Assembly: GCA_041736675.1 (NCBI GenBank)
Contig: JBGSTD010000065.1
Coordinates: 895 to 64,894 of the forward strand
From: Salaquimonas sp.
GTDB taxonomy: Bacteria; Pseudomonadota; Alphaproteobacteria; Rhizobiales; Rhizobiaceae
Reading direction: 5' to 3'
DNA: 64,000 nt
In this document: piece by piece, positions 1-64,000 of the stretch
Position numbering within the stretch: the first letter of the stretch is position 1
How the letters are laid out: every line of letters starts with the position of its first letter
Program-made: the position numbers and the translations under genes
The notes under the pieces: model-generated
Told to the model about the DNA's origin: nothing
Database searches by the model: none
The model's input: the letters and a program-made list of their open reading frames with translations, nothing else

Positions 1-683
1 CGATGCTCTATTGTGATGCACCGGTGGTGGGTGCGCCTTCGGGACTGTCAATTGGCGGCGGGTTTGAGGTTCTTGCCCATTGTGACCATGTAGTGGCCCA
101 TGCCAACAGTGTCATGGGGCTGGTTGAAGCTTTGGTTGGCGTCGTACCTGCGGGCGGAGGCGTCAAGGAAACCTACTGGCGCTGGTATCAACGAACTGGA
201 GACTGGGAAAAGGCTGCCTGGAATATGTTCAACCAGATTGGCTATGGCCAGACAGGAAGCTCCCCGGATTTGTCAGCCAGGCTGGCATATTTCGAGCCGA
301 AACGCGACACCCAGGTCATGAACCGCGACCGTCTTGTGGAAGCGGCATGTAAAGAGATCAGAAAACTTGGCCGTAATTACAAGCCGAGGCAAAAGCCGCA
401 ATTCAAACTGGCAGGCGCGAAGGCGTATGATGAAATGGTCGCCTTTCTTGAAAAAGGCAAAGCCAAGGGGTGGTTTTTCCCCCATGATGTTACAGTCGCG
501 AGCCAGATTGCCTGGATCGTAACGGGAGGTCACGATACCTTGCCGGATGCGGCGAAAGGGAGGTTGAGCGAAAAGGCCATGTATGCACGTGAGCGGGAAG
601 CTTTCATTCGCCTTGCAAAGACGCCTGAAACAAGAGCCAGAATTGTCGGGATGCTTGGCGGGGCAGGGGTGCCGAGGAACTGA
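1..683 (+). CDS. 3' fragment of an enoyl-CoA hydratase/isomerase-family gene that starts upstream of the window (probably a 3-hydroxyacyl-CoA dehydrogenase/enoyl-CoA hydratase fusion)
   Basis: The reading frame is open to the window edge. It has a crotonase-type core (GLSIGGGFEVLAHCDHVVA...VGVVPAGGG) and a stop at 681-683. Confidence 0.6.
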   Translation, partial: MLYCDAPVVGAPSGLSIGGGFEVLAHCDHVVAHANSVMGLVEALVGVVPAGGGVKETYWRWYQRTGDWEKAAWNMFNQIGYGQTGSSPDLSARLAYFEPKRDTQVMNRDRLVEAACKEIRKLGRNYKPRQKPQFKLAGAKAYDEMVAFLEKGKAKGWFFPHDVTVASQIAWIVTGGHDTLPDAAKGRLSEKAMYAREREAFIRLAKTPETRARIVGMLGGAGVPRN

Positions 684-1053
684 TCGAGGTCCTGCCTATG
701 TCGCTTTTTAGCCAATCTGTTATGTTATGGTTTCTTTCAGGTTGTATAATTTTTTAAACTTCAAACAAACGGCTTAGGTCTGCTGAAACAAAGTTTAGCT
801 ATTGTACGAAATTGACCGGGACCCCTACCCACACCACCCGGTCAGGCCGCAGGTGCGCAGGGCTGTTTAACCCACACCCCGAGAGTTTCTCGAACGAGGG
901 ATTCTTTGTGCACTTGCGGTTGCAGGGACTTACCTGTTTTTTTTAAGATATGTTTTTGGTGAAATTGATCTCCTAGGCTTGTTTGCCGGGAAGGAATCTG
1001 ACCTATTGGCGAGAATTGTCGTCTCTTTTGAACATTTCACGGAAAACATGCTT

Positions 1054-1665
1054 ATGAAACTCTGGTATTCCCCCGCATCCCCCTTTGTTCGAAAATGCAT
1101 GATTGTTGCGCATGAGCGTGATCTGGCTGACAGAATTGAAATTCTTGATGCCGCGGCCAGCGTTGTTAATCCGGACAAGCGGATCATGGCTTCCAATCCC
1201 TCGGGTAAAATTCCAACGATGGTCCTTGATGATGGTGCTGTACTTTTTGACAGCCGGGTCATCTGTGCCTATCTTGATTCAATTCATGACGGCAAAAAAC
1301 TGACGCCGCGGTCCGGGCCGAAACGGTTTGAGGTCATGACACTTGAAGCGCTTGGCGACGCAATTATGGATGCTGCGGTAAACAACCGTTATGAAACAGC
1401 ACTTCGCCCGGAAGAGTTTCGTTGGAAACCATGGTCCGATGGGCAAATGGGCAAGGTCAATGCGGCTCTAGATCAATTGGAAGAGAAGTGGCTCAAGGTC
1501 CTGGGACGCACGCCAAATATGGGGTCGATTGCAGTTGCTGCGGCACTTGGTTATCTTGAATACCGCTACCCCGATTTGAAATGGCGCAAAAACCGCAAGG
1601 GGCTGGCCCGCTGGTTCAAGCGTTTTTCCGAGCGCCCCTCCTATATCGCCAGCAAGCCGGAATAA
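1054..1665 (+). CDS. glutathione S-transferase family protein
   Basis: From ATG 1054 the protein starts MKLWYSPASPFVRKC, a thioredoxin-like GST N-domain, followed by a helical C-domain. The longer ORF from 979 only adds a non-homologous-looking leader. Confidence 0.75.
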   Translation: MKLWYSPASPFVRKCMIVAHERDLADRIEILDAAASVVNPDKRIMASNPSGKIPTMVLDDGAVLFDSRVICAYLDSIHDGKKLTPRSGPKRFEVMTLEALGDAIMDAAVNNRYETALRPEEFRWKPWSDGQMGKVNAALDQLEEKWLKVLGRTPNMGSIAVAAALGYLEYRYPDLKWRKNRKGLARWFKRFSERPSYIASKPE

Positions 1666-1670
1666 GTGCT

Positions 1671-2627
1671 TCAGGACTGCTTTCGCAAATCTGACGGGCG
1701 AATTTTGAATTCGCGCAGAAAGCATCTGGCAAAATACGAACTCGATGAGAAGCCGCACTGCAAAGCGATATCGAGCGTTGACATATTGGTATGAAGCAGC
1801 AGTTCGCGGGCTTTTTCGAGGCGCCGTGACAGATAATAGCGTGCTGGTGAAACTCCGAGTTTTCGCTGAAAGGTTCTTTCCAGATTACGTACACTGGTAT
1901 TGATCTGCTTTGCTATCTGCGCATTTCCCAGCGGTGTCTCCAGATTTGCAAGCATGAGTTCGACAGCGGTCTGAATTCCTGGTGGCATGGTGTCCATGCG
2001 GCTGATGCTGCCGGATCGCTGGTGTGACGTTGAGTTCCTGATCCGGTCGAGTTGAAAGTTGTTGGCAATTTTCAGCGCCAGTTCGGGCGTATAGACATGG
2101 CTAATGATGTCGAGCATGAGCTCCATGCTCGAAAGTCCGCCTGATGCGGTATACCGGTTATGGTCGATGACGTAGAGATCATTGACGATGTCGATATCAG
2201 GAAATGTTTCGCGAAAGGCGGGCAAGCCCTCCCAATGGATTGTGCATCGGGCTTCGTTCAAAAGTCCTGCTTTTGCAAGGATCCAAGTGCCGAGTGAAAG
2301 GGCTCCAATTTTTACCCCGCCTCTGGCCATCTTGACCATTTGCGGGGTCATTTTTGAGCGATAAGGCGGGTCCAGTTCCAAACTTGCAACAACAAAAAAA
2401 TAATCGGTCGGGAAATCTGCGTTGAGTTTGCCGTCAACTTCCATTTTCATGCCGTTTGAAGCCTTCACGCTTTCTCCGTCATGGCTTACCATTCGCCAGA
2501 CAAAGCGTTTTTCACCCGTTATGTAGTTGGCGCTTCTCAAGCTTTCGACAGCAGCCATGAGGCACATGGCCGAAAACTGCTCAATCAAAAGAAATGTCAT
2601 GGTTATAGACGGCTGCTCTGTATCCAT
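1671..2627 (-). CDS. GlxA-family AraC-type transcriptional regulator (DJ-1/PfpI-like sensor domain plus AraC HTH; GbdR/CdhR-like)
   Basis: 318 aa. The N-terminal domain is GATase1-like (FLLIEQFSAMCL...). The C-terminal AraC HTH reads SPARYYLSRRLEKARELL...GFSSSSYFARCFLREF. It is divergent from the ABC importer operon. Confidence 0.85.
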   Translation of the reverse strand: MDTEQPSITMTFLLIEQFSAMCLMAAVESLRSANYITGEKRFVWRMVSHDGESVKASNGMKMEVDGKLNADFPTDYFFVVASLELDPPYRSKMTPQMVKMARGGVKIGALSLGTWILAKAGLLNEARCTIHWEGLPAFRETFPDIDIVNDLYVIDHNRYTASGGLSSMELMLDIISHVYTPELALKIANNFQLDRIRNSTSHQRSGSISRMDTMPPGIQTAVELMLANLETPLGNAQIAKQINTSVRNLERTFQRKLGVSPARYYLSRRLEKARELLLHTNMSTLDIALQCGFSSSSYFARCFLREFKIRPSDLRKQS

Positions 2628-3045
2628 TACGACAACCCGGATCCTGAAAAATTGTATTGTTGGTAGCGCGATAACAATGACTCGGACAAGTAAATAATAA
2701 GTCTGTTTTTATCTGATCCAGGTTGACTGTGCGCGAAGATGATCCTGAAAAGATACCTAATCTGAAACAAATGCGACAAGATATTCGAGCATTGCGTCAA
2801 TTTCCTGAAACATACGATGAATTAGGGGTCTATCAGTTGACGTACCCCCTACAATATGTTGCGATAGAGTGGCAAAGGGCGTTTCCAGGGTGAAAACGCG
2901 CTTTAACTGAGTAGCCGCTTTGCGATCTATTTTGTCCAGTTTATGCAAATTGGGAATGAATACAGGCGCAATAGTACTAAAGCCGTGTTTAGTTCGGGAG
3001 GACAGCAAACACAGCGTTTTGACATCGTCATCTGGAGGTTTATGA

Positions 3046-4698
3046 ATGACCAGCACGCTATCCACAATCAACAATAAACCAGCGCACAAACACATTGAGC
3101 AGTTGGTTTGCGAACACAAAGAAGGCAGCCTAGACCGGCGAGAATTTCTGGCAATGGCCTCTGCGCTTGGCCTGACCACTGCCGCCGCTTACAGCGCAAT
3201 TGGCGCTGCCCTGCCTTCTTCTGCCCAGGCCGCTTCCCACGCCAAGTCCGGCGGCGTGCTGAAAATGCAAATGATCATCAAGGAAGCCAAGGATCCACGC
3301 ACCTATGACTGGTCGGAAATGGCGAACGTAACCCGCCAGTGCAACGACTACATGGTTCGCTACACCCATGATTTCACTTTCGAGGGACATTTGATCGAAA
3401 GCTGGGAAGTTAATGAAGACGCCACCGAGTACACTCTCAATGTTCGCAAGGGCGTAAAATGGTCGAACGGTGACGACTTCAACGCCGATGACATCATTTT
3501 CAACCTTAACCGCTGGTGCGATTCTGCTGCTGAAGGCAATTCGATGGCTGGCCGCATGAGTGCGCTGGTGAATGCCGATACCAAGAAGGCTGCTGATGGC
3601 GCAATCACAAAGGTAGATGATTTTACCGTTAAGCTGAAATGCAACCAGTCAGATATCACGATTATTCCAGGCATGGCCGATTATCCGGCGCTTGTTGTCC
3701 ATCGCGGCTTCGACGCAAATCCTGATACACTGAAAATGCCCGGTACCGGCCCAATGGAAATCGTCGAATATGAAGTTGGCAAGCGCGCAGTCGTCAAACG
3801 GCGTGAAGGTTTCACCTGGTGGAAAGGCGATCCATTCCTCGATGGTATTGAATTCATCGACTACGGCGCGGAAACCAATGCGATTGTTTCTGCTCTTGAA
3901 TCAGGCGAGATTGATGCAGATTACCAGACAACAGGTGAAACTGTTGCGCTGCTTGACAGCATGGACTTGAAGAGAACTGAAGTCATTACCGCTGCCACCG
4001 TTGTATTGCGTATGAACACAAGTCAGAAGCCATATGACAACAAGGATTTGCGCAATGCGATCCAGCGTTCGGTTGACAACGCAACAGTTCTCAAACTCGG
4101 CTATAACGATGCTGGCTCAGTGGCCGAAAACCACCATGTCTGCCCGATCCATCCTGAATATTACGAACTGCCAAAACTTGGCCAGGACGTAGAAAAGGCA
4201 AAAGAACTGCATGCCAAATCAGGTGTTGGCGACATGGAACTCGAACTGATTTCCTATGACGCTGATTATGTGAAAAACCCGGCTGACGTGGTTGCAACGC
4301 AAATGCGTGCCGCAGGCATGAATGTCAAACGCACAGTCATCCCCGGCTCGTCTTTCTGGGCTGATTGGACAAAGTATCCATTCTCAACCACAGAGTGGAA
4401 CATGCGTCCGTTGGGCGTTCAGGTGCTGGCACTTGCTTACCGCTCAGGCGAAGCATGGAACGAGACAGCCTATTCCAATCCTGATTTTGACAAGGCGTTG
4501 GGTTCTGCGCTCGCGATTGCTGACGCTACAAAGCGTAAGGAAGTCATGAAGGATGTTGAATCGATCCTTCAGGATTCCGGTGTTATTATCCAGTCCTTCT
4601 GGCGTGCACTTTATCGCCATACGCAGCCGTATGTCATGGGCTTTGAAAAGCACCAGACCTACGAGATCCATAGTGATCGCATCTGGCTTGATAAATAA
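3046..4698 (+). CDS. ABC transporter substrate-binding protein, family 5 (peptide/nickel/opine type), Tat-type signal peptide
   Basis: 550 aa. GGAGG lies 7 nt upstream of the ATG. The twin-arginine signal reads [23 protein letters not shown]...AQA. It is followed by DppB/C/D-type genes. Confidence 0.85.
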
Positions 4699-4711
4699 CC
4701 TGAATAAAAGA

Positions 4712-4735
4712 GGCGGTGGACACAGGTTCACCGCC
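4712..4735 (+). terminator. intercistronic GC-rich stem-loop after the SBP gene (possible attenuator or mRNA stabiliser)
   Basis: GGCGGTG (4712-4718) pairs with CACCGCC (4729-4735) 14 nt after the SBP stop. There is no clean T-run immediately after it. Confidence 0.35.
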
Positions 4736-4907
4736 CCTACTTCACGGTATTTTTCTGGTCACATGATTTATCCTCGCCGATGACGACGGATTGCCAGACG
4801 GGGATACTGTTCAAAACTACCTGACAGCAAGCTGGCGCAGACCGGCGCTGTAAACAGAATCAAGGCCGGGTTGCGGCAGATAATCTGTATTTGAAGGGGA
4901 GGGAGTG

Positions 4908-5945
4908 ATGCTCCGATTTTTAGCGGGTCGCCTTTATGTCATGGCGCTCACAATGCTCTGCCTCAGTTTCGTTGTTTTCTATTTTGTGAATCTCGAACCA
5001 AATTTGAAGAAGCTGGCTGTTACCCAGACTGAAATGCGCGTCACCGACGCTGACAAGGAAAACTGGCTTCAGCGCAATGGTTTCAGGGACAATTTCTTCG
5101 TTCGCTATGGCCGCTGGATTGGTCTGGTTGCCAAACAGCCTGTTGTTGACCCTGCCACAGGACAAATGGTTCCGCGATTCAGATATTGTGATGAGCCCAG
5201 CGTTGCTACTGTCTCCGGTGTAATCCAGGGAGATTTTGGCTGTTCAACCGCATTCCGCGACAAGGTTTCCAACCGTTTGCCGCAGGCATTGAAGGCAACC
5301 GGGATTTTGATGTTTTGGGTGATGATCGTCATGATACCGGTCGCCCTTATCCTCGGCGTACTGGCCGGGATGCGTGAAGGGTCACGGACGGACCGCTCGA
5401 TTTCCTCTGTTTCCATCGTTACCAGTGCGACGCCTGAATATGTGTCCGCCATCCTTTTCACCGCGCTTTTTGCCTCGGGTCTTGGTTGGCTGAACGGTTC
5501 GGCAGCATCTGCCATGACGCGCGGAATTTCGTTTTACAATTTCACGCTGCCAGTGATGACAATGGCGGTATATGGCGTTGGCTACATTGCCCGCATGACA
5601 AGGGCATCCATGGCCGAAGTGATGACGTCACAGTATATTCGAACGGCTCGTTTGAAAGGGATGGGGTTTCGCCAGGTTGTTTTGAAACATGCCCTGCGCA
5701 ACGCATTGATTGCGCCTTTTACGGTTATCATGCTGCAGTTTCCCTGGTTGTTGACGGGGGTCGTCGTCGTTGAGAACATTTTCTCTTACAAGGGATTTGG
5801 CTGGCTTTTGGTCAATGCGGCCTCAAACAATGATATTGATCTGGTTCTGGCTTGCGGGATTGTATCGGTGATCATTGTTCTCGTAACGCAGCTTATTTCC
5901 GATATCGGATATGCTTTCCTCAATCCGAGAATCAGGGTGTCATAA
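4908..5945 (+). CDS. ABC transporter permease (DppB/OppB-like)
   Basis: A multi-TM protein with the BPD-transporter EAA-type loop region (YIRTARLKGMGFRQVVLKHALRNALIAP). AGGGGA lies 7 nt upstream of ATG 4908; a GTG at 4905 is also possible. Confidence 0.85.
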   Translation: MLRFLAGRLYVMALTMLCLSFVVFYFVNLEPNLKKLAVTQTEMRVTDADKENWLQRNGFRDNFFVRYGRWIGLVAKQPVVDPATGQMVPRFRYCDEPSVATVSGVIQGDFGCSTAFRDKVSNRLPQALKATGILMFWVMIVMIPVALILGVLAGMREGSRTDRSISSVSIVTSATPEYVSAILFTALFASGLGWLNGSAASAMTRGISFYNFTLPVMTMAVYGVGYIARMTRASMAEVMTSQYIRTARLKGMGFRQVVLKHALRNALIAPFTVIMLQFPWLLTGVVVVENIFSYKGFGWLLVNAASNNDIDLVLACGIVSVIIVLVTQLISDIGYAFLNPRIRVS

Positions 5946-5952
5946 GGGGCGT

Positions 5953-7173
5953 ATGATGGAAAATGTTGGTGCATTCGGTATAATCACAGGATTTGCTTCC
6001 AGTTTCTGGCCGGTGTGGCTGTGTCTGGCGGCCGTTTTTGTGGTGATTTACTTTTTCAAGAAACAGCTTGGAATATTTGGACGCCTGTTCAATTCCAATG
6101 TGGGTATCCTGGGCGTAATTCTTTGCCTGTTCTGGGTATTTACGGCCATTTTTGCAGATGTCATCGCGCCACTTGATCCGCGTGTGCAGGTATCAATCAT
6201 GCAAAACGCTGTGCCCGGTTCCATCAATCCCGATACCGGGATGGTGTTTTTGTTTGGCGGTGATCTGCTTGCCCGTGATGTGTTCAGCCGCGTGGTTTAT
6301 GGGGCGAGAATTGTTTTGACCATTGCGCCGGCAGCAACGATGATTGCCTTTCTTGTCGGGATAACGCTTGGTCTGCCGGCCGGATATTTCGGTGGACGGA
6401 TAGATTCCATTCTGTCGTTTTTCGCCAATCTGGTTTTGGCCTTTCCGGTGATCCTGTTGTTTTACCTGCTGGTTACGCCAGGAATAATGGAAACATGGTT
6501 GCCTTATGCTCTGGGTGGCGGGCTGTTTGTTTTCCCGACCCTTTTCTTCTTTGTCTTGTTCTATACCCGGTTTTACGGGCGTAATGACAAGTTGGTCCCT
6601 TATCTTGCCGCAACCGTGATTGCAGGTGGCTGGATCTGGATGAACCTGATGTCGACTTCAACCTTTATCGCCAAATTGAATGATGCAGGGTTAACGTGGA
6701 TAGGCTCTCTTCTCAACTGGAGGATATTCAACATATTCGGTGTCGATCCCAACGAGCTGAATATTTTCATTGCTGTCGTCTTTGCCTCGGCACCGGGGGT
6801 ATTCAGGATCGTGCGCGGCCTGACGCTCGACATCCAGACGAGGGACTATGTCGCGGCAGCCCAGACGCGCGGTGAAACCCCCTGGTACATCATGCTTTGG
6901 GAGTTGCTGCCCAATGCCCGCGGCCCGTTGATTGTCGATGCCTGTTTGCGCATTGGCTATACTACCATTCTGCTTGGGACTCTTGGATTTTTCGGCCTAG
7001 GCATGGGGCCGGAAAGCCCTGACTGGGGCACTACGATCAAGGATGGCAGCCAGGTGGCGCAGCTCAGACTTTATTACTGGCAGGGTGTAGCGCCTGCATT
7101 GGCCTTAATGAGCCTTGTGCTTGGGCTCAACCTTTTGGCTGACGCGCTGCGTGAAGAATCGTTGAGAGATTGA
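5953..7173 (+). CDS. ABC transporter permease (DppC/OppC-like), unusually long (about 406 aa)
   Basis: ATG 5953 lies 8 nt after the upstream stop and has an AAGGGG SD. It has the typical C-terminal permease core (YVAAAQTRGETPWYIMLWELLPNARGPLIV) plus extra TM segments. Confidence 0.8.
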   Translation: MMENVGAFGIITGFASSFWPVWLCLAAVFVVIYFFKKQLGIFGRLFNSNVGILGVILCLFWVFTAIFADVIAPLDPRVQVSIMQNAVPGSINPDTGMVFLFGGDLLARDVFSRVVYGARIVLTIAPAATMIAFLVGITLGLPAGYFGGRIDSILSFFANLVLAFPVILLFYLLVTPGIMETWLPYALGGGLFVFPTLFFFVLFYTRFYGRNDKLVPYLAATVIAGGWIWMNLMSTSTFIAKLNDAGLTWIGSLLNWRIFNIFGVDPNELNIFIAVVFASAPGVFRIVRGLTLDIQTRDYVAAAQTRGETPWYIMLWELLPNARGPLIVDACLRIGYTTILLGTLGFFGLGMGPESPDWGTTIKDGSQVAQLRLYYWQGVAPALALMSLVLGLNLLADALREESLRD

Positions 7174-7183
7174 GGAAGCGAAA

Positions 7184-9745
7184 ATGGTAGACATGAAAGA
7201 CCAAACGCCGATCCTTGAGATTGAAGATCTCAATATTTCGTTTTTTACCAGAGCAGGCGAAATTCCTGCTGTCATGGATTTTTCCTGCAAGGTAATGCCA
7301 GGCGAAGCCATGGGACTGGTCGGGGAATCAGGCTGTGGCAAGTCCACAGTTGCCCTCGGCGTGATGCGCTATCTCGGGGGCAATGGTGCCATAGTAGGGG
7401 GCAAGATCAAGTTCAAGGGCCGCGACATGGCCGAAATGAGCGAGGAGGAATTGCAGTCTGTCCGCGGTTCGGAAATCGCCATGATCTATCAGGAGCCTAT
7501 GGCTTCGCTCAATCCGGCCATGAAAATCGGTCAGCAGCTGATGGAAGTACCGATGATCCATAGCGGTGTTGGCAAGAAGGAAGCCTACGCCATGGCCCTC
7601 GATGTGGTGACATCCGTGCGATTGCCGGACCCGGAACGCATTCTCAAATCCTATCCGCATCAGCTTTCGGGTGGCCAGCAGCAACGTATTGTCATCGCAA
7701 TGGCATTGATGGCCAAGCCGAGCCTGTTGATCCTTGATGAGCCGACGACAGCACTTGATGTGACGGTTGAAGCCGGCATTGTTCAACTCGTCAAGGAACT
7801 TGGCAAGAAATACGGCACATCAATGCTGTTCATCTCCCACAATCTGGGTCTCATTCTCGAGACTTGTGACCGGATATGTGTGATGTATTCCGGCGAAGCT
7901 GTTGAGACCGGAACGATTGGCGATGTGTTTGACGAAATGCGCCATCCCTATACGCAGGCGCTTTTCCGCTCTATCCCGCTTCCTGGAGCAGACAAGAATC
8001 TGCGGCCGCTGGTTGCAATTCCCGGCAACTTTCCGTTGCCGCATGAACGTCCGCCGGGGTGCAACTTCGGCCCGAGATGTGATTATTTTGTTGCCGGGCG
8101 ATGCGATGCGCAAGATATCAAAATGGCGACGATTGGCAAAAATGAGCGTCATAACAGCCGCTGTCTGCGGATCGAGGAAATTGACTGGAATGCGAAGGTT
8201 GTTGCCAGCGCAACGGGCAGGAAAGCGGAAATTGGCGATGTTGTGCTCAAGGTCGACAATCTCAAAAAATATTATGAAGTGGCAGCAAACGCCCTGTTTG
8301 GCGGCGGCGAATCACGTGTGGTCAAAGCCAACGAAACAGTGAGCTTTGAAACACGTGAAGCTGAAACGCTGGCGATTGTCGGTGAATCTGGTTGCGGAAA
8401 ATCCACATTGGCGAAAGTGTTGATGGGGCTGGAAACAGCAACAAGTGGTAAAGTGCTGATGGGCAATCTGGAAATCCAGGGTACTGCGATCCAGGATCGC
8501 GGAGCTGCCACTGTGTCAAAAATCCAGATGGTTTTCCAAAATCCGTTTGATACGCTCAATCCTTCACATCTGGTCGGCAAACAGATCATCAGGGCACTTG
8601 AAAAATTCAATATCGGCAACAGTGATGCCGACCGTGAAGAACGCATGTTGAAATTGCTGGATCTCGTTAAATTGCCAAGGGCATTCGCGAAGCGGATGCC
8701 GCGCCAATTGTCCGGTGGTCAAAAGCAGCGGGTTGGGATTGCCCGTGCATTTGCAGGTAATCCGAAAATTGTTGTAGCCGACGAACCGGTATCAGCTCTT
8801 GATGTGTCAGTTCAGGCAGCTGTGACGGATTTGCTGATGGAAATCCAGCGCGACAACAAGACGACCATGCTGTTTATCAGTCATGATTTGTCAATCGTGC
8901 GATATTTGTCAGACCGGATCATGGTGATGTATCTGGGGCATGTGGTCGAGCAGGGGCCGACTGATGCGGTTTTCGCGCCACCATACCATCCTTATACGGA
9001 GGCACTGCTCTCGGCGGTTCCCATTGCCGACACCTCGATTGAGAAGAAACATGTTGTTCTGGAAGGCGATATTCCATCTGCGGTCAATCCACCGCCGGGA
9101 TGCCCGTTCCAGACCCGCTGCCGCTGGAAATCGCGTGTGCCGGGCAACCGTTGCGAAACGGAAGTCCCGGTGATGAAAGAGATTGCGCCCGAGAACTGGA
9201 GCAAGTGCCATCTTGACGATGCAGTACTCGCTGAGATGGAGCCGGTGATTACACAGCGCAACACCGCGCCCAAGGCAAAGGCAAAGCCGAACGAACCTGT
9301 TGCACTTGCCCAGATGGCGACTTCAAACAGAGCAAAGCCGCGTAAACCGGTTGACGCAAAGGCTGGTACAACAAGCAAGGCAGCGGCCAAAGCTATGATG
9401 GCAGCGCCCCTGGAAAAAGCAAAGCTCAAGGCATCGGCTACCAAATCGCCAGTTGTAAAAGCTGCAACAGACGGGCGTCCGACTGCGATCAGGAAACCGG
9501 CCAAACCGGATGATCTGAAGATGATCGCGGGTGTCGGGCCGAAGCTTGAAGGGGTCTTGAACGGGCTTGGAATTTATCAGTTCAGCCAGATTGCCAGTTG
9601 GAAAAAGGCCGAGCGGGAGTGGGTGGATGGATACCTCAAATTCAAAGGCCGCATTGAGCGCGATGAGTGGCAAAAGCAGGCCAAGGCACTCGCCAAGGGC
9701 GGTGAGGCCGAATACATAAAAGTATTTGGAAAAAAGCCACGCTAG
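7184..9745 (+). CDS. fused double ABC ATPase (DppD/DppF-type) with an Ala/Lys/Pro-rich linker and a helix-hairpin-helix-like C-terminal module
   Basis: It has two Walker A motifs (GESGCGKST twice) and two signatures (LSGGQQQR, LSGGQKQR). The extension from about nt 9250 contains APKAKAKP...KAAAKA. The terminal domain reads DDLKMIAGVGPKLEGVLNGLGIYQFSQIASWKKAEREWVDGYLKFKGRIERDEW. Confidence 0.85.
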   Translation: MVDMKDQTPILEIEDLNISFFTRAGEIPAVMDFSCKVMPGEAMGLVGESGCGKSTVALGVMRYLGGNGAIVGGKIKFKGRDMAEMSEEELQSVRGSEIAMIYQEPMASLNPAMKIGQQLMEVPMIHSGVGKKEAYAMALDVVTSVRLPDPERILKSYPHQLSGGQQQRIVIAMALMAKPSLLILDEPTTALDVTVEAGIVQLVKELGKKYGTSMLFISHNLGLILETCDRICVMYSGEAVETGTIGDVFDEMRHPYTQALFRSIPLPGADKNLRPLVAIPGNFPLPHERPPGCNFGPRCDYFVAGRCDAQDIKMATIGKNERHNSRCLRIEEIDWNAKVVASATGRKAEIGDVVLKVDNLKKYYEVAANALFGGGESRVVKANETVSFETREAETLAIVGESGCGKSTLAKVLMGLETATSGKVLMGNLEIQGTAIQDRGAATVSKIQMVFQNPFDTLNPSHLVGKQIIRALEKFNIGNSDADREERMLKLLDLVKLPRAFAKRMPRQLSGGQKQRVGIARAFAGNPKIVVADEPVSALDVSVQAAVTDLLMEIQRDNKTTMLFISHDLSIVRYLSDRIMVMYLGHVVEQGPTDAVFAPPYHPYTEALLSAVPIADTSIEKKHVVLEGDIPSAVNPPPGCPFQTRCRWKSRVPGNRCETEVPVMKEIAPENWSKCHLDDAVLAEMEPVITQRNTAPKAKAKPNEPVALAQMATSNRAKPRKPVDAKAGTTSKAAAKAMMAAPLEKAKLKASATKSPVVKAATDGRPTAIRKPAKPDDLKMIAGVGPKLEGVLNGLGIYQFSQIASWKKAEREWVDGYLKFKGRIERDEWQKQAKALAKGGEAEYIKVFGKKPR

Positions 9746-9798
9746 GGGTATGATGCAATTGAATGCTGGGAGGCTAGTCAGCTTCTCATGGGAGGACT

Positions 9799-9835
9799 GA
9801 AGCGCAAGTGAAAGCCACTTGCGCTTCTTTCTTTT
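9799..9835 (+). terminator. rho-independent terminator of the ABC importer operon
   Basis: A 12-bp perfect stem, GAAGCGCAAGTG / CACTTGCGCTTC, has loop AAAGC and is followed by TTTCTTTT. Confidence 0.8.
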
Positions 9836-9907
9836 GTGCTTCAATAGCTGATGTTCAGCCTGACACATTGTAAAAATCCTTGAGTTTACTCCTTGGCATT
9901 GCTTCAG

Positions 9908-10438
9908 ATGGAGACAGGCCCGGATCAACTCGAACAGGTATCGTATCCCTGTCAAATTTTGGAAACTGAAATGCGTGAACTGATCCGGACTTCGGAGGGA
10001 ACAATAACCAGGGCAGAATTTCGTACCGGCGCGAAAATGCTGGCTCTTCTTTCTGTCATTGTTGGCGGGCTTTTGGTTTCGATCCGTTGGCTTAGTCATG
10101 AAATGGAATGGATGACCGTTGCGGTCGCTCCGTTTTTTGGTGTTGTCGTGGTTTTTGCTGTCTGCAGCCTTGTCTATTTCTGGTACTGTATATTTGCCAA
10201 AAGGATGCGTGCGCTTGAGCGTTCTGCAATCATGATCAGGGTCTGGCTTGGTGCCTTGTTTTTGGCAATTGCGTTCAGCCTGATGGATTATCAAAACAAG
10301 ACGCTGGCGCTGGCTGATACCGGAATACTGGCCTATTCCGGATTTTTTGCGCTCGTGTTTTCGTTCCTGTGCCTGATCCTCTTTGCACTGCTCTTGTGGA
10401 CAGGATGGACCGGCGCAGCAACGGGCGAAAACGTCTGA
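9908..10438 (+). CDS. hypothetical membrane protein
   Basis: There are four or so hydrophobic segments (LALLSVIVGGLLV, VAVAPFFGVVVVFAVCSLVYFWY, VWLGALFLAIAF, FFALVFSFLCLILFALLLW). The start is uncertain (ATG 9908 or 9971) and I recognise no family. Confidence 0.4.
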   Translation: METGPDQLEQVSYPCQILETEMRELIRTSEGTITRAEFRTGAKMLALLSVIVGGLLVSIRWLSHEMEWMTVAVAPFFGVVVVFAVCSLVYFWYCIFAKRMRALERSAIMIRVWLGALFLAIAFSLMDYQNKTLALADTGILAYSGFFALVFSFLCLILFALLLWTGWTGAATGENV

Positions 10439-10452
10439 TCGAACTTTATAAA

Positions 10453-11793
10453 TCAGGCAGGTTTGATTTTCTTGATGCCCAGCTTCGGATGATCTTCGAT
10501 GATCCGAATTTCGCGCTGCGGATACGGGATTGTAATTGCATTGTCCCGCAATGTTTCCCAAACGATGAACAGCAAATCGGATTTCACCTTATTTTTCCCG
10601 TCATCAATTCCTTCAATCCAGAATTCGACGGCAAAATTGATGCCGCTATCGCCAAAGCCGCGCAATTCGCAATCGGGGCGTTCCGGCTCGCTCAGCACAA
10701 GCGGGTGCTTGGCCACTGCTGCAATCATAAGGTCCGGTATCTTGCGGATGTCAGTGTCGTACGCGACTGAGAACTCGATCTCGTAACGCTGGCGAGGATC
10801 GTCCCTGGTCCAGTTTACAAAGGTGGTAGTGATGAATTTTTCATTCGGCACCATGATTTCCTTGCCGTCATAGGTTTCGAGCGTCGCTGAGCGCATGTTC
10901 AATTCGCTGAGGGTTCCGGAGCGGCCGTCTTCAAGTTCGATATAGTCCCCCACGTGAATGGTGCGTTCGACCAAAAGGATTATGCCCGAAATAAAATTGG
11001 AAGCGATCTGCTGCAGGCCAAAACCGATACCAACACCGATGGCGCCGCCAATGACCGCGAGGGCCGTCAGGTCCAGCCCGAGCACCTGAAGAAGGAGGAC
11101 AAATATTCCGGCGAACAAGGCGATCTGGAACAGTTTTGCAAATAGCTCCTGCGTAGGTCGGTCGAGCGCATCCTGGCTGCGGATGGCATTTTGCCCGGAT
11201 CGGTTTGAGATTGATCCCAGCCAGAAAAAGAAACTTCCGGCAATTGCCGCCTTGATCAGGAAATATAGCGAAATACGGATATTGCCCGCCTGCATGGAGA
11301 TGCTGTCCAGAAAGGCGGTTGCCTCATCGAGATATTCAAAGACCTGAAGGGTGGCGACGGGTATGCCGATATAGAGCAGGGCCGTCCGCAACATCGGATT
11401 GGTGATGAAGCGGTTGATCGCGCTGTACAAAAGAAAGATGACGGATGCGCCGCGGGCAAGTTTGACAAGCCAGGATGCGCCCACTGCCGATTGCACGATG
11501 TCGACGGCAAATCCCAACAAGACATAGCACAAGAACGGAAACAGCAAATCCGACAGTGCAAAGACATATTGCCTGAACTTCAACCATTTTGCGCCGTCTT
11601 CCGGTGGTGCCACGAACCAGCTGACTTTTTGCTTCAGCAATCTGCCGAGAAACCACGCCGCAAATATGCAGCCGAAAATCGCGCCAATCTGTGCATAAAA
11701 TTGTGGCGAGGTGAGCCAGCCGATCAACTCGGTCAGTACGGCATTTCCGGTGTCCTGCCACCAGATCGGATCAAGGTATTTGTTCATCCGCAA
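10453..11793 (-). CDS. mechanosensitive ion channel family protein (MscS-like)
   Basis: 446 aa, with N-terminal TM helices and the MscS core GFGLQQIASNFISGIILLVERTIHVGDYIELEDGRSGTLSELNMRSATLETYDGKEIMVPNEKF. Confidence 0.85.
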   Translation of the reverse strand: MRMNKYLDPIWWQDTGNAVLTELIGWLTSPQFYAQIGAIFGCIFAAWFLGRLLKQKVSWFVAPPEDGAKWLKFRQYVFALSDLLFPFLCYVLLGFAVDIVQSAVGASWLVKLARGASVIFLLYSAINRFITNPMLRTALLYIGIPVATLQVFEYLDEATAFLDSISMQAGNIRISLYFLIKAAIAGSFFFWLGSISNRSGQNAIRSQDALDRPTQELFAKLFQIALFAGIFVLLLQVLGLDLTALAVIGGAIGVGIGFGLQQIASNFISGIILLVERTIHVGDYIELEDGRSGTLSELNMRSATLETYDGKEIMVPNEKFITTTFVNWTRDDPRQRYEIEFSVAYDTDIRKIPDLMIAAVAKHPLVLSEPERPDCELRGFGDSGINFAVEFWIEGIDDGKNKVKSDLLFIVWETLRDNAITIPYPQREIRIIEDHPKLGIKKIKPA

Positions 11794-11857
11794 TCTTTAG
11801 CAGAGCGGACGTCAAAGGAAATCCAAAAACGTATTCAGCTGGAAGATGGTTCACAGA

Positions 11858-12310
11858 TCATTTTCGCCAACCGATCCATTTATCGATCCTGTTACGAAAT
11901 CCGAAAGCGTCCTCCACTGGATTGCGGGGAACAAACAGGAGCATCAATACAAAGACAATTGGAATGCTAGCCAAATAACCTCCAAAAAGCCCATCCATGG
12001 AATCAGCCTTGAGGCTCTCGAACAAGCTGAAAGGGATTGTCACTAAAAGGGATGCAGTAAGTCTTCCAGCCAGCCATGCGGGCGTGTTGTGCCAGGGAAC
12101 TATTGCAACAGTGGCGACGACTGCAAAGAAAATTGCCACGCTGATCAGCAATACAATCGAGACCTCCGGAGCAATATGCCAACCTTGGCGAAGCAAGACT
12201 GAAAATGTGCTTCCGATACAAATGACTATTATCCAAGTAAAGCGATAGGCGACTTTCTTGACATACCTGACTTGTTCTGAACTTAGACGTGTCGGATCTT
12301 GTATCATCAT
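11858..12310 (-). CDS. hypothetical membrane protein
   Basis: There are several TM segments (FTWIIVICIGSTFSVLL, IVLLISVAIFFAVVATVAIV, LLVTIPFSLF, IPIVFVLMLLFV). The ATG at 12310 avoids overlap with the upstream gene; the longer ORF runs to 12382. Confidence 0.4.
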   Translation of the reverse strand: MMIQDPTRLSSEQVRYVKKVAYRFTWIIVICIGSTFSVLLRQGWHIAPEVSIVLLISVAIFFAVVATVAIVPWHNTPAWLAGRLTASLLVTIPFSLFESLKADSMDGLFGGYLASIPIVFVLMLLFVPRNPVEDAFGFRNRIDKWIGWRK

Positions 12311-12356
12311 ATTGCTCGCCAATTGATTGTGCTGCGTTACGATGCCCCCAAAGGTT

Positions 12357-13076
12357 CTATTCGTCAAATGGTTTGTTTCCAATGCTCATCTGTCTCTTTC
12401 CGGCATGCCCCTTGATGCGCTCAACGTTGAAACCCGCCGCCTCGAGATTTCTGCGAACCCAGCCCGCGCTTGTGTAGGTGGCGAAAGTGCCGCCTTGTGT
12501 AGTCTTGTCATGAACTGTTTTCATCAGGTCGCTGTTCCACAATTCGGGATTTTTGGCCGGGGAAAAGCCGTCAAGAAACCAGGCATCCGCTTTGATTTGC
12601 AGTTGCGGCAGCCTTGTGTTGGCATCGCTGAAAAACACGGTGAGGGAAATGTTATTGTCCTCGAAGTGGAAAAACTCAAACTCAGGCTCCCAGGATTCCA
12701 GCAATCTGTTCGCGTCTTCAGCCAGTTGCGGCCAACGCGACAGCGCTTTTATCATGTCTTCTTTGGGTAACGGGTAAAGCTCGAAGGAAACAAAATCCAG
12801 TTTACTGTCCAGAGGTGCAATTTCACGCCACAAGCGCCAAAGGGTCAGGAAATTCAGGCCTGTACCAAAACCGAGTTCGCCGATGGTGAAATGCCCTGCC
12901 TGTGGCAGACGTTCGTTCAACCGGTTTCCGTTGATGAAAACAAAAGCCGTCTCCGCAAATCCGTCCGACTTTGAATAGTATGTGTCACCAAACCGGAGCG
13001 AGCGCGGTATCGTATCATCGACCCATTCCAGAGCAGCGGGGGAAGTGCATTTGCTTTCAGTCAATTGTCGCCCCAT
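12357..13076 (-). CDS. mnmD: tRNA (5-methylaminomethyl-2-thiouridine)(34)-methyltransferase, stand-alone MnmC methyltransferase (DUF752) domain
   Basis: Motifs are FGDTYYS, GELGFGTGLNFL, ADAWFLDGFSPAKNPELW and GGTFATYTSAGWVRRNL. The start is taken at ATG 13076 because the ORF-track start at 13205 would overlap the divergent gene. Confidence 0.75.
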   Translation of the reverse strand: MGRQLTESKCTSPAALEWVDDTIPRSLRFGDTYYSKSDGFAETAFVFINGNRLNERLPQAGHFTIGELGFGTGLNFLTLWRLWREIAPLDSKLDFVSFELYPLPKEDMIKALSRWPQLAEDANRLLESWEPEFEFFHFEDNNISLTVFFSDANTRLPQLQIKADAWFLDGFSPAKNPELWNSDLMKTVHDKTTQGGTFATYTSAGWVRRNLEAAGFNVERIKGHAGKRQMSIGNKPFDE

Positions 13077-13085
13077 ATTAACAGA

Positions 13086-14543
13086 ATGATTCAGCAGGTC
13101 GAAAATAAAAACACAGGCAATTCCAGCCGGAATACGCCAAAGTCCGATCAACCCGATGTTATTGTCATCGGCGCTGGTATATTCGGTTTGTGGGCTGCGC
13201 GCCATGCCCTCAAGCGTGGTGAGCGTGTTCTTGTGGTCGAAAAGCGTAGCGTGGGCGCGGGTGCATCAGGTGGTTTTTTAGGCGCGCTGATGCCACATAT
13301 GCCGGACAACTGGAACGCCAAGAAGCAATTTCAGTTTGATGCGCTTGCCTCACTTGCCGATGCCATAGGCGAACTGGAAACTGACACGGGGCATGATTGC
13401 GGCTATCGACGTTGCGGACGTTTGATGCCGCTCACGCACGAAAAAATGCTTACCCATGCGCAAAGCCGGATTGCCGGCGCAAAAGCCAATTGGGTGGACA
13501 AAGCCGGCAAACAGGCATTCAAAATGCAACTTATCTCGCCGGAGGATTTGAACAAGCCGGAATTTGTTGCGCCCGATGGGGCACCTTGGCTCAATCCTGG
13601 TCTTGCAAAATTTGGTGCGACTTTTGACACCTTGTCTGCCCGCGTAAATCCACGAGTCTATCTAGAGGCATTGGCTACCTATGTGCGCTCCAAAGGCCGA
13701 CACGGCGAAATTATGGAAGGCGCAGAGGTTATTTCATTTGTTGAAGGCCAGAATGGCGTCAGCGTCCAGCTTACCTCGGGGGAAATCATATCTGGCGGGC
13801 GGCTGGTGGTTGCCAATGGCTGGGAAGCCTATGGCTTGCTGGCCAAGGCCGGGGCCAAGATCAACAGCCAAATATTGACCGGCCGAGGCGTCAAAGGGCA
13901 GGCGGTACTGCTGGATCATGCACACGATGACCAATTGCCGATTGTTTACGACAATGGTTCTTATGTTGTACCGCATTCTGGAAACAAGGTTGCGATTGGC
14001 TCCACCAGCGTTGACAATTGGCTGCCGCTCGGGCTTGGAAGCTTTCAGCCCGATACGGATGAAAGAGTTTCTGAACATGCTTCGGGCGCTGATCATCCCG
14101 AGCTTCCAGCCTCGGTTGAACCCGCGCAAAACAGGCCAAAATATTTTGACGGCCCCCTGCCGCAATTCACCGAAATGACGTCGCTTGCCAGTCACAGCAT
14201 TTCGGCGGGGCTGTCGCTCTCGAGTGAAAGTTTTGTCGGAGACCTGACCATGGACGATCCGATGGCTGCAAAGCTGGTCGAGGCATCCGTGCGCCATTTT
14301 GAACCGTCAGACATGGAATTTTACAAGCATGCAGTGGCGCTGAGCCCGTCGCTTGCCGGAGCACCCATAAGCGAACGCTGGGCAAATGTGCGCCCGCGCA
14401 ACACCATACCTGATCCCAAAACAGGCAAAGCAGGCACGGAACCTGTATTTGGAACTCTTGACGGAAATGAACACGTGCAAGTAATGATTGGCGGTTTCAA
14501 GATCAGCTTCGGTATCGGGCATGTGGCATTTTTCGACAAATGA
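13086..14543 (+). CDS. FAD-dependent oxidoreductase (MnmC oxidase-domain/DAO-like) with a long internal insertion
   Basis: It has a Rossmann motif, DVIVIGAGIFGLWAA...VVEK. It is divergent from mnmD. An extra segment of roughly 100 aa (GSFQPDTDERVSEHASGADHPELPAS...) is not expected in DAO-fold enzymes. The first ATG is at 13086; the ORF-track start at 13065 is a TTG. Confidence 0.6.
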   Translation: MIQQVENKNTGNSSRNTPKSDQPDVIVIGAGIFGLWAARHALKRGERVLVVEKRSVGAGASGGFLGALMPHMPDNWNAKKQFQFDALASLADAIGELETDTGHDCGYRRCGRLMPLTHEKMLTHAQSRIAGAKANWVDKAGKQAFKMQLISPEDLNKPEFVAPDGAPWLNPGLAKFGATFDTLSARVNPRVYLEALATYVRSKGRHGEIMEGAEVISFVEGQNGVSVQLTSGEIISGGRLVVANGWEAYGLLAKAGAKINSQILTGRGVKGQAVLLDHAHDDQLPIVYDNGSYVVPHSGNKVAIGSTSVDNWLPLGLGSFQPDTDERVSEHASGADHPELPASVEPAQNRPKYFDGPLPQFTEMTSLASHSISAGLSLSSESFVGDLTMDDPMAAKLVEASVRHFEPSDMEFYKHAVALSPSLAGAPISERWANVRPRNTIPDPKTGKAGTEPVFGTLDGNEHVQVMIGGFKISFGIGHVAFFDK

Positions 14544-14646
14544 ATGCCCGACATTGACCTGTCGTCCCTAGAACAACGATTTTGCTTGTGATTTCCGATA
14601 AGTGCTGAAATGTTTTGTTTGTCAGCCCAATGCGGAGCGTCGTTTC

Positions 14647-17208
14647 ATGTCCAAATTTCCTACCCGTGCCAAAGTCGTCATCATCGGTCTTGGCGGTATA
14701 GTCGGCGCGTCTGTCGCCCATCATCTGGTCGAGCGCGGGTGGGATGATATTGTCGGTATCGACAAATCGGCTATTCCGACCGATATCGGTTCGACTTCAC
14801 ATGCTTCGGACTTCTGCTACACGACCAGCCATGATTTTCTGTCAGTCTGGACAACGCTTTATTCTATCGATTTCTTTGACAAGATGGGCCACTACGCAAG
14901 GGTGGGCGGTCTTGAAGTTGTTCGCAAGGGCGACACGGGGCGCATGGCGGAATTGCTGCGCAAGGCGGCTTCTGCAAAGGCGTTTGGCACACGGGCGCAC
15001 ATGATCAGTGCTGCCGAAGCAAAAGCAAAATTTCCTCTGCTGGAAGAAGATGTGATTGACGGCGCTTTGTGGGACCCTGATGCAGGACTCGTCAAGCCAC
15101 GTTCGCAGACGGTTGCCGGCATTCTAGTCGATCAGGCAGAGAAAAGCGGCAAGTTGAAATCGTTCGCCAACACGCCTGCCACAAGGCTGATTATAGAGGA
15201 CGGAAGGATCAAAGGTGTTGAAACCCACCGCGGCACGATCATGGCAGATCATGTGGTTGTTTGTGCAGGCCTTTGGGGTAGATTGATCGCGGATATGGCA
15301 GGTGAGGATTTGCCTGTTATGCCGGTTGATCACCCGCTGACATTCTTCGGCCCATACAATGAATTTGCTGGAACCGGGAAAGACATCGGCTTTCCATTGC
15401 TGCGTGATCAGGGCAATTCGGCTTATATGCGAGATACTGGCGATCCGACAACGCCGGAAGGCGGGCAGATCGAATGGGGCTATTACGAGGAAACCAATCC
15501 GCGCCTTTGCCATCCGCGCGATATTCTCGAAAAACACGAGTCGCGCCTTTCTCCATCCCAGCGCGACCTGCCGATCGAGCAGATCATGGAGCCGCTGGAG
15601 CGGGCAATGGAGCTGACACCTATCCTTGGCGAACTTGGCTACAATGAGGGCCATTCGTTTAATGGTCTGCTGCAGGTGACGACGGATGGCGGACCGTCCA
15701 TGGGCGAGAGCCAGAAAGTGCGTGGTCTTTGGTATGCGGTTGCTATCTGGGTCAAGGATGGCCCCGGTATGGGCAAGCTGATTGCTGACTGGATGACCGA
15801 TGGGCGCACGCAAATCGACCACAACAGAATCGACTATGCGCGGTTTTATCCGCACCAGTTGAACGAGCAATACATCCATGACCGCTGCACTGAAACTGCG
15901 ATGAAAATCTATAATCCGGCAGTGCATCCGCGTGAGCCGTTCTCCAAGGGGCGCAATGTCAATCACAGCCCGTTTTATGAGCGCGAAAAGGAGCTTGGCG
16001 CCTATTTCATGGAATTGGGCGGCTGGGAGCGTGCCCACGGCTATGCCGCCAACGAGCATCTGCTGGAAAAATTTGGTGATCGCGTTCCTGTTCGCAAGGC
16101 CGAATGGGACAATCGTCACTTCTGGCGTGTCTCCAATGCCGAACACCTGGAAATGAGCGAGAATGTCGGCAAGGTAAACCTGTCGCATTTTGCAATGGTG
16201 GATATTTCAGGCCCTGACCATGAGGCATTCATGGAATATCTATGCGTTGCCAAGGTTGGCGGCGACAATATGATCGGCAAAGGCATCTATACTCATTTCC
16301 TTGACAGCAATGGCATGGTACGGGCCGATTTTACGGTCTTCCGCATGGCAGACCGCTACCGTTTTGTTGATGGCGCCGATGCAGGCAACCGCGACTTGGT
16401 TTACATGAAGCGCATGGCCGAGGATTTGGGTTATGACGTTACCATTGAAAACGTATCGACAAAGTACGTTACCATCGGTGTTTGGGGCCCCAATGCGAGG
16501 GCAACCCTGCAAAAGGTGGTTGAAGATCCGGATGGTCTCAGCCTTGAGAAATTCCCGTTTGCGGCTATCAAGACCATCCGCATTGCAGGTGTGAATGTCA
16601 TGGCTTTCCGCATCTCCTATGTTGGCGAACAGGGATGGGAACTTCATATGAAGTATGAAGAGGCTCTGGCTGTCTGGGATGCCATTCGCGCAGAAGGTGT
16701 CATGGCATTCGGTGTCGAGACCTATGCCAATACGCGACGCATGGAAAAAAGCCTGCGTCTGCAGAATGCTGATCTTTTGACCGAGTATAACCTGCTTGAG
16801 GCAGATCTTGCCCGCCCGAAAGTGAAAGAGGCTGATTTCCATGGCAAGGCAGCCTACATCGAGCACCGCGCGCTCGAAAAACAGCCAGCTTATCTCTGCA
16901 CGCTCGTCATGACCGACAACATTGATGATGACGGGATTGCGCGTTATCCGGTCGGAACTTCACCAATCATGGATCAGAAGACCGGCGAAACGTTGATAGA
17001 CAGTTTGGGCAGGCGATCCTTCACCACAAGTCTGGCTTTCGGCCCGACCATCGGCAAAAATATCATGCTGGCATATATCCCGGTTGAACGTGCTGTTGAG
17101 GGAGCAATGTTTGATATTGAGTATTTCGGCAAGCGCTATCCGGTCCGGCTTGAAGGTGTTGGTTACAAGCCACTTTACGACCCTGAAAATCTGAAGCCGC
17201 GTAGTTGA
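14647..17208 (+). CDS. dimethylglycine/sarcosine dehydrogenase-family protein (FAD oxidoreductase fused to GcvT-type folate-binding aminomethyltransferase domain), paralog 1
   Basis: 853 aa from ATG 14647, with GGAG 10 nt upstream. It has KVVIIGLGGIVGASVAHHL and a C-terminal GcvT-like region (ISYVGEQGWELHM). The flavin-site region reads GSTSHASDF, not the TWHAAG seen in paralogs 2 and 3. Confidence 0.8.
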   Translation: MSKFPTRAKVVIIGLGGIVGASVAHHLVERGWDDIVGIDKSAIPTDIGSTSHASDFCYTTSHDFLSVWTTLYSIDFFDKMGHYARVGGLEVVRKGDTGRMAELLRKAASAKAFGTRAHMISAAEAKAKFPLLEEDVIDGALWDPDAGLVKPRSQTVAGILVDQAEKSGKLKSFANTPATRLIIEDGRIKGVETHRGTIMADHVVVCAGLWGRLIADMAGEDLPVMPVDHPLTFFGPYNEFAGTGKDIGFPLLRDQGNSAYMRDTGDPTTPEGGQIEWGYYEETNPRLCHPRDILEKHESRLSPSQRDLPIEQIMEPLERAMELTPILGELGYNEGHSFNGLLQVTTDGGPSMGESQKVRGLWYAVAIWVKDGPGMGKLIADWMTDGRTQIDHNRIDYARFYPHQLNEQYIHDRCTETAMKIYNPAVHPREPFSKGRNVNHSPFYEREKELGAYFMELGGWERAHGYAANEHLLEKFGDRVPVRKAEWDNRHFWRVSNAEHLEMSENVGKVNLSHFAMVDISGPDHEAFMEYLCVAKVGGDNMIGKGIYTHFLDSNGMVRADFTVFRMADRYRFVDGADAGNRDLVYMKRMAEDLGYDVTIENVSTKYVTIGVWGPNARATLQKVVEDPDGLSLEKFPFAAIKTIRIAGVNVMAFRISYVGEQGWELHMKYEEALAVWDAIRAEGVMAFGVETYANTRRMEKSLRLQNADLLTEYNLLEADLARPKVKEADFHGKAAYIEHRALEKQPAYLCTLVMTDNIDDDGIARYPVGTSPIMDQKTGETLIDSLGRRSFTTSLAFGPTIGKNIMLAYIPVERAVEGAMFDIEYFGKRYPVRLEGVGYKPLYDPENLKPRS

Positions 17209-17236
17209 GCGGAATATGGGATATTCATTTGAAACG

Positions 17237-17264
17237 GGCGACCATTGTGTCGCCTTTTTCTTTT
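17237..17264 (+). terminator. rho-independent terminator after dehydrogenase paralog 1
   Basis: GGCGAC (17237-17242) pairs with GTCGCC (17249-17254) and is followed by TTTTTCTTTT. Confidence 0.7.
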
Positions 17265-17383
17265 CTATTATCAGCAGGGTAGCCCTAAGTCTTCATGGTA
17301 ACGAGATGGAAACCACACTCAAATTTTCTGCCTTGAAACAATATGTTATGGCAGATAGCTTGCCAGTATGCGGGGGCAGAACA

Positions 17384-18307
17384 ATGATAAATTTAATGCA
17401 AGCAGGAATCAAAACTCAAATCAGCGTTGTGCCAGCCATGGTCAGCAAAACGAAAGCTTCAGGGAACGGTTTCTTGCGTTGGTTTACTGGCGCTTCCGCA
17501 TTCTTGTGTCTGGGCATGGCCTTTCTGCAGGCCTCGGCTATCACAACTGCTGCCCAGGACACGAACAGCAGGCCTGCACGGTCGGTGGAGGCGGTTGAGG
17601 CTCTCAGGCAGTCAAGTTGGGAAGAACTGGAGACCGGCCTTGCTTCGTTGAAGGCCAATACCGCGCTCGGCACCCAAGTACTGGCGTTAAAAATATCTCC
17701 GGAGCATTTTCGATTTTCCATAGAGCAGCAGGCAACGCCAAAAGGCGAGCGTGCTAGTTCGGTTGCCGAAAGAACCGGAGGTATCATTGCGTTCAATGGA
17801 GGATTCTTTGGGCAAAAAGGTCAGGGTGATCTGTATCCTGTGGGGATGCTGATTGATGATGGCAAGGCAGTATCAAGCGCGTGGAGCAACATTGGCGGAT
17901 TTTTGGCGCTTCGTGAAGACGGCAGACCTGAAATTACGCTTTCTCGGGCTGGTGCACCGGAGTGGGCCTTGGAGGCGGTTCAGTCAAAACCCGTGCTGAT
18001 TGAAACAGGCGGTTTATGGGCAATGCGGACTAACGGCACGGAACTTGAACGTCGCAGCCTTATCTGCATTTTACCCGATAATAATGTGGTCTTCATGATC
18101 ATTTCCGGGGGTGGCCTTACACTGTTTGAAGCAGGCTGGCTGATGCGCTCACCCAAATGGGGCGGATATTTTGATTGTGACCGTGCAATTGCCCTTGATG
18201 GCGGCGGGTCGACCCAGTTGAAAGTGCGGGATCATTCGCAGCTTGACGTGTCGGGTGTTACTGGCGTGCAAAACCTTTTGGTCGTTCATCGCCGCAGCCA
18301 ACAATAG
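17384..18307 (+). CDS. phosphodiester glycosidase family protein (DUF2233), secreted
   Basis: Motifs are IIAFNGGFFG, GMLIDDGK, KPVLIETGG and RAIALDGGGSTQL. The signal-like segment is FLRWFTGASAFLCLGMAFLQASA. The ORF-track start at 17216 lies inside the upstream terminator, so an internal ATG (17384, possibly 17438) is preferred. Confidence 0.65.
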   Translation: MINLMQAGIKTQISVVPAMVSKTKASGNGFLRWFTGASAFLCLGMAFLQASAITTAAQDTNSRPARSVEAVEALRQSSWEELETGLASLKANTALGTQVLALKISPEHFRFSIEQQATPKGERASSVAERTGGIIAFNGGFFGQKGQGDLYPVGMLIDDGKAVSSAWSNIGGFLALREDGRPEITLSRAGAPEWALEAVQSKPVLIETGGLWAMRTNGTELERRSLICILPDNNVVFMIISGGGLTLFEAGWLMRSPKWGGYFDCDRAIALDGGGSTQLKVRDHSQLDVSGVTGVQNLLVVHRRSQQ

Positions 18308-18314
18308 CAAGGTT

Positions 18315-19325
18315 CTACTGTCGTTCCTGCAGGGGCGACTTGCCATACATTTCCCGGTAGCATTTGGAAAAGTGCGAGGCTGACACAAATCCGCAGGCGA
18401 TTGCCACGTCCACAACCGGTATTGTAGATTGGCGCAGCAAATGGCGGGCTCGATCGAGCCGAACCTCGAGATAATAACGGGCAGGTGAGCGGCCCATCTG
18501 GCTTTGGAACAGTCGCTCAATCTGCCGCCTTGACAGACCGACGTAAGAGGCAATCTCCACCAACGACAGGGGTTCGGAAATATTGGCCTCCATAAACTCG
18601 ATGATCGAGATCACCTTTGTGTTCTGGACACCCAGACGTGCCCGCAGAGGCAGGCGTTGGCGGTCATGCGGGTTGCGCACCCTGTCGGTCAGGGCCTGCT
18701 CACAGACCTTGTTGACGAGGTCTTCATCGTTATCGCGTCCAATCAGCGAAAGCATCATGTCAAGGGCGGCTGTTCCTCCAGCGCAAGTCCAGATATTGCC
18801 GTCCATTTCATAGAGATCGGCATATACATCTGCTGTTGGAAACTTCTCCTGAAATCCAGGCAGGTTCTCCCAGTGAATAGCGCAGCGCTTGCCCTTTAAA
18901 AGCCCGGCTGCGGCAAGCAGATGAGCCGCCGTGCACAATCCACCCACAGTAACACCGGAATTCTTGCATTCGCGCAAATAGGCAAAAAGAGATTTGTGCT
19001 CGGCATCTTCAACGCGGATACCGGAGCAGGCAAACATGATGGTTGGCCGCCTTGAACTGCTTAGATTGTGGCGTTCCTGATCAAGGCTCGCATTGACGAT
19101 AACTTCAACGCCATTTGAAGCGGCAACCGGTTTGCCGTCCATTGAGGCAAGCCGCCAAGTATACATTTCCTGACCCAGCATTCGGTTGGCGAGACGCAGG
19201 GGTTCAATTGCCGTTGTAAAGGCAATCATCGAGAAATTTGGCACAAGGAAAAACACAATGGATTTGGTCACAATCGGTTTGCCTGAAAGTGGCTTGCCAA
19301 CTTCCTTTACGACTTCAATACCCAT
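18315..19325 (-). CDS. GlxA-family AraC-type transcriptional regulator (second GbdR/CdhR-like paralog)
   Basis: 336 aa, with a DJ-1/PfpI-like N-domain and an AraC HTH (SPARYYLEVRLDRARHLL...GFVSASHFSKCYREMYG). Confidence 0.85.
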   Translation of the reverse strand: MGIEVVKEVGKPLSGKPIVTKSIVFFLVPNFSMIAFTTAIEPLRLANRMLGQEMYTWRLASMDGKPVAASNGVEVIVNASLDQERHNLSSSRRPTIMFACSGIRVEDAEHKSLFAYLRECKNSGVTVGGLCTAAHLLAAAGLLKGKRCAIHWENLPGFQEKFPTADVYADLYEMDGNIWTCAGGTAALDMMLSLIGRDNDEDLVNKVCEQALTDRVRNPHDRQRLPLRARLGVQNTKVISIIEFMEANISEPLSLVEIASYVGLSRRQIERLFQSQMGRSPARYYLEVRLDRARHLLRQSTIPVVDVAIACGFVSASHFSKCYREMYGKSPLQERQ

Positions 19326-19430
19326 GTCGTGATACCTTTGCTGGCGTGTGTAATCGCTCTGTGCTGTATGGAATTGTCTTATTCATATTCTCATTGCGAC
19401 AAGCCTGCAATGGGCAAACCGATCCACAAA

Positions 19431-19458
19431 TAAAAAAACCCGCTCAGAGATGCGGGTT
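19431..19458 (-). terminator. rho-independent terminator (minus strand; structurally bidirectional)
   Basis: On the minus strand, CCCGC-atctctga-GCGGG is followed by TTTTTTT. It lies 38 nt after the stop of the 44-codon ORF and about 105 nt upstream of the GlxA-2 start. Confidence 0.75.
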
Positions 19459-19496
19459 TCTTTGGTATAGGATATTATTCAGTTTTTATTGCAATA

Positions 19497-19631
19497 TCAG
19501 AGTGACATTCCACCAAAACGGACGGAAGCCATTGATCCTGTTTCGCCTGGCATTGAACGAGAAAGACGCGCGCGGGCGAAGGTTGTGTTGATATTTGCGT
19601 TTGTTTTGCGTTTGAAAAAGAAGAATTTCAT
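19497..19631 (-). CDS. candidate small protein (44 aa), absent from the ORF track
   Basis: My translation is MKFFFFKRKTNANINTTFARARLSRSMPGETGSMASVRFGGMSL. GGAG lies 8 nt upstream of the ATG, and a strong intrinsic terminator lies directly downstream. I recognise no family. Confidence 0.4.
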   Translation of the reverse strand: MKFFFFKRKTNANINTTFARARLSRSMPGETGSMASVRFGGMSL

Positions 19632-19850
19632 GATTTTAACTCCATGTTATCGGTCTGAACACGAAGTCGCCTTTTCTGGCATTCCCTGGCTTTGATGCAT
19701 TGGTGTCGACTTTTTCAGTCTCTTCCAACCGCAACTCCCAAAGTGTCATATACGGGGCGGCTCTTGATCGCCATATAATCCTTGATTGGTATAATAACCA
19801 TTACTTTTTTTTGCTGGCAGGTGTGCAGAATTGACGCATCAGAAAAGCGG

Positions 19851-20570
19851 CTATATCTGTTCTAAAAACGGCCGAAAATCCAGCATGTTTTTGCCAATGA
19901 AATCCCAGCCTTCATCTGCTTCAAGGTCAAGCTTCTGGCTTGGTCCATACTCTGTCGGCCGGGCAAAAAAGCCGGTCATCAATCCGGCTTTTCTGGCAGC
20001 GACAAGATCGCTGTTATGCGCGGCAACCATCATCACATCACCGGGCTCAAGGCCGAGTGCTTTGCAGGAAGCCAAATAAACTTCCGGCTGAGGTTTGTAG
20101 TTCTTTGCAATTTCGGCACCCAAAATCGCATCCCAGTGAAATCCGGCATGGCGCGCAAGGTGAACCATCAATGCGATCGAACCATTTGAGCACGGCGCAA
20201 CAAGGCAGTGGTGACGGATGACGGTCAAACCCTGCAAAACATCACGCCAGGGCGGAAGTTGTTCCCATGCCTTGTTGAGTATGTCACGTTCACTTTGATT
20301 GAAATGAGATCCAAGGCCGGTTTTTTCAAGCACAATATCCAAATTTTCACGGTGCAGGATATCGAGCGGTACATAGTTCCGATTGCCTTGGCGAATACGT
20401 TGCATGGCGGGAAAATACTCTGCGCGCCAAAGATCGGCAAAGACAAATGGATCAAAAGTGACAGATTTTTCCTTGAACGTTTTGGCGCTGACCGCTGCCA
20501 CACCGGTTCGCCAATCAACCAGTGAACCAAAAACATCAAACAACATCGCTTTGGGTTTGTTAATCTTCAT
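19851..20570 (-). CDS. haloacid dehalogenase type II / HAD-superfamily hydrolase
   Basis: From ATG 20570 the protein reads MKINKPKAMLFDVFGSLVDW (DxxGS/T motif) and has the distal motif VMMVAAHNSDLVAARKAG. Confidence 0.7.
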   Translation of the reverse strand: MKINKPKAMLFDVFGSLVDWRTGVAAVSAKTFKEKSVTFDPFVFADLWRAEYFPAMQRIRQGNRNYVPLDILHRENLDIVLEKTGLGSHFNQSERDILNKAWEQLPPWRDVLQGLTVIRHHCLVAPCSNGSIALMVHLARHAGFHWDAILGAEIAKNYKPQPEVYLASCKALGLEPGDVMMVAAHNSDLVAARKAGLMTGFFARPTEYGPSQKLDLEADEGWDFIGKNMLDFRPFLEQI

Positions 20571-20670
20571 TGCACCAGAATAATGGACGCAACTGATTAG
20601 TAAACTGAAATCTGCCTGCCGCATGCGGGTTTGATGCGGCAGGTTATTGGACAATCACCTGCGAACTCCA

Positions 20671-21012
20671 TTAGCGTTTCTTTTTCTGAAGAGAGAGTTT
20701 CTGCAGTTCCAGCGCGGCATTTTGAGATAATGGCAGCCGACTTGCCCAGATCACATCGGAACGGGTAACTCCGATGTCATGCAGGATGTGATCATCAAGA
20801 GCGATCATGTGTTGAAATGCCTGACGGTCAATCCTGCGTTGACGCCAGATGCGCCATCCGGATTTGACAGCATTCAGTAATTTTCTGAATCCTGATGAGG
20901 GAAACCTGTCTTCAGTTGTGCTGCGGGTTTGATCTACGTCGGCTCGATGAAAGCCGACATGGCGGGCAATGGGATGAACCGGTGGGTATCCTGCAAATTT
21001 GTTGTTGAACAT
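20671..21012 (-). CDS. DUF1127 domain-containing protein (long N-terminal extension)
   Basis: The C-terminal core WRQRRIDRQAFQHMIALDDHILHDIGVTRSDV is DUF1127-like. ATG 21012 has an AAGGA SD. It is divergent from the LysR gene. Confidence 0.6.
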   Translation of the reverse strand: MFNNKFAGYPPVHPIARHVGFHRADVDQTRSTTEDRFPSSGFRKLLNAVKSGWRIWRQRRIDRQAFQHMIALDDHILHDIGVTRSDVIWASRLPLSQNAALELQKLSLQKKKR

Positions 21013-21138
21013 GGTCTTTTTCCTTTTTTTCGGCGTATTAGACCGCCTTTGGTTGACCACTGGACAATCGGCTAAAAACGTGTTTCAATCAAACGAATAG
21101 ATCTGATAGTATCTGTGATTTAATTTGAAAGATGGATC

Positions 21139-22029
21139 ATGAATGAAAATCACAACTCGCAATTGCCGCTACTTGACCTTGATTTGCTCAAGACACTGAT
21201 CGCCATTGCCGAAACAGGAAATTTTTCAGCCGCTGCAGAAGTGGTGTTTCGAACCCCATCGGCCGTTTCCATGCAGGTAAAGCGTATCGAGGAATTATTG
21301 GGCAGATCGGTTTTCAACCGGGACTCGCGTTCGGTAACGCTGACTTCCGATGGTGAGGAATTGCTGACTCATGCGCGCAGGATGCTCGCGATGAACCGCG
21401 AAATCATGGCCAAATTTATCACTCCTGATGTGGCGGGCATTGTGCGCATGGGCGCGCCGGATGATGCAGCCGAGCGACTGCTGCCTGATATGTTGCGCCG
21501 CTTTGCCCGGAGCCACCCATGCGTGGCGGTGGATGTGTTGGTGGAAAGTTCAACGACCCTTGTTGAAATGGTTAGAGAAAAGAAGCTGGATATGTCGATT
21601 ATCACCTGCGATGCGGCAAATACCGGGGAAATGAAGGTGGAAACGCTTATCGAGGAGCGGCTCGTTTGGGCAGGATTAAAAGGAGGAATTGCCGCTGAAC
21701 GGTTGCCATTGCCGATTTCTGTCTGGGAAGAGGGTTGTGTGTGGCGAAATGCTGGTATCAGTTCTCTTGAACAAGCTGGAATCGGCTACCGCGTGGCCTT
21801 TCAAAGCGCCAACATATCCGGACAGAAAGCCGCCATTCTGGCGGATCTGGCCGTTGCACCAATTCCGATATCAGCCTTGAATGATACAATCATTCAGGTT
21901 GGCAAAGGGAGACTGCCGCCGCTACCCAGTTATGCTCTTGGCCTTGTTGTTGCAGACGGTCTGTCCAGTCCGGCGCGGGCGGCGGTTGATCATTTGCGGG
22001 CAAGTTTCATAGCGCAAAAGGCTGCATGA
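21139..22029 (+). CDS. LysR family transcriptional regulator
   Basis: The N-terminal wHTH reads LLKTLIAIAETGNFSAAAEVVFRTPSAVSMQVKRIEELLG. At 296 aa it has the typical LysR length and co-inducer domain. Confidence 0.85.
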   Translation: MNENHNSQLPLLDLDLLKTLIAIAETGNFSAAAEVVFRTPSAVSMQVKRIEELLGRSVFNRDSRSVTLTSDGEELLTHARRMLAMNREIMAKFITPDVAGIVRMGAPDDAAERLLPDMLRRFARSHPCVAVDVLVESSTTLVEMVREKKLDMSIITCDAANTGEMKVETLIEERLVWAGLKGGIAAERLPLPISVWEEGCVWRNAGISSLEQAGIGYRVAFQSANISGQKAAILADLAVAPIPISALNDTIIQVGKGRLPPLPSYALGLVVADGLSSPARAAVDHLRASFIAQKAA

Positions 22030-22031
22030 TA

Positions 22032-23024
22032 TTATTTGCCTGCCAGTTGCTGCAGTTTTTCCCAGACGCTAGAAGCAATTTCCACTTCGTCTGACAAGAA
22101 CCGTTTCGTTCCGGGCAGGCGCGCGCCTTCCTGTTCCTCTATCGCCAGCGAGAACCGTTCAATCCGGTCCCAGAATGTATCTCCGGAATAAGTGCGCGGG
22201 TCGAGAATGAAATAGAACTGGCCAAAATCATGGGGCGGACCCTCGCGTAGTTTGAGATTGTGCGAGTCCAGGGAATTGACAGAGCCGGTTATAGCTGCCG
22301 CCAGAACTTCCGCCATCAATCCAAATCCGAAGCCCTTGTAGCCTCCGGTCGAAACCAATGATCCCTTGAGCGCCTCACCGGGATCTGTTGTCGGGTTACC
22401 CTCACAATCCACCGCCCATCCCAGTGGAATTTTGGTGCCAGCCTCTTTTGCCATGGTGATTTTACCCAGTGCAATCGTGCTTGTTGACTGGTCAAACTGA
22501 AAAGCAATGCCACCATTTCTTGCTGGAACAGCCATCGCGATCGGGTTCGTGCCCAATACGGCCTTTGTCCCGCCGGGCGGTGAGACAACGGCGGAGGCAT
22601 TGGTGAAACCGATACCGACAAATCCGGCCTCAGCGATTTGTTCGGTGAAATAACCCAGGGAGGTGCAGGTGTGTGCATGTGCTATGGCGAGCGATGCGGT
22701 TCCGTTTTGGCGGGCAGTATCCAGTGCTGACGGCAAGCCTCTGGCAAAAGCGGATTGGGCAAAACCGTATTTTGCGTCAACAAGAACGCTTCCCGGTTTG
22801 GGTTTGGAGACAACAGGTTCCACACTGCCGTCAACCCTGCCGGAATCAAGTTGGAGACAATAGCTTTCGAGATAATAAAGACCGCAAATCACATTGGCTG
22901 TCGCTTCCGCCTTGCGGACGGCTTTTGCAACCTCTCGCGCAATCCACGGTTTCGCGCCATGGGCAACGAGTGCCTGATTTGTTTTTGTTTCAATTACATC
23001 GAGAGAAATCTTTATCCTGTTCAT
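22032..23024 (-). CDS. Ldh2-family (malate/L-lactate dehydrogenase type 2) oxidoreductase
   Basis: 330 aa from ATG 23024, with a GGGAG SD. It has family-typical segments (LAIAHAHTCTSLGYF, GTNPIAMAVPA, GGYKGFGFGLMAEVLAAAITGS). It is the last gene of the minus-strand corrinoid operon. Confidence 0.7.
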   Translation of the reverse strand: MNRIKISLDVIETKTNQALVAHGAKPWIAREVAKAVRKAEATANVICGLYYLESYCLQLDSGRVDGSVEPVVSKPKPGSVLVDAKYGFAQSAFARGLPSALDTARQNGTASLAIAHAHTCTSLGYFTEQIAEAGFVGIGFTNASAVVSPPGGTKAVLGTNPIAMAVPARNGGIAFQFDQSTSTIALGKITMAKEAGTKIPLGWAVDCEGNPTTDPGEALKGSLVSTGGYKGFGFGLMAEVLAAAITGSVNSLDSHNLKLREGPPHDFGQFYFILDPRTYSGDTFWDRIERFSLAIEEQEGARLPGTKRFLSDEVEIASSVWEKLQQLAGK

Positions 23025-23052
23025 TGATCGCTCCCGATGTGTTTCAGTTGTG

Positions 23053-25098
23053 TCAACCCCGGCGGGCACGGCCACCGCGACGGCGCGGGGAGCCATCGTC
23101 AACCTCGCCATCCGCCATCAGTTGTCTTTCAGGCAGTTTAACCTGGGTTGCCAGTTTTGGGAATGGTTCGGCTTTGTTGGGGAGCGCCATTGCATTGACA
23201 AAATGGCGCTGGAAATCCGGTTCAAGAGCCGTTTCGATTTTTTCGATTCTTGTAACTGTAACTTCAATTTCGCGACGATAATCGCGGTTGAGAAGCGCCA
23301 TCTTAGCGCCATAGCCTGCGGCATTGCCCACGGCCTTGACGTGGTCCAGATCGCAGTCGGGAATAAGCCCGAGAACCATCGCATATTTGGGGTCTATGAA
23401 AGTTCCAAAGGCTCCGGCAAAGCTGATGCTGTCAACCTCGGTGATGCCCATCTTGTCCATCAGCAATTTTATGCCTGCATAAAGGGCTGCCTTTGCAAGC
23501 TGGATGGCGCGTACATCGGTTTGGCGGATGATGAGTTCCTGCTGGCCGCGCCAGAGGACATAGGAGAAGGTTCGCCCTTCCTGAATGATCCTGTCGGAAC
23601 GCCCGGACAGTTTACCGTCAATAACGCCGTCTTCGGAAATAATGCCGCAAAGAAACATTTCCGCGACAACCTCGATGATTGCGGAGCCGCAAACCCCTGT
23701 TACGCCAATAGCCGAAACAGAGTCTGCAAACCCTTCCTCGTCTGACCACAGTGTGCTGCCAATAACCCTTACTTTTGGTTCCAGGGTGACGGGGTCTATG
23801 CGGACGCGTTCGATTGCTCCAGGCGCTGCGCGCTGTCCACAGGATATTTCAGCGCCTTCGAAGGCAGGGCCTGTTGGGGAGGATGCTGCCACTACATGGT
23901 TGCGGTTGCCTAGCACTATCTCGGCATTGGTGCCGACGTCCACCACCAGCATCTGCTTGTCCTGGCGGTGCGGTCCCTCGCTCAAGGTTACTGCCGCCGC
24001 ATCCGCACCGACATGGCCGGCAATACAGGGCAGCATATAGACCCTTGCGCCATCATTGGCTATAAGGTCCAGCGATTTGGCAGTGGTGTTGACACGGCCC
24101 GATACGGCCAGCGCAAAGGGAGCGCCGCCCAGTTCAGTCGGGTCAATGCCGAGAAAAAGATGATGCATGATCGGATTGCCTACGAACACCATGTCAAGGA
24201 TATCGTGGCGGTCGACCTTGGTCTCTTCACACACATTGCCAATCAATGTGTTAAGCGCCTCGCGCACGGCAATTGTCATGCCTTCGCGGCCTTCGGGGTT
24301 CATCATCACGTAGGACACGCGGCTCATCAAATCTTCGCCAAAACGGATTTGCGGATTGGATGTGCCGGACGATGCGATGGTGAGGCCTGATAGAAGCGAG
24401 ACGAGATGCAGGGCAATGGTTGTTGACCCTATATCGCAGGCAATGCCATATGCTTCGTTTTTCAGGCCGGGATAGACAGCGATAACTCGCGGGCGCGCAG
24501 CATCTTCATCATGATGGATCGCAACTGTGACCTTCCAGTTACCGGCACGAAGCACTTTCTGGATGGTCGGAAGAATGTCGAAATCGACCTCGATGTTTTT
24601 GCAACCCCAATCAGCTTCGAGGGCATGCATCATCCGGTCAAAGTCGCCGAGCGGCTTGTGCATGTCAGGCTCTTCAACTTCGACATAACACATGTGGATT
24701 GCCGGACGGCGGTCGATATGGCGGCCATCGTCGACCTTGCGAACGACCTGCGCGTTGATCTGCAGGTCCTGCGGAATGTCAATAACAAGATCACCCTCAA
24801 TATAGGATGAGCAGGAAAGACGCCGTCCGCCTTTTAGTTCGCGTTTCTCAGCGTAACGGATTTCCTTGGGGCCAAGGGGCGAGATGTGGTCATTGGAGGA
24901 GGTAATGCCATGCTTGGCAAATTTGCCTTCCTGAACATCACACTGGCAGCGGCCGCATATTCCACGCCCGCCGCAAACCGACTCGACATAGACCCCAAGT
25001 TCGCGCGCCGCATCTATGACGGCCGTGCCTTTTGCAAAGCGGCCACGCTTTCCGGACGGCATGAAGAGGACGAGGGGGTCTTTTGGTTTGTCGAGCAT
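23053..25098 (-). CDS. corrinoid reductive activase (RamA/RACo-like: N-terminal 2Fe-2S ferredoxin domain plus ASKHA/DUF4445 ATPase)
   Basis: 681 aa. The 2Fe-2S motif is CGGRGICGRCQC. The ASKHA segments are GIACDIGSTTIALHL and VVDVGTNAEIVLG. The Arg-rich C-terminus reads SPRRRGGRARRG. Confidence 0.8.
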   Translation of the reverse strand: MLDKPKDPLVLFMPSGKRGRFAKGTAVIDAARELGVYVESVCGGRGICGRCQCDVQEGKFAKHGITSSNDHISPLGPKEIRYAEKRELKGGRRLSCSSYIEGDLVIDIPQDLQINAQVVRKVDDGRHIDRRPAIHMCYVEVEEPDMHKPLGDFDRMMHALEADWGCKNIEVDFDILPTIQKVLRAGNWKVTVAIHHDEDAARPRVIAVYPGLKNEAYGIACDIGSTTIALHLVSLLSGLTIASSGTSNPQIRFGEDLMSRVSYVMMNPEGREGMTIAVREALNTLIGNVCEETKVDRHDILDMVFVGNPIMHHLFLGIDPTELGGAPFALAVSGRVNTTAKSLDLIANDGARVYMLPCIAGHVGADAAAVTLSEGPHRQDKQMLVVDVGTNAEIVLGNRNHVVAASSPTGPAFEGAEISCGQRAAPGAIERVRIDPVTLEPKVRVIGSTLWSDEEGFADSVSAIGVTGVCGSAIIEVVAEMFLCGIISEDGVIDGKLSGRSDRIIQEGRTFSYVLWRGQQELIIRQTDVRAIQLAKAALYAGIKLLMDKMGITEVDSISFAGAFGTFIDPKYAMVLGLIPDCDLDHVKAVGNAAGYGAKMALLNRDYRREIEVTVTRIEKIETALEPDFQRHFVNAMALPNKAEPFPKLATQVKLPERQLMADGEVDDGSPRRRGGRARRG

Positions 25099-25122
25099 TT
25101 TTGCTTTCTTCAGGTTAGCTGA

Positions 25123-26208
25123 TTAACCCCGGGCGCGACCGACACGGCCGCTCGCGGCACGTCGTCCGCGGGCGCCGCCGAGTGCAGCATCAGGGTCACG
25201 GTTGAAGGCGATCCAGGCAGCACCGCCGTCATCCTGGTTAAGCAGGAAGTTTGCCGCGCGAATGGATTCCATCTCCTTGCCCGGGCGGGGTCTTGTCGAG
25301 CCCAGTCCAAACAGTTTGACGAATGTTTCATCGTCCATATCCAGGGGAACCACAATACCTGCCGCTTCAACAGCCGCTCTTTTTTCAGCAATCTTTGATG
25401 CGCCCACAGGCAGGGCAACCGGGTTCATGATTGCGCTTGTCATGCCGGCCGCATAGGCCATCGGCAAAAACGCATTGTTGATGCCGTGACGGTTTGGCAA
25501 TCCGAAAGAGATATTGGATGCGCCGCAGGTTGTGTTGACACCCAGTTCTTCACGAAGACGGCGAACCAGCGTGAACACCTGGTGACCGGCTGTGGCCATG
25601 GCGCCGATTGGCATGACCAGCGGATCAACCACGATGTCATGTGCCGGAATGCCGAAATCGGCGGCACGCTGGACGATCTTCTTGGCAACAGCAAAGCGTA
25701 CTTCAGGATCTTCCGAGATGCCGCTGTCATCATTGGAAATTGCTACAACCGCAACATTGTATTTCTTGATGAGCGGCAGAACGCGTTCGAGGCGCTCTTC
25801 TTCTCCAGTCACGGAGTTGACGAGCGGGCGGCCTTTTGCGGTTCTCAAACCTGCTTCAAGCGCACCGGGAACAGAAGAGTCGATGCATAGCGGACAATCT
25901 GTAACCGCCTGGACAGTCTCAATCAGTTTCGGCATGAGCATGGGCTCGACAAAGTTGTTGTCGGCATAACGTGGATCAGCTGCCATCTTGCCGGAAAATA
26001 CCGCTCCAGAATTGATATCGAGAATGGTGGCACCTGCCTCGACCTGGGCAATCGCATCTGCTTCGACGCGCGAGAAGTCATCACGCTCGAGTTCCTCGTT
26101 CAAAATTTTGCGGCCAGTCGGGTTGATGCGCTCACCGATAACGCAAAAAGGCTGGTCAAAACCGATGATAACTTCTTTGGTTTGGGACGCTACGAGGGTA
26201 TGTGTCAT
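25123..26208 (-). CDS. methyltetrahydrofolate:corrinoid methyltransferase (pterin-binding, MtrH/AcsE/MtgA-like)
   Basis: From ATG 26208 (GGAG SD) the pterin-binding barrel motifs are VIGERINPTGRK, ILDINSG and CGASNISFGLPNR. The Arg/Gly-rich C-terminus reads GGARGRRAASGRVGRARG. Confidence 0.8.
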   Translation of the reverse strand: MTHTLVASQTKEVIIGFDQPFCVIGERINPTGRKILNEELERDDFSRVEADAIAQVEAGATILDINSGAVFSGKMAADPRYADNNFVEPMLMPKLIETVQAVTDCPLCIDSSVPGALEAGLRTAKGRPLVNSVTGEEERLERVLPLIKKYNVAVVAISNDDSGISEDPEVRFAVAKKIVQRAADFGIPAHDIVVDPLVMPIGAMATAGHQVFTLVRRLREELGVNTTCGASNISFGLPNRHGINNAFLPMAYAAGMTSAIMNPVALPVGASKIAEKRAAVEAAGIVVPLDMDDETFVKLFGLGSTRPRPGKEMESIRAANFLLNQDDGGAAWIAFNRDPDAALGGARGRRAASGRVGRARG

Positions 26209-26223
26209 TCTGGTTCTCCAATG

Positions 26224-26243
26224 ATATAAAGAGTTCTTTATAT
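26224..26243. promoter_or_regulatory. 20-bp AT-rich palindrome ATATAAAGAGTTCTTTATAT (candidate operator), copy 1
   Basis: It has 9-bp inverted arms with a 2-nt spacer and lies 15 nt upstream of the methyl-THF methyltransferase ATG. It matches the copy at 34683-34702 at 19 of 20 positions. A tandem CTTTATAT repeat follows. Confidence 0.6.
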
Positions 26244-26276
26244 CTTTATATGATCTGTTACAAGCTTTGATCGCAA

Positions 26277-27359
26277 TCAATGTGTGATCTTGTCGACAAT
26301 CTGCTGCGGGGTTTGTGGTTTTGCATCGCCGCTCTCAATGCGATCCTGGATCATCGCCGCATCCACCGCTGCCTCGCGTTTCCACGGCTTGCGGCCTCTT
26401 AGTACGCCAGATTCTGCAACGATTTCAGCAACATATTCTTCCTGTCGGTAGGCCATGATATGGACGCCGTGAACGCCTTCGATTTCCTTGACCTCGTTCA
26501 TGATGTCGATGCAAAGCTGTTTTCCTTCGGCTTTCTGGTCTTGCGCGCCTTCAAGACGTTCTATGATCGCATCGGGAATATGAATGCCGGGAACATTTGA
26601 GCGGATCCATTTGGCGGTTTTGGCAGAGGCGAGGGGGCCGACACCGCAAAGAATAAAGCACTCCTTGTCGAGGCCGAGATCGCGCACTTTCTTCATGTAC
26701 TCACGGAACATGGGCACATCAAAGCAATATTGGCTTTGAACAAATTGCGCACCGGCGGCGATTTTCTTGGCAAGTCGTTGCGGGCGAAAATCATATGGCG
26801 GCGCAAAAGGGTTGATTGCTGCGCCGAGGAACAGGTGTGGCGGTGTCGTCAGTTTGCGCCCGGAGAGAAACTTTGATTCATCGCGCATGGTGCGGATGGT
26901 TTCTAGAAGCGACATGCAGTCAAGGTCAAATACCGGCTTAGCTCCTGGCTGATCCCCTGCCTGCACGCCATCGCCGGTCAGACACAGGACATTTTGCACG
27001 CCCATGGCTGAGGCGCCCAACACATCGCCCTGAATTGCAATGCGGTTTTTATCGCGGCAGGAAATCTGCAGAATTGGCGCATAGCCCATGCGGGTCAGCA
27101 GGGCGCAAATGCCGGTTGAAGACATATGGCAATTGGCACCTGACGCATCAACAGCATTGATACCGTCCACCCAGCCGTCGAAAATTGCCGCGCGTTCGTA
27201 AACATCGAGCGGGTTGGCGCTGTCAGGCGGGTTGAGTTCGGTTGTTACGGCAAATTCACCACGACGCAACACGCGTTCCAGCCTGCCCCGGGAAGAGTGA
27301 CCGGGCAGAGGGTCTAGCGGAGCACCAGGATCAAGGGGGTTAAGGTCCATCTGGCTCAC
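26277..27359 (-). CDS. metF: methylenetetrahydrofolate reductase (MetF, MetFV type)
   Basis: 360 aa. The MTHFR barrel motifs are FAVTTELNPP, INAVDASGANCHMSS and LCLTGDG. The start overlaps the MetV stop by 4 nt (ATGA). Confidence 0.85.
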   Translation of the reverse strand: MSQMDLNPLDPGAPLDPLPGHSSRGRLERVLRRGEFAVTTELNPPDSANPLDVYERAAIFDGWVDGINAVDASGANCHMSSTGICALLTRMGYAPILQISCRDKNRIAIQGDVLGASAMGVQNVLCLTGDGVQAGDQPGAKPVFDLDCMSLLETIRTMRDESKFLSGRKLTTPPHLFLGAAINPFAPPYDFRPQRLAKKIAAGAQFVQSQYCFDVPMFREYMKKVRDLGLDKECFILCGVGPLASAKTAKWIRSNVPGIHIPDAIIERLEGAQDQKAEGKQLCIDIMNEVKEIEGVHGVHIMAYRQEEYVAEIVAESGVLRGRKPWKREAAVDAAMIQDRIESGDAKPQTPQQIVDKITH

Positions 27360-27952
27360 TGGTTTGTCTCCATGTTTGCAGCTTTGGCAGCTTCACGCGT
27401 CGCTGCTGCCTGCGCTGTTACCCGCAACCAGGAGGAAGTTTCCCGCAAAGACTGATCGACAGGCTTTTGAACGTTGAAAATGGCCGTGTTGTCGCGCATT
27501 TGCTGCGAGCCTTTCCAGGCCTGAACCCAGACACACGGCATATCAGGTTCGACTTCGCAGTTTCCATTGGCGCGCACACCGCCGCAAGGGCCATTGCGAA
27601 GCTGCTTGGGGCAATTCATCGGGCAGGACATGCCGGTGGATGACAGTGCGCACTGGCCGCACATGCGGCAGTCAAACATCAGGCCTTTGACGTGTTTTTC
27701 GAGAAAGGTTACCGGTCCTTCGGCCCTGTGATAGCCCACCATTTTCCAAATTGGGTCAAGCATCAGAAAGGCATCGGCAAACTTCTTGTAGAACCATTCG
27801 AGGAACCTTGAATGACGAACCGACCACAGGCGGATCGAATAGCTGCGCTGGCGGCGGTTTGCGCTGACACCAGCGGGCTTGAATGCCGTTTTGGGTGCAG
27901 CCTTTTTGACCAGCGTCGCCTGGGTCACTTTTGCATTCGGTTCAGAGCTCAT
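27356..27952 (-). CDS. methylenetetrahydrofolate reductase C-terminal domain-containing protein (MetV-like, Cys-rich)
   Basis: The Cys-rich run is CRMCGQCALSSTGMSCPMNCPKQLRNGPCGGVRANGNCEVEPDMPCVW. It is translationally coupled to metF. Confidence 0.75.
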   Translation of the reverse strand: MSSEPNAKVTQATLVKKAAPKTAFKPAGVSANRRQRSYSIRLWSVRHSRFLEWFYKKFADAFLMLDPIWKMVGYHRAEGPVTFLEKHVKGLMFDCRMCGQCALSSTGMSCPMNCPKQLRNGPCGGVRANGNCEVEPDMPCVWVQAWKGSQQMRDNTAIFNVQKPVDQSLRETSSWLRVTAQAAATREAAKAANMETNQ

Positions 27953-27985
27953 CGCTTTTCCAGTTCCAGCGTTGATGCTTGTGCA

Positions 27986-28288
27986 TCAGGTTTCACGGCC
28001 TTCGGTTTTGATCAGAGCAATCAATCGCTCCCTCGTATATTCATTTTCAAGATCGGCAGCGGCTTTCTCGGCTTCCGCTTCGAGGTCATCGCTGACCTCG
28101 ACAGGTTCCGATTTACGCCATTGGGCGAGATACTCGTCTGTTTCGGCGGCACCTGAGCGCATTGCACACATGTCGATTGCCTCAATAAAGCGCAGCGACA
28201 ACTCACGCTTGGCCAGATTGCGCCTGCCTGCCTTGACAGTCAGGGAAGCAGGAATATCCCGCCAGTAAACGATTTGCAGCTGTGCCAT
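27986..28288 (-). CDS. small acidic protein, probably of the 'virulence factor' domain family often annotated next to metF/metV in alphaproteobacteria
   Basis: 100 aa from ATG 28288 (GAGG SD): MAQLQIVYWRDIPASLTVKAGRR...DDLEAEAEKAAADLENEY. The family assignment is from memory only. Confidence 0.4.
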   Translation of the reverse strand: MAQLQIVYWRDIPASLTVKAGRRNLAKRELSLRFIEAIDMCAMRSGAAETDEYLAQWRKSEPVEVSDDLEAEAEKAAADLENEYTRERLIALIKTEGRET

Positions 28289-28414
28289 AAACGACCTCTC
28301 GAATTTCGGCTGACAATGTTGGAAAGCCTTGGTTTTTGCTGCGCCGCTAACGACGCACACAGGAATAAAAACGACTCCGGTTTTTGGTGAAGCAAGACTG
28401 GCAGTCTGATGCCC

Positions 28415-28906
28415 TTATGCGGGGTATTTCAACAGTCCGACACTTTCAAAAGTCATCACCAATTCATTGTCCTGGTTTTTCCCCGATTGGCGGGCAGTCA
28501 ACACATACCAGCCGGGTTTGCTTTGGCTCGCACGGCAACTGATTGTCTCATTGAAATAAGTTATGGTGTCACCGGTAAAAACTGGTTTCAGCCATTTCAA
28601 ATTGGTGAACCCCGGCGATGGGCCAAATTCTGGTATTGGCAGACCCGTTGCAGCGCGTTCTGCCATGGATTTTGCATGATGATCGCGCTGTTTTCGCATC
28701 CATACCGAGACGGTATGCCAGCCGGAAGCTGAAAGCCGCCCGAAGACACTGGCCTTTGCCGCGTTTTCATCCAGATGAAACGGCTGAGGATCAAACGCGC
28801 TGGCAAAACGGATGGTTTCTTCTGCTTCAAAAGTGTGGCAGCCTATTTCTGCTTTTGTGCCGGGCACCATGAAGCAAGGCAGTTGCGGATCAATTGCTGC
28901 GTTCAT
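28415..28906 (-). CDS. MaoC-like (hot-dog fold) dehydratase family protein, copy 2
   Basis: Motif: FASAFDPQPFHLDENAAKASVFGRLSASGWHT. The ATG overlaps the stop of copy 1 (ATGA). Confidence 0.7.
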   Translation of the reverse strand: MNAAIDPQLPCFMVPGTKAEIGCHTFEAEETIRFASAFDPQPFHLDENAAKASVFGRLSASGWHTVSVWMRKQRDHHAKSMAERAATGLPIPEFGPSPGFTNLKWLKPVFTGDTITYFNETISCRASQSKPGWYVLTARQSGKNQDNELVMTFESVGLLKYPA

Positions 28907-29358
28907 GCGGCACCCCTCGTTTTCATCATGCCTGTATTGGTCAGGGTCAAAACCTGATCGCCGTTTTGATTGAAGACATTGCAACGGATATTAAGAAGAC
29001 CCAAACTTGGGCGTGAGGCGGAAAGGCGTGCGCCTTCGACCAATATATGACCGCTAAGGATGTCGCCAGGGCGAACAGGGATCATCCATTTGCATTCGTG
29101 AACGCCAGGAGCACCCTGGGATGACGAATTCAGCAGAAAACTGTCGCACATCATACGCATTGCAATTGAACATGTGTGCCAGCCGGAGGCGCAAAGCCCA
29201 CCCATCACCGAGGCTTTTCCGCCTTCTTCGCTCAAATGAAACGGTGCCGGATCAAACTCTTCAGCAAAAGCGATGATTTCTTCGCTGGTGACCTGGTATG
29301 GGCCAATATCGACTTTTGAACCGGGTTGCAGATCCTCGTAGTAATATTTGATCATCAA
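28903..29358 (-). CDS. MaoC-like (hot-dog fold) dehydratase family protein, copy 1
   Basis: Motif: FAEEFDPAPFHLSEEGGKASVMGGLCASGWHT. 151 aa. Confidence 0.7.
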   Translation of the reverse strand: MMIKYYYEDLQPGSKVDIGPYQVTSEEIIAFAEEFDPAPFHLSEEGGKASVMGGLCASGWHTCSIAMRMMCDSFLLNSSSQGAPGVHECKWMIPVRPGDILSGHILVEGARLSASRPSLGLLNIRCNVFNQNGDQVLTLTNTGMMKTRGAA

Positions 29359-29388
29359 GTACTCGCATGCAAGATTGGTGCTGTAAGA

Positions 29389-30030
29389 TCATAAACGGGC
29401 AAGGGCAGGGGTTAAATCGCCAAAACCTGTATATCTGCGTTCATAGACAAGGCCAAGAAAAGCAGCTGCGGCTTCTGCGTTTTTACTCAGTTCGTCGTCA
29501 TCGGTCTGGGCAAGATACAGCGCTTTGGTATAATTGGAGAAATACATTTCCTTCAGTTCAGGGTGACGGTCTAGACCAAGCGGTTTCACCATGAAGGTTT
29601 CAAAATGGCGCGCAAGGAAATCGGTGATGAAAAAGGTTGTCATATGATCGTCGCCCTCGCCGGCGAATGCCTCGTTACCGACGTAAAATGAAAAGCAGTG
29701 GGGTCCGGCAATCCGCTCTATGCCATATTTAACGCATACCTTGTCGAGGGCGCCGCCTGTACCACAATCTGCGTAGCCGGCAAAAATGTGGGTGAAACCT
29801 TCATCCCGTGCCTGGCAGATGGCTATCTCCATTGCAGGTGCGATTTTTTCCGGATGATGATGATAGTCTGCCGGAAGACATTTCAGATCAATGTGGTCGA
29901 GACCAAGCTGCTCATTGATTGCGAGGATTTCCCTTGCAATCATGCCGCAGGCAATAACGCGGACGGGTTCGCGATCCGAACACTCGTCCGAGGTTGGCAA
30001 TATAGATCCGGGTTTGTTCCTGCTGGTCAA
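29389..30030 (-). CDS. DUF1638 domain-containing protein
   Basis: Sequence: VRVIACGMIAREI...LPADYHHHPEKI...GYADCGTGGALD...GPHCFSFY. From memory, this family is typically found beside corrinoid methyltransferase genes. Confidence 0.6.
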   Translation of the reverse strand: MTSRNKPGSILPTSDECSDREPVRVIACGMIAREILAINEQLGLDHIDLKCLPADYHHHPEKIAPAMEIAICQARDEGFTHIFAGYADCGTGGALDKVCVKYGIERIAGPHCFSFYVGNEAFAGEGDDHMTTFFITDFLARHFETFMVKPLGLDRHPELKEMYFSNYTKALYLAQTDDDELSKNAEAAAAFLGLVYERRYTGFGDLTPALARL

Positions 30031-30102
30031 GATGCTCTCGCAGATAGATTCAATTGCTTGTGAAACTGAATCTGATTATTTCACCAAATAATTGTTTTAC
30101 CA

Positions 30103-30138
30103 AATAAAAAGGGCGCTGATTGGTTCCCCCCAGCGCCC
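30103..30138 (-). terminator. rho-independent terminator after the corrinoid protein gene
   Basis: On the minus strand, GGGCGCTG-(12 nt)-CAGCGCCC is followed by TTTTTATTT, 25 nt after the stop at 30164. Confidence 0.7.
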
Positions 30139-30163
30139 GATTTCAATCCCGTCCACCTGACGC

Positions 30164-30853
30164 TTACATCTGGTTGTGCTTGCGGGCCATATAGGATTTT
30201 GCAGTTTCAACTGCAACCGCAGCATCCCGGCAATAGGCGTCAGCACCGATGGCCTTGCCAAATTCCTCGTTGAGCGGAGCGCCGCCCACAAGGATGGTAT
30301 AGTCATCGCGAATGCCTTTGGCGATCATCGTGTCTATCACAACCTTCATGTATGGCATTGTTGTGGTCAACAAGGCTGACATACCCAGAATGTCGGGTTT
30401 ATGTTTTTCGAGAGCGGCCAGATATTCGTCAGCATCGGTGTTGATGCCAAGGTCGAACACATCAAAACCGGCGCCTTCCATCATCATGCCGACGAGGTTC
30501 TTGCCAATGTCATGAATGTCACCTTTGACGGTGCCGATAACCATTGAGCCCAATTTGGGTGCACCGGTTTCAATCAGCAACGGGCGAAGAATGAACATTC
30601 CTGCTTTCATTGCATTTGCCGCAAGCAAAACTTCGGGAACGAACAAAATGCCGTCACGGAAGTCGATACCGACAATGCGCATGCCTTCAACCAGGGCCTT
30701 GGTCAGAACATCGTAAGGTGTCCATTTCCTGTCGAGCAGGATGTGTACACCTTCTTCGATTTCTTCTTTCAGGCCGTCATAAAGGTCATCATGCATCTGG
30801 AGAACCAGATCCTCATCGCTCAATTCTGACAGGATGATTTCATCTTCTGACAT
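30164..30853 (-). CDS. corrinoid (cobalamin-binding) methyl-carrier protein (MtgC/MtbC-like)
   Basis: It has a B12 cap domain and a Rossmann domain with the DxHxxG motif (GDIHDIGKN). The strongly acidic N-terminus reads MSEDEIILSELSDEDLVLQMHDD. Confidence 0.85.
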   Translation of the reverse strand: MSEDEIILSELSDEDLVLQMHDDLYDGLKEEIEEGVHILLDRKWTPYDVLTKALVEGMRIVGIDFRDGILFVPEVLLAANAMKAGMFILRPLLIETGAPKLGSMVIGTVKGDIHDIGKNLVGMMMEGAGFDVFDLGINTDADEYLAALEKHKPDILGMSALLTTTMPYMKVVIDTMIAKGIRDDYTILVGGAPLNEEFGKAIGADAYCRDAAVAVETAKSYMARKHNQM

Positions 30854-30919
30854 TTATTGCTGCCCTTCTGCAAAACGTGAATGTGTTTCCAATTTAGTTA
30901 TCATTGCCAATACGCAAAT

Positions 30920-30973
30920 CAAACAAATTTTCCCCTTGATATAGCAGGAAACCCCCCATTGATATCTGTTTGT
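30920..30973. promoter_or_regulatory. composite repeat element in the corrinoid/mttB divergent promoter region
   Basis: CAAACAAAT (30920) and its inverted partner ATCTGTTTG (30965-30973) flank two direct CCCC(T/A)TTGATAT repeats. The left part resembles 34757-34783, and the right 15 nt is identical to 42633-42647. Confidence 0.45.
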
Positions 30974-31238
30974 TTAGCGACCTATGGCAAGAGGATTGCG
31001 ACGCGTTGATTTTGGATGCAATGTCGACAAAGAATGTGGTCTATGTAATTCACGCAAAAGCTTGTCGGTTTTGGCAAAGTGAAATTGCAAAACAGATATA
31101 GTTGAAGAGGTAATCGTTCTTGTAGTCTTCGAAATTTGACGGAGTTGTCCGATTTTGGGACGGCACTATCCAATATTTGAAACCAAGATACTGTTATTTC
31201 AGGCGAATTTGAGTTCGTCATGCTAAAAGGTAAGAAAA

Positions 31239-32822
31239 ATGAGCGAGATGGATACCTCCATGAGTGAGAAAGATGCTGGCGAAGAAGGACGCGGCGGACG
31301 CCGTGTCAGAGGCGGCGGTGGTGCTGCCAGACGCGCGTCGCGTTCAGGAGTGCATTTGACAAGCCTGCCTTATATCCACCGACAGTTGGAACCCGTTGAT
31401 ATCCTCTCGTTGGAAGCGATCGAAATTATTGAGCGCAATGCCGATATTCTGATGGAAGAAGTCGGTCTTGAATATCGTGATGATGCCGAGGCGCTGCAGA
31501 TGTGGCGTGATGCCGGTGCGGATGTTCAGGGTGAGCGGGTGCATTTTCCAAAAGGTCTTTGCCGCGAGTTGATGAAAACTGCCCCGTCGAGCTTTACCCA
31601 GCATGCGCGAAATCCTGACAGAAGCGTGGTTATTGGCGGCAAAACAACGGTTTTTGCTCCGGTTTATGGTCCGCCATTTGTACACGACCTCGATGGCAAC
31701 CGCCGGTATGGCACGATGGAGGATTTCCGCAATTTCGTGAAACTTGCCTATATGGCCCCCGCCATGCACCATTCAGGCGGCACGGTTTGCGAGCCAACGG
31801 ATGTTGCGGTCAACAAGCGCCATCTCGACATGGTTTATTCACACATCCGCTATTCAGACAAACCTTTCATGGGTTCAGTCACTGCGCCCGAACGGGCGGA
31901 AGATACTGTCAAAATGGCGCAAATGGTGTTTGGAGAAGAGTTTGTTGACCAGAATTGCGTTCTTGTCTCATTGATCAACTGCAACTCGCCGATGGTGCTT
32001 GATGATACCATGCTTGGTGCATTGAAAGTCTATGCCCGGGCAAACCAGGCGTCCATCATCTCCCCGTTTATCGTTGGCGGTGCCATGAGCCCGGTCACTG
32101 TGGCTGGAACATTGACGCAGGTGCTTTGTGAAGCAACGTCAGCAATCGCGTTTTCGCAGCTATGTCGCAAGGGATCGCCGGTGATTTTCGGCACATTTGC
32201 GACCTCGATTTCCATGCAGACGGGTGCGCCCGCGTTTGGAACACCTGAGCCTGCGCAGGTTTTGATGGGGGCTGCACAGTTTGCCCGCCGATATAACCTG
32301 CCGTTCCGCTCCGGTGGCTCACTTACCGGATCAAAACTGCCGGACGCATCGGCAGCCTATGAAAGCGCCAACACGCTTTGGCCGGCGATGATGGGAGGGG
32401 TGAATTTCATGCTTCACGCTGCCGGATGGCTTGAAGGGGGGCTTGTGTCCTCCTTCGAAAAATTCGTGATGGATTGCGACCAGTTGGCGGCAGCCCAGAA
32501 ATTTGCTGCAGGTGTCAATGTCGATGAAAATGCCCAGGCTATGTCAGCTATCCGCGAAGTCGGACCGGGCGGCCATTATCTTGGATGTGAGCATACCCAG
32601 AACAATTTCAAAACCGCATTCCACGTTTCCACCGTTGCAGACAACAACTCGTTTGAGCAATGGGAAATTGAAGGCGGATTACGCTCGGAGCAGCGGGCAA
32701 ACAAAACTGCACGTGAATGGTTGGAGGCATACGTCGCGCCGGATCTTGACCCTGCAATTGATGAGGCGCTCAAGGCCTTTATCAAGCAGCGCAAGGATTC
32801 CATGCCCGACGCATTTGCCTGA
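31239..32822 (+). CDS. MttB-superfamily (trimethylamine methyltransferase family) protein without pyrrolysine; candidate quaternary-amine:corrinoid methyltransferase 1
   Basis: The 527-aa ORF is uninterrupted, with no in-frame TAG. It has an MttB-like TIM barrel (e.g. NCNSPMVLD, GAMSPVTVAG, HAAGWLEGGL). The Arg/Gly-rich N-terminus reads GRGGRRVRGGGGAARRASRSG. Confidence 0.8.
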   Translation: MSEMDTSMSEKDAGEEGRGGRRVRGGGGAARRASRSGVHLTSLPYIHRQLEPVDILSLEAIEIIERNADILMEEVGLEYRDDAEALQMWRDAGADVQGERVHFPKGLCRELMKTAPSSFTQHARNPDRSVVIGGKTTVFAPVYGPPFVHDLDGNRRYGTMEDFRNFVKLAYMAPAMHHSGGTVCEPTDVAVNKRHLDMVYSHIRYSDKPFMGSVTAPERAEDTVKMAQMVFGEEFVDQNCVLVSLINCNSPMVLDDTMLGALKVYARANQASIISPFIVGGAMSPVTVAGTLTQVLCEATSAIAFSQLCRKGSPVIFGTFATSISMQTGAPAFGTPEPAQVLMGAAQFARRYNLPFRSGGSLTGSKLPDASAAYESANTLWPAMMGGVNFMLHAAGWLEGGLVSSFEKFVMDCDQLAAAQKFAAGVNVDENAQAMSAIREVGPGGHYLGCEHTQNNFKTAFHVSTVADNNSFEQWEIEGGLRSEQRANKTAREWLEAYVAPDLDPAIDEALKAFIKQRKDSMPDAFA

Positions 32823-32966
32823 AAGGGTGCCCCGGTTTCCGAAGCGCAAGCGAGGAAACAAGTCGGGAATCAAATTACGAAAAGTGTCTGGCGGCTTAGC
32901 GAGCCGACCGGGACTTCGTCATGATTTTGTGATGCAAGGCACCTGACTGTCGGTGGGGTAAAGATC

Positions 32967-33635
32967 ATGACTGACTGCACGGATATTGAAAAGAAATTGG
33001 CTCCTGCGCTTGAGGCGCTGGGGCTTTTTTGTTTTGGCTGGTTTGTAATGGCGGATGATCCGTTTGCCGGACGCAGGGCTGTACTTGTCGGCAACCATGC
33101 CCAGGAAGGCAAACACGCGATGTGGGAGGCTTTTAGGAAATCCGCAGAATATTCCGACACAAAACCTGATGCGATGGATCGCTGGACGCAGCGCGTTGTT
33201 GGTGCGGTAGCAAAGGTGCAGGGGGCCACAGCGATTTACCCGTTTGGAAATACACTATGGCCGTTTCAACGTTATGCCAAGTCTGCAACGGGAATGCAGT
33301 CATCGCCTCTCGGCCTGCTGATCCATCCTGAATTTGGACTATGGCAAGCGTACCGGTCCGTGTTGATATTCAACGATTCTTTGGGTTTAAGTATTCCTCA
33401 GGCGTTGAATCATCCTTGTGACACGTGTTTTGAGAAACCTTGCCTAAGTGCTTGTCCTGTAGAGGCTTTTTCAGTTGATGATTTTGCTGTTGAGCAATGT
33501 CGCACGCATCTTGCTTCCGGGGATCAGCCCGCTTGCATGAGCCTGGGATGCCGGGCGCGGGCTGCCTGTCCAGTCGGAATTCCTTATGTTGACGAGCAAA
33601 TCCGGTTTCACATGCGATCGTTCGCGAAGCTTTAG
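32967..33635 (+). CDS. Fe-S cluster protein with QueG/reductive-dehalogenase-like C-terminal ferredoxin motifs
   Basis: Motifs: CDTCFEKPCLSACP and CMSLGCRARAACP. 222 aa. Its 3' end overlaps the convergent homocysteine methyltransferase gene by 4 nt. Confidence 0.5.
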   Translation: MTDCTDIEKKLAPALEALGLFCFGWFVMADDPFAGRRAVLVGNHAQEGKHAMWEAFRKSAEYSDTKPDAMDRWTQRVVGAVAKVQGATAIYPFGNTLWPFQRYAKSATGMQSSPLGLLIHPEFGLWQAYRSVLIFNDSLGLSIPQALNHPCDTCFEKPCLSACPVEAFSVDDFAVEQCRTHLASGDQPACMSLGCRARAACPVGIPYVDEQIRFHMRSFAKL

Positions 33636-34666
33636 CGTTGACGACGGCCTTTGCGTTCGCGTGGGGCCTGGGCATCGTTGGCGGCAGAGGTTGCGTTTTT
33701 TAATGGTCCGATCTTTGCGATGATTTGATCGATGCTAGGACGCTCGATGTTTTCGTCAGAGATATGGTCGTCGATTGCCTTGCGCATATAGACAAGATGG
33801 TCGCAGGAAGTGCCACAACAGCCGCCAATGATTTTTGCACCGGCATCCATTGCCATGATGGTATAATCATACATCAATTCGGGTGTGCCGGTATATTCCA
33901 CCTTGTCGCCCCGAACGACCGGTATGCCGCAGTTTGCCTTTGCAACCACTATTGCTTCAGGATCTTTTTCGGTCATATCGAGAACGGAAGACAGCAAATC
34001 AGAAGCGCCCACGCCGCAGTTTGCACCAACAGCAAAAGGCTTGGCCTGATTGTCTGCGAAGACCGACCAAAGGCTGGAAGGGGCAAGGCCCATCATGGTC
34101 TTTCCGGCCGTATCGAATGAGGCAGTGACAACATAGGGCATATCAAGTTCGATGGCGGCGTTGGCTGCGGCCTCGATTTCGTCCTGGGAAGACATGGTTT
34201 CAATCCAGATGACATCAACGCCGCCGGATTTGAGCCCTTCCATCTGTTCCTTGAAGGCAAATTGCGCTTCTTCCTTGGTCAGCGGTCCAAGAGGCATCAA
34301 AAGCTCGCCTGTGGGGCCAACCGAGCCTGCCACAATCATTTTACGGCCTGACGCATCGGCGACTCTGCGCGCAATCTGCGCGCCTTTTTCATTGAGTTCA
34401 AAAACACGATCCTGAGCATGATGGAGTTTCAGTCTGTGGCGTGTTCCGCCAAATGTGTTGGTCAGAATAATGTCAGACCCGGCATCGACAAAACCCTGGT
34501 GCAGTTGTTCGATGTTTTCCGGCTTGGTATCATTCCAGAATTCCGGAGAATCGCCAGAAGTAAGCCCCATGCCGAACAAGGTCGTGCCCGTCGCACCATC
34601 AGCGAGCAGTATTTTCTTTTCAGCTAACAATTCCGCAAGGGCATTCTGCATTTTCGGTCCGTTCAT
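33632..34666 (-). CDS. homocysteine S-methyltransferase-family protein (betaine-homocysteine methyltransferase-like / MetH Hcy-domain-like)
   Basis: Motifs: LLADGATGT, ILTNTFGG, GANCGVG and GGCCGTSCDH (zinc ligands). The basic C-terminus reads PRERKGRRQR. Confidence 0.8.
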   Translation of the reverse strand: MNGPKMQNALAELLAEKKILLADGATGTTLFGMGLTSGDSPEFWNDTKPENIEQLHQGFVDAGSDIILTNTFGGTRHRLKLHHAQDRVFELNEKGAQIARRVADASGRKMIVAGSVGPTGELLMPLGPLTKEEAQFAFKEQMEGLKSGGVDVIWIETMSSQDEIEAAANAAIELDMPYVVTASFDTAGKTMMGLAPSSLWSVFADNQAKPFAVGANCGVGASDLLSSVLDMTEKDPEAIVVAKANCGIPVVRGDKVEYTGTPELMYDYTIMAMDAGAKIIGGCCGTSCDHLVYMRKAIDDHISDENIERPSIDQIIAKIGPLKNATSAANDAQAPRERKGRRQR

Positions 34667-34682
34667 TAGATGTAATATGAAG

Positions 34683-34702
34683 ATATAAAGATTTCTTTAT
34701 AT
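34683..34702. promoter_or_regulatory. 20-bp AT-rich palindrome ATATAAAGATTTCTTTATAT (candidate operator), copy 2
   Basis: It lies 16 nt upstream of the ATG at 34666 and matches the copy at 26224-26243 at 19 of 20 positions. Confidence 0.6.
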
Positions 34703-34756
34703 TATTATCTTGTTCTTGTGACGTCAACTTCAAAATCCTGCTTCCGATAATCGATG

Positions 34757-34783
34757 CAAACAAATTTCCCCATTTTAAGCAGG
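34757..34783. promoter_or_regulatory. CAAACAAATTTCCCC...AGCAGG element (copy of the left part of 30920-30948)
   Basis: CAAACAAATTT-CCCC-N7-AGCAGG lies about 90 nt upstream of the homocysteine methyltransferase start. The same blocks occur about 70-95 nt upstream of the corrinoid protein start. Confidence 0.4.
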
Positions 34784-35004
34784 TTTTCGGTGGTTTTGAT
34801 GGTCAGGCAACGGCAAAACGGCGTCGAATCGGCGGCATAAATTTCTTCGAAAAAACAGCGTTGTTAAGGTTCGCGTAACCCTATTCTAACGGCCTGTTTA
34901 CGATATTTGCCTATAAAGGGTTGTGAGGCCGAAGGATAATGCCTCTCTCCGGAAAAGGTATTGCGTACCGGGGTTCCTTCGCTACTAGTAAAAGCGTCTC
35001 AAAA

Positions 35005-35047
35005 CCGACTATTTGCCGGCAATTGCCCGCAGATAGTCGGTTTTTTT
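35005..35047 (+). terminator. strong orphan rho-independent terminator (end of a candidate small RNA or leader)
   Basis: An 18-bp near-perfect hairpin, CCGACTATTTGCCGGCAA / TTGCCCGCAGATAGTCGG, is followed by TTTTTTT. No credible plus-strand CDS ends upstream of it. Confidence 0.65.
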
Positions 35048-35128
35048 GCCGTTACGTAAGTTTTTGTTTGGATAAATTGCTGTTTCTGCATATACGTTCC
35101 GAAACGTTCGAGGCGGGGACCCACAGCT

Positions 35129-35563
35129 TTGTATTCTGTAGTAAAATCATTTCTGGATCGCCTAGGGGATTCGGAAAATCAAATTCGCGACCTTTCCCAC
35201 GAGGATACAAGGACTGCTATCGCAGTTCTTTATTACCGTGTGATAGTTGTGGATGGCCGCATAAGGCCGGAAGAACTTCATCTTTTCCGAACAGTTTTGG
35301 GTGAAACCCTCGGTGTTATCGAAGACGAACTGCTTTTGTTTGAAGATCATGTCCTTGAACTCATCAAGACCGAAAAGTCGCTCCTGCCTTTTATTTGGAT
35401 AGTCGAAAAGCTTCCCATTGAAAAGCGGCGTGAGATATTGCGCCATATGGAGGAAATTTCACTGAGTGACCGTGAATTGCACGAATTTGAAATAAATCTC
35501 GTGGCCCGCACCGCCGAACTGCTTGGGCTCAGCAAAGAGTGGAACTCAACCAAGAAGAAGTGA
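35129..35563 (+). CDS. TerB-family (tellurite-resistance TerB-like) protein
   Basis: 144 aa. Sequence: AIAVLYYRVIVVDGRIRPEELHLFRTVL...EISLSDRELHEFEINLVARTAELLGL. The apparent start is TTG at 35129, preceded by GAGGCGGGG. Confidence 0.55.
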   Translation: MYSVVKSFLDRLGDSENQIRDLSHEDTRTAIAVLYYRVIVVDGRIRPEELHLFRTVLGETLGVIEDELLLFEDHVLELIKTEKSLLPFIWIVEKLPIEKRREILRHMEEISLSDRELHEFEINLVARTAELLGLSKEWNSTKKK

Positions 35564-35580
35564 AATATCGGCTGAAAGCG

Positions 35581-37206
35581 CTAACGGGCGTTTTCCTTCA
35601 TTCGTAGTTCTATCGCTCTTGCAAGATTTGGAGCCGCTTCGATCAGCTCCGAGGTATAGGTATGGGCGGGTTTGGAATAGACCGAAACCACGCTCCCTTT
35701 TTCTACAATCTTACCCGCTTTCATGATCATGACATTGTCACAGATCGTTTGAACGACTGACAGGTCATGGCTGACAAAAAGCCATGCAAGGCCAAGCCGC
35801 TCGCGCAATTCAATAATGAGATCGAGGATTTGAGCGCGGATTGAGACGTCCAGGGCCGATACCGGTTCGTCGGCAATAATCAACTTCGGCGAATTGACGA
35901 TGGCGCGGGCAATTGCGAGCCGCTGGCGTTGACCGCCGGAGAACTCATGCGGGTACTTGGCAAGATCACTTGCTGCAAGGCCTACGTCCTCAAGCGCCTT
36001 TACGACCAATTCGCGCTTTTGCGACCTTTGCATGGCATGGCGCAGAAACAAGGGTTCACCGACCAATCTTTCTGCGGTGTGGCGCGGATTGAATGAACTG
36101 TATGGATCCTGGAAGACTGCCTGCACGAATTCGACGATTGCCTCTCTCTGAATACCATCAGGGCTTCCGATCAATTGTCCTTCAAAGAATATTTGACCTG
36201 CGGCAGGCTGCATCAGGCCCAAGAGGGTACGGGAAAGGGTAGATTTTCCGCAGCCGGACTCTCCCACCAAGCCAAGAATTTCACCTTTCTGCATTTTCCA
36301 GCTGACATTGTCGACGGCCCGGAAAGGTACACCTTTTCCAAACAGGGAAACTCGTTTGCCCGGATATTCACAAACGAGATTGTCGACTTTAACCATTGGC
36401 TCGGAATGCTGGTCAATCTTGCGGTTTTGGTTTTTGATAGGTTGATGTGTTGAAGCTTCGGCCAATTGGGCTGTGTAGGGGTGTGCTCTTTGCCTCAAGA
36501 CCCGAATGGCGTCGCCCTGTTCGATCATCTCACCTTTTCGCATGATAACAATATCATCTGAGAGTTCCGCAACCACTCCAAGATCATGACTGATCAACAA
36601 TAGCGCCATATCATTTTCTTCGACCAATTCTTTTAGCAAATCAAGAATGCGGGCCTGAACGATCACATCAAGCGCTGTGGTCGGTTCGTCCGCAATGAGC
36701 AGTTTGGGCTTCATCGCGCAAGCCATTGCGATCACCACACGCTGACGCTGGCCGCCAGACAATTCATGGGGAAAACGGCTCAGTGGATGTTTTTCGAATG
36801 GCAGGCCAACCCGATCAAGAATTGCCCTGGTACGCTTCTGAACTTCCTCCTCACTCGCGCCCGAATGAATGCGAATGCCTTCGGCAACCTGTTCGCCGAT
36901 GGATTTCAGCGGATTGAGCGCCGTCATTGGTTCCTGGAATACCATACCGATGTCATCGCCGCGAAGGGCGCACATGGCTTCTTCATTTGCATCCAGAAGT
37001 TCTGCACCGTCAAATTTGATTGAGCCTGTGGTTCTTGAGCCGCGCGGCAGCAGTTGCATCATCGCGAGTGCAGTGAGCGATTTGCCGGAGCCGGATTCTC
37101 CGACAAGTCCGGTGATACGGCCTTTATGCAGTTTGAAGCTGATATTTTTGAGAATGGACTTGGTGCCGATCGCAAGGCCAAGGTTTTCCACAGAGAGGAT
37201 CGACAT
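35581..37206 (-). CDS. fused double ABC ATPase (dipeptide/oligopeptide type)
   Basis: Walker A motifs are GESGSGKSL and GESGCGKST, with the signature LSGGQRQR twice. 541 aa. Confidence 0.9.
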   Translation of the reverse strand: MSILSVENLGLAIGTKSILKNISFKLHKGRITGLVGESGSGKSLTALAMMQLLPRGSRTTGSIKFDGAELLDANEEAMCALRGDDIGMVFQEPMTALNPLKSIGEQVAEGIRIHSGASEEEVQKRTRAILDRVGLPFEKHPLSRFPHELSGGQRQRVVIAMACAMKPKLLIADEPTTALDVIVQARILDLLKELVEENDMALLLISHDLGVVAELSDDIVIMRKGEMIEQGDAIRVLRQRAHPYTAQLAEASTHQPIKNQNRKIDQHSEPMVKVDNLVCEYPGKRVSLFGKGVPFRAVDNVSWKMQKGEILGLVGESGCGKSTLSRTLLGLMQPAAGQIFFEGQLIGSPDGIQREAIVEFVQAVFQDPYSSFNPRHTAERLVGEPLFLRHAMQRSQKRELVVKALEDVGLAASDLAKYPHEFSGGQRQRLAIARAIVNSPKLIIADEPVSALDVSIRAQILDLIIELRERLGLAWLFVSHDLSVVQTICDNVMIMKAGKIVEKGSVVSVYSKPAHTYTSELIEAAPNLARAIELRMKENAR

Positions 37207-38087
37207 CAGTTTTCTCCCCGCAGTTTCGGATCAAAGGCATCGCGCAGGCCGTCGCCCATCAGGTTCAACCCGAGAACGGTCAGGATAATTGCTACGCCGG
37301 GAAAAATTGCCATATGCGGGGCAAGTGCAATCATGGTTTGTGCCTCCGACAACATTCTGCCCCAGCTCGGCATTGGCGGCTGGGCACCAAGGCCCAGATA
37401 GGAAAGCCCCGCCTCTGCGAGGATGCCGAGCGAGAACTGGATCGTTCCCTGAACAATCAGCAGGTTCAAAATATTCGGCAGAATATGCTCTACGGTAATG
37501 CGGGTAGCACCTTTTCCTGAAACCCTTGCTGCGAGAATGTAGTCCCTGCTCCACAACGAGAGAGCGGAGCCTCTCGTTAACCTTGCAAAAACAGGAATGT
37601 TGAAAATGCCGATCGCAATAATGGCATTGATGGCGCCGGGTCCGAAAATGGCTGTGATCATCACCGCAGACAAAACCGAGGGGAAGGCAAAGACGACATC
37701 ATTGGTACGCATCAGGATTTCATCGACCCAGCCGCGCTTTGCAGCTGCCCACGCCCCCAGCGGGACGCCGATTGCCATGCCGATTCCGACGGCTACAAGA
37801 GCAACGGCAATTGAATTTCGTGCGCCGATCATGATCATCGAAAAAATGTCGCGGCCAAAGTGATCTGTTCCAAACAGGAATTGCACCGACGGAGATTTTA
37901 GGCGGTTGGCAATCACCAGATTGGTAACATCAAAAGGTGTCCAGAAAAAAGAGATAAGCGCCATCGCAGCGACAAGAAAGGTTATCGCCGCGCCGAACAG
38001 AAAAGATCGGGAGGCAATGGCGCGATCCCAACCTGATTTTTCGCTGATTGGTGGTTCAACCGCCGGATTGGTCGCGGGCATGTTCAT
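37206..38087 (-). CDS. ABC transporter permease (DppC-like)
   Basis: 293 aa, multi-TM, with permease core YILAARVSGKGATRITVEHILPNILNLLIV. Its stop overlaps the ATPase start by 1 nt. Confidence 0.85.
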   Translation of the reverse strand: MNMPATNPAVEPPISEKSGWDRAIASRSFLFGAAITFLVAAMALISFFWTPFDVTNLVIANRLKSPSVQFLFGTDHFGRDIFSMIMIGARNSIAVALVAVGIGMAIGVPLGAWAAAKRGWVDEILMRTNDVVFAFPSVLSAVMITAIFGPGAINAIIAIGIFNIPVFARLTRGSALSLWSRDYILAARVSGKGATRITVEHILPNILNLLIVQGTIQFSLGILAEAGLSYLGLGAQPPMPSWGRMLSEAQTMIALAPHMAIFPGVAIILTVLGLNLMGDGLRDAFDPKLRGEN

Positions 38088-39034
38088 CGTGTCGAACTCC
38101 GCAGGCGCGGGTCAATCCAGGCGTAGAGCACATCAACAAGAAAGTTGATCACAACTACTGTGGCGACGAGGAGAAGGACTGTTCCCTGTACTACCGGAAG
38201 ATCGTGCTGGGTGATTGCCTGAAAAACCAGGCGACCAAGGCCAGGCAGATAAAAAACGTTCTCGATGATAATGGTTCCGGCAAGAAGGAACGCAAATTGC
38301 AGCCCCATGATGGTGACGACCGGGATCATCGCATTACGCAAGGCATGGTTCCACAGCGTCTGGTTTTTTGTCAGGCCCTTGGCTCTTGCGGTGCGGATAA
38401 AATCCTCGCCGAGCACTTCTATCAAGGCGGAACGCGCGACCCTGGATAAGATGGCCGCCTGTGGCAATGCAAGCGAAACAGCTGGCATGGCAAGGGATAA
38501 CAGAGCAGGCCAGAAACCGTTTTCCCAACCGGGAAATCCGCCGGAGGGAACCCAGCGCAGCACCACTGCGAAAATGTAAACAAGCAGCAACGCGAACCAG
38601 AAGTTTGGCACAGCAATACCAAACTGTGTTGCTGCCATGATGCCGGTATCGCTGGCTTTGCCGCGTCTTGCTGCCGCAAAAAGACCGACGGGAATGGCGA
38701 TGATGGTTGACAGGAACAACGCAAGGAGGGCAAGGGGAAGCGATATCCAAATGCGCTCGCCAATAAGTTCCGAGACCTTGCTTGAATAAGTCAGGCTGGT
38801 TCCAAGATCGCCGGTCACCAGTCCTGAAAGCCAGCTCAGATATCGCGTTACAAGCGGGGCATTCAGTCCCATTTGCTCGCGCAGGGCGGCAACAGCCTCT
38901 TCGGTCGCATTGATACCAAGCATAAGTCGTGCCGGATCGCCTGGGATGATTTCAAGGACAGCGAAAATCACGACGGTTGCAAAAAGCAATGTGACAAGCA
39001 GCGAGACTAGACGCCGTGTCAAAAACCAGCTCAT
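38084..39034 (-). CDS. ABC transporter permease (DppB-like)
   Basis: 316 aa, with core FIRTARAKGLTKNQTLWNHALRNAMIPV. It has a 4-nt ATGA overlap with the next permease. Confidence 0.85.
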   Translation of the reverse strand: MSWFLTRRLVSLLVTLLFATVVIFAVLEIIPGDPARLMLGINATEEAVAALREQMGLNAPLVTRYLSWLSGLVTGDLGTSLTYSSKVSELIGERIWISLPLALLALFLSTIIAIPVGLFAAARRGKASDTGIMAATQFGIAVPNFWFALLLVYIFAVVLRWVPSGGFPGWENGFWPALLSLAMPAVSLALPQAAILSRVARSALIEVLGEDFIRTARAKGLTKNQTLWNHALRNAMIPVVTIMGLQFAFLLAGTIIIENVFYLPGLGRLVFQAITQHDLPVVQGTVLLLVATVVVINFLVDVLYAWIDPRLRSSTR

Positions 39035-39127
39035 GTGAAGTTTCTCTTGAACAAGTTTAGTTGCTCTATCTCAAACGCGGTTGGCAAGCGGCAAAAATGC
39101 CGCTGCCGCTTTTGTTTCAAGACCTGC

Positions 39128-40627
39128 TTACTCGGACCAGCTGACCCCTGTAAGATCATTTGCCTGAACGGGAGAGTTTTTCCAAAGGCCGTTAATCTTG
39201 GCATTCCACACACCGGTCTTGGCGAGTTCGAACAGATAGCCGTTGACCGCATCAATGGAAATGATCGACTGTGCTTCTTTCATCAACGCATATCGGGCTT
39301 CTGTCTCACTCGTTTCATTCAACTTAGCCATTACATCCTGCATGGGCTTGCTGTCATATTTGAAATAATAGTCCTTGTTGGCGTAAATACCGATGTCCAT
39401 TGGCTCGGTGTGGGAAACAATCGTCAGATCGAAATCGCCCTTGAAGGGGCCTTCGAGCCATTGTTTCCATTCTACCGGAATGATCTCCAGTTCAATACCG
39501 ACCTCGCGCAATTGCGAGGCAATGATCTCACCGCCACGACGGGCATAAGTTGGAGGGGGAAGCTGCAGTGTCGCTTTCATTCCTTCAGCAAATCCGGCCT
39601 CGCTCAAAAGCGCCTTTGCTTTCTCGATGTCGCGCGGATAGGTGTTGATCAGATCGGCATTGTAAGCGGGGTGGTGGGGAGCAAAGTGGGTGCCGATGGG
39701 GGTGCCCTGGCCAAACATCGCTCCGTCGATTATTGCCTGCCGGTCCAAAGTGTGGGCGATAGCCTGACGCACTCGGATGTCATTGAATGGCGGTTTCGAG
39801 TTGTTGATGGAAAGGATTGTCTCGCCTTCGGTTGATCCTTGAACAACAGCAAACCGGCTGTCTGCTGCCAGTTGTGGCAAAGCTTCAGGCGCAGGGAAGT
39901 TGGCAAAGGCATCCACATCACCGGCGAGGAGCGAATTCGTGGCGGCGGCGGCATCAGGGATGATGCGGAATGTAGCGCTTGCCAAAGCTACAGGCTTGCC
40001 CCAGTAACCGTCGTTCCTGACGATCTCGATGGAAGCGCCCTTGGTCCATTTGCCAAACTTGAACGGGCCTGTTCCGACCGGGTTTTCCTTGTTGGCTTCT
40101 GCTGTTTCGGAGGCCACGATAACGGCATCGCCCCAGCCCAGATTGAACAGAAAATTACCGGCAGGATTTGCAAGAGTGACTTTCACGGTAGCCGGATCAA
40201 CCACTTCAACGTTTTCTATCGCGGCAAACAAACCTTTTTGAGCGTTGGTCGAGTCGGCGGCCCTTGCGCGGTCGAGGGAGAACTTTACATCCTCCGCATT
40301 GAAATCCGAACCGTCGTGAAATTTGACACCGGCATGCAGTTTGAATGTATAGGTCTTCCCATCTTCCGAGATTTCCCAGCTTTCCGCCAGGGCTGGGATC
40401 ACTTCGCCGTTTTCATTGATGCGGGTAAGGCCTTCGAAGACGTTTGCATAGACTACTTCGTCAATCGCGGCAGCCGCGCCGGCGGTCGGATCGAGATGCG
40501 GCGGTTCAAGTGCAACCCCCATGACAAGCGTATCCTTTGCGGCGAAAGCCGGAGTTGTCAAAGCTGTAGCGGACAAAAAAATGGCTGCGGCTCCTGCTAG
40601 TACCGATCGCTTCATGGACATCGTCAT
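39128..40627 (-). CDS. ABC transporter substrate-binding protein, family 5
   Basis: The start is taken at ATG 40627, with GGGAGA 8 nt upstream. The signal peptide is MTMSMKRSVLAGAAAIFLSATALTTPAFA. The body is a family-5 SBP. Confidence 0.85.
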   Translation of the reverse strand: MTMSMKRSVLAGAAAIFLSATALTTPAFAAKDTLVMGVALEPPHLDPTAGAAAAIDEVVYANVFEGLTRINENGEVIPALAESWEISEDGKTYTFKLHAGVKFHDGSDFNAEDVKFSLDRARAADSTNAQKGLFAAIENVEVVDPATVKVTLANPAGNFLFNLGWGDAVIVASETAEANKENPVGTGPFKFGKWTKGASIEIVRNDGYWGKPVALASATFRIIPDAAAATNSLLAGDVDAFANFPAPEALPQLAADSRFAVVQGSTEGETILSINNSKPPFNDIRVRQAIAHTLDRQAIIDGAMFGQGTPIGTHFAPHHPAYNADLINTYPRDIEKAKALLSEAGFAEGMKATLQLPPPTYARRGGEIIASQLREVGIELEIIPVEWKQWLEGPFKGDFDLTIVSHTEPMDIGIYANKDYYFKYDSKPMQDVMAKLNETSETEARYALMKEAQSIISIDAVNGYLFELAKTGVWNAKINGLWKNSPVQANDLTGVSWSE

Positions 40628-40862
40628 CTTCGTATTCTCCCTGGTTCGCAATTATTTTTTAACACTGCATCCTGGAGAAATCTTAGGACGAATGAGCGGT
40701 GCTTTGCAAATACCAAATTCATTGTTTGGAACCATTGCCGGGAATAAGGCGTTGGTTTAAAAGTGCTTGGAAATCCCGATCAGGATCCTGCCACTTCAAT
40801 GCCTGAGTTGGGTCGTTTCCAAACCAGGAAGAGTTTCCGCGAGAACGGCCAGGGAGAATGAA

Positions 40863-41231
40863 ATGTATACAGATTTTGCGGTTTGGAACGGCATTATTTT
40901 GGGCGGCATTGCGGGTTGTGTTGCAACAGCGCTGGTTGCCAACTGGCTCAAGGCTGTTCCTGTGTCGGCGGTGGCCGGAAATCCCCTAAAATATTTGTGG
41001 TCAATCATTTTCGCTGTGCCGGTGCCATTTCTGTTTGGGCTCGGCGGTGCGTGGGGGGTTGTGATTGCTTTTGCCTGGTTGGTCCTTGCACCGACAATTG
41101 CATCAAAAGCATATTTCGGCCCCAAGGATGTTCCCGCGATTACACTGAGTACATTTCATTGCGGATATGCGGTAGCGGTTCTTGTGGTTTATGTATTGGT
41201 GACCCGTTATTTGATGATCGCAATAAGCTGA
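40863..41231 (+). CDS. hypothetical small membrane protein
   Basis: ATG 40863 has an AGGGAGA SD. The 122-aa protein has four hydrophobic segments. Confidence 0.45.
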   Translation: MYTDFAVWNGIILGGIAGCVATALVANWLKAVPVSAVAGNPLKYLWSIIFAVPVPFLFGLGGAWGVVIAFAWLVLAPTIASKAYFGPKDVPAITLSTFHCGYAVAVLVVYVLVTRYLMIAIS

Positions 41232-41243
41232 TCGGTTAGTCGA

Positions 41244-42533
41244 TTATCTGCCCGACACTGACGGATGAAGCAGCGCGTGAAGCGCAAGCGCCATAATTTT
41301 CGCGCTCTGTATCATGTCTTCTATGACAATATATTCGTCAGGACGGTGGGCGAGATCCAGAATGCCCGGGCCATAGGCGATGCAATCGTGGAGATGGCCA
41401 ATGCGTGAGACATGCTTCTGGTCGTAGGTACCGGGAGAGACCACATATTCCGCGTCCCTTCCCAAAACCTGCCTTATTGCTGCTGCTACCGAAGCAGGAA
41501 CAGGCTTGTCGCGCTCGGTCATGTTGGGCAGCACTTCCATCACGTCGCGGATATTGTATTCAAACTTCGGACGGCGGGCTTTCAGGTCATCAAGCAGGCT
41601 GGTGACTTCGGATTTGACGTCGTCAAGATTTTCTTCAATCAGAAAGCGTCGGTCGATTGTCATCTTGCAACTGTCAGGAACATTGGGGCTGGGCAGGCCA
41701 TCAAAGTCATCAGTTTGTCCACCGTGCAGCGAATTGATATTCATGGTCGAGGAGCGGGCGCCTTCTGGAACCACCGGCATTGCGGTTTTCTTTAGGTCAA
41801 GTTTTGGAAAAAGATTTCTCTCGAAACTTTCCAACACGGCGCCCATGTGGCGAATTGCACAATCTCCAAGAAACGGCATGGAGCCATGGGCCTGTTCGCC
41901 CAGCGTTTCAATTTCCGCCCACCAAACACCCCGGTGACCAAGGCAAATCCTGTCCTTGTTAAGCGGCTCTGGAATAATGACATGATCCACACGCGGCTTG
42001 GAAAAATAACCTTTGCCGGCCAGATATGCAACGCCGCCATATCCCCCTGACTCTTCATCCACTGTTCCTGAAATTTCTATTGCGCCATTAAAATCGGCAT
42101 TGGTTGCGATATAGGCTTCAGCCGCTATGATGGAGGTGGAAAGCCCGCCCTTCATATCGCAAGTGCCGCGCCCATAGATTTTTCCGTCATGCAGGGTTGC
42201 AGCGAAGGGGTCGAAAGTCCAGCCTTCACCTGCTTCCACCACATCAATATGTGAATTGAAATGAACGGTAGGTCCAGGATTCCTGCCCTCAAAACGGGCA
42301 ATGATATTGGTTCGCGGATAGCGGTCACTGTCGCCGGGAGTATTCTCACCGCGGACATACTCTACCGCAAATCCTGAACGGGCGAGACGGTTGCCGATAT
42401 ATTCCGCGCAAGGGGTGTAAGCTTCTCCGGGCGGATTGACAGTCGGAAAGCGGATCAGATCCTGCGTTAGGGAAATCAGGTCATCGCGGCGCGCATCGAT
42501 GGCGTCAAAAAGTTTTTCATTCAGAGTTCTCAT
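41244..42533 (-). CDS. M20-family metallohydrolase (ArgE/DapE-type deacylase)
   Basis: Motifs: VHFNSHIDVVEAGEGW, GRGTCDMKGG and SGTVDEESGG. ATG 42533 is preferred over the TTG at 42557. Confidence 0.75.
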   Translation of the reverse strand: MRTLNEKLFDAIDARRDDLISLTQDLIRFPTVNPPGEAYTPCAEYIGNRLARSGFAVEYVRGENTPGDSDRYPRTNIIARFEGRNPGPTVHFNSHIDVVEAGEGWTFDPFAATLHDGKIYGRGTCDMKGGLSTSIIAAEAYIATNADFNGAIEISGTVDEESGGYGGVAYLAGKGYFSKPRVDHVIIPEPLNKDRICLGHRGVWWAEIETLGEQAHGSMPFLGDCAIRHMGAVLESFERNLFPKLDLKKTAMPVVPEGARSSTMNINSLHGGQTDDFDGLPSPNVPDSCKMTIDRRFLIEENLDDVKSEVTSLLDDLKARRPKFEYNIRDVMEVLPNMTERDKPVPASVAAAIRQVLGRDAEYVVSPGTYDQKHVSRIGHLHDCIAYGPGILDLAHRPDEYIVIEDMIQSAKIMALALHALLHPSVSGR

Positions 42534-42632
42534 GAAGGAACTTATCCACGGCGGCAAAGGTTTATCAATATGAAATTTTGTAAAAGCGATGCATCCCGCC
42601 TAAACACAAAAAATTGATCGGCAAAGTTTACC

Positions 42633-42647
42633 TTGATATCTGTTTGT
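42633..42647. promoter_or_regulatory. TTGATATCTGTTTGT motif copy in the M20 hydrolase / L,D-transpeptidase intergenic region
   Basis: This 15-mer is identical to 30959-30973. Confidence 0.35.
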
Positions 42648-42729
42648 CGAAAAAAATTATCGAAAAAATAGTCAAATGTGGTACAAATGAGGCGGGGTAT
42701 AAATGTTCAAGGGGGGCAGGGAGTTACAA

Positions 42730-43152
42730 ATGAAATTATTGTTGTCGACACTTATTCTATTGACCGGATTGTTTTCTAGCCCCGCGTTTTCAGCTGCGCT
42801 GGAGGCCCGTATTGACATTTCGGAACAGAAAATGCGGATTTACCGCCATGGAATTTTGACAGATAGTTGGGATGTTTCAACCGGACGTTCGGGATATCGC
42901 ACGCCAACAGGCACCTATCGGCCACAGCGCATGTACAAGGAGTATTATTCGAGGAAATATGACAATGCGCCTATGCCCTATGCAATCTTTTTCCGCGGCG
43001 GTTATGCAGTTCATGGAACAGGGTCGATCCGGGCCCTTGGTCGACCTGCATCACATGGCTGTATCAGGCTTCACCCCAACAATGCTGCTGCGTTGTACGG
43101 CATGGTCCAACGGGTTGGCAAAAAGAACGTGAAGATCAGCATTCGTAACTGA
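42730..43152 (+). CDS. L,D-transpeptidase (YkuD domain), secreted
   Basis: The signal peptide is MKLLLSTLILLTGLFSSPAFSA and the catalytic motif is HGTGSIRALGRPASHGCIRL. GGGAG lies 6 nt upstream of ATG 42730. Confidence 0.8.
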   Translation: MKLLLSTLILLTGLFSSPAFSAALEARIDISEQKMRIYRHGILTDSWDVSTGRSGYRTPTGTYRPQRMYKEYYSRKYDNAPMPYAIFFRGGYAVHGTGSIRALGRPASHGCIRLHPNNAAALYGMVQRVGKKNVKISIRN

Positions 43153-43171
43153 TTGATAAAATTGATTTATC

Positions 43172-44134
43172 TTAATGGCCGCTTGCAGTCGACTGCTTGC
43201 GGCCTTTTGGTGTCCGCCAGCGCTTGTGAAGCCACAGCCACTGATCGGGATACTCCCTGATCCATCCCTCCATCACATCATTGACCATGATGGTCAGTCG
43301 TTCGACATCCACTCTTCCGTCCGGAAGATAGGGCAGGTCAAGCTTGTCCTGCAATTCGATGCGAAACCGTCCGTTTGGCAATCGGACTGTGCGTGCCGGG
43401 TATACCGGACAGTTGTAATTGCGGGCAAGTTTGGCAAGCAGGGGATTTGCAATCGTCTTGCGGCCGAAAAACTCAACTTCCGGGCCTTTATTGAAATACT
43501 GGTCAGCGAGAACACCAACTTTGCCGCCATTATCCATGACCGCGGACAAGGCCCATGATGCGCCAGCTTTGGAGGGCACCAGATGCCCCATGTTGGTCTT
43601 GCGTGCTTTGAGAACCTCACGTGCCAGAAAGCGGTTGTTTGGCGGACGAAACAGAGCGGTGATATTGAGACCAAAGGCAGCCGCGCCAACCGGCAAAACT
43701 TCCCAGTTCCCCGTGTGGGCGGTGAAACAGATCGCAGGACCCTGATGATCACGCAGCTCCTCAAAATTCCTTGTGCCAAGAATTTCAAACCGGCCGTTTT
43801 CCGGGTTTTCAAGATCTATGTTGAAAATTTTGTCCAGAAAGGCGTATTCGGCTGCAGTCCGCCCGAGATTTTCCCAGACACCGTGCAGGATTTTCTCGAT
43901 TTCTGCAGCACTTTTTTCCGGAAATGCCAGTTGAAGATTTTCACGCGCAAGCTTAGTGCGCGGATGCAACATGCCAATCCTTCGCGTAATCCATGCCGTT
44001 GAGTTGATCGCCGCGTCGGCAGGCAAAAGCTTGATTGCTGCGAGAAACGTCAACAGCCATCTGGCCAAGGTCCAATCTCTGGCATCGCGCAGCCAAACAT
44101 ACCATTTAGGGTATTTGCTCAGTTTTGCAGCCAA
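43172..44134 (-). CDS. lpxXL: lipid A very-long-chain fatty acid acyltransferase (LpxL/HtrB family)
   Basis: It has the lysophospholipid acyltransferase motif HTGNWE and is the last gene of the acpXL cluster. Confidence 0.75.
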   Translation of the reverse strand: MAAKLSKYPKWYVWLRDARDWTLARWLLTFLAAIKLLPADAAINSTAWITRRIGMLHPRTKLARENLQLAFPEKSAAEIEKILHGVWENLGRTAAEYAFLDKIFNIDLENPENGRFEILGTRNFEELRDHQGPAICFTAHTGNWEVLPVGAAAFGLNITALFRPPNNRFLAREVLKARKTNMGHLVPSKAGASWALSAVMDNGGKVGVLADQYFNKGPEVEFFGRKTIANPLLAKLARNYNCPVYPARTVRLPNGRFRIELQDKLDLPYLPDGRVDVERLTIMVNDVMEGWIREYPDQWLWLHKRWRTPKGRKQSTASGH

Positions 44135-44170
44135 TGTCTCATCCGGATATTTGCGGCAATGCCATTGACC

Positions 44171-45256
44171 TCAGTCATTGATGCGCATGACAATCTTGCC
44201 GAAAACCTTGCGGCCTTCCATGCGTTCCAGCGCGCCGGTAAGGTCGCCAAATGCCAGTTCTGTGTCAATGACAGGGTGCACAATTCCCTTGGCCATTTTC
44301 TCCATGGCGTCGGTCATGTTGCGCATGTTGCAGCCGAAGGAACCGATCAGCCGCAACTGCTGCTGGAACAGCATCATCAAATTGGTTTCAGCCGATACGC
44401 CGCTCGTTGATCCGCAGGTGACCAGACGGCCACCGCGGCGAAGTACCAGCATCGACCCTGCCCATGTATCCTTGCCGACATGCTCGAACACAACATCGAC
44501 ACCCTTCTTTTTGGTAATCTTGCGGACAGCCCCCTCAAAGCGATCTTCGCGATAGTTGATCACGTGATCAGCGCCAAGGGCCTTGCATTGTTCGATCTTG
44601 TCATCGGAACCGACAGTGGTGATAACGGTGCAACCAATTTTCTTCGCAAGCTGGATCGCAGCGGAGCCAATGCCAGAGCCTCCGGCATGGATCAGAACGG
44701 TTTCGCCGCTTTCGAGTTTTGCATTGTCAAACAACATGTGTTCGCATGTTCCGAACGTCACAGGGGCAACTGCAGCAGCAATATCGGAAAGCCCTTCGGG
44801 CGCACGCACGACATTTCTCGCAGGCATGTTGGCATATTCCTGTGCATAGCCATCAAGGTGAAAGCCGTGAACGCCTTTGGGGTGTTCGCAGTGGTTGTCG
44901 CGGCCTTCGCGGCAGGGGCGGCATACGCCGCAAGTGGGGGCGCCGTAAATGGCAACCAGATCACCGGTTTTCAAACCACTCACGCCGGGTCCGATGGCAG
45001 CAATTTCGGCAGATGCTTCAGCACCGATTGTCATGGGGAGTTTGCGTTTGGCAAAAGCCATTCCGCGCCAGCCCCAGACGTCGATGTGATTGAGGGCAAC
45101 CACCTTTATTTTCAGTTGCACTTCGCCTTCGCCGGGAGGCGGGGGCGGGGCAACATCGGTAATTTTAACTTCACGGTCAGAAACAAGCTGAAGAGCGCGC
45201 AATGCTTTCTCTCCTGTATCAGATTTAAAAAAAGGAATAGCCGGTCGTTCATACAA
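44171..45256 (-). CDS. adhA2XL: zinc-binding medium-chain dehydrogenase/reductase of the acpXL cluster
   Basis: MDR motifs are CGVCRPCREGRDNHC and GGSGIGSAAIQLAK. It occupies the conserved position between fabF1XL and lpxXL. Confidence 0.7.
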   Translation of the reverse strand: MYERPAIPFFKSDTGEKALRALQLVSDREVKITDVAPPPPPGEGEVQLKIKVVALNHIDVWGWRGMAFAKRKLPMTIGAEASAEIAAIGPGVSGLKTGDLVAIYGAPTCGVCRPCREGRDNHCEHPKGVHGFHLDGYAQEYANMPARNVVRAPEGLSDIAAAVAPVTFGTCEHMLFDNAKLESGETVLIHAGGSGIGSAAIQLAKKIGCTVITTVGSDDKIEQCKALGADHVINYREDRFEGAVRKITKKKGVDVVFEHVGKDTWAGSMLVLRRGGRLVTCGSTSGVSAETNLMMLFQQQLRLIGSFGCNMRNMTDAMEKMAKGIVHPVIDTELAFGDLTGALERMEGRKVFGKIVMRIND

Positions 45257-45289
45257 ACGAATGCCGACTATGTGCGGTAAGGCACTTCG

Positions 45290-46567
45290 TTAAGCTACGT
45301 CGCGCCCAAATACAAGACAGGCATTTTGTCCGCCAAAACCAAAAGAATTGGAAAGGACAGTCCTGACCTCGGCGACGCGTTTCACATTTGGAACAACGTC
45401 GAGTGGAATTTCGGGATCCGGGGTATCATAATTGATCGTCGGCGGTATGACGCCTTCTTTCATTGTCAGGAAGGAAAACACTGCTTCAACAGCGCCTCCA
45501 GCGGTAAGAGTGTGGCCAATCATTGATTTGTTGGATGAAATCGGAACATTGTGGATTGCTTCGCCGAATACGGCTTTCAATGAATTATACTCCATCCTGT
45601 CGTTTTCCGGAGTAGAGGTGCCATGTGCGTTGATATAGTCCACGTCGCCGGATTCAATCCCGGCATCTTCGATCGCCTGGCGAATTGTGGTGATTGCCGG
45701 TTTTGCATCCGGGCTTGAGCGTGTGCGGTGGAAGTAATCGGCTTTTTCGCCAACGCCCTTGAGCACACCGATGATATTTGCTCCACGATTTACCGCGTGT
45801 TCAAGGGATTCGAGCACCAATGCGCCAGAACCTTCAGCCATAACAAAGCCATTGCGGTCTTTCGAGAAAGGACGCGAAGCACCTGCGGGATCATCATTGT
45901 GGGCTGAAAGCGCCGAAAGCAGGGAAAAGCGTATCAGGCCTTCAGCAGTCACCGAGCCGTCAGAAGCAACGCACAAGGCTGCTTTTGTTTCACCCCGGCG
46001 AATTGCTTCCATGCCCTGCTGGATTGCGGTTGCTCCCGAAGCGCAAGCTGTTGAGAGTGAAATCGGCAGGCCTTTGGTGCGATATTTATCCGCGATCCGG
46101 TAGGCTATGGTGCCTAACTGAACAAGGGAATGCATCTTTTCGTGTTTTTTGTCGCGCGCAGCCTGAAGAATTGCGTCATAGCCGGGTTCCATCGTCGGAT
46201 TTTCGGCCATCAGGGAGAACCGATGCTGCCATTCGAGTTCGACAGGTGGAGCGGCAAAGAAAAGCGGGCCGGGAAAACCATCAGTTCCAAATCCGGCTTC
46301 TTCAAGGGCTTCGCCAGCAGTTGCGTCGGCCATTGCATAGGATATCGCCGGCGCAGAAACCTCTTCGGCATCCATGAAATCGACAGTTCCTGCGATATAG
46401 GTATTCAGACCTTCAGTTGGAAAGCGTTTGACCTGCCTGATGCCTGATTTTCCCGCTGTCAGCGATTCCCAGTTGTCTTTCTTGCCTTTGCCAAGGGAAG
46501 TAACAACGCCCATGCCGGTTACAACAACAATCGGGCGGCCTTTGTGATCAGTATATGCAGTTGTCAT
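45290..46567 (-). CDS. fabF1XL: beta-ketoacyl-ACP synthase II-like, catalytically complete
   Basis: The Cys-His-His triad is present (STACASGATAI, NAHGTSTPEND, KSMIGHTLTAGG). Confidence 0.8.
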   Translation of the reverse strand: MTTAYTDHKGRPIVVVTGMGVVTSLGKGKKDNWESLTAGKSGIRQVKRFPTEGLNTYIAGTVDFMDAEEVSAPAISYAMADATAGEALEEAGFGTDGFPGPLFFAAPPVELEWQHRFSLMAENPTMEPGYDAILQAARDKKHEKMHSLVQLGTIAYRIADKYRTKGLPISLSTACASGATAIQQGMEAIRRGETKAALCVASDGSVTAEGLIRFSLLSALSAHNDDPAGASRPFSKDRNGFVMAEGSGALVLESLEHAVNRGANIIGVLKGVGEKADYFHRTRSSPDAKPAITTIRQAIEDAGIESGDVDYINAHGTSTPENDRMEYNSLKAVFGEAIHNVPISSNKSMIGHTLTAGGAVEAVFSFLTMKEGVIPPTINYDTPDPEIPLDVVPNVKRVAEVRTVLSNSFGFGGQNACLVFGRDVA

Positions 46568-46584
46568 GAAGGGACCTCTTTTGA

Positions 46585-47784
46585 TCAGGAAATTTTTTGG
46601 ACGTGGGCAAAGCCCTCGCCTCGATAGTGGCCAATGGAGCTGACCATGATGTCGGTAGGCGCCAGCTTTTCAGATTTCTCCGCTGCCTCGAAAGACGGGT
46701 AGAAACTGTTGTTGTAGAGCGCCAGTGCAGCAAGGGCTATTCCAAAGGGAAAGTTTGCCTCAACCGGATTGCCAATGATGCTGGTAAACGAACGGACAGG
46801 AACTTCCATACCCAGTTTGCTGCGCAAGGTTTCAAATTCCCAGTCGGTAATGTCCTTGCAGCCTGTACACCCACTAACAACCGCCAGCGTCGAGGCCGGT
46901 TTGACATCCAAATCCTCAATCAGGGCGCTCATGCGTGCTTTTGTGGACTCGCCATCGCGTGGGCCCAGATCAGAAGCTATAGCGCCCAGTTTTGCATAGG
47001 CTTTGGCACCGCGCGCTTTGGCGTGCTCGGCTGACTCAAGCACCAAAAACACACCCGCGGATCCAAGGATCATTCCGCCGCCGACGGCCTGTCTTTCCTG
47101 AACGGGAAGATTGGTGTCGTGAGCAATATAGTGGCCAAGTTCCATATTGAGAAACATGTCAGGGCGATGAGAATTGTAGGCACCACCTACGAGCAGGTGG
47201 GTACTTTGGCCGGATGCAATTCGGGAAATTGCATCACGAACGGCTGTAATTCCCGCACCTTCTTCACCCATATACGTACGTGATGAACCGGTTACCTTGT
47301 GAACAATCGAAATATTTCCGGCCATCAAATTTGAAAGTTGTGCCAAAAACAGGGTTGGCCGCAAATCCTGTGGAAGGCGCTCATTGAGGATCAAATCACG
47401 GTCGTTGCGTGATTTTGCTTCCTTCATGATATTTTCATCTGTTGCGATATCGCGCTCACCGCCGCCTGCGCAAACAACCAGATCCATGGTCATCACCAGG
47501 TCTTCCTGGTCTTTCATCCCTGCATCATCAAGCGCAAGTCCTGCTGCATAGGTACCCAGTCGTTGCCAGTTTTCCATCTGGCGCTGGTCCTTGCGCGGTA
47601 TTTGAAGTGCCCAGTCCATTTCAGGAAGAGGATGGATCGGATAAGGCTTGTAGGTCTCCATGTCGACTACAGGAGTAGGGGCCTTGTCGCCTCCAAGTGC
47701 CTGCCAATGGGTGTCTACACCTTCGCCAAGGCATGAAACGAGGCCGATGCCGGTGATCCAGACTTCTTTTGTATTTTCTGTCAT
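46585..47784 (-). CDS. fabF2XL: beta-ketoacyl-ACP synthase-like protein lacking the catalytic triad (chain-length-factor-like partner)
   Basis: It has the thiolase fold. My hand alignment to FabF puts Glu, Cys and Asn at the Cys, His and His positions (TYMGEEGAG, VSGCTGCKD, SIIGNPVEA). The start is taken at ATG 47784. Confidence 0.7.
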   Translation of the reverse strand: MTENTKEVWITGIGLVSCLGEGVDTHWQALGGDKAPTPVVDMETYKPYPIHPLPEMDWALQIPRKDQRQMENWQRLGTYAAGLALDDAGMKDQEDLVMTMDLVVCAGGGERDIATDENIMKEAKSRNDRDLILNERLPQDLRPTLFLAQLSNLMAGNISIVHKVTGSSRTYMGEEGAGITAVRDAISRIASGQSTHLLVGGAYNSHRPDMFLNMELGHYIAHDTNLPVQERQAVGGGMILGSAGVFLVLESAEHAKARGAKAYAKLGAIASDLGPRDGESTKARMSALIEDLDVKPASTLAVVSGCTGCKDITDWEFETLRSKLGMEVPVRSFTSIIGNPVEANFPFGIALAALALYNNSFYPSFEAAEKSEKLAPTDIMVSSIGHYRGEGFAHVQKIS

Positions 47785-47960
47785 GTCGTCTTCCAAAGTC
47801 GATTTGAATGCAGATCGACTCATTTGTGTGTAGTTGATTGTCTTTATAGGACCGATGTTCTTCTACTATCAATTATCCGTCAGATAAACACCCTTAAATC
47901 CTACCGATTTTTGTCTTTGCATATCCGGTCTGCGCGACCTAGAGTTTTTTATGAAAGCGG

Positions 47961-48416
47961 TCAAAGGTGGGTTTTCATGTCTGCAACTTGCCCTTTGATC
48001 AGGGTTTGCAGTGCTTCATTGGGAAAAGGCATGATGGTGAAAGTCAATTGCGCGTTGGCAACCCTTTTGCCGCCCGACCTGATTTCCGCCTTGGTCACCG
48101 CAAAGCCGGAGCCCTCGTGCTCGATCTCGGCCTTGATTTCCAGTTCTGTATTTGGGCCGACAAAGTCACGCAATTTGCCTTCCTTTACACCAGCCAGAAG
48201 CGGAATTTTAGTGAAGTCTATAGTGTGCATGATCAATATGCCTGAGCATTGAGCCATTGTTTCAATCATCAACACGCCGGGAACCAGGGGATGACCTGGG
48301 AAATGACCTTCAAAAACAGTGCTCGTTTCAGGGACAACAGAATTTGCCCGCATGATCTTTTTTTCCAGATCCACCTCCACAATCCGGTCGATCATCTGAA
48401 AATATTCAAGCTGCAT
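47961..48416 (-). CDS. fabZXL: 3-hydroxyacyl-ACP dehydratase (FabZ-like) of the acpXL cluster
   Basis: Motif: HFPGHPLVPGVLMIETMAQ. ATG 48416 has a GGAG SD; an alternative ATG is at 48434. Confidence 0.8.
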   Translation of the reverse strand: MQLEYFQMIDRIVEVDLEKKIMRANSVVPETSTVFEGHFPGHPLVPGVLMIETMAQCSGILIMHTIDFTKIPLLAGVKEGKLRDFVGPNTELEIKAEIEHEGSGFAVTKAEIRSGGKRVANAQLTFTIMPFPNEALQTLIKGQVADMKTHL

Positions 48417-48481
48417 TATCTTCTCCAATTCCAAAAAGGCGCGACTTCACGGGGTCGTGCCTTTCGTGTTCTTCCGTAAAT

Positions 48482-48506
48482 AACAAAACAGGCCCCGAGG
48501 GGCCTG
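48482..48506 (-). terminator. stem-loop with T-run after acpXL (partial terminator or attenuator inside the cluster)
   Basis: On the minus strand, CAGGCCCC..GGGGCCTG is followed by TTTTGTTATTT. Confidence 0.6.
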
Positions 48507-48591
48507 CCAAACTTTGTTTTGATCCCACGGTTTCTGCCGGAAATCGAACTGGAAAACCAATCGCAATTTGCGGGAAGACCGGCGATTGCCT

Positions 48592-48867
48592 TCAGGCTTT
48601 GGCTGCAACCAGTTCGTCGATTTTGGCTACAAGGTTTTTCATCACGAAGTATTCCTCGGTTGAAGCCTTGCCGTCATTGACCTGCTGAGTCCATGATTCC
48701 AATGGAATCTTAATGCCGAATTCCTTGTCCACAGCAAATACTATGTCAAGAAAGTCGAGGCTGTCGATTCCCAGATCGTCAATTGTGTGGCTGTCAGGTG
48801 TGATTTCCTCGCGTGGGATTTCACTGGTTTCCGAAATGATATCGGCTACTTTGTCAAAAGTGCTCAC
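48592..48867 (-). CDS. acpXL: specialised acyl carrier protein for lipid A very-long-chain fatty acid
   Basis: 91 aa, with the phosphopantetheine site [14 protein letters not shown]. It heads the conserved fabZ-fabF-fabF-adh-lpx cluster. Confidence 0.85.
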
Positions 48868-49235
48868 TATGTGTCCTCATCAAGATCCGGGCTGCATACA
48901 AGGGGCCATTGACCACTTGCCGGCATGCCCAATTAAATGGCCGTTTGACCATAATTGCCCGTATTCATTGCAAACCAGTTTTAGCTGGTAATTTCAACGC
49001 AAAAAACAAGGTCCGGCATGTTCCACCACAAAAAAATGGTAGTAATTCCGAAATGCTCGCGCGGTGTTTAACTACCAAATCCGGAATTGTCTATAGAAGA
49101 AGCAGTGGAACAGCACAGGCACAGGTGCTAAGCACGGTTCAGGATGCGTTGGTTTTCGCGCGCGCAAACAGACAAGGTGAACGGATGTGACCGGATTGGA
49201 GGCATCCTGAGAATGGTAAAAGGCACGTTTCGGGT

Positions 49236-50480
49236 ATGAATTTCGGTAAATTCACGACAATATTACTCACTTTGATTGTTGCAGTTGGTTGTGCGATCAA
49301 ACCGGCCTATGCGGCCTGCATGACGCTCAACAATATCCAGTTGAATTTACGGCTTCCTGATTATCCGTTCTGGAAAATGGTTGCGGATGAAATGCAACAA
49401 TGCGGAAATGTCACTGCCAGTTTTGACTTTGACGCCCAAACAGTTGTTGTTGATTCTGCTGCACCAGACAAGGAATTGGGCTCGCTGGTCGGAGTTTCCA
49501 ATGCAAGCCTCTACCGTCTCAACAAGCAAAGGCTGTTGCGTCCACTTGATGACCTTGTCGAGAAGTTCGGTAACAAACTCGCAGAGCGCCAATTGATCCG
49601 CATTGACGGCAAGGTGGTAGCAATTGCGGTTGCTGCCAATACGCGGGCATTGATGGTTCATCAAGGACTATTTGCGCAGGAAAAGATCACAATTCCAGGC
49701 ACTTACGACGAGTTTTTGAATGCTGCCGACAAATTGAAAGGATCAGAACTTTACAAGAATTCGTTTTCTCTTGCCTTCAAGAGCGGCTGGAATCTGACGC
49801 AGGAGTTTGTGGATCAATATATGGCGGGAGGCGGGAAATGGCTTGATGGCGCAAATCTTCCGCTGATCTCGGGCGAAATTGGAGAAGCCACGCTCGAGCG
49901 GATAAAAAAGCTCTCCGGATATTTGAGGCAGGATTTTCTCGAAGCTGATTCGGCGCTGGTTCTGGAGGATCTGTTGAAGTTCAATGCACCGATGGCGGTC
50001 TTGTGGACTTCGAGTGCGGGGCCTCTGGACAATCCTGCCGTAAGCCGAGTTGCTGGAAAGATGTCCATATTGCCTGCGCCAGCGGTCGTGACGGGCGGCA
50101 AACCGGCTTCAACGCTTTGGTGGGACGGTTTTGCCATTCCAGTCAGCGCCACCCTTGAAGAGGCGGAAGCCGCCTTTATTACTGCACTTGAGGGACTTGA
50201 TAGAGAAATGCTGGAAAAATACCGCGATGATGCATTCTGGTTGTTAAAGGACTATGCCCCGACCAGATTGACTGAAAATGTTCTTGCCCAAATCGACAAG
50301 GATAATGGTGAGGGTATCATTCGTTATCCGGCAAGTGAAGCGACGGACCTGTTGCGCAGGGCATTGGGTGGTCCGGTCACTGATTTCATGGAAGGTAAAC
50401 TATCTGCGGCAGCTGCCTTGGGCCAGGCAGAAGCAGATTACCTTCGGGCTGCCCGTGAGCGGGGACTGATTGGTAGCTGA
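49236..50480 (+). CDS. extracellular solute-binding protein (family 1), orphan
   Basis: The signal peptide is MNFGKFTTILLTLIVAVGCAIKPAYA. At 414 aa it has SBP-like size and composition, but no adjacent permease or ATPase genes. Confidence 0.55.
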   Translation: MNFGKFTTILLTLIVAVGCAIKPAYAACMTLNNIQLNLRLPDYPFWKMVADEMQQCGNVTASFDFDAQTVVVDSAAPDKELGSLVGVSNASLYRLNKQRLLRPLDDLVEKFGNKLAERQLIRIDGKVVAIAVAANTRALMVHQGLFAQEKITIPGTYDEFLNAADKLKGSELYKNSFSLAFKSGWNLTQEFVDQYMAGGGKWLDGANLPLISGEIGEATLERIKKLSGYLRQDFLEADSALVLEDLLKFNAPMAVLWTSSAGPLDNPAVSRVAGKMSILPAPAVVTGGKPASTLWWDGFAIPVSATLEEAEAAFITALEGLDREMLEKYRDDAFWLLKDYAPTRLTENVLAQIDKDNGEGIIRYPASEATDLLRRALGGPVTDFMEGKLSAAAALGQAEADYLRAARERGLIGS

Positions 50481-50591
50481 GCCTTCCAGTTGCGGGAATT
50501 TGCTCCCCTGACTTAATTGGTAGGCCAAACCCGGATTGATCGGGCCAACATGCATTTCATTCAAGTTTTACCGCAAAATTCACTTGCCTTT

Positions 50592-50639
50592 TTTTCATGT
50601 AAATGAAAATATCGTTCAGAATTTCACGAAAGTGGAATT
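50592..50639. promoter_or_regulatory. two tandem imperfect palindromes TTTTCAT-GTAA-ATGAAAA and AATTTCAC-GAAA-GTGGAATT (candidate operators)
   Basis: Both share the TTTCAY-N4-RTGRAA architecture. Their centres are 29 nt apart, 40-90 nt upstream of the XRE-cupin regulator start. Confidence 0.5.
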
Positions 50640-50679
50640 GTGCAATGGGCTGTTGTTCTAGTGAAACGGGGGGGTGTTG

Positions 50680-51366
50680 ATGAATCAAGTGTCTGCCAAG
50701 CCTCAACACCGGAGGCCCGAATTGGATGCTCCCAAGGTCGGAGCTTCGCCTTCCGGACAAACTCGGAAGGCCGGGCAAAGTGAGGCCCAGATTGTCGACA
50801 TTGTGTCTCCAGCGGTGGAAACCCATGTCGGAGCAGACATCAGATCCTTGCGGAAGACCCGCGGCTTGACGCTGAGTGGACTGTGCGAAGCGCTTGGGCG
50901 ATCAGTGGGTTGGCTTAGCCAGGTTGAGCGAGGGCAAACTGACCCTTCCATCCCTGATCTCAAGGCAATCGCATCCATTTTTCAGGTGCCGGTCAGCTTT
51001 TTCTTTCGTCATGCTGATGCTCCGGAAAATGAACGTGGCTGGATTGTTCGTGCCAGTGCACGTGCTGCGATGGGGTCGTCTGAGGATGGTCTTAAAGAGG
51101 AATTGTTGTCGCCTGATATCAGCGGTGAATTTGAAATGATCCGATCGGTGTTTGCACCTGGCGCGGTGCGGCCGGTTATGCCGCCTCGTGATACGCAAGA
51201 TGGTGGTTATGTCGTTTCAGGTGAGCTTGAAATCACAATTGGCAGCCAAACCTATCTTCTTCGTCAGGGCGACAGTTTCCAATTTGACAGGCAACCCTAT
51301 GGGTGGCGCAATAATTACAGTGAGCCGGCTGTTGTGATCTGGATCATATCGCCGCCGATTTATTAA
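50680..51366 (+). CDS. XRE-family transcriptional regulator with C-terminal cupin domain
   Basis: The HTH_3 region reads IRSLRKTRGLTLSGLCEALGRSVGWLSQVERGQ. The cupin region reads GGYVVSGELEITIGSQTYLLRQGDSFQFD. ATG 50680 is preceded by GGGGGG. Confidence 0.8.
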   Translation: MNQVSAKPQHRRPELDAPKVGASPSGQTRKAGQSEAQIVDIVSPAVETHVGADIRSLRKTRGLTLSGLCEALGRSVGWLSQVERGQTDPSIPDLKAIASIFQVPVSFFFRHADAPENERGWIVRASARAAMGSSEDGLKEELLSPDISGEFEMIRSVFAPGAVRPVMPPRDTQDGGYVVSGELEITIGSQTYLLRQGDSFQFDRQPYGWRNNYSEPAVVIWIISPPIY

Positions 51367-51423
51367 AGTAAATTCAGGCGCATTGGTCCCTGAAAACAGA
51401 GTCAAAACAAAGAGGTAGACGGT

Positions 51424-53910
51424 ATGTCCAATGACGATAGCAAAGCATTTCCAAGCCATGCGAGGGTCGTGATCATTGGTGGTGGCGCGGTTGGAGCTTC
51501 AACGCTGTATCACCTAGCCAAGGCAGGGTTGAAAGACTGCGTATTGTTGGAAAAAAATGAGCTGACAGCTGGCTCGACCTGGCACGCGGCAGGCAATGTG
51601 CCAACTTTTTCGGCCTCCTGGTCGATCATGAACATGCAGCGTTATTCCGCCGAACTTTATCGCAAGCTCGGCGATCTCGTCGATTATCCTATGAACTACC
51701 ATGTGACAGGATCCTTACGTCTGGCGCACTCCACCGAACGTATGCAGGAGTTTGAGCGGGCTGTCGGAATGGGTCGCTATCAGGGCATGGCGATGGAAAT
51801 GTGCGGCGTCAGTGATCTCAAGTCGCGCTACCCTTTTTTGGAGACACATGATCTGAAAGGCGGGCTGTATGATCCTGCTGACGGGGATATTGACCCGGCG
51901 CAATTGACACAGGCACTTGCCAAGGGTGCGCGGGATATGGGTGCAAAAATATTCCGTTTCTGCCCTGCAACCGGACTGCGCAGAGAGGCAGACGAGTGGA
52001 TTGTTGAAACTGTAAAGGGTGATATCCGCTGCGAATATGTGGTCAATGCGGCAGGCTATTATGCGCAAAAGGTTGGCGAGTGGTTCAAGCCTTTTGCCTG
52101 CGAGGGAATGGCCCGTACCCTGCCGATGATGGTAATGAGCCATCAATATTTGTTGACAGATGAAATTCCCGAATTGCAGGCCTGGTCTCAGGAGCAGGGC
52201 AAGAAGCTTCCTCTGCTGCGTGATGTCGACTCTTCCTATTATCTGCGACAGGAAAAATACGGCCTCAATCTCGGTCCATATGAGAACAATTGCAAAGGTC
52301 ACTGGATGAGCCCGGATGATCCGATGCCGGATGACTTTTCATTCCAGCTTTATCCCGATGATTTGGAGCGGATCGAGTGGCACATCGAAGATGCCATGGC
52401 CCGGGTGCCAATTCTTGGTTCAGTGGGTGTCAACAAGGTTATCAACGGGCCGATCCCCTACACGCCGGACGGCAATCCGCTGATTGGTCCGGTTCCTGGG
52501 GTGCCCAACGCTTTTGAAGCCTGTGTTTTCACTTTTGGTATCTGCCAGGCTGGTGGAGCGGGCAAGGTATTGGCGGAATGGATCACAGAAGGCGCGACTG
52601 AGTGGGATATGTGGTCGTGTGATCCGCGTCGGTTCACAGCTTTCTGCGATCAGGACTATTGCAACAAGAAGGGTATGGAAGTTTACGGCAATGAGTATGC
52701 CATGCACTTTCCACATCATGAATGGCCTGCGGCACGCGAAAAGAAGCTTTCTCCGCTGCATGAGACACTCAAGGCAAGTGGTGCGGTTTTTGGAGCCTAT
52801 AATGGCTGGGAGCGCGCAAATTGGTATGCCAGTGAAACGGATGATGTTTCCGAGGAAGCGACCCATACCTGGGGACGAAAAGGGCCGTGGTACGACCGCG
52901 TGCGTGAAGAGTGTCTGGCGGTGCGCGATGAGGCGGGCATACTCGAACTTCCCGGATTTTCGCGGTTTGCAATCAGGGGCGAAAAGGCTGTCGAATGGCT
53001 GGAAACCCTGATTACCGGGTCGGTTCCAAAAGTTGGGCGCATGGGGCTAGGTTATTTTGCCGATGACAAGGGCCGGATTGTTACCGAGATGTCGCTTGCG
53101 CGCATCGAGGAAGAAGGAGTGCTTTGCATCACAGCAGCCACTGCTCAGTGGCATGACAAGGAGTGGCTCACCAGGCATTTGCCTGATGATGGCAGTATCA
53201 CTCTCAAGGATGATACTGACCTTTACACGACGTTCATTGTTTCCGGCCCCCATTCGCGACAGATATTGAAGCAATGTTCTTCAGCCGACCTGACTTTGCC
53301 ATGGCTTTCGCTGCAGCGTGGAACAGTTGACGCTCATGATGTCATGTTCCTGCGCGTGTCTTTCGCAGGCGAACTGGGTTGGGAAATTCACTGCCGCAAT
53401 GCTGTTGCGGGTGAAGTCTATGATGTATTGATGGATGCCGGCCGGAAATACGGACTGAAACCGTTTGGCATGTATGCTCTCAATTCACTGCGCCTTGAAA
53501 AGGGCTACAGAACCTGGAAAGGTGATTTGTCCACTGATTACACCATTCTGCAGGGCGGTCTTGGCCGGTTTGTAAAATGGTCAAAGCCTGATTTCAAGGG
53601 CAAGGCAGCGCTTGAAAAAGAACGTCAGGAAGGGCCAAGAAAGCGCTTTGTAACCCTGGTAGTTGATGCAGGTGAACATGATGCGCCTTATATGTCGACC
53701 TTGTGGTATCGGGGAGATGTTGTAGGTGAAACAACCTCGGGTGGCTGGGGCCACCGGATCGACAAGTCCATCGCGCTTGGCATGGTGCGGACCGATCTTG
53801 CCAGCCCTGGAACAGAGCTTGAAGTTGAGATCTACGGCGAACGGTTTGCAGCAATTGTACAGGAAGACAAGCCATTGTTTGATCCTGAAAACGAAAGGCT
53901 GCGGGCATGA
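51424..53910 (+). CDS. dimethylglycine/sarcosine dehydrogenase-family protein (FAD plus GcvT domains), paralog 2
   Basis: 828 aa. Motifs: RVVIIGGGAVGASTLYHLAK, GSTWHAAGN and the GcvT region VSFAGELGWEIH. Confidence 0.85.
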   Translation: MSNDDSKAFPSHARVVIIGGGAVGASTLYHLAKAGLKDCVLLEKNELTAGSTWHAAGNVPTFSASWSIMNMQRYSAELYRKLGDLVDYPMNYHVTGSLRLAHSTERMQEFERAVGMGRYQGMAMEMCGVSDLKSRYPFLETHDLKGGLYDPADGDIDPAQLTQALAKGARDMGAKIFRFCPATGLRREADEWIVETVKGDIRCEYVVNAAGYYAQKVGEWFKPFACEGMARTLPMMVMSHQYLLTDEIPELQAWSQEQGKKLPLLRDVDSSYYLRQEKYGLNLGPYENNCKGHWMSPDDPMPDDFSFQLYPDDLERIEWHIEDAMARVPILGSVGVNKVINGPIPYTPDGNPLIGPVPGVPNAFEACVFTFGICQAGGAGKVLAEWITEGATEWDMWSCDPRRFTAFCDQDYCNKKGMEVYGNEYAMHFPHHEWPAAREKKLSPLHETLKASGAVFGAYNGWERANWYASETDDVSEEATHTWGRKGPWYDRVREECLAVRDEAGILELPGFSRFAIRGEKAVEWLETLITGSVPKVGRMGLGYFADDKGRIVTEMSLARIEEEGVLCITAATAQWHDKEWLTRHLPDDGSITLKDDTDLYTTFIVSGPHSRQILKQCSSADLTLPWLSLQRGTVDAHDVMFLRVSFAGELGWEIHCRNAVAGEVYDVLMDAGRKYGLKPFGMYALNSLRLEKGYRTWKGDLSTDYTILQGGLGRFVKWSKPDFKGKAALEKERQEGPRKRFVTLVVDAGEHDAPYMSTLWYRGDVVGETTSGGWGHRIDKSIALGMVRTDLASPGTELEVEIYGERFAAIVQEDKPLFDPENERLRA

Positions 53911-54812
53911 GCAGGCAAATCGTTCTTCTCGACGGTGGCATGGGGCAGGAACTGATTCACCGCTCAAAGCAGCCTCCTTCGCCGTTATGGTCTGCGAAGG
54001 TGATGATGGATGAGCCTGAGATAGTGCGCGACGTGCATTGCGAATATATCGAGGCTGGAGCAAAAATCCTTACGCTTAATTCGTATTCGGCAACACCCGA
54101 ACGCCTGGCGCGCGATGCGAGTGAAGCGCTTTTCAAGCCGTTGCAGGCCAAGGCAATCCAAATCGCCAAAGAGGCGATTGGTGGACGTGATGTCAGGATT
54201 GCCGGCTGTTTGCCGCCGCTTTATGGCAGCTATCATCCGGAATTTGCTCCGGAGTTTGACATTTGTCTCGACACATACCGTCGGATTGTCACTGAGCAGA
54301 AAGACCATGTAAATCTGTTTTTGTGTGAAACACTATCCTCCATCAAAGAGGTTAGAGCCGCGGTTCGTGCGGCTGTGGAGAGTGGCAAGCCGGTCTGGTG
54401 CGGAATGTCGGTGAAAGACGAGGACGGAACCCGTCTTCGCTCCGGCGAACGTTTGGCAGAGGCTGCAGCCATAGCAAAAACAGAAGGTGCAAGTGCCGTA
54501 ATAATCAACTGCTCGTGGCCTGAAGCGGTAACCATGGGGCTCGGCGAGTTGGTGTCTTGCGGTCTGCCGTTTGGCGGTTATGCGAACGGATTCACCAAAG
54601 CGGACAATCTGAAAATCGGCACCACAGTTGCGAACCTTGCCGCGCGAACCGACCTCGGTCCTGACGCCTATGCGGCTCATGCGATGAAGTGGATTGATGC
54701 AGGGGCAAGTATCGTTGGCGGCTGCTGCGAAGTAGGGCCGGCTCATATAAAACGCCTTGCAGAAGTTATCAGAGAAAACGGGTTTTCCATTTCGGGAGCA
54801 TTGTATGTCTAG
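53907..54812 (+). CDS. homocysteine S-methyltransferase-family protein (MmuM/BHMT-like), paralog 2
   Basis: Motifs: LLDGGMGQEL, ILTLNSY, IINCSWP and GGCCEVGPAH. It has an ATGA overlap with the upstream gene and no basic tail. Confidence 0.8.
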   Translation: MSRQIVLLDGGMGQELIHRSKQPPSPLWSAKVMMDEPEIVRDVHCEYIEAGAKILTLNSYSATPERLARDASEALFKPLQAKAIQIAKEAIGGRDVRIAGCLPPLYGSYHPEFAPEFDICLDTYRRIVTEQKDHVNLFLCETLSSIKEVRAAVRAAVESGKPVWCGMSVKDEDGTRLRSGERLAEAAAIAKTEGASAVIINCSWPEAVTMGLGELVSCGLPFGGYANGFTKADNLKIGTTVANLAARTDLGPDAYAAHAMKWIDAGASIVGGCCEVGPAHIKRLAEVIRENGFSISGALYV

Positions 54813-57279
54813 TTTGAAAGTGGTTCCCGGCAAGGCACGTGCCGTTGTCATTGGCGGCGGAGTGGCCGGTTGTTCAGTGGCCTATCATCTCGCCAAACTG
54901 GGCTGGAAGGATATCGTTCTACTCGAAAGAAAGCAGCTTTGCAGCGGTACAACATGGCATGCCGCCGGCCTTATCGGGCAATTGCGCGCTTCAAAAAACA
55001 TGACGCGCCTAGCAAAATATTCTGCCGAGCTTTACACAAGATTAGAAGCGGAAACAGGTGTGGCTACCGGTTTTCGGCAATGTGGCTCAATCTCTGTAGC
55101 TCTGACCGGCGAGCGGCTTGAAGAGTTGCAGCGCACAGCTTCGATGGCGAGGGCCTTTGGAGTCGATGTTGAGGAAATTTCTCCCCAGGAAATCAAGAAG
55201 CGTTATGAACACATAAATCTCGAGGGCGTCACGGGCGGTGTATGGCTGCCATTGGACGGGCAGGCCGATCCGTCAAACATCGCGTTGGCCATGGCCAAGG
55301 GAGCGCGCCAGATGGGTGCGGAGGTGATTGAAGGTGTCAAGGTCACCGTAGTTCACGATAATGGAAAGCGCGTGACGGGTGTCTCATGGCAACGTGATGG
55401 ATCGGATGAGACCGGGACGATTGATGCAGAATATGTGGTCAATTGCGGCGGACTTTGGGCGCATGAACTTGGTCGCATGTCCGGCGTCAACATCCCTCTT
55501 CAGGCATGTGAGCATTTTTATATCGTTACAGAAGGCATCGCCGGACTGACGCAACTTCCAGTTCTCAGGGTTCCTGACGAGTGCGCCTATTTCAAGGAAG
55601 ATGCGGGCAAAATCCTGCTCGGCGCATTCGAACCAGTGTCGAAGCCATGGCCATCGCGGGAGAGCGGGCAGCGTATTCCCGAAGATTTCTGCTTTGATCA
55701 ATTGCCGGAAGACTTTGATCATTTCCAACCTATCCTCGAGCAGGCTATCAAGCGGATGCCCATGCTCGAAACGGCTGGAATTCACACCTTCTTCAACGGC
55801 CCTGAGAGCTTTACGCCTGATGATGCCTATCATCTGGGCGAAGCACCTGAACTCGAAAACTATTTTGTCTGCGCCGGTTTTAACTCTATTGGTATTCAGT
55901 CTTCCGGCGGGGCAGGCATGGCGCTTGCCCACTGGATGGAATACGGACATCCGCCATTTGATCTGTCAGATGTGGACATTCGCCGGATGCAGCCCTTCAT
56001 GGGCAACAAGACGTTTGTTTATGAACGGGCCAAGGAAACCCTCGGGCTATTGTATGCTGACCATTATCCGTTCCGGCAAAAGGCAACAGCAAGGGGCGTG
56101 CGGCGTACACCCTTCCATGAACATTTAAAAGCCAATGGTGCGGTTTTTGGTGAAACCGCTGGATGGGAACGTGCCAACTGGTATGCCAATGAAGGTCAGG
56201 TGCGCGAATACAAATATTTATGGAAACGGCAGAACTGGTTTGAGAATGCTGCTGCAGAACACAACGCAGTGCGCACCAATATCGGTATGTATGACATGTC
56301 GTCATTCGGCAAGATACGTGTGGACGGGCGTGATGCAGAGGCATTTCTGAACAAGGTTTGCGGAGCGGATATGTCGGTCACCGCAGGCAAGATCGTCTAC
56401 ACGCAATTCCTCAATGAACGCGGCGGTATCGAGGCGGATGTAACCGTTACACGGCTGGGTGAAACCAGCTACATCATCGTGACGCCTGCAGCAACGATGG
56501 TTCGTGAAATGAGCTGGCTCAAACGCCACAAAGGTGAGGCGAATGTTTCTTTCGTCGATGTTACTGCCAATGAAGGCGTTTTGGCGGTGATGGGCCCCAA
56601 TAGCCGCAAGTTGCTTGAGATAGTCGCGCCCTATCATGACTGGAGCAACGAAAACCATCCTTTCGGCATGGCACGACAGATTGAACTCGGTATGGGCCAA
56701 GCTCGGGCGCACCGTGTGTCCTATGTCGGGGAATTGGGATGGGAATTGTATTTTTCCACCGACCAGTGCGGTCATGCTTTCGAAGCGCTGTTCGAGGCAG
56801 GGCAGGGTGTCGGATTGAAGCTGTGCGGCATGCACATGATGGACAGTTGCCGGATAGAGAAGGCATATCGCCATTTCGGACATGATATCACCGAAGAGGA
56901 CCATGTGCTGGAAGCAGGCCTCGGATTTGCGGTGAAGACATCAAAGGCCGATTTTATCGGGCGTGATGCGGTGCTGCGCAAGCGGGACGAGGGGTTGAAT
57001 ACGCGCCTTGTCCAGTTCAGGCTGGTTGAGCCAGAACCTTTGCTTTATCACAATGAACCGGTGATCCGTGACGGGAAAATTGTCAGCAATGTGACGTCTG
57101 CCAATTACGGTCATACACTCGGCGGTGCAATCGCCATGAGCTATATTCCCTGCAAGGGCGAAAAACCGGAAGATGTCATCTCATCGTCCTATGAAATCGA
57201 GATTGCCGGAGTGCGGGTCAAGGCGGAGGCTTCCTTGAAGCCTATGTATGACCCGTCATCTGAAAGGATAAAGGCATGA
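54805..57279 (+). CDS. dimethylglycine/sarcosine dehydrogenase-family protein (FAD plus GcvT domains), paralog 3
   Basis: ATG 54805 has a GGGAG SD and overlaps the upstream gene by 8 nt. Motifs: AVVIGGGVAGCSVAYHLAK, GTTWHAAGL and VSYVGELGWELY. Confidence 0.85.
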   Translation: MSSLKVVPGKARAVVIGGGVAGCSVAYHLAKLGWKDIVLLERKQLCSGTTWHAAGLIGQLRASKNMTRLAKYSAELYTRLEAETGVATGFRQCGSISVALTGERLEELQRTASMARAFGVDVEEISPQEIKKRYEHINLEGVTGGVWLPLDGQADPSNIALAMAKGARQMGAEVIEGVKVTVVHDNGKRVTGVSWQRDGSDETGTIDAEYVVNCGGLWAHELGRMSGVNIPLQACEHFYIVTEGIAGLTQLPVLRVPDECAYFKEDAGKILLGAFEPVSKPWPSRESGQRIPEDFCFDQLPEDFDHFQPILEQAIKRMPMLETAGIHTFFNGPESFTPDDAYHLGEAPELENYFVCAGFNSIGIQSSGGAGMALAHWMEYGHPPFDLSDVDIRRMQPFMGNKTFVYERAKETLGLLYADHYPFRQKATARGVRRTPFHEHLKANGAVFGETAGWERANWYANEGQVREYKYLWKRQNWFENAAAEHNAVRTNIGMYDMSSFGKIRVDGRDAEAFLNKVCGADMSVTAGKIVYTQFLNERGGIEADVTVTRLGETSYIIVTPAATMVREMSWLKRHKGEANVSFVDVTANEGVLAVMGPNSRKLLEIVAPYHDWSNENHPFGMARQIELGMGQARAHRVSYVGELGWELYFSTDQCGHAFEALFEAGQGVGLKLCGMHMMDSCRIEKAYRHFGHDITEEDHVLEAGLGFAVKTSKADFIGRDAVLRKRDEGLNTRLVQFRLVEPEPLLYHNEPVIRDGKIVSNVTSANYGHTLGGAIAMSYIPCKGEKPEDVISSSYEIEIAGVRVKAEASLKPMYDPSSERIKA

Positions 57280-58115
57280 CGCTGGCCGACAGACACAAGC
57301 AGTTTTGGCAACTCCATCAGTCCGGCACCTTCGTCATTCCCAATCCGTGGGACAGAGGCTCGGCACGCATGATGGCGGCACTTGGGGCCAAGGCACTGGC
57401 AACGACAAGCGCTGGATTTGCCTTCACGCTGGGACGTCCTGATATGGGAACCACAACGCGCGAGGAAAACATTGCCCATGCAGAGGCAATCATTTCAGCT
57501 ACCGATCTTCCTGTCAGCGGAGACTTTGAAAACGGATTTGCCGATGATCCTGATGGAGTGGCTGAAACCATTCGTCTTGCAGGGGAGGTTGGGCTTTCAG
57601 GGTGTTCCATCGAAGACACGCAAATGGTTGAGGGCAATCCAGCCTATGGGTTCGAACTTGCAGTTGATCGGATCAAGGCTGGCGTCGACGCAGCGCGCTC
57701 GCTCAACCGTCCATTTGTCCTTTGCGCAAGAGCAGATGGCGTGATGAATGGGGCATATAAAGTAGATGAGGCGATACGGCGCATTCAGGCTTTTGAAGCT
57801 GCCGGGGCTGATCTGCTTTATGTCCCGGTGCCGCCCGGTATCGAAGATCTCAAGAGGATCATTTCATCGGTTTCCAAACCGGTCAATGCTCTGGCAGCCG
57901 GAAAAGTTCGCTCGCTCAGTGTTTCTGAACTGGCGGACCTCGGTGTGCGTCGGATATCGCTTGGCTCACAGATTGCCCGCCTGACACATCGCGCCATTCG
58001 GGATGTGACCATGGAAATGCTCAATGAAGGCAAATTTACAAAACTCGAATATGCGATGTCCGGGGATGAAGTTGACCGACTTCTCCTTTCAGGATCCAAG
58101 GGAGAAAAAGCATGA
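57276..58115 (+). CDS. isocitrate lyase/PEP mutase-superfamily protein (PrpB/oxaloacetate decarboxylase-like)
   Basis: 279 aa. Motifs: PNPWDRGSARMMAALGAKALATTSAGFA, GDFENGF and GCSIED. It has ATGA overlaps on both sides. Confidence 0.7.
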   Translation: MTLADRHKQFWQLHQSGTFVIPNPWDRGSARMMAALGAKALATTSAGFAFTLGRPDMGTTTREENIAHAEAIISATDLPVSGDFENGFADDPDGVAETIRLAGEVGLSGCSIEDTQMVEGNPAYGFELAVDRIKAGVDAARSLNRPFVLCARADGVMNGAYKVDEAIRRIQAFEAAGADLLYVPVPPGIEDLKRIISSVSKPVNALAAGKVRSLSVSELADLGVRRISLGSQIARLTHRAIRDVTMEMLNEGKFTKLEYAMSGDEVDRLLLSGSKGEKA

Positions 58116-59665
58116 GTGAAGCAGCAGTGCGCGGAAGAGCAGCCAGATCCGGAGGCAGGGCAGGCAGACATGCCGTGCGGGCAGCGCCTTTGACAGAGGA
58201 CATCAAACCGATCCGCGGTGGCATGATCGGCGGAACATACAAACCGCTTTCAGACAGCGATGTCTTGCGCATCCATGAAGCTGCGCTGGACGCAATGTGG
58301 CAAATCGGATTTGCCGACGCACCACCGTCAGGCGTCGAGATACTGCTAAAGGCCGGATGTGTTCTTGGTGAAGACAATCGCATCCGGTTTCCGCGATCTG
58401 TAGTCGAGGACATGCTGGCGATTGCAGCAAAAGAGATCACACTGTTTGCCCGTGACCCGAAACATGACCTGCATCTGTCCGGCAAGAAGGTCTATTATGG
58501 CACTGCAGGTGCTGCAGTTTACATGGTGGACCAGGAAAAGAAAGAATACCGCGAATGCACGGTTCAGGATCTCTTCGATTCATCGCGCATCGTCGATGAG
58601 CTGGACAATGTGCACTTTTTTCAGCGAACGATGGTTTGCCGCGATATCACTGACAATTTCGAAATGGACCTCAATACGCTCTATGCGTCATGTGCAGGAA
58701 CACGCAAACATGTTGGCGTTTCGATTTTTGACCCTGAGTATGTCGATGGTTGCTTTGAGTTGTTGCACATGATTGCCGGTGGAGAAGACAAATGGCGTGA
58801 ACGCCCGTTTGTTTCCAACTCCAACTGTTTTGTCGTTCCTCCGATGAAATTTGCGACAGAGAGCTGCAAGGTCATGGAAAAGTGTGTTGAATATGGCATG
58901 CCGATCCTGCTTTTGTCTGCCGGACAGGCAGGCGCTACAGCGCCAGCCTCAATCGCTTTGGCGATTGTTGAGGCAGTGGCCGAATGCCTTGCGGGAATGG
59001 TTTATGTAAATGCGATGAAGCCGGGCCATCCGTGCATCTTTGGAACCTGGCCTTTTGTTTCCGATTTGCGTTCGGGCGCCATGTCAGGAGGGTCCGGAGA
59101 ACAGGCTTTGCTGACGGCAGGATGCGCGCAGATGCACCACTTCTACGGACTGCCAGGAGGCGCTGCAGCGGGTATTGCTGATGCCAAATTGCCTGACATG
59201 CAGGCGGGATGGGAGCAGATGTGTTCGAATGTGATGGCTGGTTTGGCAGGTCTCAACATGGTTTATGAGGCGGTTGGAATGCATGCCTCTCTGCTTGGCT
59301 TCTCGCTGGAATCACTCATTTTGGGAGACGATCTTTTGGGGCAGGCCTTGCGGTGTGTCAGGGGTATTGAGGTTACCGATGAAAGTATTTCCATAGAGGC
59401 GATGAAAAGTGTCTGCATGGGCGGTCCGGGCCATTATCTTGGTAGCGAGCAGACACTGCACCTGATGCAACGGGATTATGTTTATCCTAAAATTGCCGAC
59501 CGTCTGTCACCCAAGGAATGGGCGGAAGTGGGTAAACCCGATCTGGTGCAAAACGCCATCAAGCGTAAACGGCAGATACTGGATGCACCACGCAAGCCGA
59601 TCATTGATCCGGTTACCGATCGGGCGATCAGAGCAAAATTCAATATCCATTTGCCGTTGGCTTGA
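58112..59665 (+). CDS. MttB-superfamily protein without pyrrolysine; candidate quaternary-amine:corrinoid methyltransferase 2
   Basis: The 517-aa ORF is uninterrupted. The Arg/Gly-rich N-terminus reads VRGRAARSGGRAGRHAVRA. No corrinoid protein gene is adjacent. Confidence 0.8.
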   Translation: MSEAAVRGRAARSGGRAGRHAVRAAPLTEDIKPIRGGMIGGTYKPLSDSDVLRIHEAALDAMWQIGFADAPPSGVEILLKAGCVLGEDNRIRFPRSVVEDMLAIAAKEITLFARDPKHDLHLSGKKVYYGTAGAAVYMVDQEKKEYRECTVQDLFDSSRIVDELDNVHFFQRTMVCRDITDNFEMDLNTLYASCAGTRKHVGVSIFDPEYVDGCFELLHMIAGGEDKWRERPFVSNSNCFVVPPMKFATESCKVMEKCVEYGMPILLLSAGQAGATAPASIALAIVEAVAECLAGMVYVNAMKPGHPCIFGTWPFVSDLRSGAMSGGSGEQALLTAGCAQMHHFYGLPGGAAAGIADAKLPDMQAGWEQMCSNVMAGLAGLNMVYEAVGMHASLLGFSLESLILGDDLLGQALRCVRGIEVTDESISIEAMKSVCMGGPGHYLGSEQTLHLMQRDYVYPKIADRLSPKEWAEVGKPDLVQNAIKRKRQILDAPRKPIIDPVTDRAIRAKFNIHLPLA

Positions 59666-59667
59666 TC

Positions 59668-60567
59668 TTATAACCTGCTTCTGAACAAGGTAATTCTCCT
59701 GCGCGGCCCAATTCTTTTTTCCTCGCGCAGGAAGATCAAAATGCCTGACAGTCCTATGATCACCAAGCCTGCAAGGGTGTAAATATCCGGTATCTCGGAA
59801 AAGAAAATCATTCCCAGAATAATGGCCCAAATCATTTGACTATACTGGGTGGGGGCTATGTGGTTTGCCGGTATCATGGAGATGGCGTGAATCATGAAGG
59901 TCAACCCAAGGCCGCTCAGAATGCCACCAGCCAACAGATGCAGCAGGACCTCTCCGGTGGGAAGCACAAAGGTCGCAAGCATGGCAATGCCGTTGAAAAC
60001 CAGGGAATAAAAGAGCACCATGCTCAAGACAGTGATGCGTTTTTCCTGCCCTGAGAGGCTGCGAACAGTCGTGATGGAAATTGCGCCAAAGAACGCACAA
60101 CTCAGTCCGCCGAAATGGGCCAGCTTGATTTCCTGAAATCCCGGGCGCAGAACAATCAGGATGCCAACAAAGCCAAGGAAAACCGCAAACCACCGGCGCC
60201 AGCGAACGTCTTCTCCCAATACCACCTTTGAAATAATCGTAGTAAACGCGGGAACAAGGAAAATCAGTGCATATGCTTCGGCAAGTTCGAGATGGGTGAA
60301 TGCATAAATTGCGCTCAGCCCGCCGAAAAGGCTGGAAAGGCCGCGCAAATGAACAATGCGCTTGTTTTTGATCTTAAAAGCATCGCTCCATTTTTCATCG
60401 CGTGGCTTGCCAAAAATAATGGGTATGCAGGAAAACAGGGTGATGAAAAAGCCGATTTCAAAAACGGTGACCTGCCCGCCGACCGATTTGATGAAGGCAT
60501 CGCTGCATGCGTAAAATGCATAGGATGCCAAGGCAATAAGTATGCCTTTGATAGGGCTCTGGATCAT
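59668..60567 (-). CDS. DMT-superfamily (EamA-like) transporter
   Basis: 299 aa with about 10 TM segments and the two-EamA-repeat pattern. It is convergent with mttB-2 across a 2-nt gap. Confidence 0.75.
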   Translation of the reverse strand: MIQSPIKGILIALASYAFYACSDAFIKSVGGQVTVFEIGFFITLFSCIPIIFGKPRDEKWSDAFKIKNKRIVHLRGLSSLFGGLSAIYAFTHLELAEAYALIFLVPAFTTIISKVVLGEDVRWRRWFAVFLGFVGILIVLRPGFQEIKLAHFGGLSCAFFGAISITTVRSLSGQEKRITVLSMVLFYSLVFNGIAMLATFVLPTGEVLLHLLAGGILSGLGLTFMIHAISMIPANHIAPTQYSQMIWAIILGMIFFSEIPDIYTLAGLVIIGLSGILIFLREEKRIGPRRRITLFRSRL

Positions 60568-60691
60568 GCAAAACTCTTGGATGGGAGGATTTTTGATTCT
60601 TCACGCTTTTGCCTAACACGGATTATTGGCAATCCATATTCCAATTTGGACCATTAGCTGGGTCAGAAAAAGCCTAGCCGGTTAGTTGTCT

Positions 60692-61087
60692 TCAGTTGGT
60701 TGCAAGAAACAGCAGCAGAGCTCCAAGGGCTAACACGAAAATGGCGTAAATTCTGATCACGTTTTCAGTGAAGGGAACAGCTCCAATTACCGCAAAAAAC
60801 GGACGGGCAAAGGCTAGCATCAAAAAACCTTCCACCAGCGCAGCCCAGCCAATCAGGCTGACAATGATTTCGAGAGGTGTTCCCCAGATATCGTGCAGTG
60901 TGATTACAGTTGCGCCAATAGCAAAGGCGAGGATTGAGGCGAGGTAGGTCAATGTCCGGTTTCGTTTAAATTCGTCAATCATGCCTGCAAACCCTTTAGA
61001 ATCGGTCAGCAGACCAATACCTGCAGCCAACATGTAAAGGCCAAGAAAAATTCCAAATATTTGTGTGAGCGTTAAAGAGGCAAGCAT
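60692..61087 (-). CDS. hypothetical small membrane protein
   Basis: ATG 61087 has AGGAGG 8 nt upstream. The 131-aa protein has four hydrophobic segments and lies downstream of betC on the same strand. Confidence 0.5.
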   Translation of the reverse strand: MLASLTLTQIFGIFLGLYMLAAGIGLLTDSKGFAGMIDEFKRNRTLTYLASILAFAIGATVITLHDIWGTPLEIIVSLIGWAALVEGFLMLAFARPFFAVIGAVPFTENVIRIYAIFVLALGALLLFLATN

Positions 61088-61189
61088 CGTATGACCCTCC
61101 TGTTTTTTCCATGAAACTCTATACCAACAATTTGGCAGAATTGCATTGTTCAGGATCAACTGCACCAGCGCTTAAATAGGTGCGGGCTC

Positions 61190-62719
61190 CTACTCGCCCC
61201 GAGGGAACCTTTTGTCACCTTCCAGCGTGTCAAGGTTCATGTGGTTGCGCATATAGGCTTCTGATGCCTTTTTAAGCGGCTGGAAATCCCAGGGATAATA
61301 GGCGCCATTGCGCAGGGCTTCATAGACCACCCAACGGCGCGCCTGGCTCTGACGCACTTCTGCATCAAAGGCTGCCATGTCCCATCGGGAGCGAACCTGT
61401 TTCATGAACTCGGCCACCATTGGCGCGTTGGCCGGATTTTCGGCAAGGTTGGTCAATTCATTTGGATCTGTTGCAAGATCAAACAGTTGCGGCGGGTCCA
61501 ATTCGCAATGGTTGAACTTGTAGTTGCCCTCGCGGATACAAACCAGTGGCGCGTAGCTTGCCTCGGCAGCATATTCGATCAATACCGGACCGGAACGGGC
61601 TCTTGCGGTTCCATTTGCAGGTGCCATCGGCAAGATGCTCTCACCGTCAGTCCAGGGCATGATTTCACTCATGTCTACACCAGCCAGATCGCAAAGGGTT
61701 GGCAGTATATCCACATTGGAAACCGGGGCAGAAATTTTTCCAGGCTGCATTTGGGGAGCGCATATCATCAGCGGCACCCGGGCGGACCCCTCGTAAAAAT
61801 TCATCTTGAACCAAAGTCCGCGCTCACCCAGCATATCGCCATGGTCGGAGCAGAAAACGATTATGGTGTTGTCCAGCTGACGGGTTGCCTCCAAGGTTTC
61901 GATCAACTCGCCAACCTTGTCGTCGAGATAGCTGATATTGGCAAAATAAGCCCGGCGCGAGCGACGAACATGTTCTTCGGTGATGTCAAAATTGTCCCAG
62001 TCACAGGAATGAAAGATACGGGCTGATTGGGGATCGCGCCTGTCCTTTGGCAGGGTATCGACTGCCGGCAACAAATGCTCGCAGTCTTCATAAAGGTCCC
62101 AATACTTGCGCCGCGCCACATAGGGGTCATGCGGATGGGTGAAGGATGCAGTCAGGCACCATGGGCGGTTGTCCATGCCGCGTGCCAGATCATAGATTTT
62201 CATCTTTGCTTCGTGGCAGACATTGTCGTCGTATTCCATCTGGTTGGTAATTTCGGCAACGCCGGCACCTGTTACTGAACCCATATTGTGGTACCACCAG
62301 TCGATGCGTTCGCCGGGTGTGCGGTAGTCGGGGGTCCAACCAAAGGCAGCAGGATAGATGTCAGTGGTGAAACGCTCCTCAAAGCCGTGCAACTGGTCGG
62401 GGCCAACAAAGTGCATTTTTCCCGAAAGTGCAGTGTAATAGCCCGCACGGCGCAAGTGGTGTGCGTAGGTCGGAATGTCGGAGGTGAACTCGGCGGCATT
62501 GTCATACACGCGGGTACGCCGTGGCATTTGACCGGACATGAACGATGCCCGGGCAGGGGCGCAAAGCGGGCTGGAGGTGTAGCAGTTTTCAAAGCGCGTT
62601 GAGCGTGCGCCAAGTTTTTTCAGGTTGGGCGCATGAAGCCAGTCAGCAGGACCATCTGGAAACAGGGTGCCGTTAAGCTGGTCCACCATGATGATCAGGA
62701 TATTCGGTTTTTTATGCAT
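61190..62719 (-). CDS. betC: choline-sulfatase
   Basis: 509 aa. The sulfatase N-terminus reads NILIIMVDQL. The formylglycine motif is CAPAR within SSPLCAPARASFMSG. Length and overall pattern match BetC-type sulfatases. Confidence 0.8.
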   Translation of the reverse strand: MHKKPNILIIMVDQLNGTLFPDGPADWLHAPNLKKLGARSTRFENCYTSSPLCAPARASFMSGQMPRRTRVYDNAAEFTSDIPTYAHHLRRAGYYTALSGKMHFVGPDQLHGFEERFTTDIYPAAFGWTPDYRTPGERIDWWYHNMGSVTGAGVAEITNQMEYDDNVCHEAKMKIYDLARGMDNRPWCLTASFTHPHDPYVARRKYWDLYEDCEHLLPAVDTLPKDRRDPQSARIFHSCDWDNFDITEEHVRRSRRAYFANISYLDDKVGELIETLEATRQLDNTIIVFCSDHGDMLGERGLWFKMNFYEGSARVPLMICAPQMQPGKISAPVSNVDILPTLCDLAGVDMSEIMPWTDGESILPMAPANGTARARSGPVLIEYAAEASYAPLVCIREGNYKFNHCELDPPQLFDLATDPNELTNLAENPANAPMVAEFMKQVRSRWDMAAFDAEVRQSQARRWVVYEALRNGAYYPWDFQPLKKASEAYMRNHMNLDTLEGDKRFPRGE

Positions 62720-62821
62720 TTTGAATCCCTTGCGCCATTTTTTTCAAAAATAGAGTCAGGCGGAAAAAACTGGTGTTCGGCTCGCGCCATTGGTTGGCGC
62801 AACCCGATTTTGCGAAGCGAT

Positions 62822-63610
62822 TCAGTTTTCCGGCATCCATTTTGCCTTTCGTTTCTCGACAAATGCGAGTGTCCCTTCAGCACCTTCTTTTCCGGTTACC
62901 GCATCAACAAACAGATTTGCCGCATGTTCCACCAGTGTATCTGAATGCAGAAAACGTGCATCGCGCAGGAGTTTCTTCGAGACGGCAACAGCTTCGGGCG
63001 CACATCGCAAAGCATGGTCGATCACCTCTTTGATATCCTCGTCGAGTTCATCGGTGACCGCGTGTACAAGCCCAATACGCATGGCTTCTTCCGCACCAAT
63101 GCGGGCTCCAGTCACAGTAAGGCGTTTTGCCTGGCTGTATCCGATACGCTCCAGCAATACGGGAGCGATCTGGGCCGGGATGAGGCCGAGCGTTGTTTCG
63201 GGAAGACCGAATTTGACAGTATGGGATGCTATTGCGATATCCGATGCACAGGCAAGACCAAAGCCGCCGCCCATTACTGCGCCCTCAAGGGCGGTGATTA
63301 CAGTCTTGGGTGTTGTTGCAAAGCGGGCAACCATTGCGCCGAAACCACACGAAAGCTGGTAAATTGCCTTGGCGGGATCGGCAGCCTTGCGTGCGGCTGC
63401 CATATCCTTGATGTCTGCGCCCGCAGAAAAATTTCCTTCTGCGCCGCGTACCACAATAATGCGGACGGATGCGTCTGCCTCGGCTTTGTCCAGTGCGCCT
63501 ACCAGTTGATCCAGCAGGGCGAGTGACATGGCATTCTTGACCTCGGGCCTGTTGAGCGTAAGGTGCAGAACGCCGTTTTCAAGATCAGTCAGAATGAGAG
63601 ATTTAGCCAT
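62822..63610 (-). CDS. enoyl-CoA hydratase/isomerase family protein
   Basis: 262 aa with the crotonase fold (VVRGAEGNFSAGADIKDM, ALEGAVMGGGFGLACASD). Confidence 0.8.
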   Translation of the reverse strand: MAKSLILTDLENGVLHLTLNRPEVKNAMSLALLDQLVGALDKAEADASVRIIVVRGAEGNFSAGADIKDMAAARKAADPAKAIYQLSCGFGAMVARFATTPKTVITALEGAVMGGGFGLACASDIAIASHTVKFGLPETTLGLIPAQIAPVLLERIGYSQAKRLTVTGARIGAEEAMRIGLVHAVTDELDEDIKEVIDHALRCAPEAVAVSKKLLRDARFLHSDTLVEHAANLFVDAVTGKEGAEGTLAFVEKRKAKWMPEN

Positions 63611-63631
63611 ATTGTGCCTGTCGGGGTTGGT

Positions 63632-64000
63632 TCAGGATTTTTGGATGGAAAGCGCAAAACGGCGAATTTTCTCGCATGCTCGTGCAAGGTCTTCGTCTGA
63701 TATCGTGAAAGCAATCCGGATACAGCCATCGGCAGAGGCGCCGAAAGGTTTTGCATCAAGAACCGTGACCTTTTCAGCGTCATACAGCGCGTTGGCAAAT
63801 TCGCCTGACGTCAGGCCGGTGGCGCTGACGTCCAGAAGCACATACATGGCGCCTTCAGGCTCTATTGGCGAAATGCCCGGCGTATTTGCAAGGCCTTCGA
63901 GGACAATATTCTTGCGGCGGCGATAAATCTCCCGCATTTCAACGACTTCGGCCTTGCAGTCGCGAACAGCAGTAATTGCCGCTCTTTGAATGAAAGCAGA
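63632..64000 (-). CDS. class I/II pyridoxal-phosphate-dependent aminotransferase, 3' fragment (gene starts beyond the window end)
   Basis: The C-terminal aminotransferase region reads PEGAMYVLLDVS...CIRIAFTISDEDL. The frame stays open upstream to position 64000. Confidence 0.6.
   Translation of the reverse strand, partial: SAFIQRAAITAVRDCKAEVVEMREIYRRRKNIVLEGLANTPGISPIEPEGAMYVLLDVSATGLTSGEFANALYDAEKVTVLDAKPFGASADGCIRIAFTISDEDLARACEKIRRFALSIQKS

Follow-up and report, generated by a model that had tools for sequence, protein, structure and literature searches.

A compact locus for probable aerobic glycine-betaine demethylation and split methionine synthesis in a Salaquimonas-like genome

A locus of 12.6 kb in a Salaquimonas sp. 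contig (JBGSTD010000065.1) holds the parts of a corrinoid-dependent demethylation pathway, and the original prediction likened them to the machinery of strict anaerobes. What would such a set of genes do in an aerobic, Hyphomicrobiales-type genome, and on which methylated amine? We addressed this within the 64,000-nucleotide stretch of DNA that contains the locus (hereafter the window), and by comparison with related loci.

Content and conservation of the locus

All the genes listed in the original prediction were found at or near the positions it had given them; Pfam matches and the expected motifs bear them out. The locus reads as follows.

22032–23111, minus strand: Ldh_2 family protein (Pfam)
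23053–25098, minus strand: RamA/RACo-like activase (Pfam Fer2 plus RACo linker, middle and ASKHA C-terminal domains)
25123–26280, minus strand: MtgD, pterin-binding methyltransferase (PF00809)
26277–27359, minus strand: MetF2-type methylene-THF reductase (MTHFR; PF02219)
27356–27952, minus strand: MetV-like Cys-rich partner of MetF (PF12225)
27986–28288, minus strand: PF13769 ('virulence factor') protein of 100 aa; probably the true extent of the gene
28415–29358, minus strand: two MaoC-like hot-dog genes (PF01575)
29389–30030, minus strand: DUF1638 protein (PF07796)
30164–30853, minus strand: MtgC, corrinoid protein with B12 cap and B12-binding domains (PF02607 and PF02310)
30854–31238: divergent mtgC/mttB-1 intergenic region, 385 bp, presumed to hold promoters (from reading the sequence)
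31239–32822, plus strand: MttB-1, MtgB-type (PF06253, 752 bits)
32967–33635, plus strand: conserved 222-aa protein (below Pfam gathering threshold; AF2 fold match)
33632–34666, minus strand: MtgE, homocysteine S-methyltransferase module, called 'Bmt/Bhmt' in S. meliloti (PF02574)

The pterin methyltransferase predicted at 25123–26208 is present with an ambiguous start: the longest open reading frame begins at a TTG at 26280, and 26208 is also possible. Little space separates the genes of the minus strand: the intervals run from −4 to 133 nt, and metF2 overlaps both mtgD and metV by 4 nt. A riboswitch search of the 385-bp mtgC/mttB-1 intergenic region found none, and promoter-like sites there were no more frequent than in shuffled sequences. 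The full corrinoid-dependent set (non-pyrrolysine MttB, corrinoid protein, methyl-THF methyltransferase, reductive activase and MetF/MetV) thus does lie in an aerobic Hyphomicrobiales-type genome, as predicted; the gene for the 222-aa protein had been overlooked.

A search for MtgC homologues listed 80 loci, among which the MtgB1 sequences of R. pomeroyi and P. inhibens do not figure, and neighbours were counted in the 63 genomes whose corrinoid gene has a full 10 kb of sequence on either side. DUF1638 directly follows MtgC in 60 of these, MttB-1 and mtgC form a divergent pair in 50 and MtgE is nearby in 48; the 222-aa gene adjoins MttB-1 in 46, as it does in two of three distant homologues checked. 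The PF13769 gene and the pterin methyltransferase are each present in 45, RamA in 42 and MetF/MetV in 36, MetF2/MetV being absent from about one fifth of otherwise complete loci. Because the same neighbours recur in the same order across the set, their clustering is not due to chance. That order, MtgE / 222-aa gene / MttB-1 and, divergently, MtgC–DUF1638–[variable]–PF13769–MetV–MetF2–MtgD–RamA, is found in Sinorhizobium, Mesorhizobium, Hoeflea, Rhizobium, Shinella, Nitratireductor and Salaquimonas pukyongi, and the dozens of Hyphomicrobiales genomes that keep it around the gene for the corrinoid protein confirm the observation.

Not everything in the locus belongs to this core. The MaoC pair occurs in 2 of the 63 loci and was seen only in loci L002 and L003 and in S. 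pukyongi; formyltransferase-like, ExoD or DUF4893 genes fill the same variable slot in other genomes. Ldh_2 was near the corrinoid gene in none of the 63 loci, and in S. pukyongi a GCS2 gene takes its position. The MaoC pair and Ldh_2 are lineage-specific passengers, outside the system. They had been grouped with the small PF13769 protein as extra members of the operon, a grouping that holds for the conserved PF13769 protein and fails for the other three genes.

A probable MtgBCD/MtgE system

We consider it likely that the locus encodes an aerobic MtgBCD/MtgE glycine-betaine demethylase combined with a split methionine synthase, as reported in aerobes by Mausz 2025 (PNAS, PMC12478193) and Hammer 2025 (bioRxiv 10.64898/2025.12.19.695462). 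MttB-1, an MtgB-type TIM barrel, would demethylate a quaternary amine (most probably glycine betaine) and methylate the Co(I)-cobalamin on MtgC, releasing dimethylglycine; MtgD, of MetH/MeTr type, would pass the methyl group from MtgC to tetrahydrofolate (THF); and MetF2 with its Cys-rich MetV-like partner would presumably oxidize methyl-THF, and the methylene-THF formed would enter C1 oxidation or assimilation. Working in reverse, MtgD would reload MtgC from methyl-THF and MtgE would then methylate homocysteine, so that the same core would act as a split methionine synthase. The RamA/RACo-like 2Fe-2S ATPase and DUF1638 would restore Co(I) after its oxidation to Co(II), and THF-linked flavoenzymes of the DMGDH/SARDH type, encoded at other sites of the window, would take over the dimethylglycine.

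The individual proteins match this scheme, and each of its eight functional classes is represented, motifs included. MtgC, a stand-alone corrinoid protein of the alphaproteobacterial type with the DxHxxG motif DIHDIG at residues 112–117, is 81–89% identical across more than 600 species, Rhizobiaceae and Paracoccaceae included. Its 81–85% identity to Paracoccaceae/Roseobacter copies, which are arranged MtgE–MtgC–DUF1638, agrees with the roughly 80% listed between Hyphomicrobiales (Stappia) and R. pomeroyi by Mausz et al. (Dataset S2, PMC12478193). MtgD exceeds the cut-off of NCBIfam PRK07535 (389 bits), and its best PDB matches are MeTr (2yci, 121 bits) and the MetH pterin domain (117 bits); like the MtgD of aerobic systems it is MetH-type and has a MetF2 paralogue next to it, which in R. 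pomeroyi is the most induced protein on N-osmolytes (PMC12478193). Eight Cys lie within residues 95–140 of the MetV-like protein. The activase scores 295 bits against RACo (3zyy) and carries Cys42/48/51/96 and an N-terminal 2Fe-2S ferredoxin domain; both this RamA-like (ferredoxin plus ASKHA) protein and DUF1638 are syntenic and belong to the aerobic gene set, and genetic work in P. inhibens has linked DUF1638 to methionine synthesis that depends on B12 (Price 2018, PMC5764234).

MtgE likewise has the MetH-like, not BHMT-like, PF02574 module of the aerobic systems. It passes the NCBIfam model NF005718 for the S. meliloti-type 'betaine--homocysteine S-methyltransferase' (504 bits, above the cut-off), yet scores 154 bits against the MetH homocysteine domain (1q7m) versus 47 bits against BHMT, and it has the zinc-ligand-type residues Cys246 and Cys283/284. 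MtgE, MtgD and MtgC would together form a split methionine synthase, which the original prediction missed, and MtgC and MtgD would be common to demethylation and methionine synthesis. Work on relatives has shown that knocking out mtgC or mtgD causes methionine auxotrophy and abolishes the use of glycine betaine, and that a P. inhibens mtgB1 gbcAB double mutant does not grow on glycine betaine; by orthology, we infer a similar function here. The complete methyl-transfer set accords with the predicted entry of methyl groups into the THF pool.

The surroundings are those of choline/betaine catabolism: the window codes for a choline sulfatase that clears its cut-off, for a pair of GbdR-like regulators and for DMGDH-type enzymes, the last being the three FAD-dependent N-methyl dehydrogenases expected beside the locus. 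The genes referred to here are these.

14602–17208, plus strand: DMGDH/SARDH-type flavoenzyme (DAO–FAO_M–GCV_T; Pfam), likely the downstream demethylation step
18315–19325, minus strand: GbdR-like AraC/DJ-1 regulator (GbdR is the best NCBIfam match)
21139–22029, plus strand: LysR-family regulator, downstream of RamA (Pfam)
51424–53910: DAO–FAO_M–GCV_T paralogue (Pfam)
54757–57279: DAO–FAO_M–GCV_T paralogue (Pfam)
58112–59665: MttB-2, a second MTTB gene (Pfam)

The AraC/DJ-1 regulator scores 357 bits against GbdR, below the cut-off of 480, and is near the locus in 5 of the 63 genomes. The LysR regulator is near it in 17 within the flank limit, and also in S. pukyongi.

The substrate of MttB-1 and competing readings

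MttB-1 is an uninterrupted open reading frame with no internal stop. It scores 843 bits over 517 residues against PDB 4yyc, a 'putative trimethylamine methyltransferase' that we take to be the S. meliloti protein, and 407 bits against D. hafniense MtgB (DhMtgB; 2qne/9yce), to which it is 42.6% identical; as in aerobic MtgBCD/MtgE it is a PF06253 protein of the non-pyrrolysine kind. The pyrrolysine-dependent trimethylamine methyltransferase MttB was rejected for both paralogues, which have Leu (MttB-1) and Ile355 (MttB-2) at the Pyl position and score 261 and 336 bits, respectively, against TIGR02369 (cut-off 525). No NCBIfam equivalog model for MtgB or MtgC was reached by the locus proteins.

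DhMtgB binds glycine betaine through four residues, Y97, R312, H348 and F356, each of which matters; the F356L exchange raises Km about 800-fold. Three of the four are kept in MttB-1, as Y143, R357 and H393, which makes glycine betaine its probable, not proven, substrate. The fourth is Gly401, and Gly in 58 of 60 orthologues, so the aromatic cage would be built differently across the MttB-1 clade. This departure, together with the up to seven MttB paralogues of unassigned specificity in Alphaproteobacteria (PMC12478193), is what favours the same machinery acting on another substrate: proline betaine, carnitine, gamma-butyrobetaine or a choline derivative. We regard such a substrate as unlikely, since MttB-1 retains the Tyr and the carboxylate-binding Arg and His, and Trp397, four residues upstream of Gly401 and present in 59 of 60 orthologues, could replace the Phe; moreover, mttB-1 sits in the conserved core beside mtgC in a choline/betaine context, and P. 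inhibens mtgB1, the highly expressed, glycine-betaine-induced paralogue, is required for B12-dependent growth on glycine betaine (bioRxiv 10.64898/2025.12.19.695462). Where the original prediction called the substrate unknown, glycine betaine is now the leading candidate, short of proof for the clade. MttB-2 has none of the four DhMtgB residues, with G, G, E and L in their places.

The locus might instead serve chiefly as a split methionine synthase (MtgC, MtgD, MtgE, RamA and DUF1638), MttB being separate or a minor add-on. All five split-MetH components of Price 2018 (PMC5764234), which included a RamA-like protein and DUF1638, are in the locus, MtgE is MetH-like, and Paracoccaceae loci keep together only MtgE–MtgC–DUF1638. 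Even so, we find this improbable: MttB-1 is the usual divergent partner of mtgC, MetF2/MetV are co-operonic, and Hyphomicrobiales typically also keep a classical MetH (Mausz et al., PMC12478193), making a purely anabolic role unnecessary. Very improbable, in our judgement, is the original interpretation of an anaerobe-style, oxygen-independent route for low oxygen, running parallel to the oxidative dimethylglycine/sarcosine enzymes. Methyl-transfer chemistry does not need O2, and RACo, MeTr, MetFV and DhMtgB are anaerobe homologues of the components; relatives, however, run the system in ordinary aerobic growth (PMC12478193; bioRxiv 10.64898/2025.12.19.695462; PMC5764234), and MtgC and MtgD differ from the anaerobe MtgC and MtgA types. 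The quaternary amine is the substrate of MtgB-type enzymes, and its tertiary and secondary amine products are those of DMGDH/SARDH-type enzymes, so the steps are sequential; the published model places the module upstream, its conversion of glycine betaine to dimethylglycine feeding the dehydrogenases. Nor are such systems confined to strict anaerobes, as had been supposed: the same set has been characterized genetically in two aerobes, Ruegeria pomeroyi and Phaeobacter inhibens.

The closest known system is that of these two. [quoted passage not shown] Their genes are scattered and lack the inserted, lineage-specific MaoC pair, whereas ours form one locus, as reported for Sinorhizobium meliloti (PMC12478193; bioRxiv 10.64898/2025.12.19.695462; PMC5764234). 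The S. meliloti bmt (SMc04325) region is close in its type of MtgE and in the gene order of Sinorhizobium, in which, however, MtgE and MttB are separated by 4–7 kb containing other genes, whereas here MtgE abuts the 222-aa gene, and the variable slot holds genes other than the MaoC pair.

Among anaerobic systems, the MtgB–MtgC–MtgA system of D. hafniense (glycine betaine:THF) has the same three-component logic and the three residues kept in MttB-1; it differs in F356, in its type of MtgC and THF methyltransferase (MetH/MeTr-like here), and in lacking our MtgE arm, DUF1638, PF13769 and CblC-like gene. Assignment to anaerobic MtgABC (D. hafniense/Methanolobus) was rejected: MtgC scored 196 and 170 bits against the two NCBIfam models for the anaerobe type (cut-offs 370 and 310), and no chain named MtgA was among the PDB matches of MtgD. 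In the strict anaerobe Eubacterium limosum, the non-pyrrolysine enzymes MtpB, MtcB, MtyB and MthB share one corrinoid protein; MttB-1 keeps the carboxylate-binding Arg, which MttB-2 lacks, and the corrinoid and THF methyltransferase partners differ from those here.

Two conserved small proteins and the meaning of the locus

Models of two small proteins suggest that the core may be larger than described. The 222-aa protein (AF2 pLDDT 92) is closest in the PDB to MMACHC (Foldseek E 1e-6, TM about 0.58), followed by QueG and RdhA, and its best 50 matches fall only in the MMACHC/CblC, QueG and RdhA families, which have a B12-binding nitroreductase-like fold. A weak Pfam MMACHC match (E 0.0012, below gathering), also weak in the S. 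pukyongi orthologue, points the same way. Identity to these families is about 17–19%, and the protein is much smaller than QueG or RdhA; its eight invariant Cys include a C-terminal 2×4-Cys motif of the two-[4Fe-4S] type, similar to the pair of [4Fe-4S] sites in QueG and RdhA, whereas CblC has no Fe-S domain. We propose that it is a cobalamin-processing or reducing accessory protein. The PF13769 protein (AF2 pLDDT 94.5) always lies just upstream of MetV/MetF or MtgD where present, and its model matched no fold in the PDB (best E 0.15). Neither gene is mentioned in the 2018–2025 papers on aerobic MtgBCD/MtgE consulted here. Tentatively, then, both might be unrecognized conserved components of the Hyphomicrobiales system: the 222-aa protein a mini protein of CblC/QueG type that binds cobalamin, carries two [4Fe-4S] clusters and reductively processes, loads or repairs the MtgC cofactor, and PF13769, with a fold unlike any solved, a partner of the MetF/MetV/MtgD arm.

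The locus adds to the examples of a known system rather than defining a new pathway, because MtgBCD/MtgE and the split synthase were described between 2018 and 2025 in aerobic marine and rhizobial bacteria. The system bears on aerobic consumption of the abundant osmolyte glycine betaine, on cobalamin demand and on methionine synthesis; as this significance has been argued in the 2018 and 2025 studies, our locus contributes one more compact example, from a marine, Salaquimonas-like member of the Hyphomicrobiales. The analysis also separates core from passenger genes of the rhizobial-type locus across 63 genomes and brings out an alphaproteobacterial MtgB clade in which one of the four residues classed as essential in the Desulfitobacterium enzyme is missing, a widespread marine paralogue, MttB-2, with none of the four, the carboxylate-binding Arg and His included, and, in the CblC/QueG-like Fe-S protein and PF13769, candidate cofactor-handling components. 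If its proposed role is correct, the 222-aa protein would let Co(I) chemistry run in oxygen-respiring cells.

Gene content and conservation of the locus

The gene set claimed for 22032-34666 in the original prediction is borne out by Pfam families and motifs for each named gene, and the second MTTB gene and three DAO-FAO_M-GCV_T flavoenzymes reported in the window are likewise real. The corrinoid protein MtgC carries DIHDIG at residues 112-117, the MetV-like protein has eight cysteines, the ferredoxin domain of the activase has Cys42/48/51/96, and the homocysteine methyltransferase MtgE has Cys246 and Cys283/284; the open reading frame of the methyltransferase MttB-1 runs without an internal stop. 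Spacing between the minus-strand genes is -4 to 133 nt. In a one-genome-per-species scan, close homologues of MtgC turned up in more than 600 species; the best 80 loci were taken, and neighbours were counted in the 63 of these with full 10-kb flanks.

Genes of the locus by Pfam family, with the number of the 63 loci in which each lies near the MtgC gene
22032-23111, minus strand: Ldh_2; 0/63
23053-25098, minus strand: RACo/RamA-type activase with an N-terminal Fer2 domain (RamA); 42/63
25123-26280, minus strand: Pterin_bind protein, the pterin methyltransferase MtgD, gene start ambiguous; 45/63
26277-27359, minus strand: MTHFR (MetF2); 36/63
27356-27952, minus strand: MetV-like, Cys-rich 'MTHFR C-terminal' protein; 36/63
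27986-28360 as called, most likely the 100-aa ORF 27986-28288, minus strand: PF13769 protein; 45/63
28415-29358, minus strand: two MaoC genes; 2/63 as a pair
29389-30030, minus strand: DUF1638; 60/63
30164-30853, minus strand: B12-cap and B12-binding protein (MtgC)
31239-32822, plus strand: MTTB, 752 bits (MttB-1); 50/63
32967-33635, plus strand: conserved 222-aa gene, no Pfam family above threshold; 46/63
33632-34666, minus strand: S-methyl_trans (MtgE); 48/63

A fixed order, MtgE ... 222-aa gene, MttB-1 / MtgC, DUF1638, variable slot, PF13769, MetV, MetF, pterin methyltransferase, RamA, was seen in Sinorhizobium, Mesorhizobium, Hoeflea, Rhizobium, Shinella and Nitratireductor, often with a LysR gene next after RamA; in Paracoccaceae and Roseobacter loci only MtgE-MtgC-DUF1638 stay together. 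The variable slot lies between DUF1638 and PF13769 (28289-29388 in the window; loci L002-L074 among the relatives); in other genomes its occupant is a formyltransferase-like gene (32 loci), ExoD (18) or DUF4893 (13), the MaoC pair being found there in a Salaquimonas/Nitratireductor-like lineage. Salaquimonas pukyongi (CP019044) has the layout of the window, MaoC pair included, with a GCS2 gene in place of Ldh_2. Being rare or absent in relatives, with GCS2 or other genes in their places, the MaoC and Ldh_2 genes are lineage-specific passengers. We therefore ruled out the MaoC pair as a component of the system, and also Ldh_2, considered as a reductase of N-methyl-amino acids or pyrroline-carboxylate that might tie the locus to proline betaine.

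S. pukyongi is the closest cultured relative, and its locus (L081) further contains a 225-aa gene without a Pfam family in the mtgC/DUF1638 gap (10742-11419) and, in the interval separating mttB from mtgC, two Sulf_transp genes (8566-9732), all absent from the window. At 43172-48434 (minus strand) the window carries in series a FabA-like protein, two ketoacyl synthases, a zinc alcohol dehydrogenase and a lipid A acyltransferase, resembling a rhizobial very-long-chain fatty acid/lipid A cluster; an unrelated contig (L163, 10419-12681) likewise has such a FabA-like/lipid A gene set flanking its mtg locus. The G+C content of the window is ~52%, and its MtgC is 95-97% identical to Salaquimonas proteins. 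An Rfam search found no cobalamin or SAM riboswitch, and promoter and terminator scans found sites no commoner than in shuffled sequence.

Correspondence to the published MtgBCD/MtgE system

The system encoded here is already in the literature as MtgBCD/MtgE plus the split methionine synthase of aerobic alphaproteobacteria. In Phaeobacter inhibens, methionine is made by a three-part B12-dependent synthase of PF02574, PF00809 and B12-cap/B12-binding proteins, which further needs a RamA-like protein (ferredoxin + DUF4445) and a DUF1638 protein (Price et al. 2018, PMC5764234). Ruegeria pomeroyi needs MtgC and MtgD to make methionine and also to grow on glycine betaine; on N-osmolytes this organism upregulates its PF06253 proteins (MtgB1/2), RamA, DUF1638 and the MetF2 beside mtgD; and in S. 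meliloti MtgBCDE co-localize with reactivation genes, its 'Bhmt' having been reinterpreted as MtgE (Mausz et al. 2025, PMC12478193). A P. inhibens mtgB1 gbcAB double mutant does not grow on glycine betaine (Hammer et al. 2025, bioRxiv 10.64898/2025.12.19.695462).

Judged by sequence, the window proteins fit each component of this system. MtgD has matches to both MeTr and the pterin domain of MetH and passes NCBIfam PRK07535; the activase scores 295 bits against RACo; and MtgE, which clears the cut-off of an NCBIfam model derived from the S. meliloti-type enzyme, scores 154 bits to the MetH homocysteine domain versus 47 bits to BHMT. MtgC falls under the cut-offs of the NCBIfam anaerobe-type MtgC models, which agrees with Mausz et al. 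(PMC12478193), who reported a separate origin; its 81-85% identity to Rhodobacterales-type loci is consistent with the ~80% that Dataset S2 of that study lists for Hyphomicrobiales (Stappia) versus R. pomeroyi.

In the mechanism that we propose, MttB-1 would transfer a methyl group from glycine betaine to Co(I)-MtgC with release of dimethylglycine, MtgD would hand it on to THF, and MetF2/MetV would oxidize methyl-THF to methylene-THF; in the reverse direction, MtgD and MtgE would make methionine. Co(II) would be re-reduced by RamA and DUF1638, and DMGDH/SARDH-type enzymes would strip the remaining methyl groups afterwards. Because the product of MttB-1 would be dimethylglycine, used next by these DMGDH/SARDH-type enzymes, such a published-type mechanism would place the corrinoid module upstream of the oxidative enzymes; the corrinoid methyl-transfer set of the original prediction is real, and its placement in parallel to the oxidative route would not hold, so that the prediction is partly supported.

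Substrates of MttB-1 and MttB-2

MttB-1 scores 843 bits against PDB 4yyc, a putative TMA methyltransferase, and 407 bits, with 42.6% identity, against D. hafniense MtgB (DhMtgB; 2qne/9yce). The glycine betaine site of DhMtgB comprises Y97, R312, H348 and F356; activity is lost in the R312L and H348E variants, and the Km of F356L is ~800-fold higher (Picking et al. 2026). We mapped these residues by alignment (offset 16 for 2qne; all four residue types confirmed) and found that MttB-1 keeps three, as Tyr143, Arg357 and His393, and has Gly401 at the F356 position. This glycine is present in 58 of 60 MttB-1 orthologues, and Trp at position 397 in 59 of 60. With Tyr, Arg and His kept and Phe replaced by Gly, the clade would retain the carboxylate clamp and one aromatic residue; its second aromatic wall is probably built differently from that of DhMtgB.

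A substrate for MttB-1, which had been given as unknown, is still unproven, and glycine betaine is now the best-supported candidate, favoured by the published genetics in relatives, the conserved position beside mtgC and a choline/betaine context that comprises a choline sulfatase above cut-off, two GbdR-like regulators and three DMGDH-type enzymes. Circumstantial support comes from Mesorhizobium alhagi, where an mttB gene and fhs rise ~14-fold at high salt together with a betaine transporter.

The choline sulfatase (61190-62719, minus strand; TIGR03417, 877 bits) possibly feeds choline-O-sulfate into choline/betaine catabolism. Both regulators are of AraC/DJ-1 type with the choline/betaine regulator GbdR as best NCBIfam match, at 357 bits (18315-19325, minus strand) and 284 bits (1671-2627, minus strand), neither reaching the cut-off of 480; of 63 related genomes, 5 have a homologue close to their mtg locus.

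MttB-2, the second MTTB gene (58112-59665), is the last of five genes, overlapping or abutting, that form a methylamine-type operon; a regulator lies at 50674-51366.

Second operon, 51424-59665, plus strand, in order
DMGDH-like, 828 aa
S-methyl_trans-like, 301 aa, below all NCBIfam cut-offs
DMGDH-like, 840 aa
PEP-mutase/isocitrate-lyase-family, 279 aa
MttB-2, 517 aa

MttB-2 is near-equidistant from true MttB (188 bits) and MtgB (197 bits), and its residue at the Pyl position is Ile. In place of the four residues of the glycine betaine site it has Gly, Gly, Glu and Leu, none of them the residue of DhMtgB, and the missing Arg is one conserved in all characterized family members; glycine betaine is an unlikely substrate if bound as in DhMtgB. 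Marine metagenomes commonly contain orthologues of 69-88% identity, whose neighbours vary; apart from an occasional PEP-mutase-family gene, 80 metagenome loci revealed no consistent partner. The sole Rfam matches of the riboswitch search were to PYLIS_3, inside MttB-2 (59175-59273, plus strand; 47 bits, above gathering) and MttB-1 (32322-32421, plus strand; 25 bits), beginning at the Pyl-aligned codon, which encodes Ile or Leu. We rejected these matches as recoding signals and read them as coding-sequence homology.

Conserved companion proteins of the mtg locus

The 222-aa gene, missed in the original prediction, has 341 detectable homologues annotated as hypothetical or 'ferredoxin'. In an alignment of 38 homologues, eight cysteines, arranged as two ferredoxin-like groups, are invariant, and a SPLGxLIHPxxGLW core is conserved. 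Its AlphaFold model is confident (pLDDT 92), and the top 50 Foldseek PDB matches were exclusively MMACHC/CblC (human and worm; E ~1e-6, TM ~0.58), epoxyqueuosine reductase QueG and reductive dehalogenases, which form the B12-binding branch of the nitroreductase-like fold. Weak Pfam MMACHC matches arose independently in the window protein and its S. pukyongi orthologue, and two of three distant homologues checked adjoin MTTB, corrinoid protein and S-methyl_trans genes, the third not. We infer, as a hypothesis, that the protein handles cobalamin, in processing, loading or reduction.

The PF13769 protein has 86% mean column identity among its closest homologues, themselves 71-87% identical, and no domain fusions among the top 120. 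It has no PDB sequence match and, despite a confident model, no PDB fold match; the family name, 'virulence factor', appears uninformative on its function in the mtg context. The newer leads from the locus are this PF13769 protein, the 222-aa putative CblC/QueG-like Fe-S protein and, in the alphaproteobacterial MtgB clade, an altered aromatic cage.

Follow-up and report, generated by a model that had tools for sequence, protein, structure and literature searches.

How does a single corrinoid carrier find, one after another, several enzymes that are encoded as separate proteins? This question is raised by a locus of Salaquimonas sp. in the window, the whole stretch of 64,000 nucleotides analyzed here. 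The locus is the published MtgBCDE, or split-MetH, system plus RamA and DUF1638. A three-part methionine synthase was demonstrated genetically in Phaeobacter inhibens (Price et al., 2018; PMC5764234), and MtgBCDE likewise in Ruegeria pomeroyi (Mausz et al., 2025; PMC12478193); genetic evidence that methionine synthesis and betaine catabolism depend on the system comes from these two sets of orthologs only. In P. inhibens, genetic data also connect DUF1638 with the reactivation of B12 (PMC5764234). The window carries the same gene set (MtgC, an MttB-family MtgB, MtgD, MetF2, MtgE, a RamA-like activase and DUF1638). A preliminary description of this DNA was thus right in proposing, from the tailed homocysteine methyltransferase, a split MetH-like methionine synthase, which was already published. 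The new aspect is a set of arginine-rich tails on the enzymes and an acidic handle on the carrier. Tails were not reported in the literature searched, and terminal tails, the acidic MtgC N-terminus and the way in which the modules find each other are unmentioned in PMC12478193, PMC5764234 and bioRxiv 10.64898/2025.12.19.695462.

The features of the locus are collected in Table 1. MtgC is a stand-alone corrinoid protein whose DxHxxG motif reads GDIHDIGKN. MtgD is separate and has an adjacent metF paralog: MetF2 and MetV lie upstream of it in the operon, on the same strand, and the three genes also adjoin each other in the related loci that have them. MtgE, likewise a protein of its own, is the homocysteine-binding module and a homolog of S. 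meliloti 'Bhmt' and P. inhibens PGA1_c13370 (NCBIfam NF005718, 504 bits against a cut-off of 338). Its best PDB relatives are the homocysteine domains of MetH (5e-44); true BHMT matches much less well (1e-11). Two MttB-superfamily paralogs of the non-Pyl type are present as predicted methyl donor-specific methyltransferases, and the MttB-2 cluster is separate from the main locus and has no corrinoid protein of its own. MetH shares its chemistry with this system, and the homocysteine, pterin, cap and B12 modules are homologous. However, the modules of MetH are covalently joined and include a SAM-binding reactivation domain, whereas here they are separate proteins and a RamA-like activase (Fer2 plus DUF4445/RACo ASKHA) and DUF1638 take the place of that domain. 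A classical MetH was rejected, as each module has its own ORF and the cluster proteins gave no match to the SAM-reactivation domain PF02965. Comparison of ortholog N-termini indicates that the true start of MtgD is likely an internal ATG (MTHTLVAS...) at about 26208, which leaves the C-terminal tail unaffected.

Table 1. Features of the split-MetH locus and related genes in the window.
Feature	Coordinates	Strand	Remarks
RamA/RACo-type ATP-dependent corrinoid reductive activase	23053..25098	-	2Fe-2S + ASKHA domains; Pfam Fer2, RACo_linker, Raco_middle, RACo_C_ter; NCBIfam AcsV/RamA models
RamA C-terminal tail	23053-23091	-	SPRRRGGRARRG; 6 R in 12; coordinates include stop codon
MtgD, pterin-binding methyl-THF:corrinoid methyltransferase	25123..26280	-	Pfam Pterin_bind; NCBIfam NF005719, 389 bits
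MtgD C-terminal tail	25123-25179	-	GGARGRRAASGRVGRARG; 6 R in 18; coordinates include stop codon
MetF2, methylene-THF reductase	26277..27359	-	Pfam MTHFR; tail-less pathway member
MetV-like MTHFR C-terminal-domain protein (DUF5981)	27356..27952	-	No Arg/Gly tail
Small PF13769 'Virulence_fact' protein	27986..28360	-	Cluster-conserved; tail-less
DUF1638 protein	29389..30030	-	Tail-less
MtgC corrinoid carrier	30164..30853	-	PF02607 B12-binding_2 cap, residues 20-89; PF02310 B12-binding, 103-210
MtgC acidic N-terminal handle	30749-30853	-	Residues 1-35
MttB-1, MttB-superfamily (MtgB-like), predicted quaternary-amine:corrinoid methyltransferase 1	31239..32822	+	Pfam MTTB, 752 bits, profile from residue 24
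MttB-1 N-terminal Arg/Gly motif	31287-31349	+	GRGGRRVRGGGGAARRASRSG; residues 17-37; 7 R in 21
MtgE, MetH-type homocysteine-binding methyltransferase	33632..34666	-	S. meliloti 'Bhmt' family; Pfam S-methyl_trans; NCBIfam NF005718
MtgE C-terminal tail	33632-33664	-	PRERKGRRQR; coordinates include stop codon
Hcy2, second homocysteine S-methyltransferase (MmuM/PRK09485-like)	53907..54812	+	Tail-less
MttB-2, MttB-superfamily paralog 2	58112..59665	+	PF06253, 351 bits
MttB-2 N-terminal motif	58127-58183	+	VRGRAARSGGRAGRHAVRA

The Arg/Gly-rich tails described on five proteins were all verified in sequence and position. Among the approximately 55 non-overlapping ORFs called in the window, at least 5 Arg in a terminal 15-residue window were found in 5/5 corrinoid partners vs 2/50 other ORFs (Fisher exact p = 6e-6). 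The two non-partner positives are the tail of an EamA membrane protein and the N-terminus of MetF2, which is structured: its Arg-rich stretch SSRGRLERVLRRGEFAVT belongs to the fold and does not vary. The tails themselves fall in the disordered region of the charge-hydropathy plot. The earlier statement that every partner is tailed holds for RamA, MtgD, MtgE and both MttB proteins, but not for DUF1638, a tail-less protein that genetics has shown to be needed by the system. Hcy2 was correctly described as tail-less; none of its homologs (0/5) has a tail, and this paralog in the same genome serves as a built-in negative control.

We found the tails conserved well beyond this genome. In 165 related loci from Alpha-, Beta- and Gammaproteobacteria, all complete RamA, MtgD and MtgE orthologs terminate with an Arg-rich motif that follows a linker of variable sequence. 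Among 80 genome loci, every complete C-terminus is tailed (RamA 42/42, MtgD 47/47, MtgE 55/55), and the same is true of 80 soil-metagenome loci that represent a second lineage (27/27, 35/35 and 7/7, respectively). Tails also occur in Azoarcus (Beta), in Paracoccus and in a Steroidobacteraceae MAG (Gamma), and Rhodobacterales orthologs in the loci compared bear the same tails as the proteins of the window. The N-terminal motif is present in 110/111 full-length MttB paralogs; the single exception (L169, 8369-9898) misses Pfam profile positions 1-28, and its C-terminal end reads ...AAREGRRARGRRG. Moreover, the 8-mer RRGGREAR is common to MttB N-termini and MtgD C-termini, the tails of MtgD orthologs including GGRRRGGREARMARG, GGRRGGRAARAG and PRGRREGGHRRRPA. 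The motif is therefore portable between termini and between protein families. The GGRA(R/G)R-like core proposed initially is loose in the window and sharpens to RR(R)GGR[E/A]AR across orthologs, other lineages having RGRR..RRR or RERRGRR.

The motif is also specific. A strict regular expression matched 43 MtgD and 4 MttB proteins vs 4 of 8726 unannotated six-frame ORFs, and when ORFs with an Arg-rich C-terminus were clustered over 2.35 Mb, the only real families were RamA, MtgD and MtgE. Neighboring proteins that are not partners do not share it, and the controls were essentially negative: tails were counted in 0/112 PF13769 proteins, 2/81 MetF2 and 2/170 MtgC, and the hits in DUF1638 and MetV in this control scan are structured segments of mixed charge.

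These data bear on the trivial explanation that the tails are functionless disordered ends, or artefacts of composition or annotation arising from GC-rich DNA, wrong starts or read-through into regulatory DNA. Arg-rich spurious ORFs do abound in high-GC genomes, and the DNA that encodes the tails is GC-rich (61-82%). However, the window as a whole has about 52% GC and tails only on clients, and the system of Gemmatirosa, at 72% GC, is tail-less. The tail-coding segments have no DNA repeat in common (longest local match, 9 nt), genuine stop codons follow right after the C-terminal tails, and the MttB N-terminus is part of the construct of PDB 4YYC, an MttB-1 ortholog. Furthermore, the motif is kept across classes of Proteobacteria with synonymous changes at nearly every codon, behind variable Ala/Pro/Gly linkers and on catalytic domains just 50-60% identical. 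Judged from these substitutions, the motif is probably under selection at the protein level, and the trivial explanation, already largely refuted, has almost no chance of being correct.

The counterpart of the tails is found on the carrier. As noted before, MtgC begins with MSEDEIILSELSDEDLVLQMHDD, in which 9 residues are acidic and both Lys and Arg are lacking. Its net charge is -13 in residues 1-35, -5 in the remaining body and -18 overall, and the first 35 residues are nearly invariant in the 80 + 80 loci. By comparison, MtgC homologs from anaerobes and the NCBIfam MtgC models begin at about residue 14-23; what MtgC has acquired is an acidic extension at the N-terminus, together with a first cap helix that is itself highly acidic. 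In an AF2 model of moderate confidence (pLDDT 74.5), residues 13-25 are the helix with which the cap bundle starts, and the free extension would comprise only about residues 1-12, a point against a role in docking. MtgC is 81-89% conserved, far above its clients, as expected of a hub with multiple partners.

In agreement with a role for this handle, tails co-occur with the acidic N-terminus and are missing where the extension is missing. In the Gemmatirosa cluster, whose corrinoid protein has no extension, the URO-D, RamA and homocysteine methyltransferase proteins are all tail-less, and so are the partners of the corrinoid proteins without extension in Acetoanaerobium and at locus L171. Among proteins of such systems with PDB entries, D. 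hafniense MtgB, M. barkeri MttB and MttC, RACo and Moorella MeTr likewise bear no tails. An intermediate lineage (L084/L085) combines a weaker handle with a weaker RamA tail, RPRERRTR. Handle and tails trace largely to one origin, a proteobacterial MtgC clade, so the independent events are few.

R/G-rich disordered tails, like RGG and polybasic motifs, are generic binders of polyanions. The tails could thus bind another common polyanion, such as DUF1638, the PF13769 protein, RNA, polyphosphate or anionic lipids near a betaine transporter, and co-localize the enzymes in a metabolon or condensate without contacting the MtgC N-terminus. DUF1638 is acidic (net -12), it and PF13769 are conserved cluster members, and betaine transporters often adjoin the locus. 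Yet both proteins also occur with handle-less corrinoid proteins: PF13769 in Gemmatirosa-type systems, where it forms one polypeptide with the corrinoid protein, and DUF1638 at the Bryobacterales locus L170. The partners of the corrinoid protein are tail-less in Gemmatirosa, the one of these two cases in which they were compared, so the distribution of PF13769 and DUF1638 does not track the tails. Moreover, the tails do not have the hydrophobic residues usual in membrane anchors, and they are found on direct MtgC clients only, not on MetF2 or MetV of the same pathway. We therefore regard another polyanion as an unlikely target.

On the other hand, the tails might act inside each enzyme, in autoinhibition, oligomerization or charge balance and solubility; each enzyme would then have gained its tail on its own, with no common partner involved. 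Client bodies have net charges of -4 to -19, opposed to their positive tails, and those of RamA, MttB and MtgE are strongly acidic (-17 to -19), so that the tails could fold back on their own enzymes. N-terminal strands of M. barkeri MttB mediate oligomer contacts (PMC9842639). Since the MttB motif is bipartite, very conserved and located inside both the Pfam MTTB profile and the 4YYC construct, it could serve the structure in another way, besides docking or instead of it, for instance in oligomerization. Nevertheless, near-identical motifs are found on four unrelated folds within a lineage, and they shift together between lineages, from RRRGGR in Rhizobiales and Rhodobacterales to RGRR..RRR in the soil and Gamma loci. 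MtgD has the strongest motif although its body is nearly neutral (-4), whereas homologous acidic enzymes of handle-less systems are tail-less, as is the Hcy2 paralog of the same genome. Independent roles within each enzyme appear quite improbable.

We consider it modestly probable that the tails are portable polybasic peptides for docking on, or tethering to, the acidic N-terminus of MtgC, replacing the linkers of MetH, and that the clients compete for one handle. Conservation, specificity and co-occurrence are as predicted by the electrostatic docking originally proposed; the mechanism itself we infer, since the co-occurrence has largely one evolutionary origin. Tail-handle binding is suggested by co-distribution and charge complementarity. 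In the known modular system, MtgC shuttles methyl groups among several clients: MttB/MtgB-type quaternary-amine methyltransferases load the methyl group, MtgD exchanges it with tetrahydrofolate, MtgE hands it to homocysteine to form methionine, and RamA re-reduces the carrier from its inactive Co(II) state. According to the docking model, all four client families, which are not homologous to one another, would use their short polybasic motif, at a flexible terminus, to bind the acidic handle, a non-covalent tether in place of the inter-module linkers of MetH. The tail may thereby raise the encounter rate of acidic proteins that would otherwise repel each other. With one site on MtgC, client abundance could set the flow of methyl groups to catabolism or methionine; competing MtgBCD and MtgECD complexes have been proposed from expression ratios (bioRxiv 10.64898/2025.12.19.695462).

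A broader proposition is that the users of the carrier in aerobic Proteobacteria are defined by a recognition code: clients would be marked by a portable polybasic tag (RRGGR[E/A]AR-like), and MtgC, as the hub, by its acidic handle. The code would be a fuzzy, competitive and non-covalent substitute for the linkers of MetH and, as clients compete, would partition methyl flux between catabolism and methionine synthesis. We hold this tentatively, as a possibility that falls a little short of an even chance. If true, the client tag could predict new corrinoid-dependent enzymes genome-wide and be used to engineer synthetic clients.

The motif has the marks of a short linear motif, being position-independent, located at disordered termini, and carried by every client but not by non-clients; this is a proposed class, with no established family. 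Its likeness to RGG/RG-rich disordered motifs is a resemblance only, in Arg/Gly-rich low complexity; here the motif lies at either terminus, and the enzymes are cytoplasmic. Similarly, the paired arginines near the MttB N-terminus resemble those of Tat signal peptides (S/T-R-R-x-F-L-K). A Tat signal was rejected: no hydrophobic stretch (h-region) follows the motif, there is no AxA site, and three families, as well as one MttB paralog, have the motif at the C-terminus.

There are precedents among other corrinoid proteins. An extra N-terminal domain on MtaC stabilizes the MtaB-MtaC complex, and cap-domain contacts stabilize MttB-MttC (PMC9842639). As in our proposal, partner contacts of these M. 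barkeri complexes (PDB 2I2X, 7XCN) come from the N-terminal region or cap domain of the corrinoid protein. They are, however, dedicated to one partner and made by folded interfaces, unlike the shared motif of the window, and an acidic extension is likewise lacking on MttC, MttB and D. hafniense MtgB. ACP, through its helix II, and the docking domains of PKS/NRPS offer parallels as well: a small acidic shuttle visits one enzyme after another, charges are complementary, and docking elements are short and terminal. The clients of ACP use basic patches on folded surfaces and share no terminal peptide. In PKS, a docking domain is specific to its pair, whereas in the window one class of motif is common to all clients.

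The five proteins of the window that visit the corrinoid carrier MtgC (the clients RamA, MtgD, MtgE, MttB-1 and MttB-2) carry the short Arg/Gly-rich terminal motifs, or tails, reported in the preliminary description, and every tail quoted there was found at its position. A terminal 15-residue stretch with at least five Arg occurs in 5/5 clients and in 2/50 of the other ORFs (about 55 non-overlapping window ORFs; Fisher p = 6e-6). The two non-client matches are the tail of an EamA membrane protein and a structured segment of MetF2, the latter invariant in orthologs. No common repeat was found in the tail-coding DNA of the clients and, hence, the tails are not a mobile DNA element. Readings of the tails as a Tat signal, an encapsulation peptide or a DNA repeat were considered and ruled out.

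Features of the methyltransferase clusters in the window
Feature	Position	Strand	Remark
RamA/RACo-type corrinoid activase	23053-25098	-	
MtgD, pterin-binding methyl-THF:corrinoid methyltransferase	25123-26280	-	mechanical ORF
MetF2 and MetV-like protein	within 23053-34666		
Small PF13769 'Virulence_fact' protein	27986-28360	-	
Two overlapping MaoC-like dehydratase ORFs	28415-29358	-	between PF13769 and DUF1638
DUF1638 protein	within 23053-34666		
MtgC corrinoid protein	30164-30853	-	
MttB-1, MttB-superfamily methyltransferase	31239-32822	+	
Cys-rich ORF, 222 aa	32967-33635	+	between MttB-1 and MtgE
MtgE, MetH-type homocysteine methyltransferase	33632-34666	-	NCBIfam NF005718, 504 bits
Hcy2, tail-less homocysteine methyltransferase	53907-54812		in another cluster, with MttB-2
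MttB-2, second MttB paralog	58112-59665		in another cluster

The GC content of the window is about 52%, and its closest MtgC sequences come from Salaquimonas and Phyllobacteriaceae. Of note, the mechanical MtgD ORF has a TTG start, encodes 385 aa and overlaps MetF2. To judge by the N-termini of its orthologs (MTRTIVAS…, MTDTIISS…), translation really begins at an internal ATG at about 26208 (MTHTLVAS…, about 361 aa).

Scanning species-representative genomes with MtgC yielded 80 loci (L001-L080) from Rhizobiales, Rhodobacterales, Geminicoccaceae and others, among which MtgC identity is 81-89%. In this first lineage, the tails proved universal in complete orthologs of RamA, MtgD and MtgE. RamA ends in GGRRRRRSRE, PRRRSREERAARRGRD or RRRGGRRxRG (42/42 complete orthologs) and MtgD in GGRRRGGREARMARG or GGRRGGRAARAG (47/47 complete orthologs), while all 55 MtgE orthologs have a P[KR]RERRGRRG-like C-terminus. 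The MtgD tail follows a variable Ala/Pro/Gly linker, and the catalytic domains of this protein are only about 55% identical. MttB orthologs begin with GGRRxRG..GAAARRA[AS]RSGGG, and divergent MttB paralogs with RRGGREARRALRS, an 8-mer also present at MtgD C-termini. The codons vary synonymously where Arg, Gly and Ala are conserved, which indicates that selection acts on the protein. The observation made in the window is thus confirmed and extends to related loci.

A second lineage, represented by 80 soil-metagenome loci that resemble a Steroidobacteraceae MAG and have MtgC 71-79% identical to that of the window, carries motifs unlike those of the first lineage, yet mutually consistent. These are PRGRREGGHRRRPA at the MtgD C-terminus, ETRGRRPRR in RamA, GRRTTNRRGARA at the MtgE C-terminus, and ARRPSGRDAKRAARTARA or GRRSRRRP at the MttB N-terminus. 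The same tail pattern was found in Azoarcus (Betaproteobacteria) and on Paracoccus plasmids. Altogether, 110 of the 111 full-length MttB homologs have the N-terminal motif. The sole exception, a divergent paralog from the Steroidobacteraceae MAG (L169 8369-9898), lacks Pfam profile positions 1-28 and bears the motif at its C-terminus instead (...AAREGRRARGRRG). In occurring at either terminus and on four unrelated folds, the motif behaves as modular short linear motifs do, and not like part of any single fold or a position-dependent signal peptide.

Genome-wide counts of Arg-rich termini based on greedy gene calling were dropped, as spurious antisense ORFs displaced genes at high-GC loci and only 38/80 MtgC genes were recovered; motif regexes and family clustering were used instead. 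The strict regex matched 43 MtgD and 4 MttB proteins, as opposed to 4 of 8726 unannotated six-frame ORFs. When ORFs with an Arg-rich, hydrophobic-poor C-terminus were clustered across 165 loci (2.35 Mb), RamA, MtgD and MtgE were the only genuine families. The corresponding de novo search for N-terminal motifs singled out MttB only; this search suffered from noise, as upstream DNA read as part of stop-to-stop ORFs yields Arg-rich translations. Non-client members of the cluster were essentially negative (PF13769 0/112, Hcy2 0/5, MetF2 2/81, MtgC 2/170), and the few DUF1638 and MetV matches are mixed-charge structured segments. The possibility that the tails are an artefact, equally frequent on unrelated proteins, is largely excluded.

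The acidic N-terminus of MtgC (residues 1-35, the handle) reads MSDDEIILSELSDEELVQQMHDDLYDGLKEEIEEG in first-lineage loci and MSEPTEGEFDLGSLNDEELTEQVHDDLYNGLKTEVEEA in those of the second lineage, and is almost invariant inside each lineage. It accounts for -13 of the net charge of -18 of MtgC. Over its full length, MtgC is far better conserved than the client proteins: in L001-L080, identity is about 50-60% for MtgD, MtgE and DUF1638. The corrinoid proteins found in anaerobes, as well as the NCBIfam models of MtgC, start at about residue 14-23 of the window MtgC. In an AF2 model of moderate confidence (pLDDT 74.5), the first helix of the cap spans residues 13-25, preceded by an extension of residues 1-12.

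In the co-occurrence check proposed in the preliminary description, tails and acidic handle go together across loci, and none of the handle-less systems compared has tails. A Gemmatirosa system with a 49% identical corrinoid protein, URO-D, RamA and Hcy-MT neighbours, and 72% GC has no tails; nor do Acetoanaerobium, the URO-D system L171 or the solved proteins, namely D. hafniense MtgB (2QNE, 9YCE), M. barkeri MttB/MttC, RACo (3ZYY) and Moorella/Carboxydothermus MeTr. A deep lineage combines a weaker handle (MSSDIVLNDLTNDDLLALMAEDVYDG) with a weaker RamA tail (RPRERRTR). Since DUF1638 and PF13769 are found in the presence as well as the absence of tails or handle, it is the handle whose distribution follows that of the tails. 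A single origin of handle and tails together is probable, and the comparisons above thus amount to few independent observations. Unlike MtgC, CmuA of Methylorubrum CM4 has a fused corrinoid domain without acidic helix 1. An MtgC paralog family without the acidic extension (P0228/P0392; L167/L168 10001-11054, Steroidobacteraceae-like contigs) is surrounded by MFS and small 2Fe-2S ferredoxin genes, with no methyltransferase partners, and is therefore uninformative as a closely related negative control. No partner genes were found around P0349 and P0280. Another MtgC homolog, P0154 (57% identical), has no acidic handle and a long N-terminal extension reminiscent of a signal or transit peptide, and a eukaryotic (algal) origin is possible.

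The best-supported reading of these sequence patterns, which we favour with little more than even confidence, is that the tails are docking or tethering peptides for the MtgC handle. They would act as polybasic tethers that bind the acidic handle, overcome the repulsion between acidic proteins (client bodies carry -4 to -19) and substitute for the covalent linkers of MetH. Clients would then compete for one MtgC site, in line with a competition between MtgBCD and MtgECD complexes that has been inferred from expression ratios. There is precedent in MtaC and MttC, corrinoid proteins whose N-terminal and cap elements mediate partner binding. A rival explanation is that the tails bind another shared polyanionic partner or form a condensate. 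Alternatively, they could be intramolecular or oligomerisation elements. The most plausible case is that of MttB, whose bipartite motif falls inside the Pfam profile and the construct of PDB 4YYC, a Sinorhizobium-type MttB ortholog with the N-terminal segment GGGRRARGEGRGAAARRASRTGGG.

The split MetH-like methionine synthase proposed in the preliminary description is correct, though already in print as a split methionine synthase (2018, PMC5764234) and as the MtgBCDE glycine-betaine demethylase/methionine synthase of Ruegeria pomeroyi (Mausz et al., 2025, PMC12478193). Neither paper mentions terminal tails, the acidic MtgC N-terminus, docking or AlphaFold modelling. The same topics are absent from a December 2025 bioRxiv follow-up, a 2026 MtgB active-site paper and an MttB-MttC structure paper, and broader searches returned nothing relevant. 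Hence, the system is known and the tails are a new feature of it, whose docking reading appears unreported. MtgBCDE has been proposed as a major ocean route of glycine-betaine demethylation and is the sole methionine synthase of many roseobacters. If true, a shared tag and handle would offer a concrete mechanism, testable by mutation, for how modules find their carrier and for the partition of flux between catabolism and methionine synthesis. It would also provide a sequence signature to catalogue all MtgC clients, e.g. the MttB paralogs, which number up to seven per genome, and a natural case of a MetH-like multidomain enzyme run as a non-covalent, exchangeable assembly.

Other features of the system deserve mention. 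Gemmatirosa-type systems have the PF13769 ORF as a natural C-terminal fusion to their corrinoid protein (L081 19983-20954; P0207; a weak Pfam match of 22.9 bits), which suggests that the PF13769 protein works physically with MtgC. It is not named as a component in the available parts of the MtgBCDE and split-MetH papers. No match in Pfam or NCBIfam was obtained for the Cys-rich ORF (…CDTCFEKPCLSACP…C…C…C…CP…), which is nevertheless conserved beside the methyltransferase system in about 51/80 loci; its product may be an Fe-S protein that could serve RamA as electron donor. The region 49236-59665 is a second methyl-group catabolic cluster of the window, with a solute-binding protein, an HTH-cupin regulator, two DMGDH-like FAD/GcvT dehydrogenases, Hcy2, a PEP-mutase-family protein and MttB-2. 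This cluster holds no corrinoid protein gene of MttB-2's own, and MttB-2 presumably uses the MtgC encoded 27 kb away.
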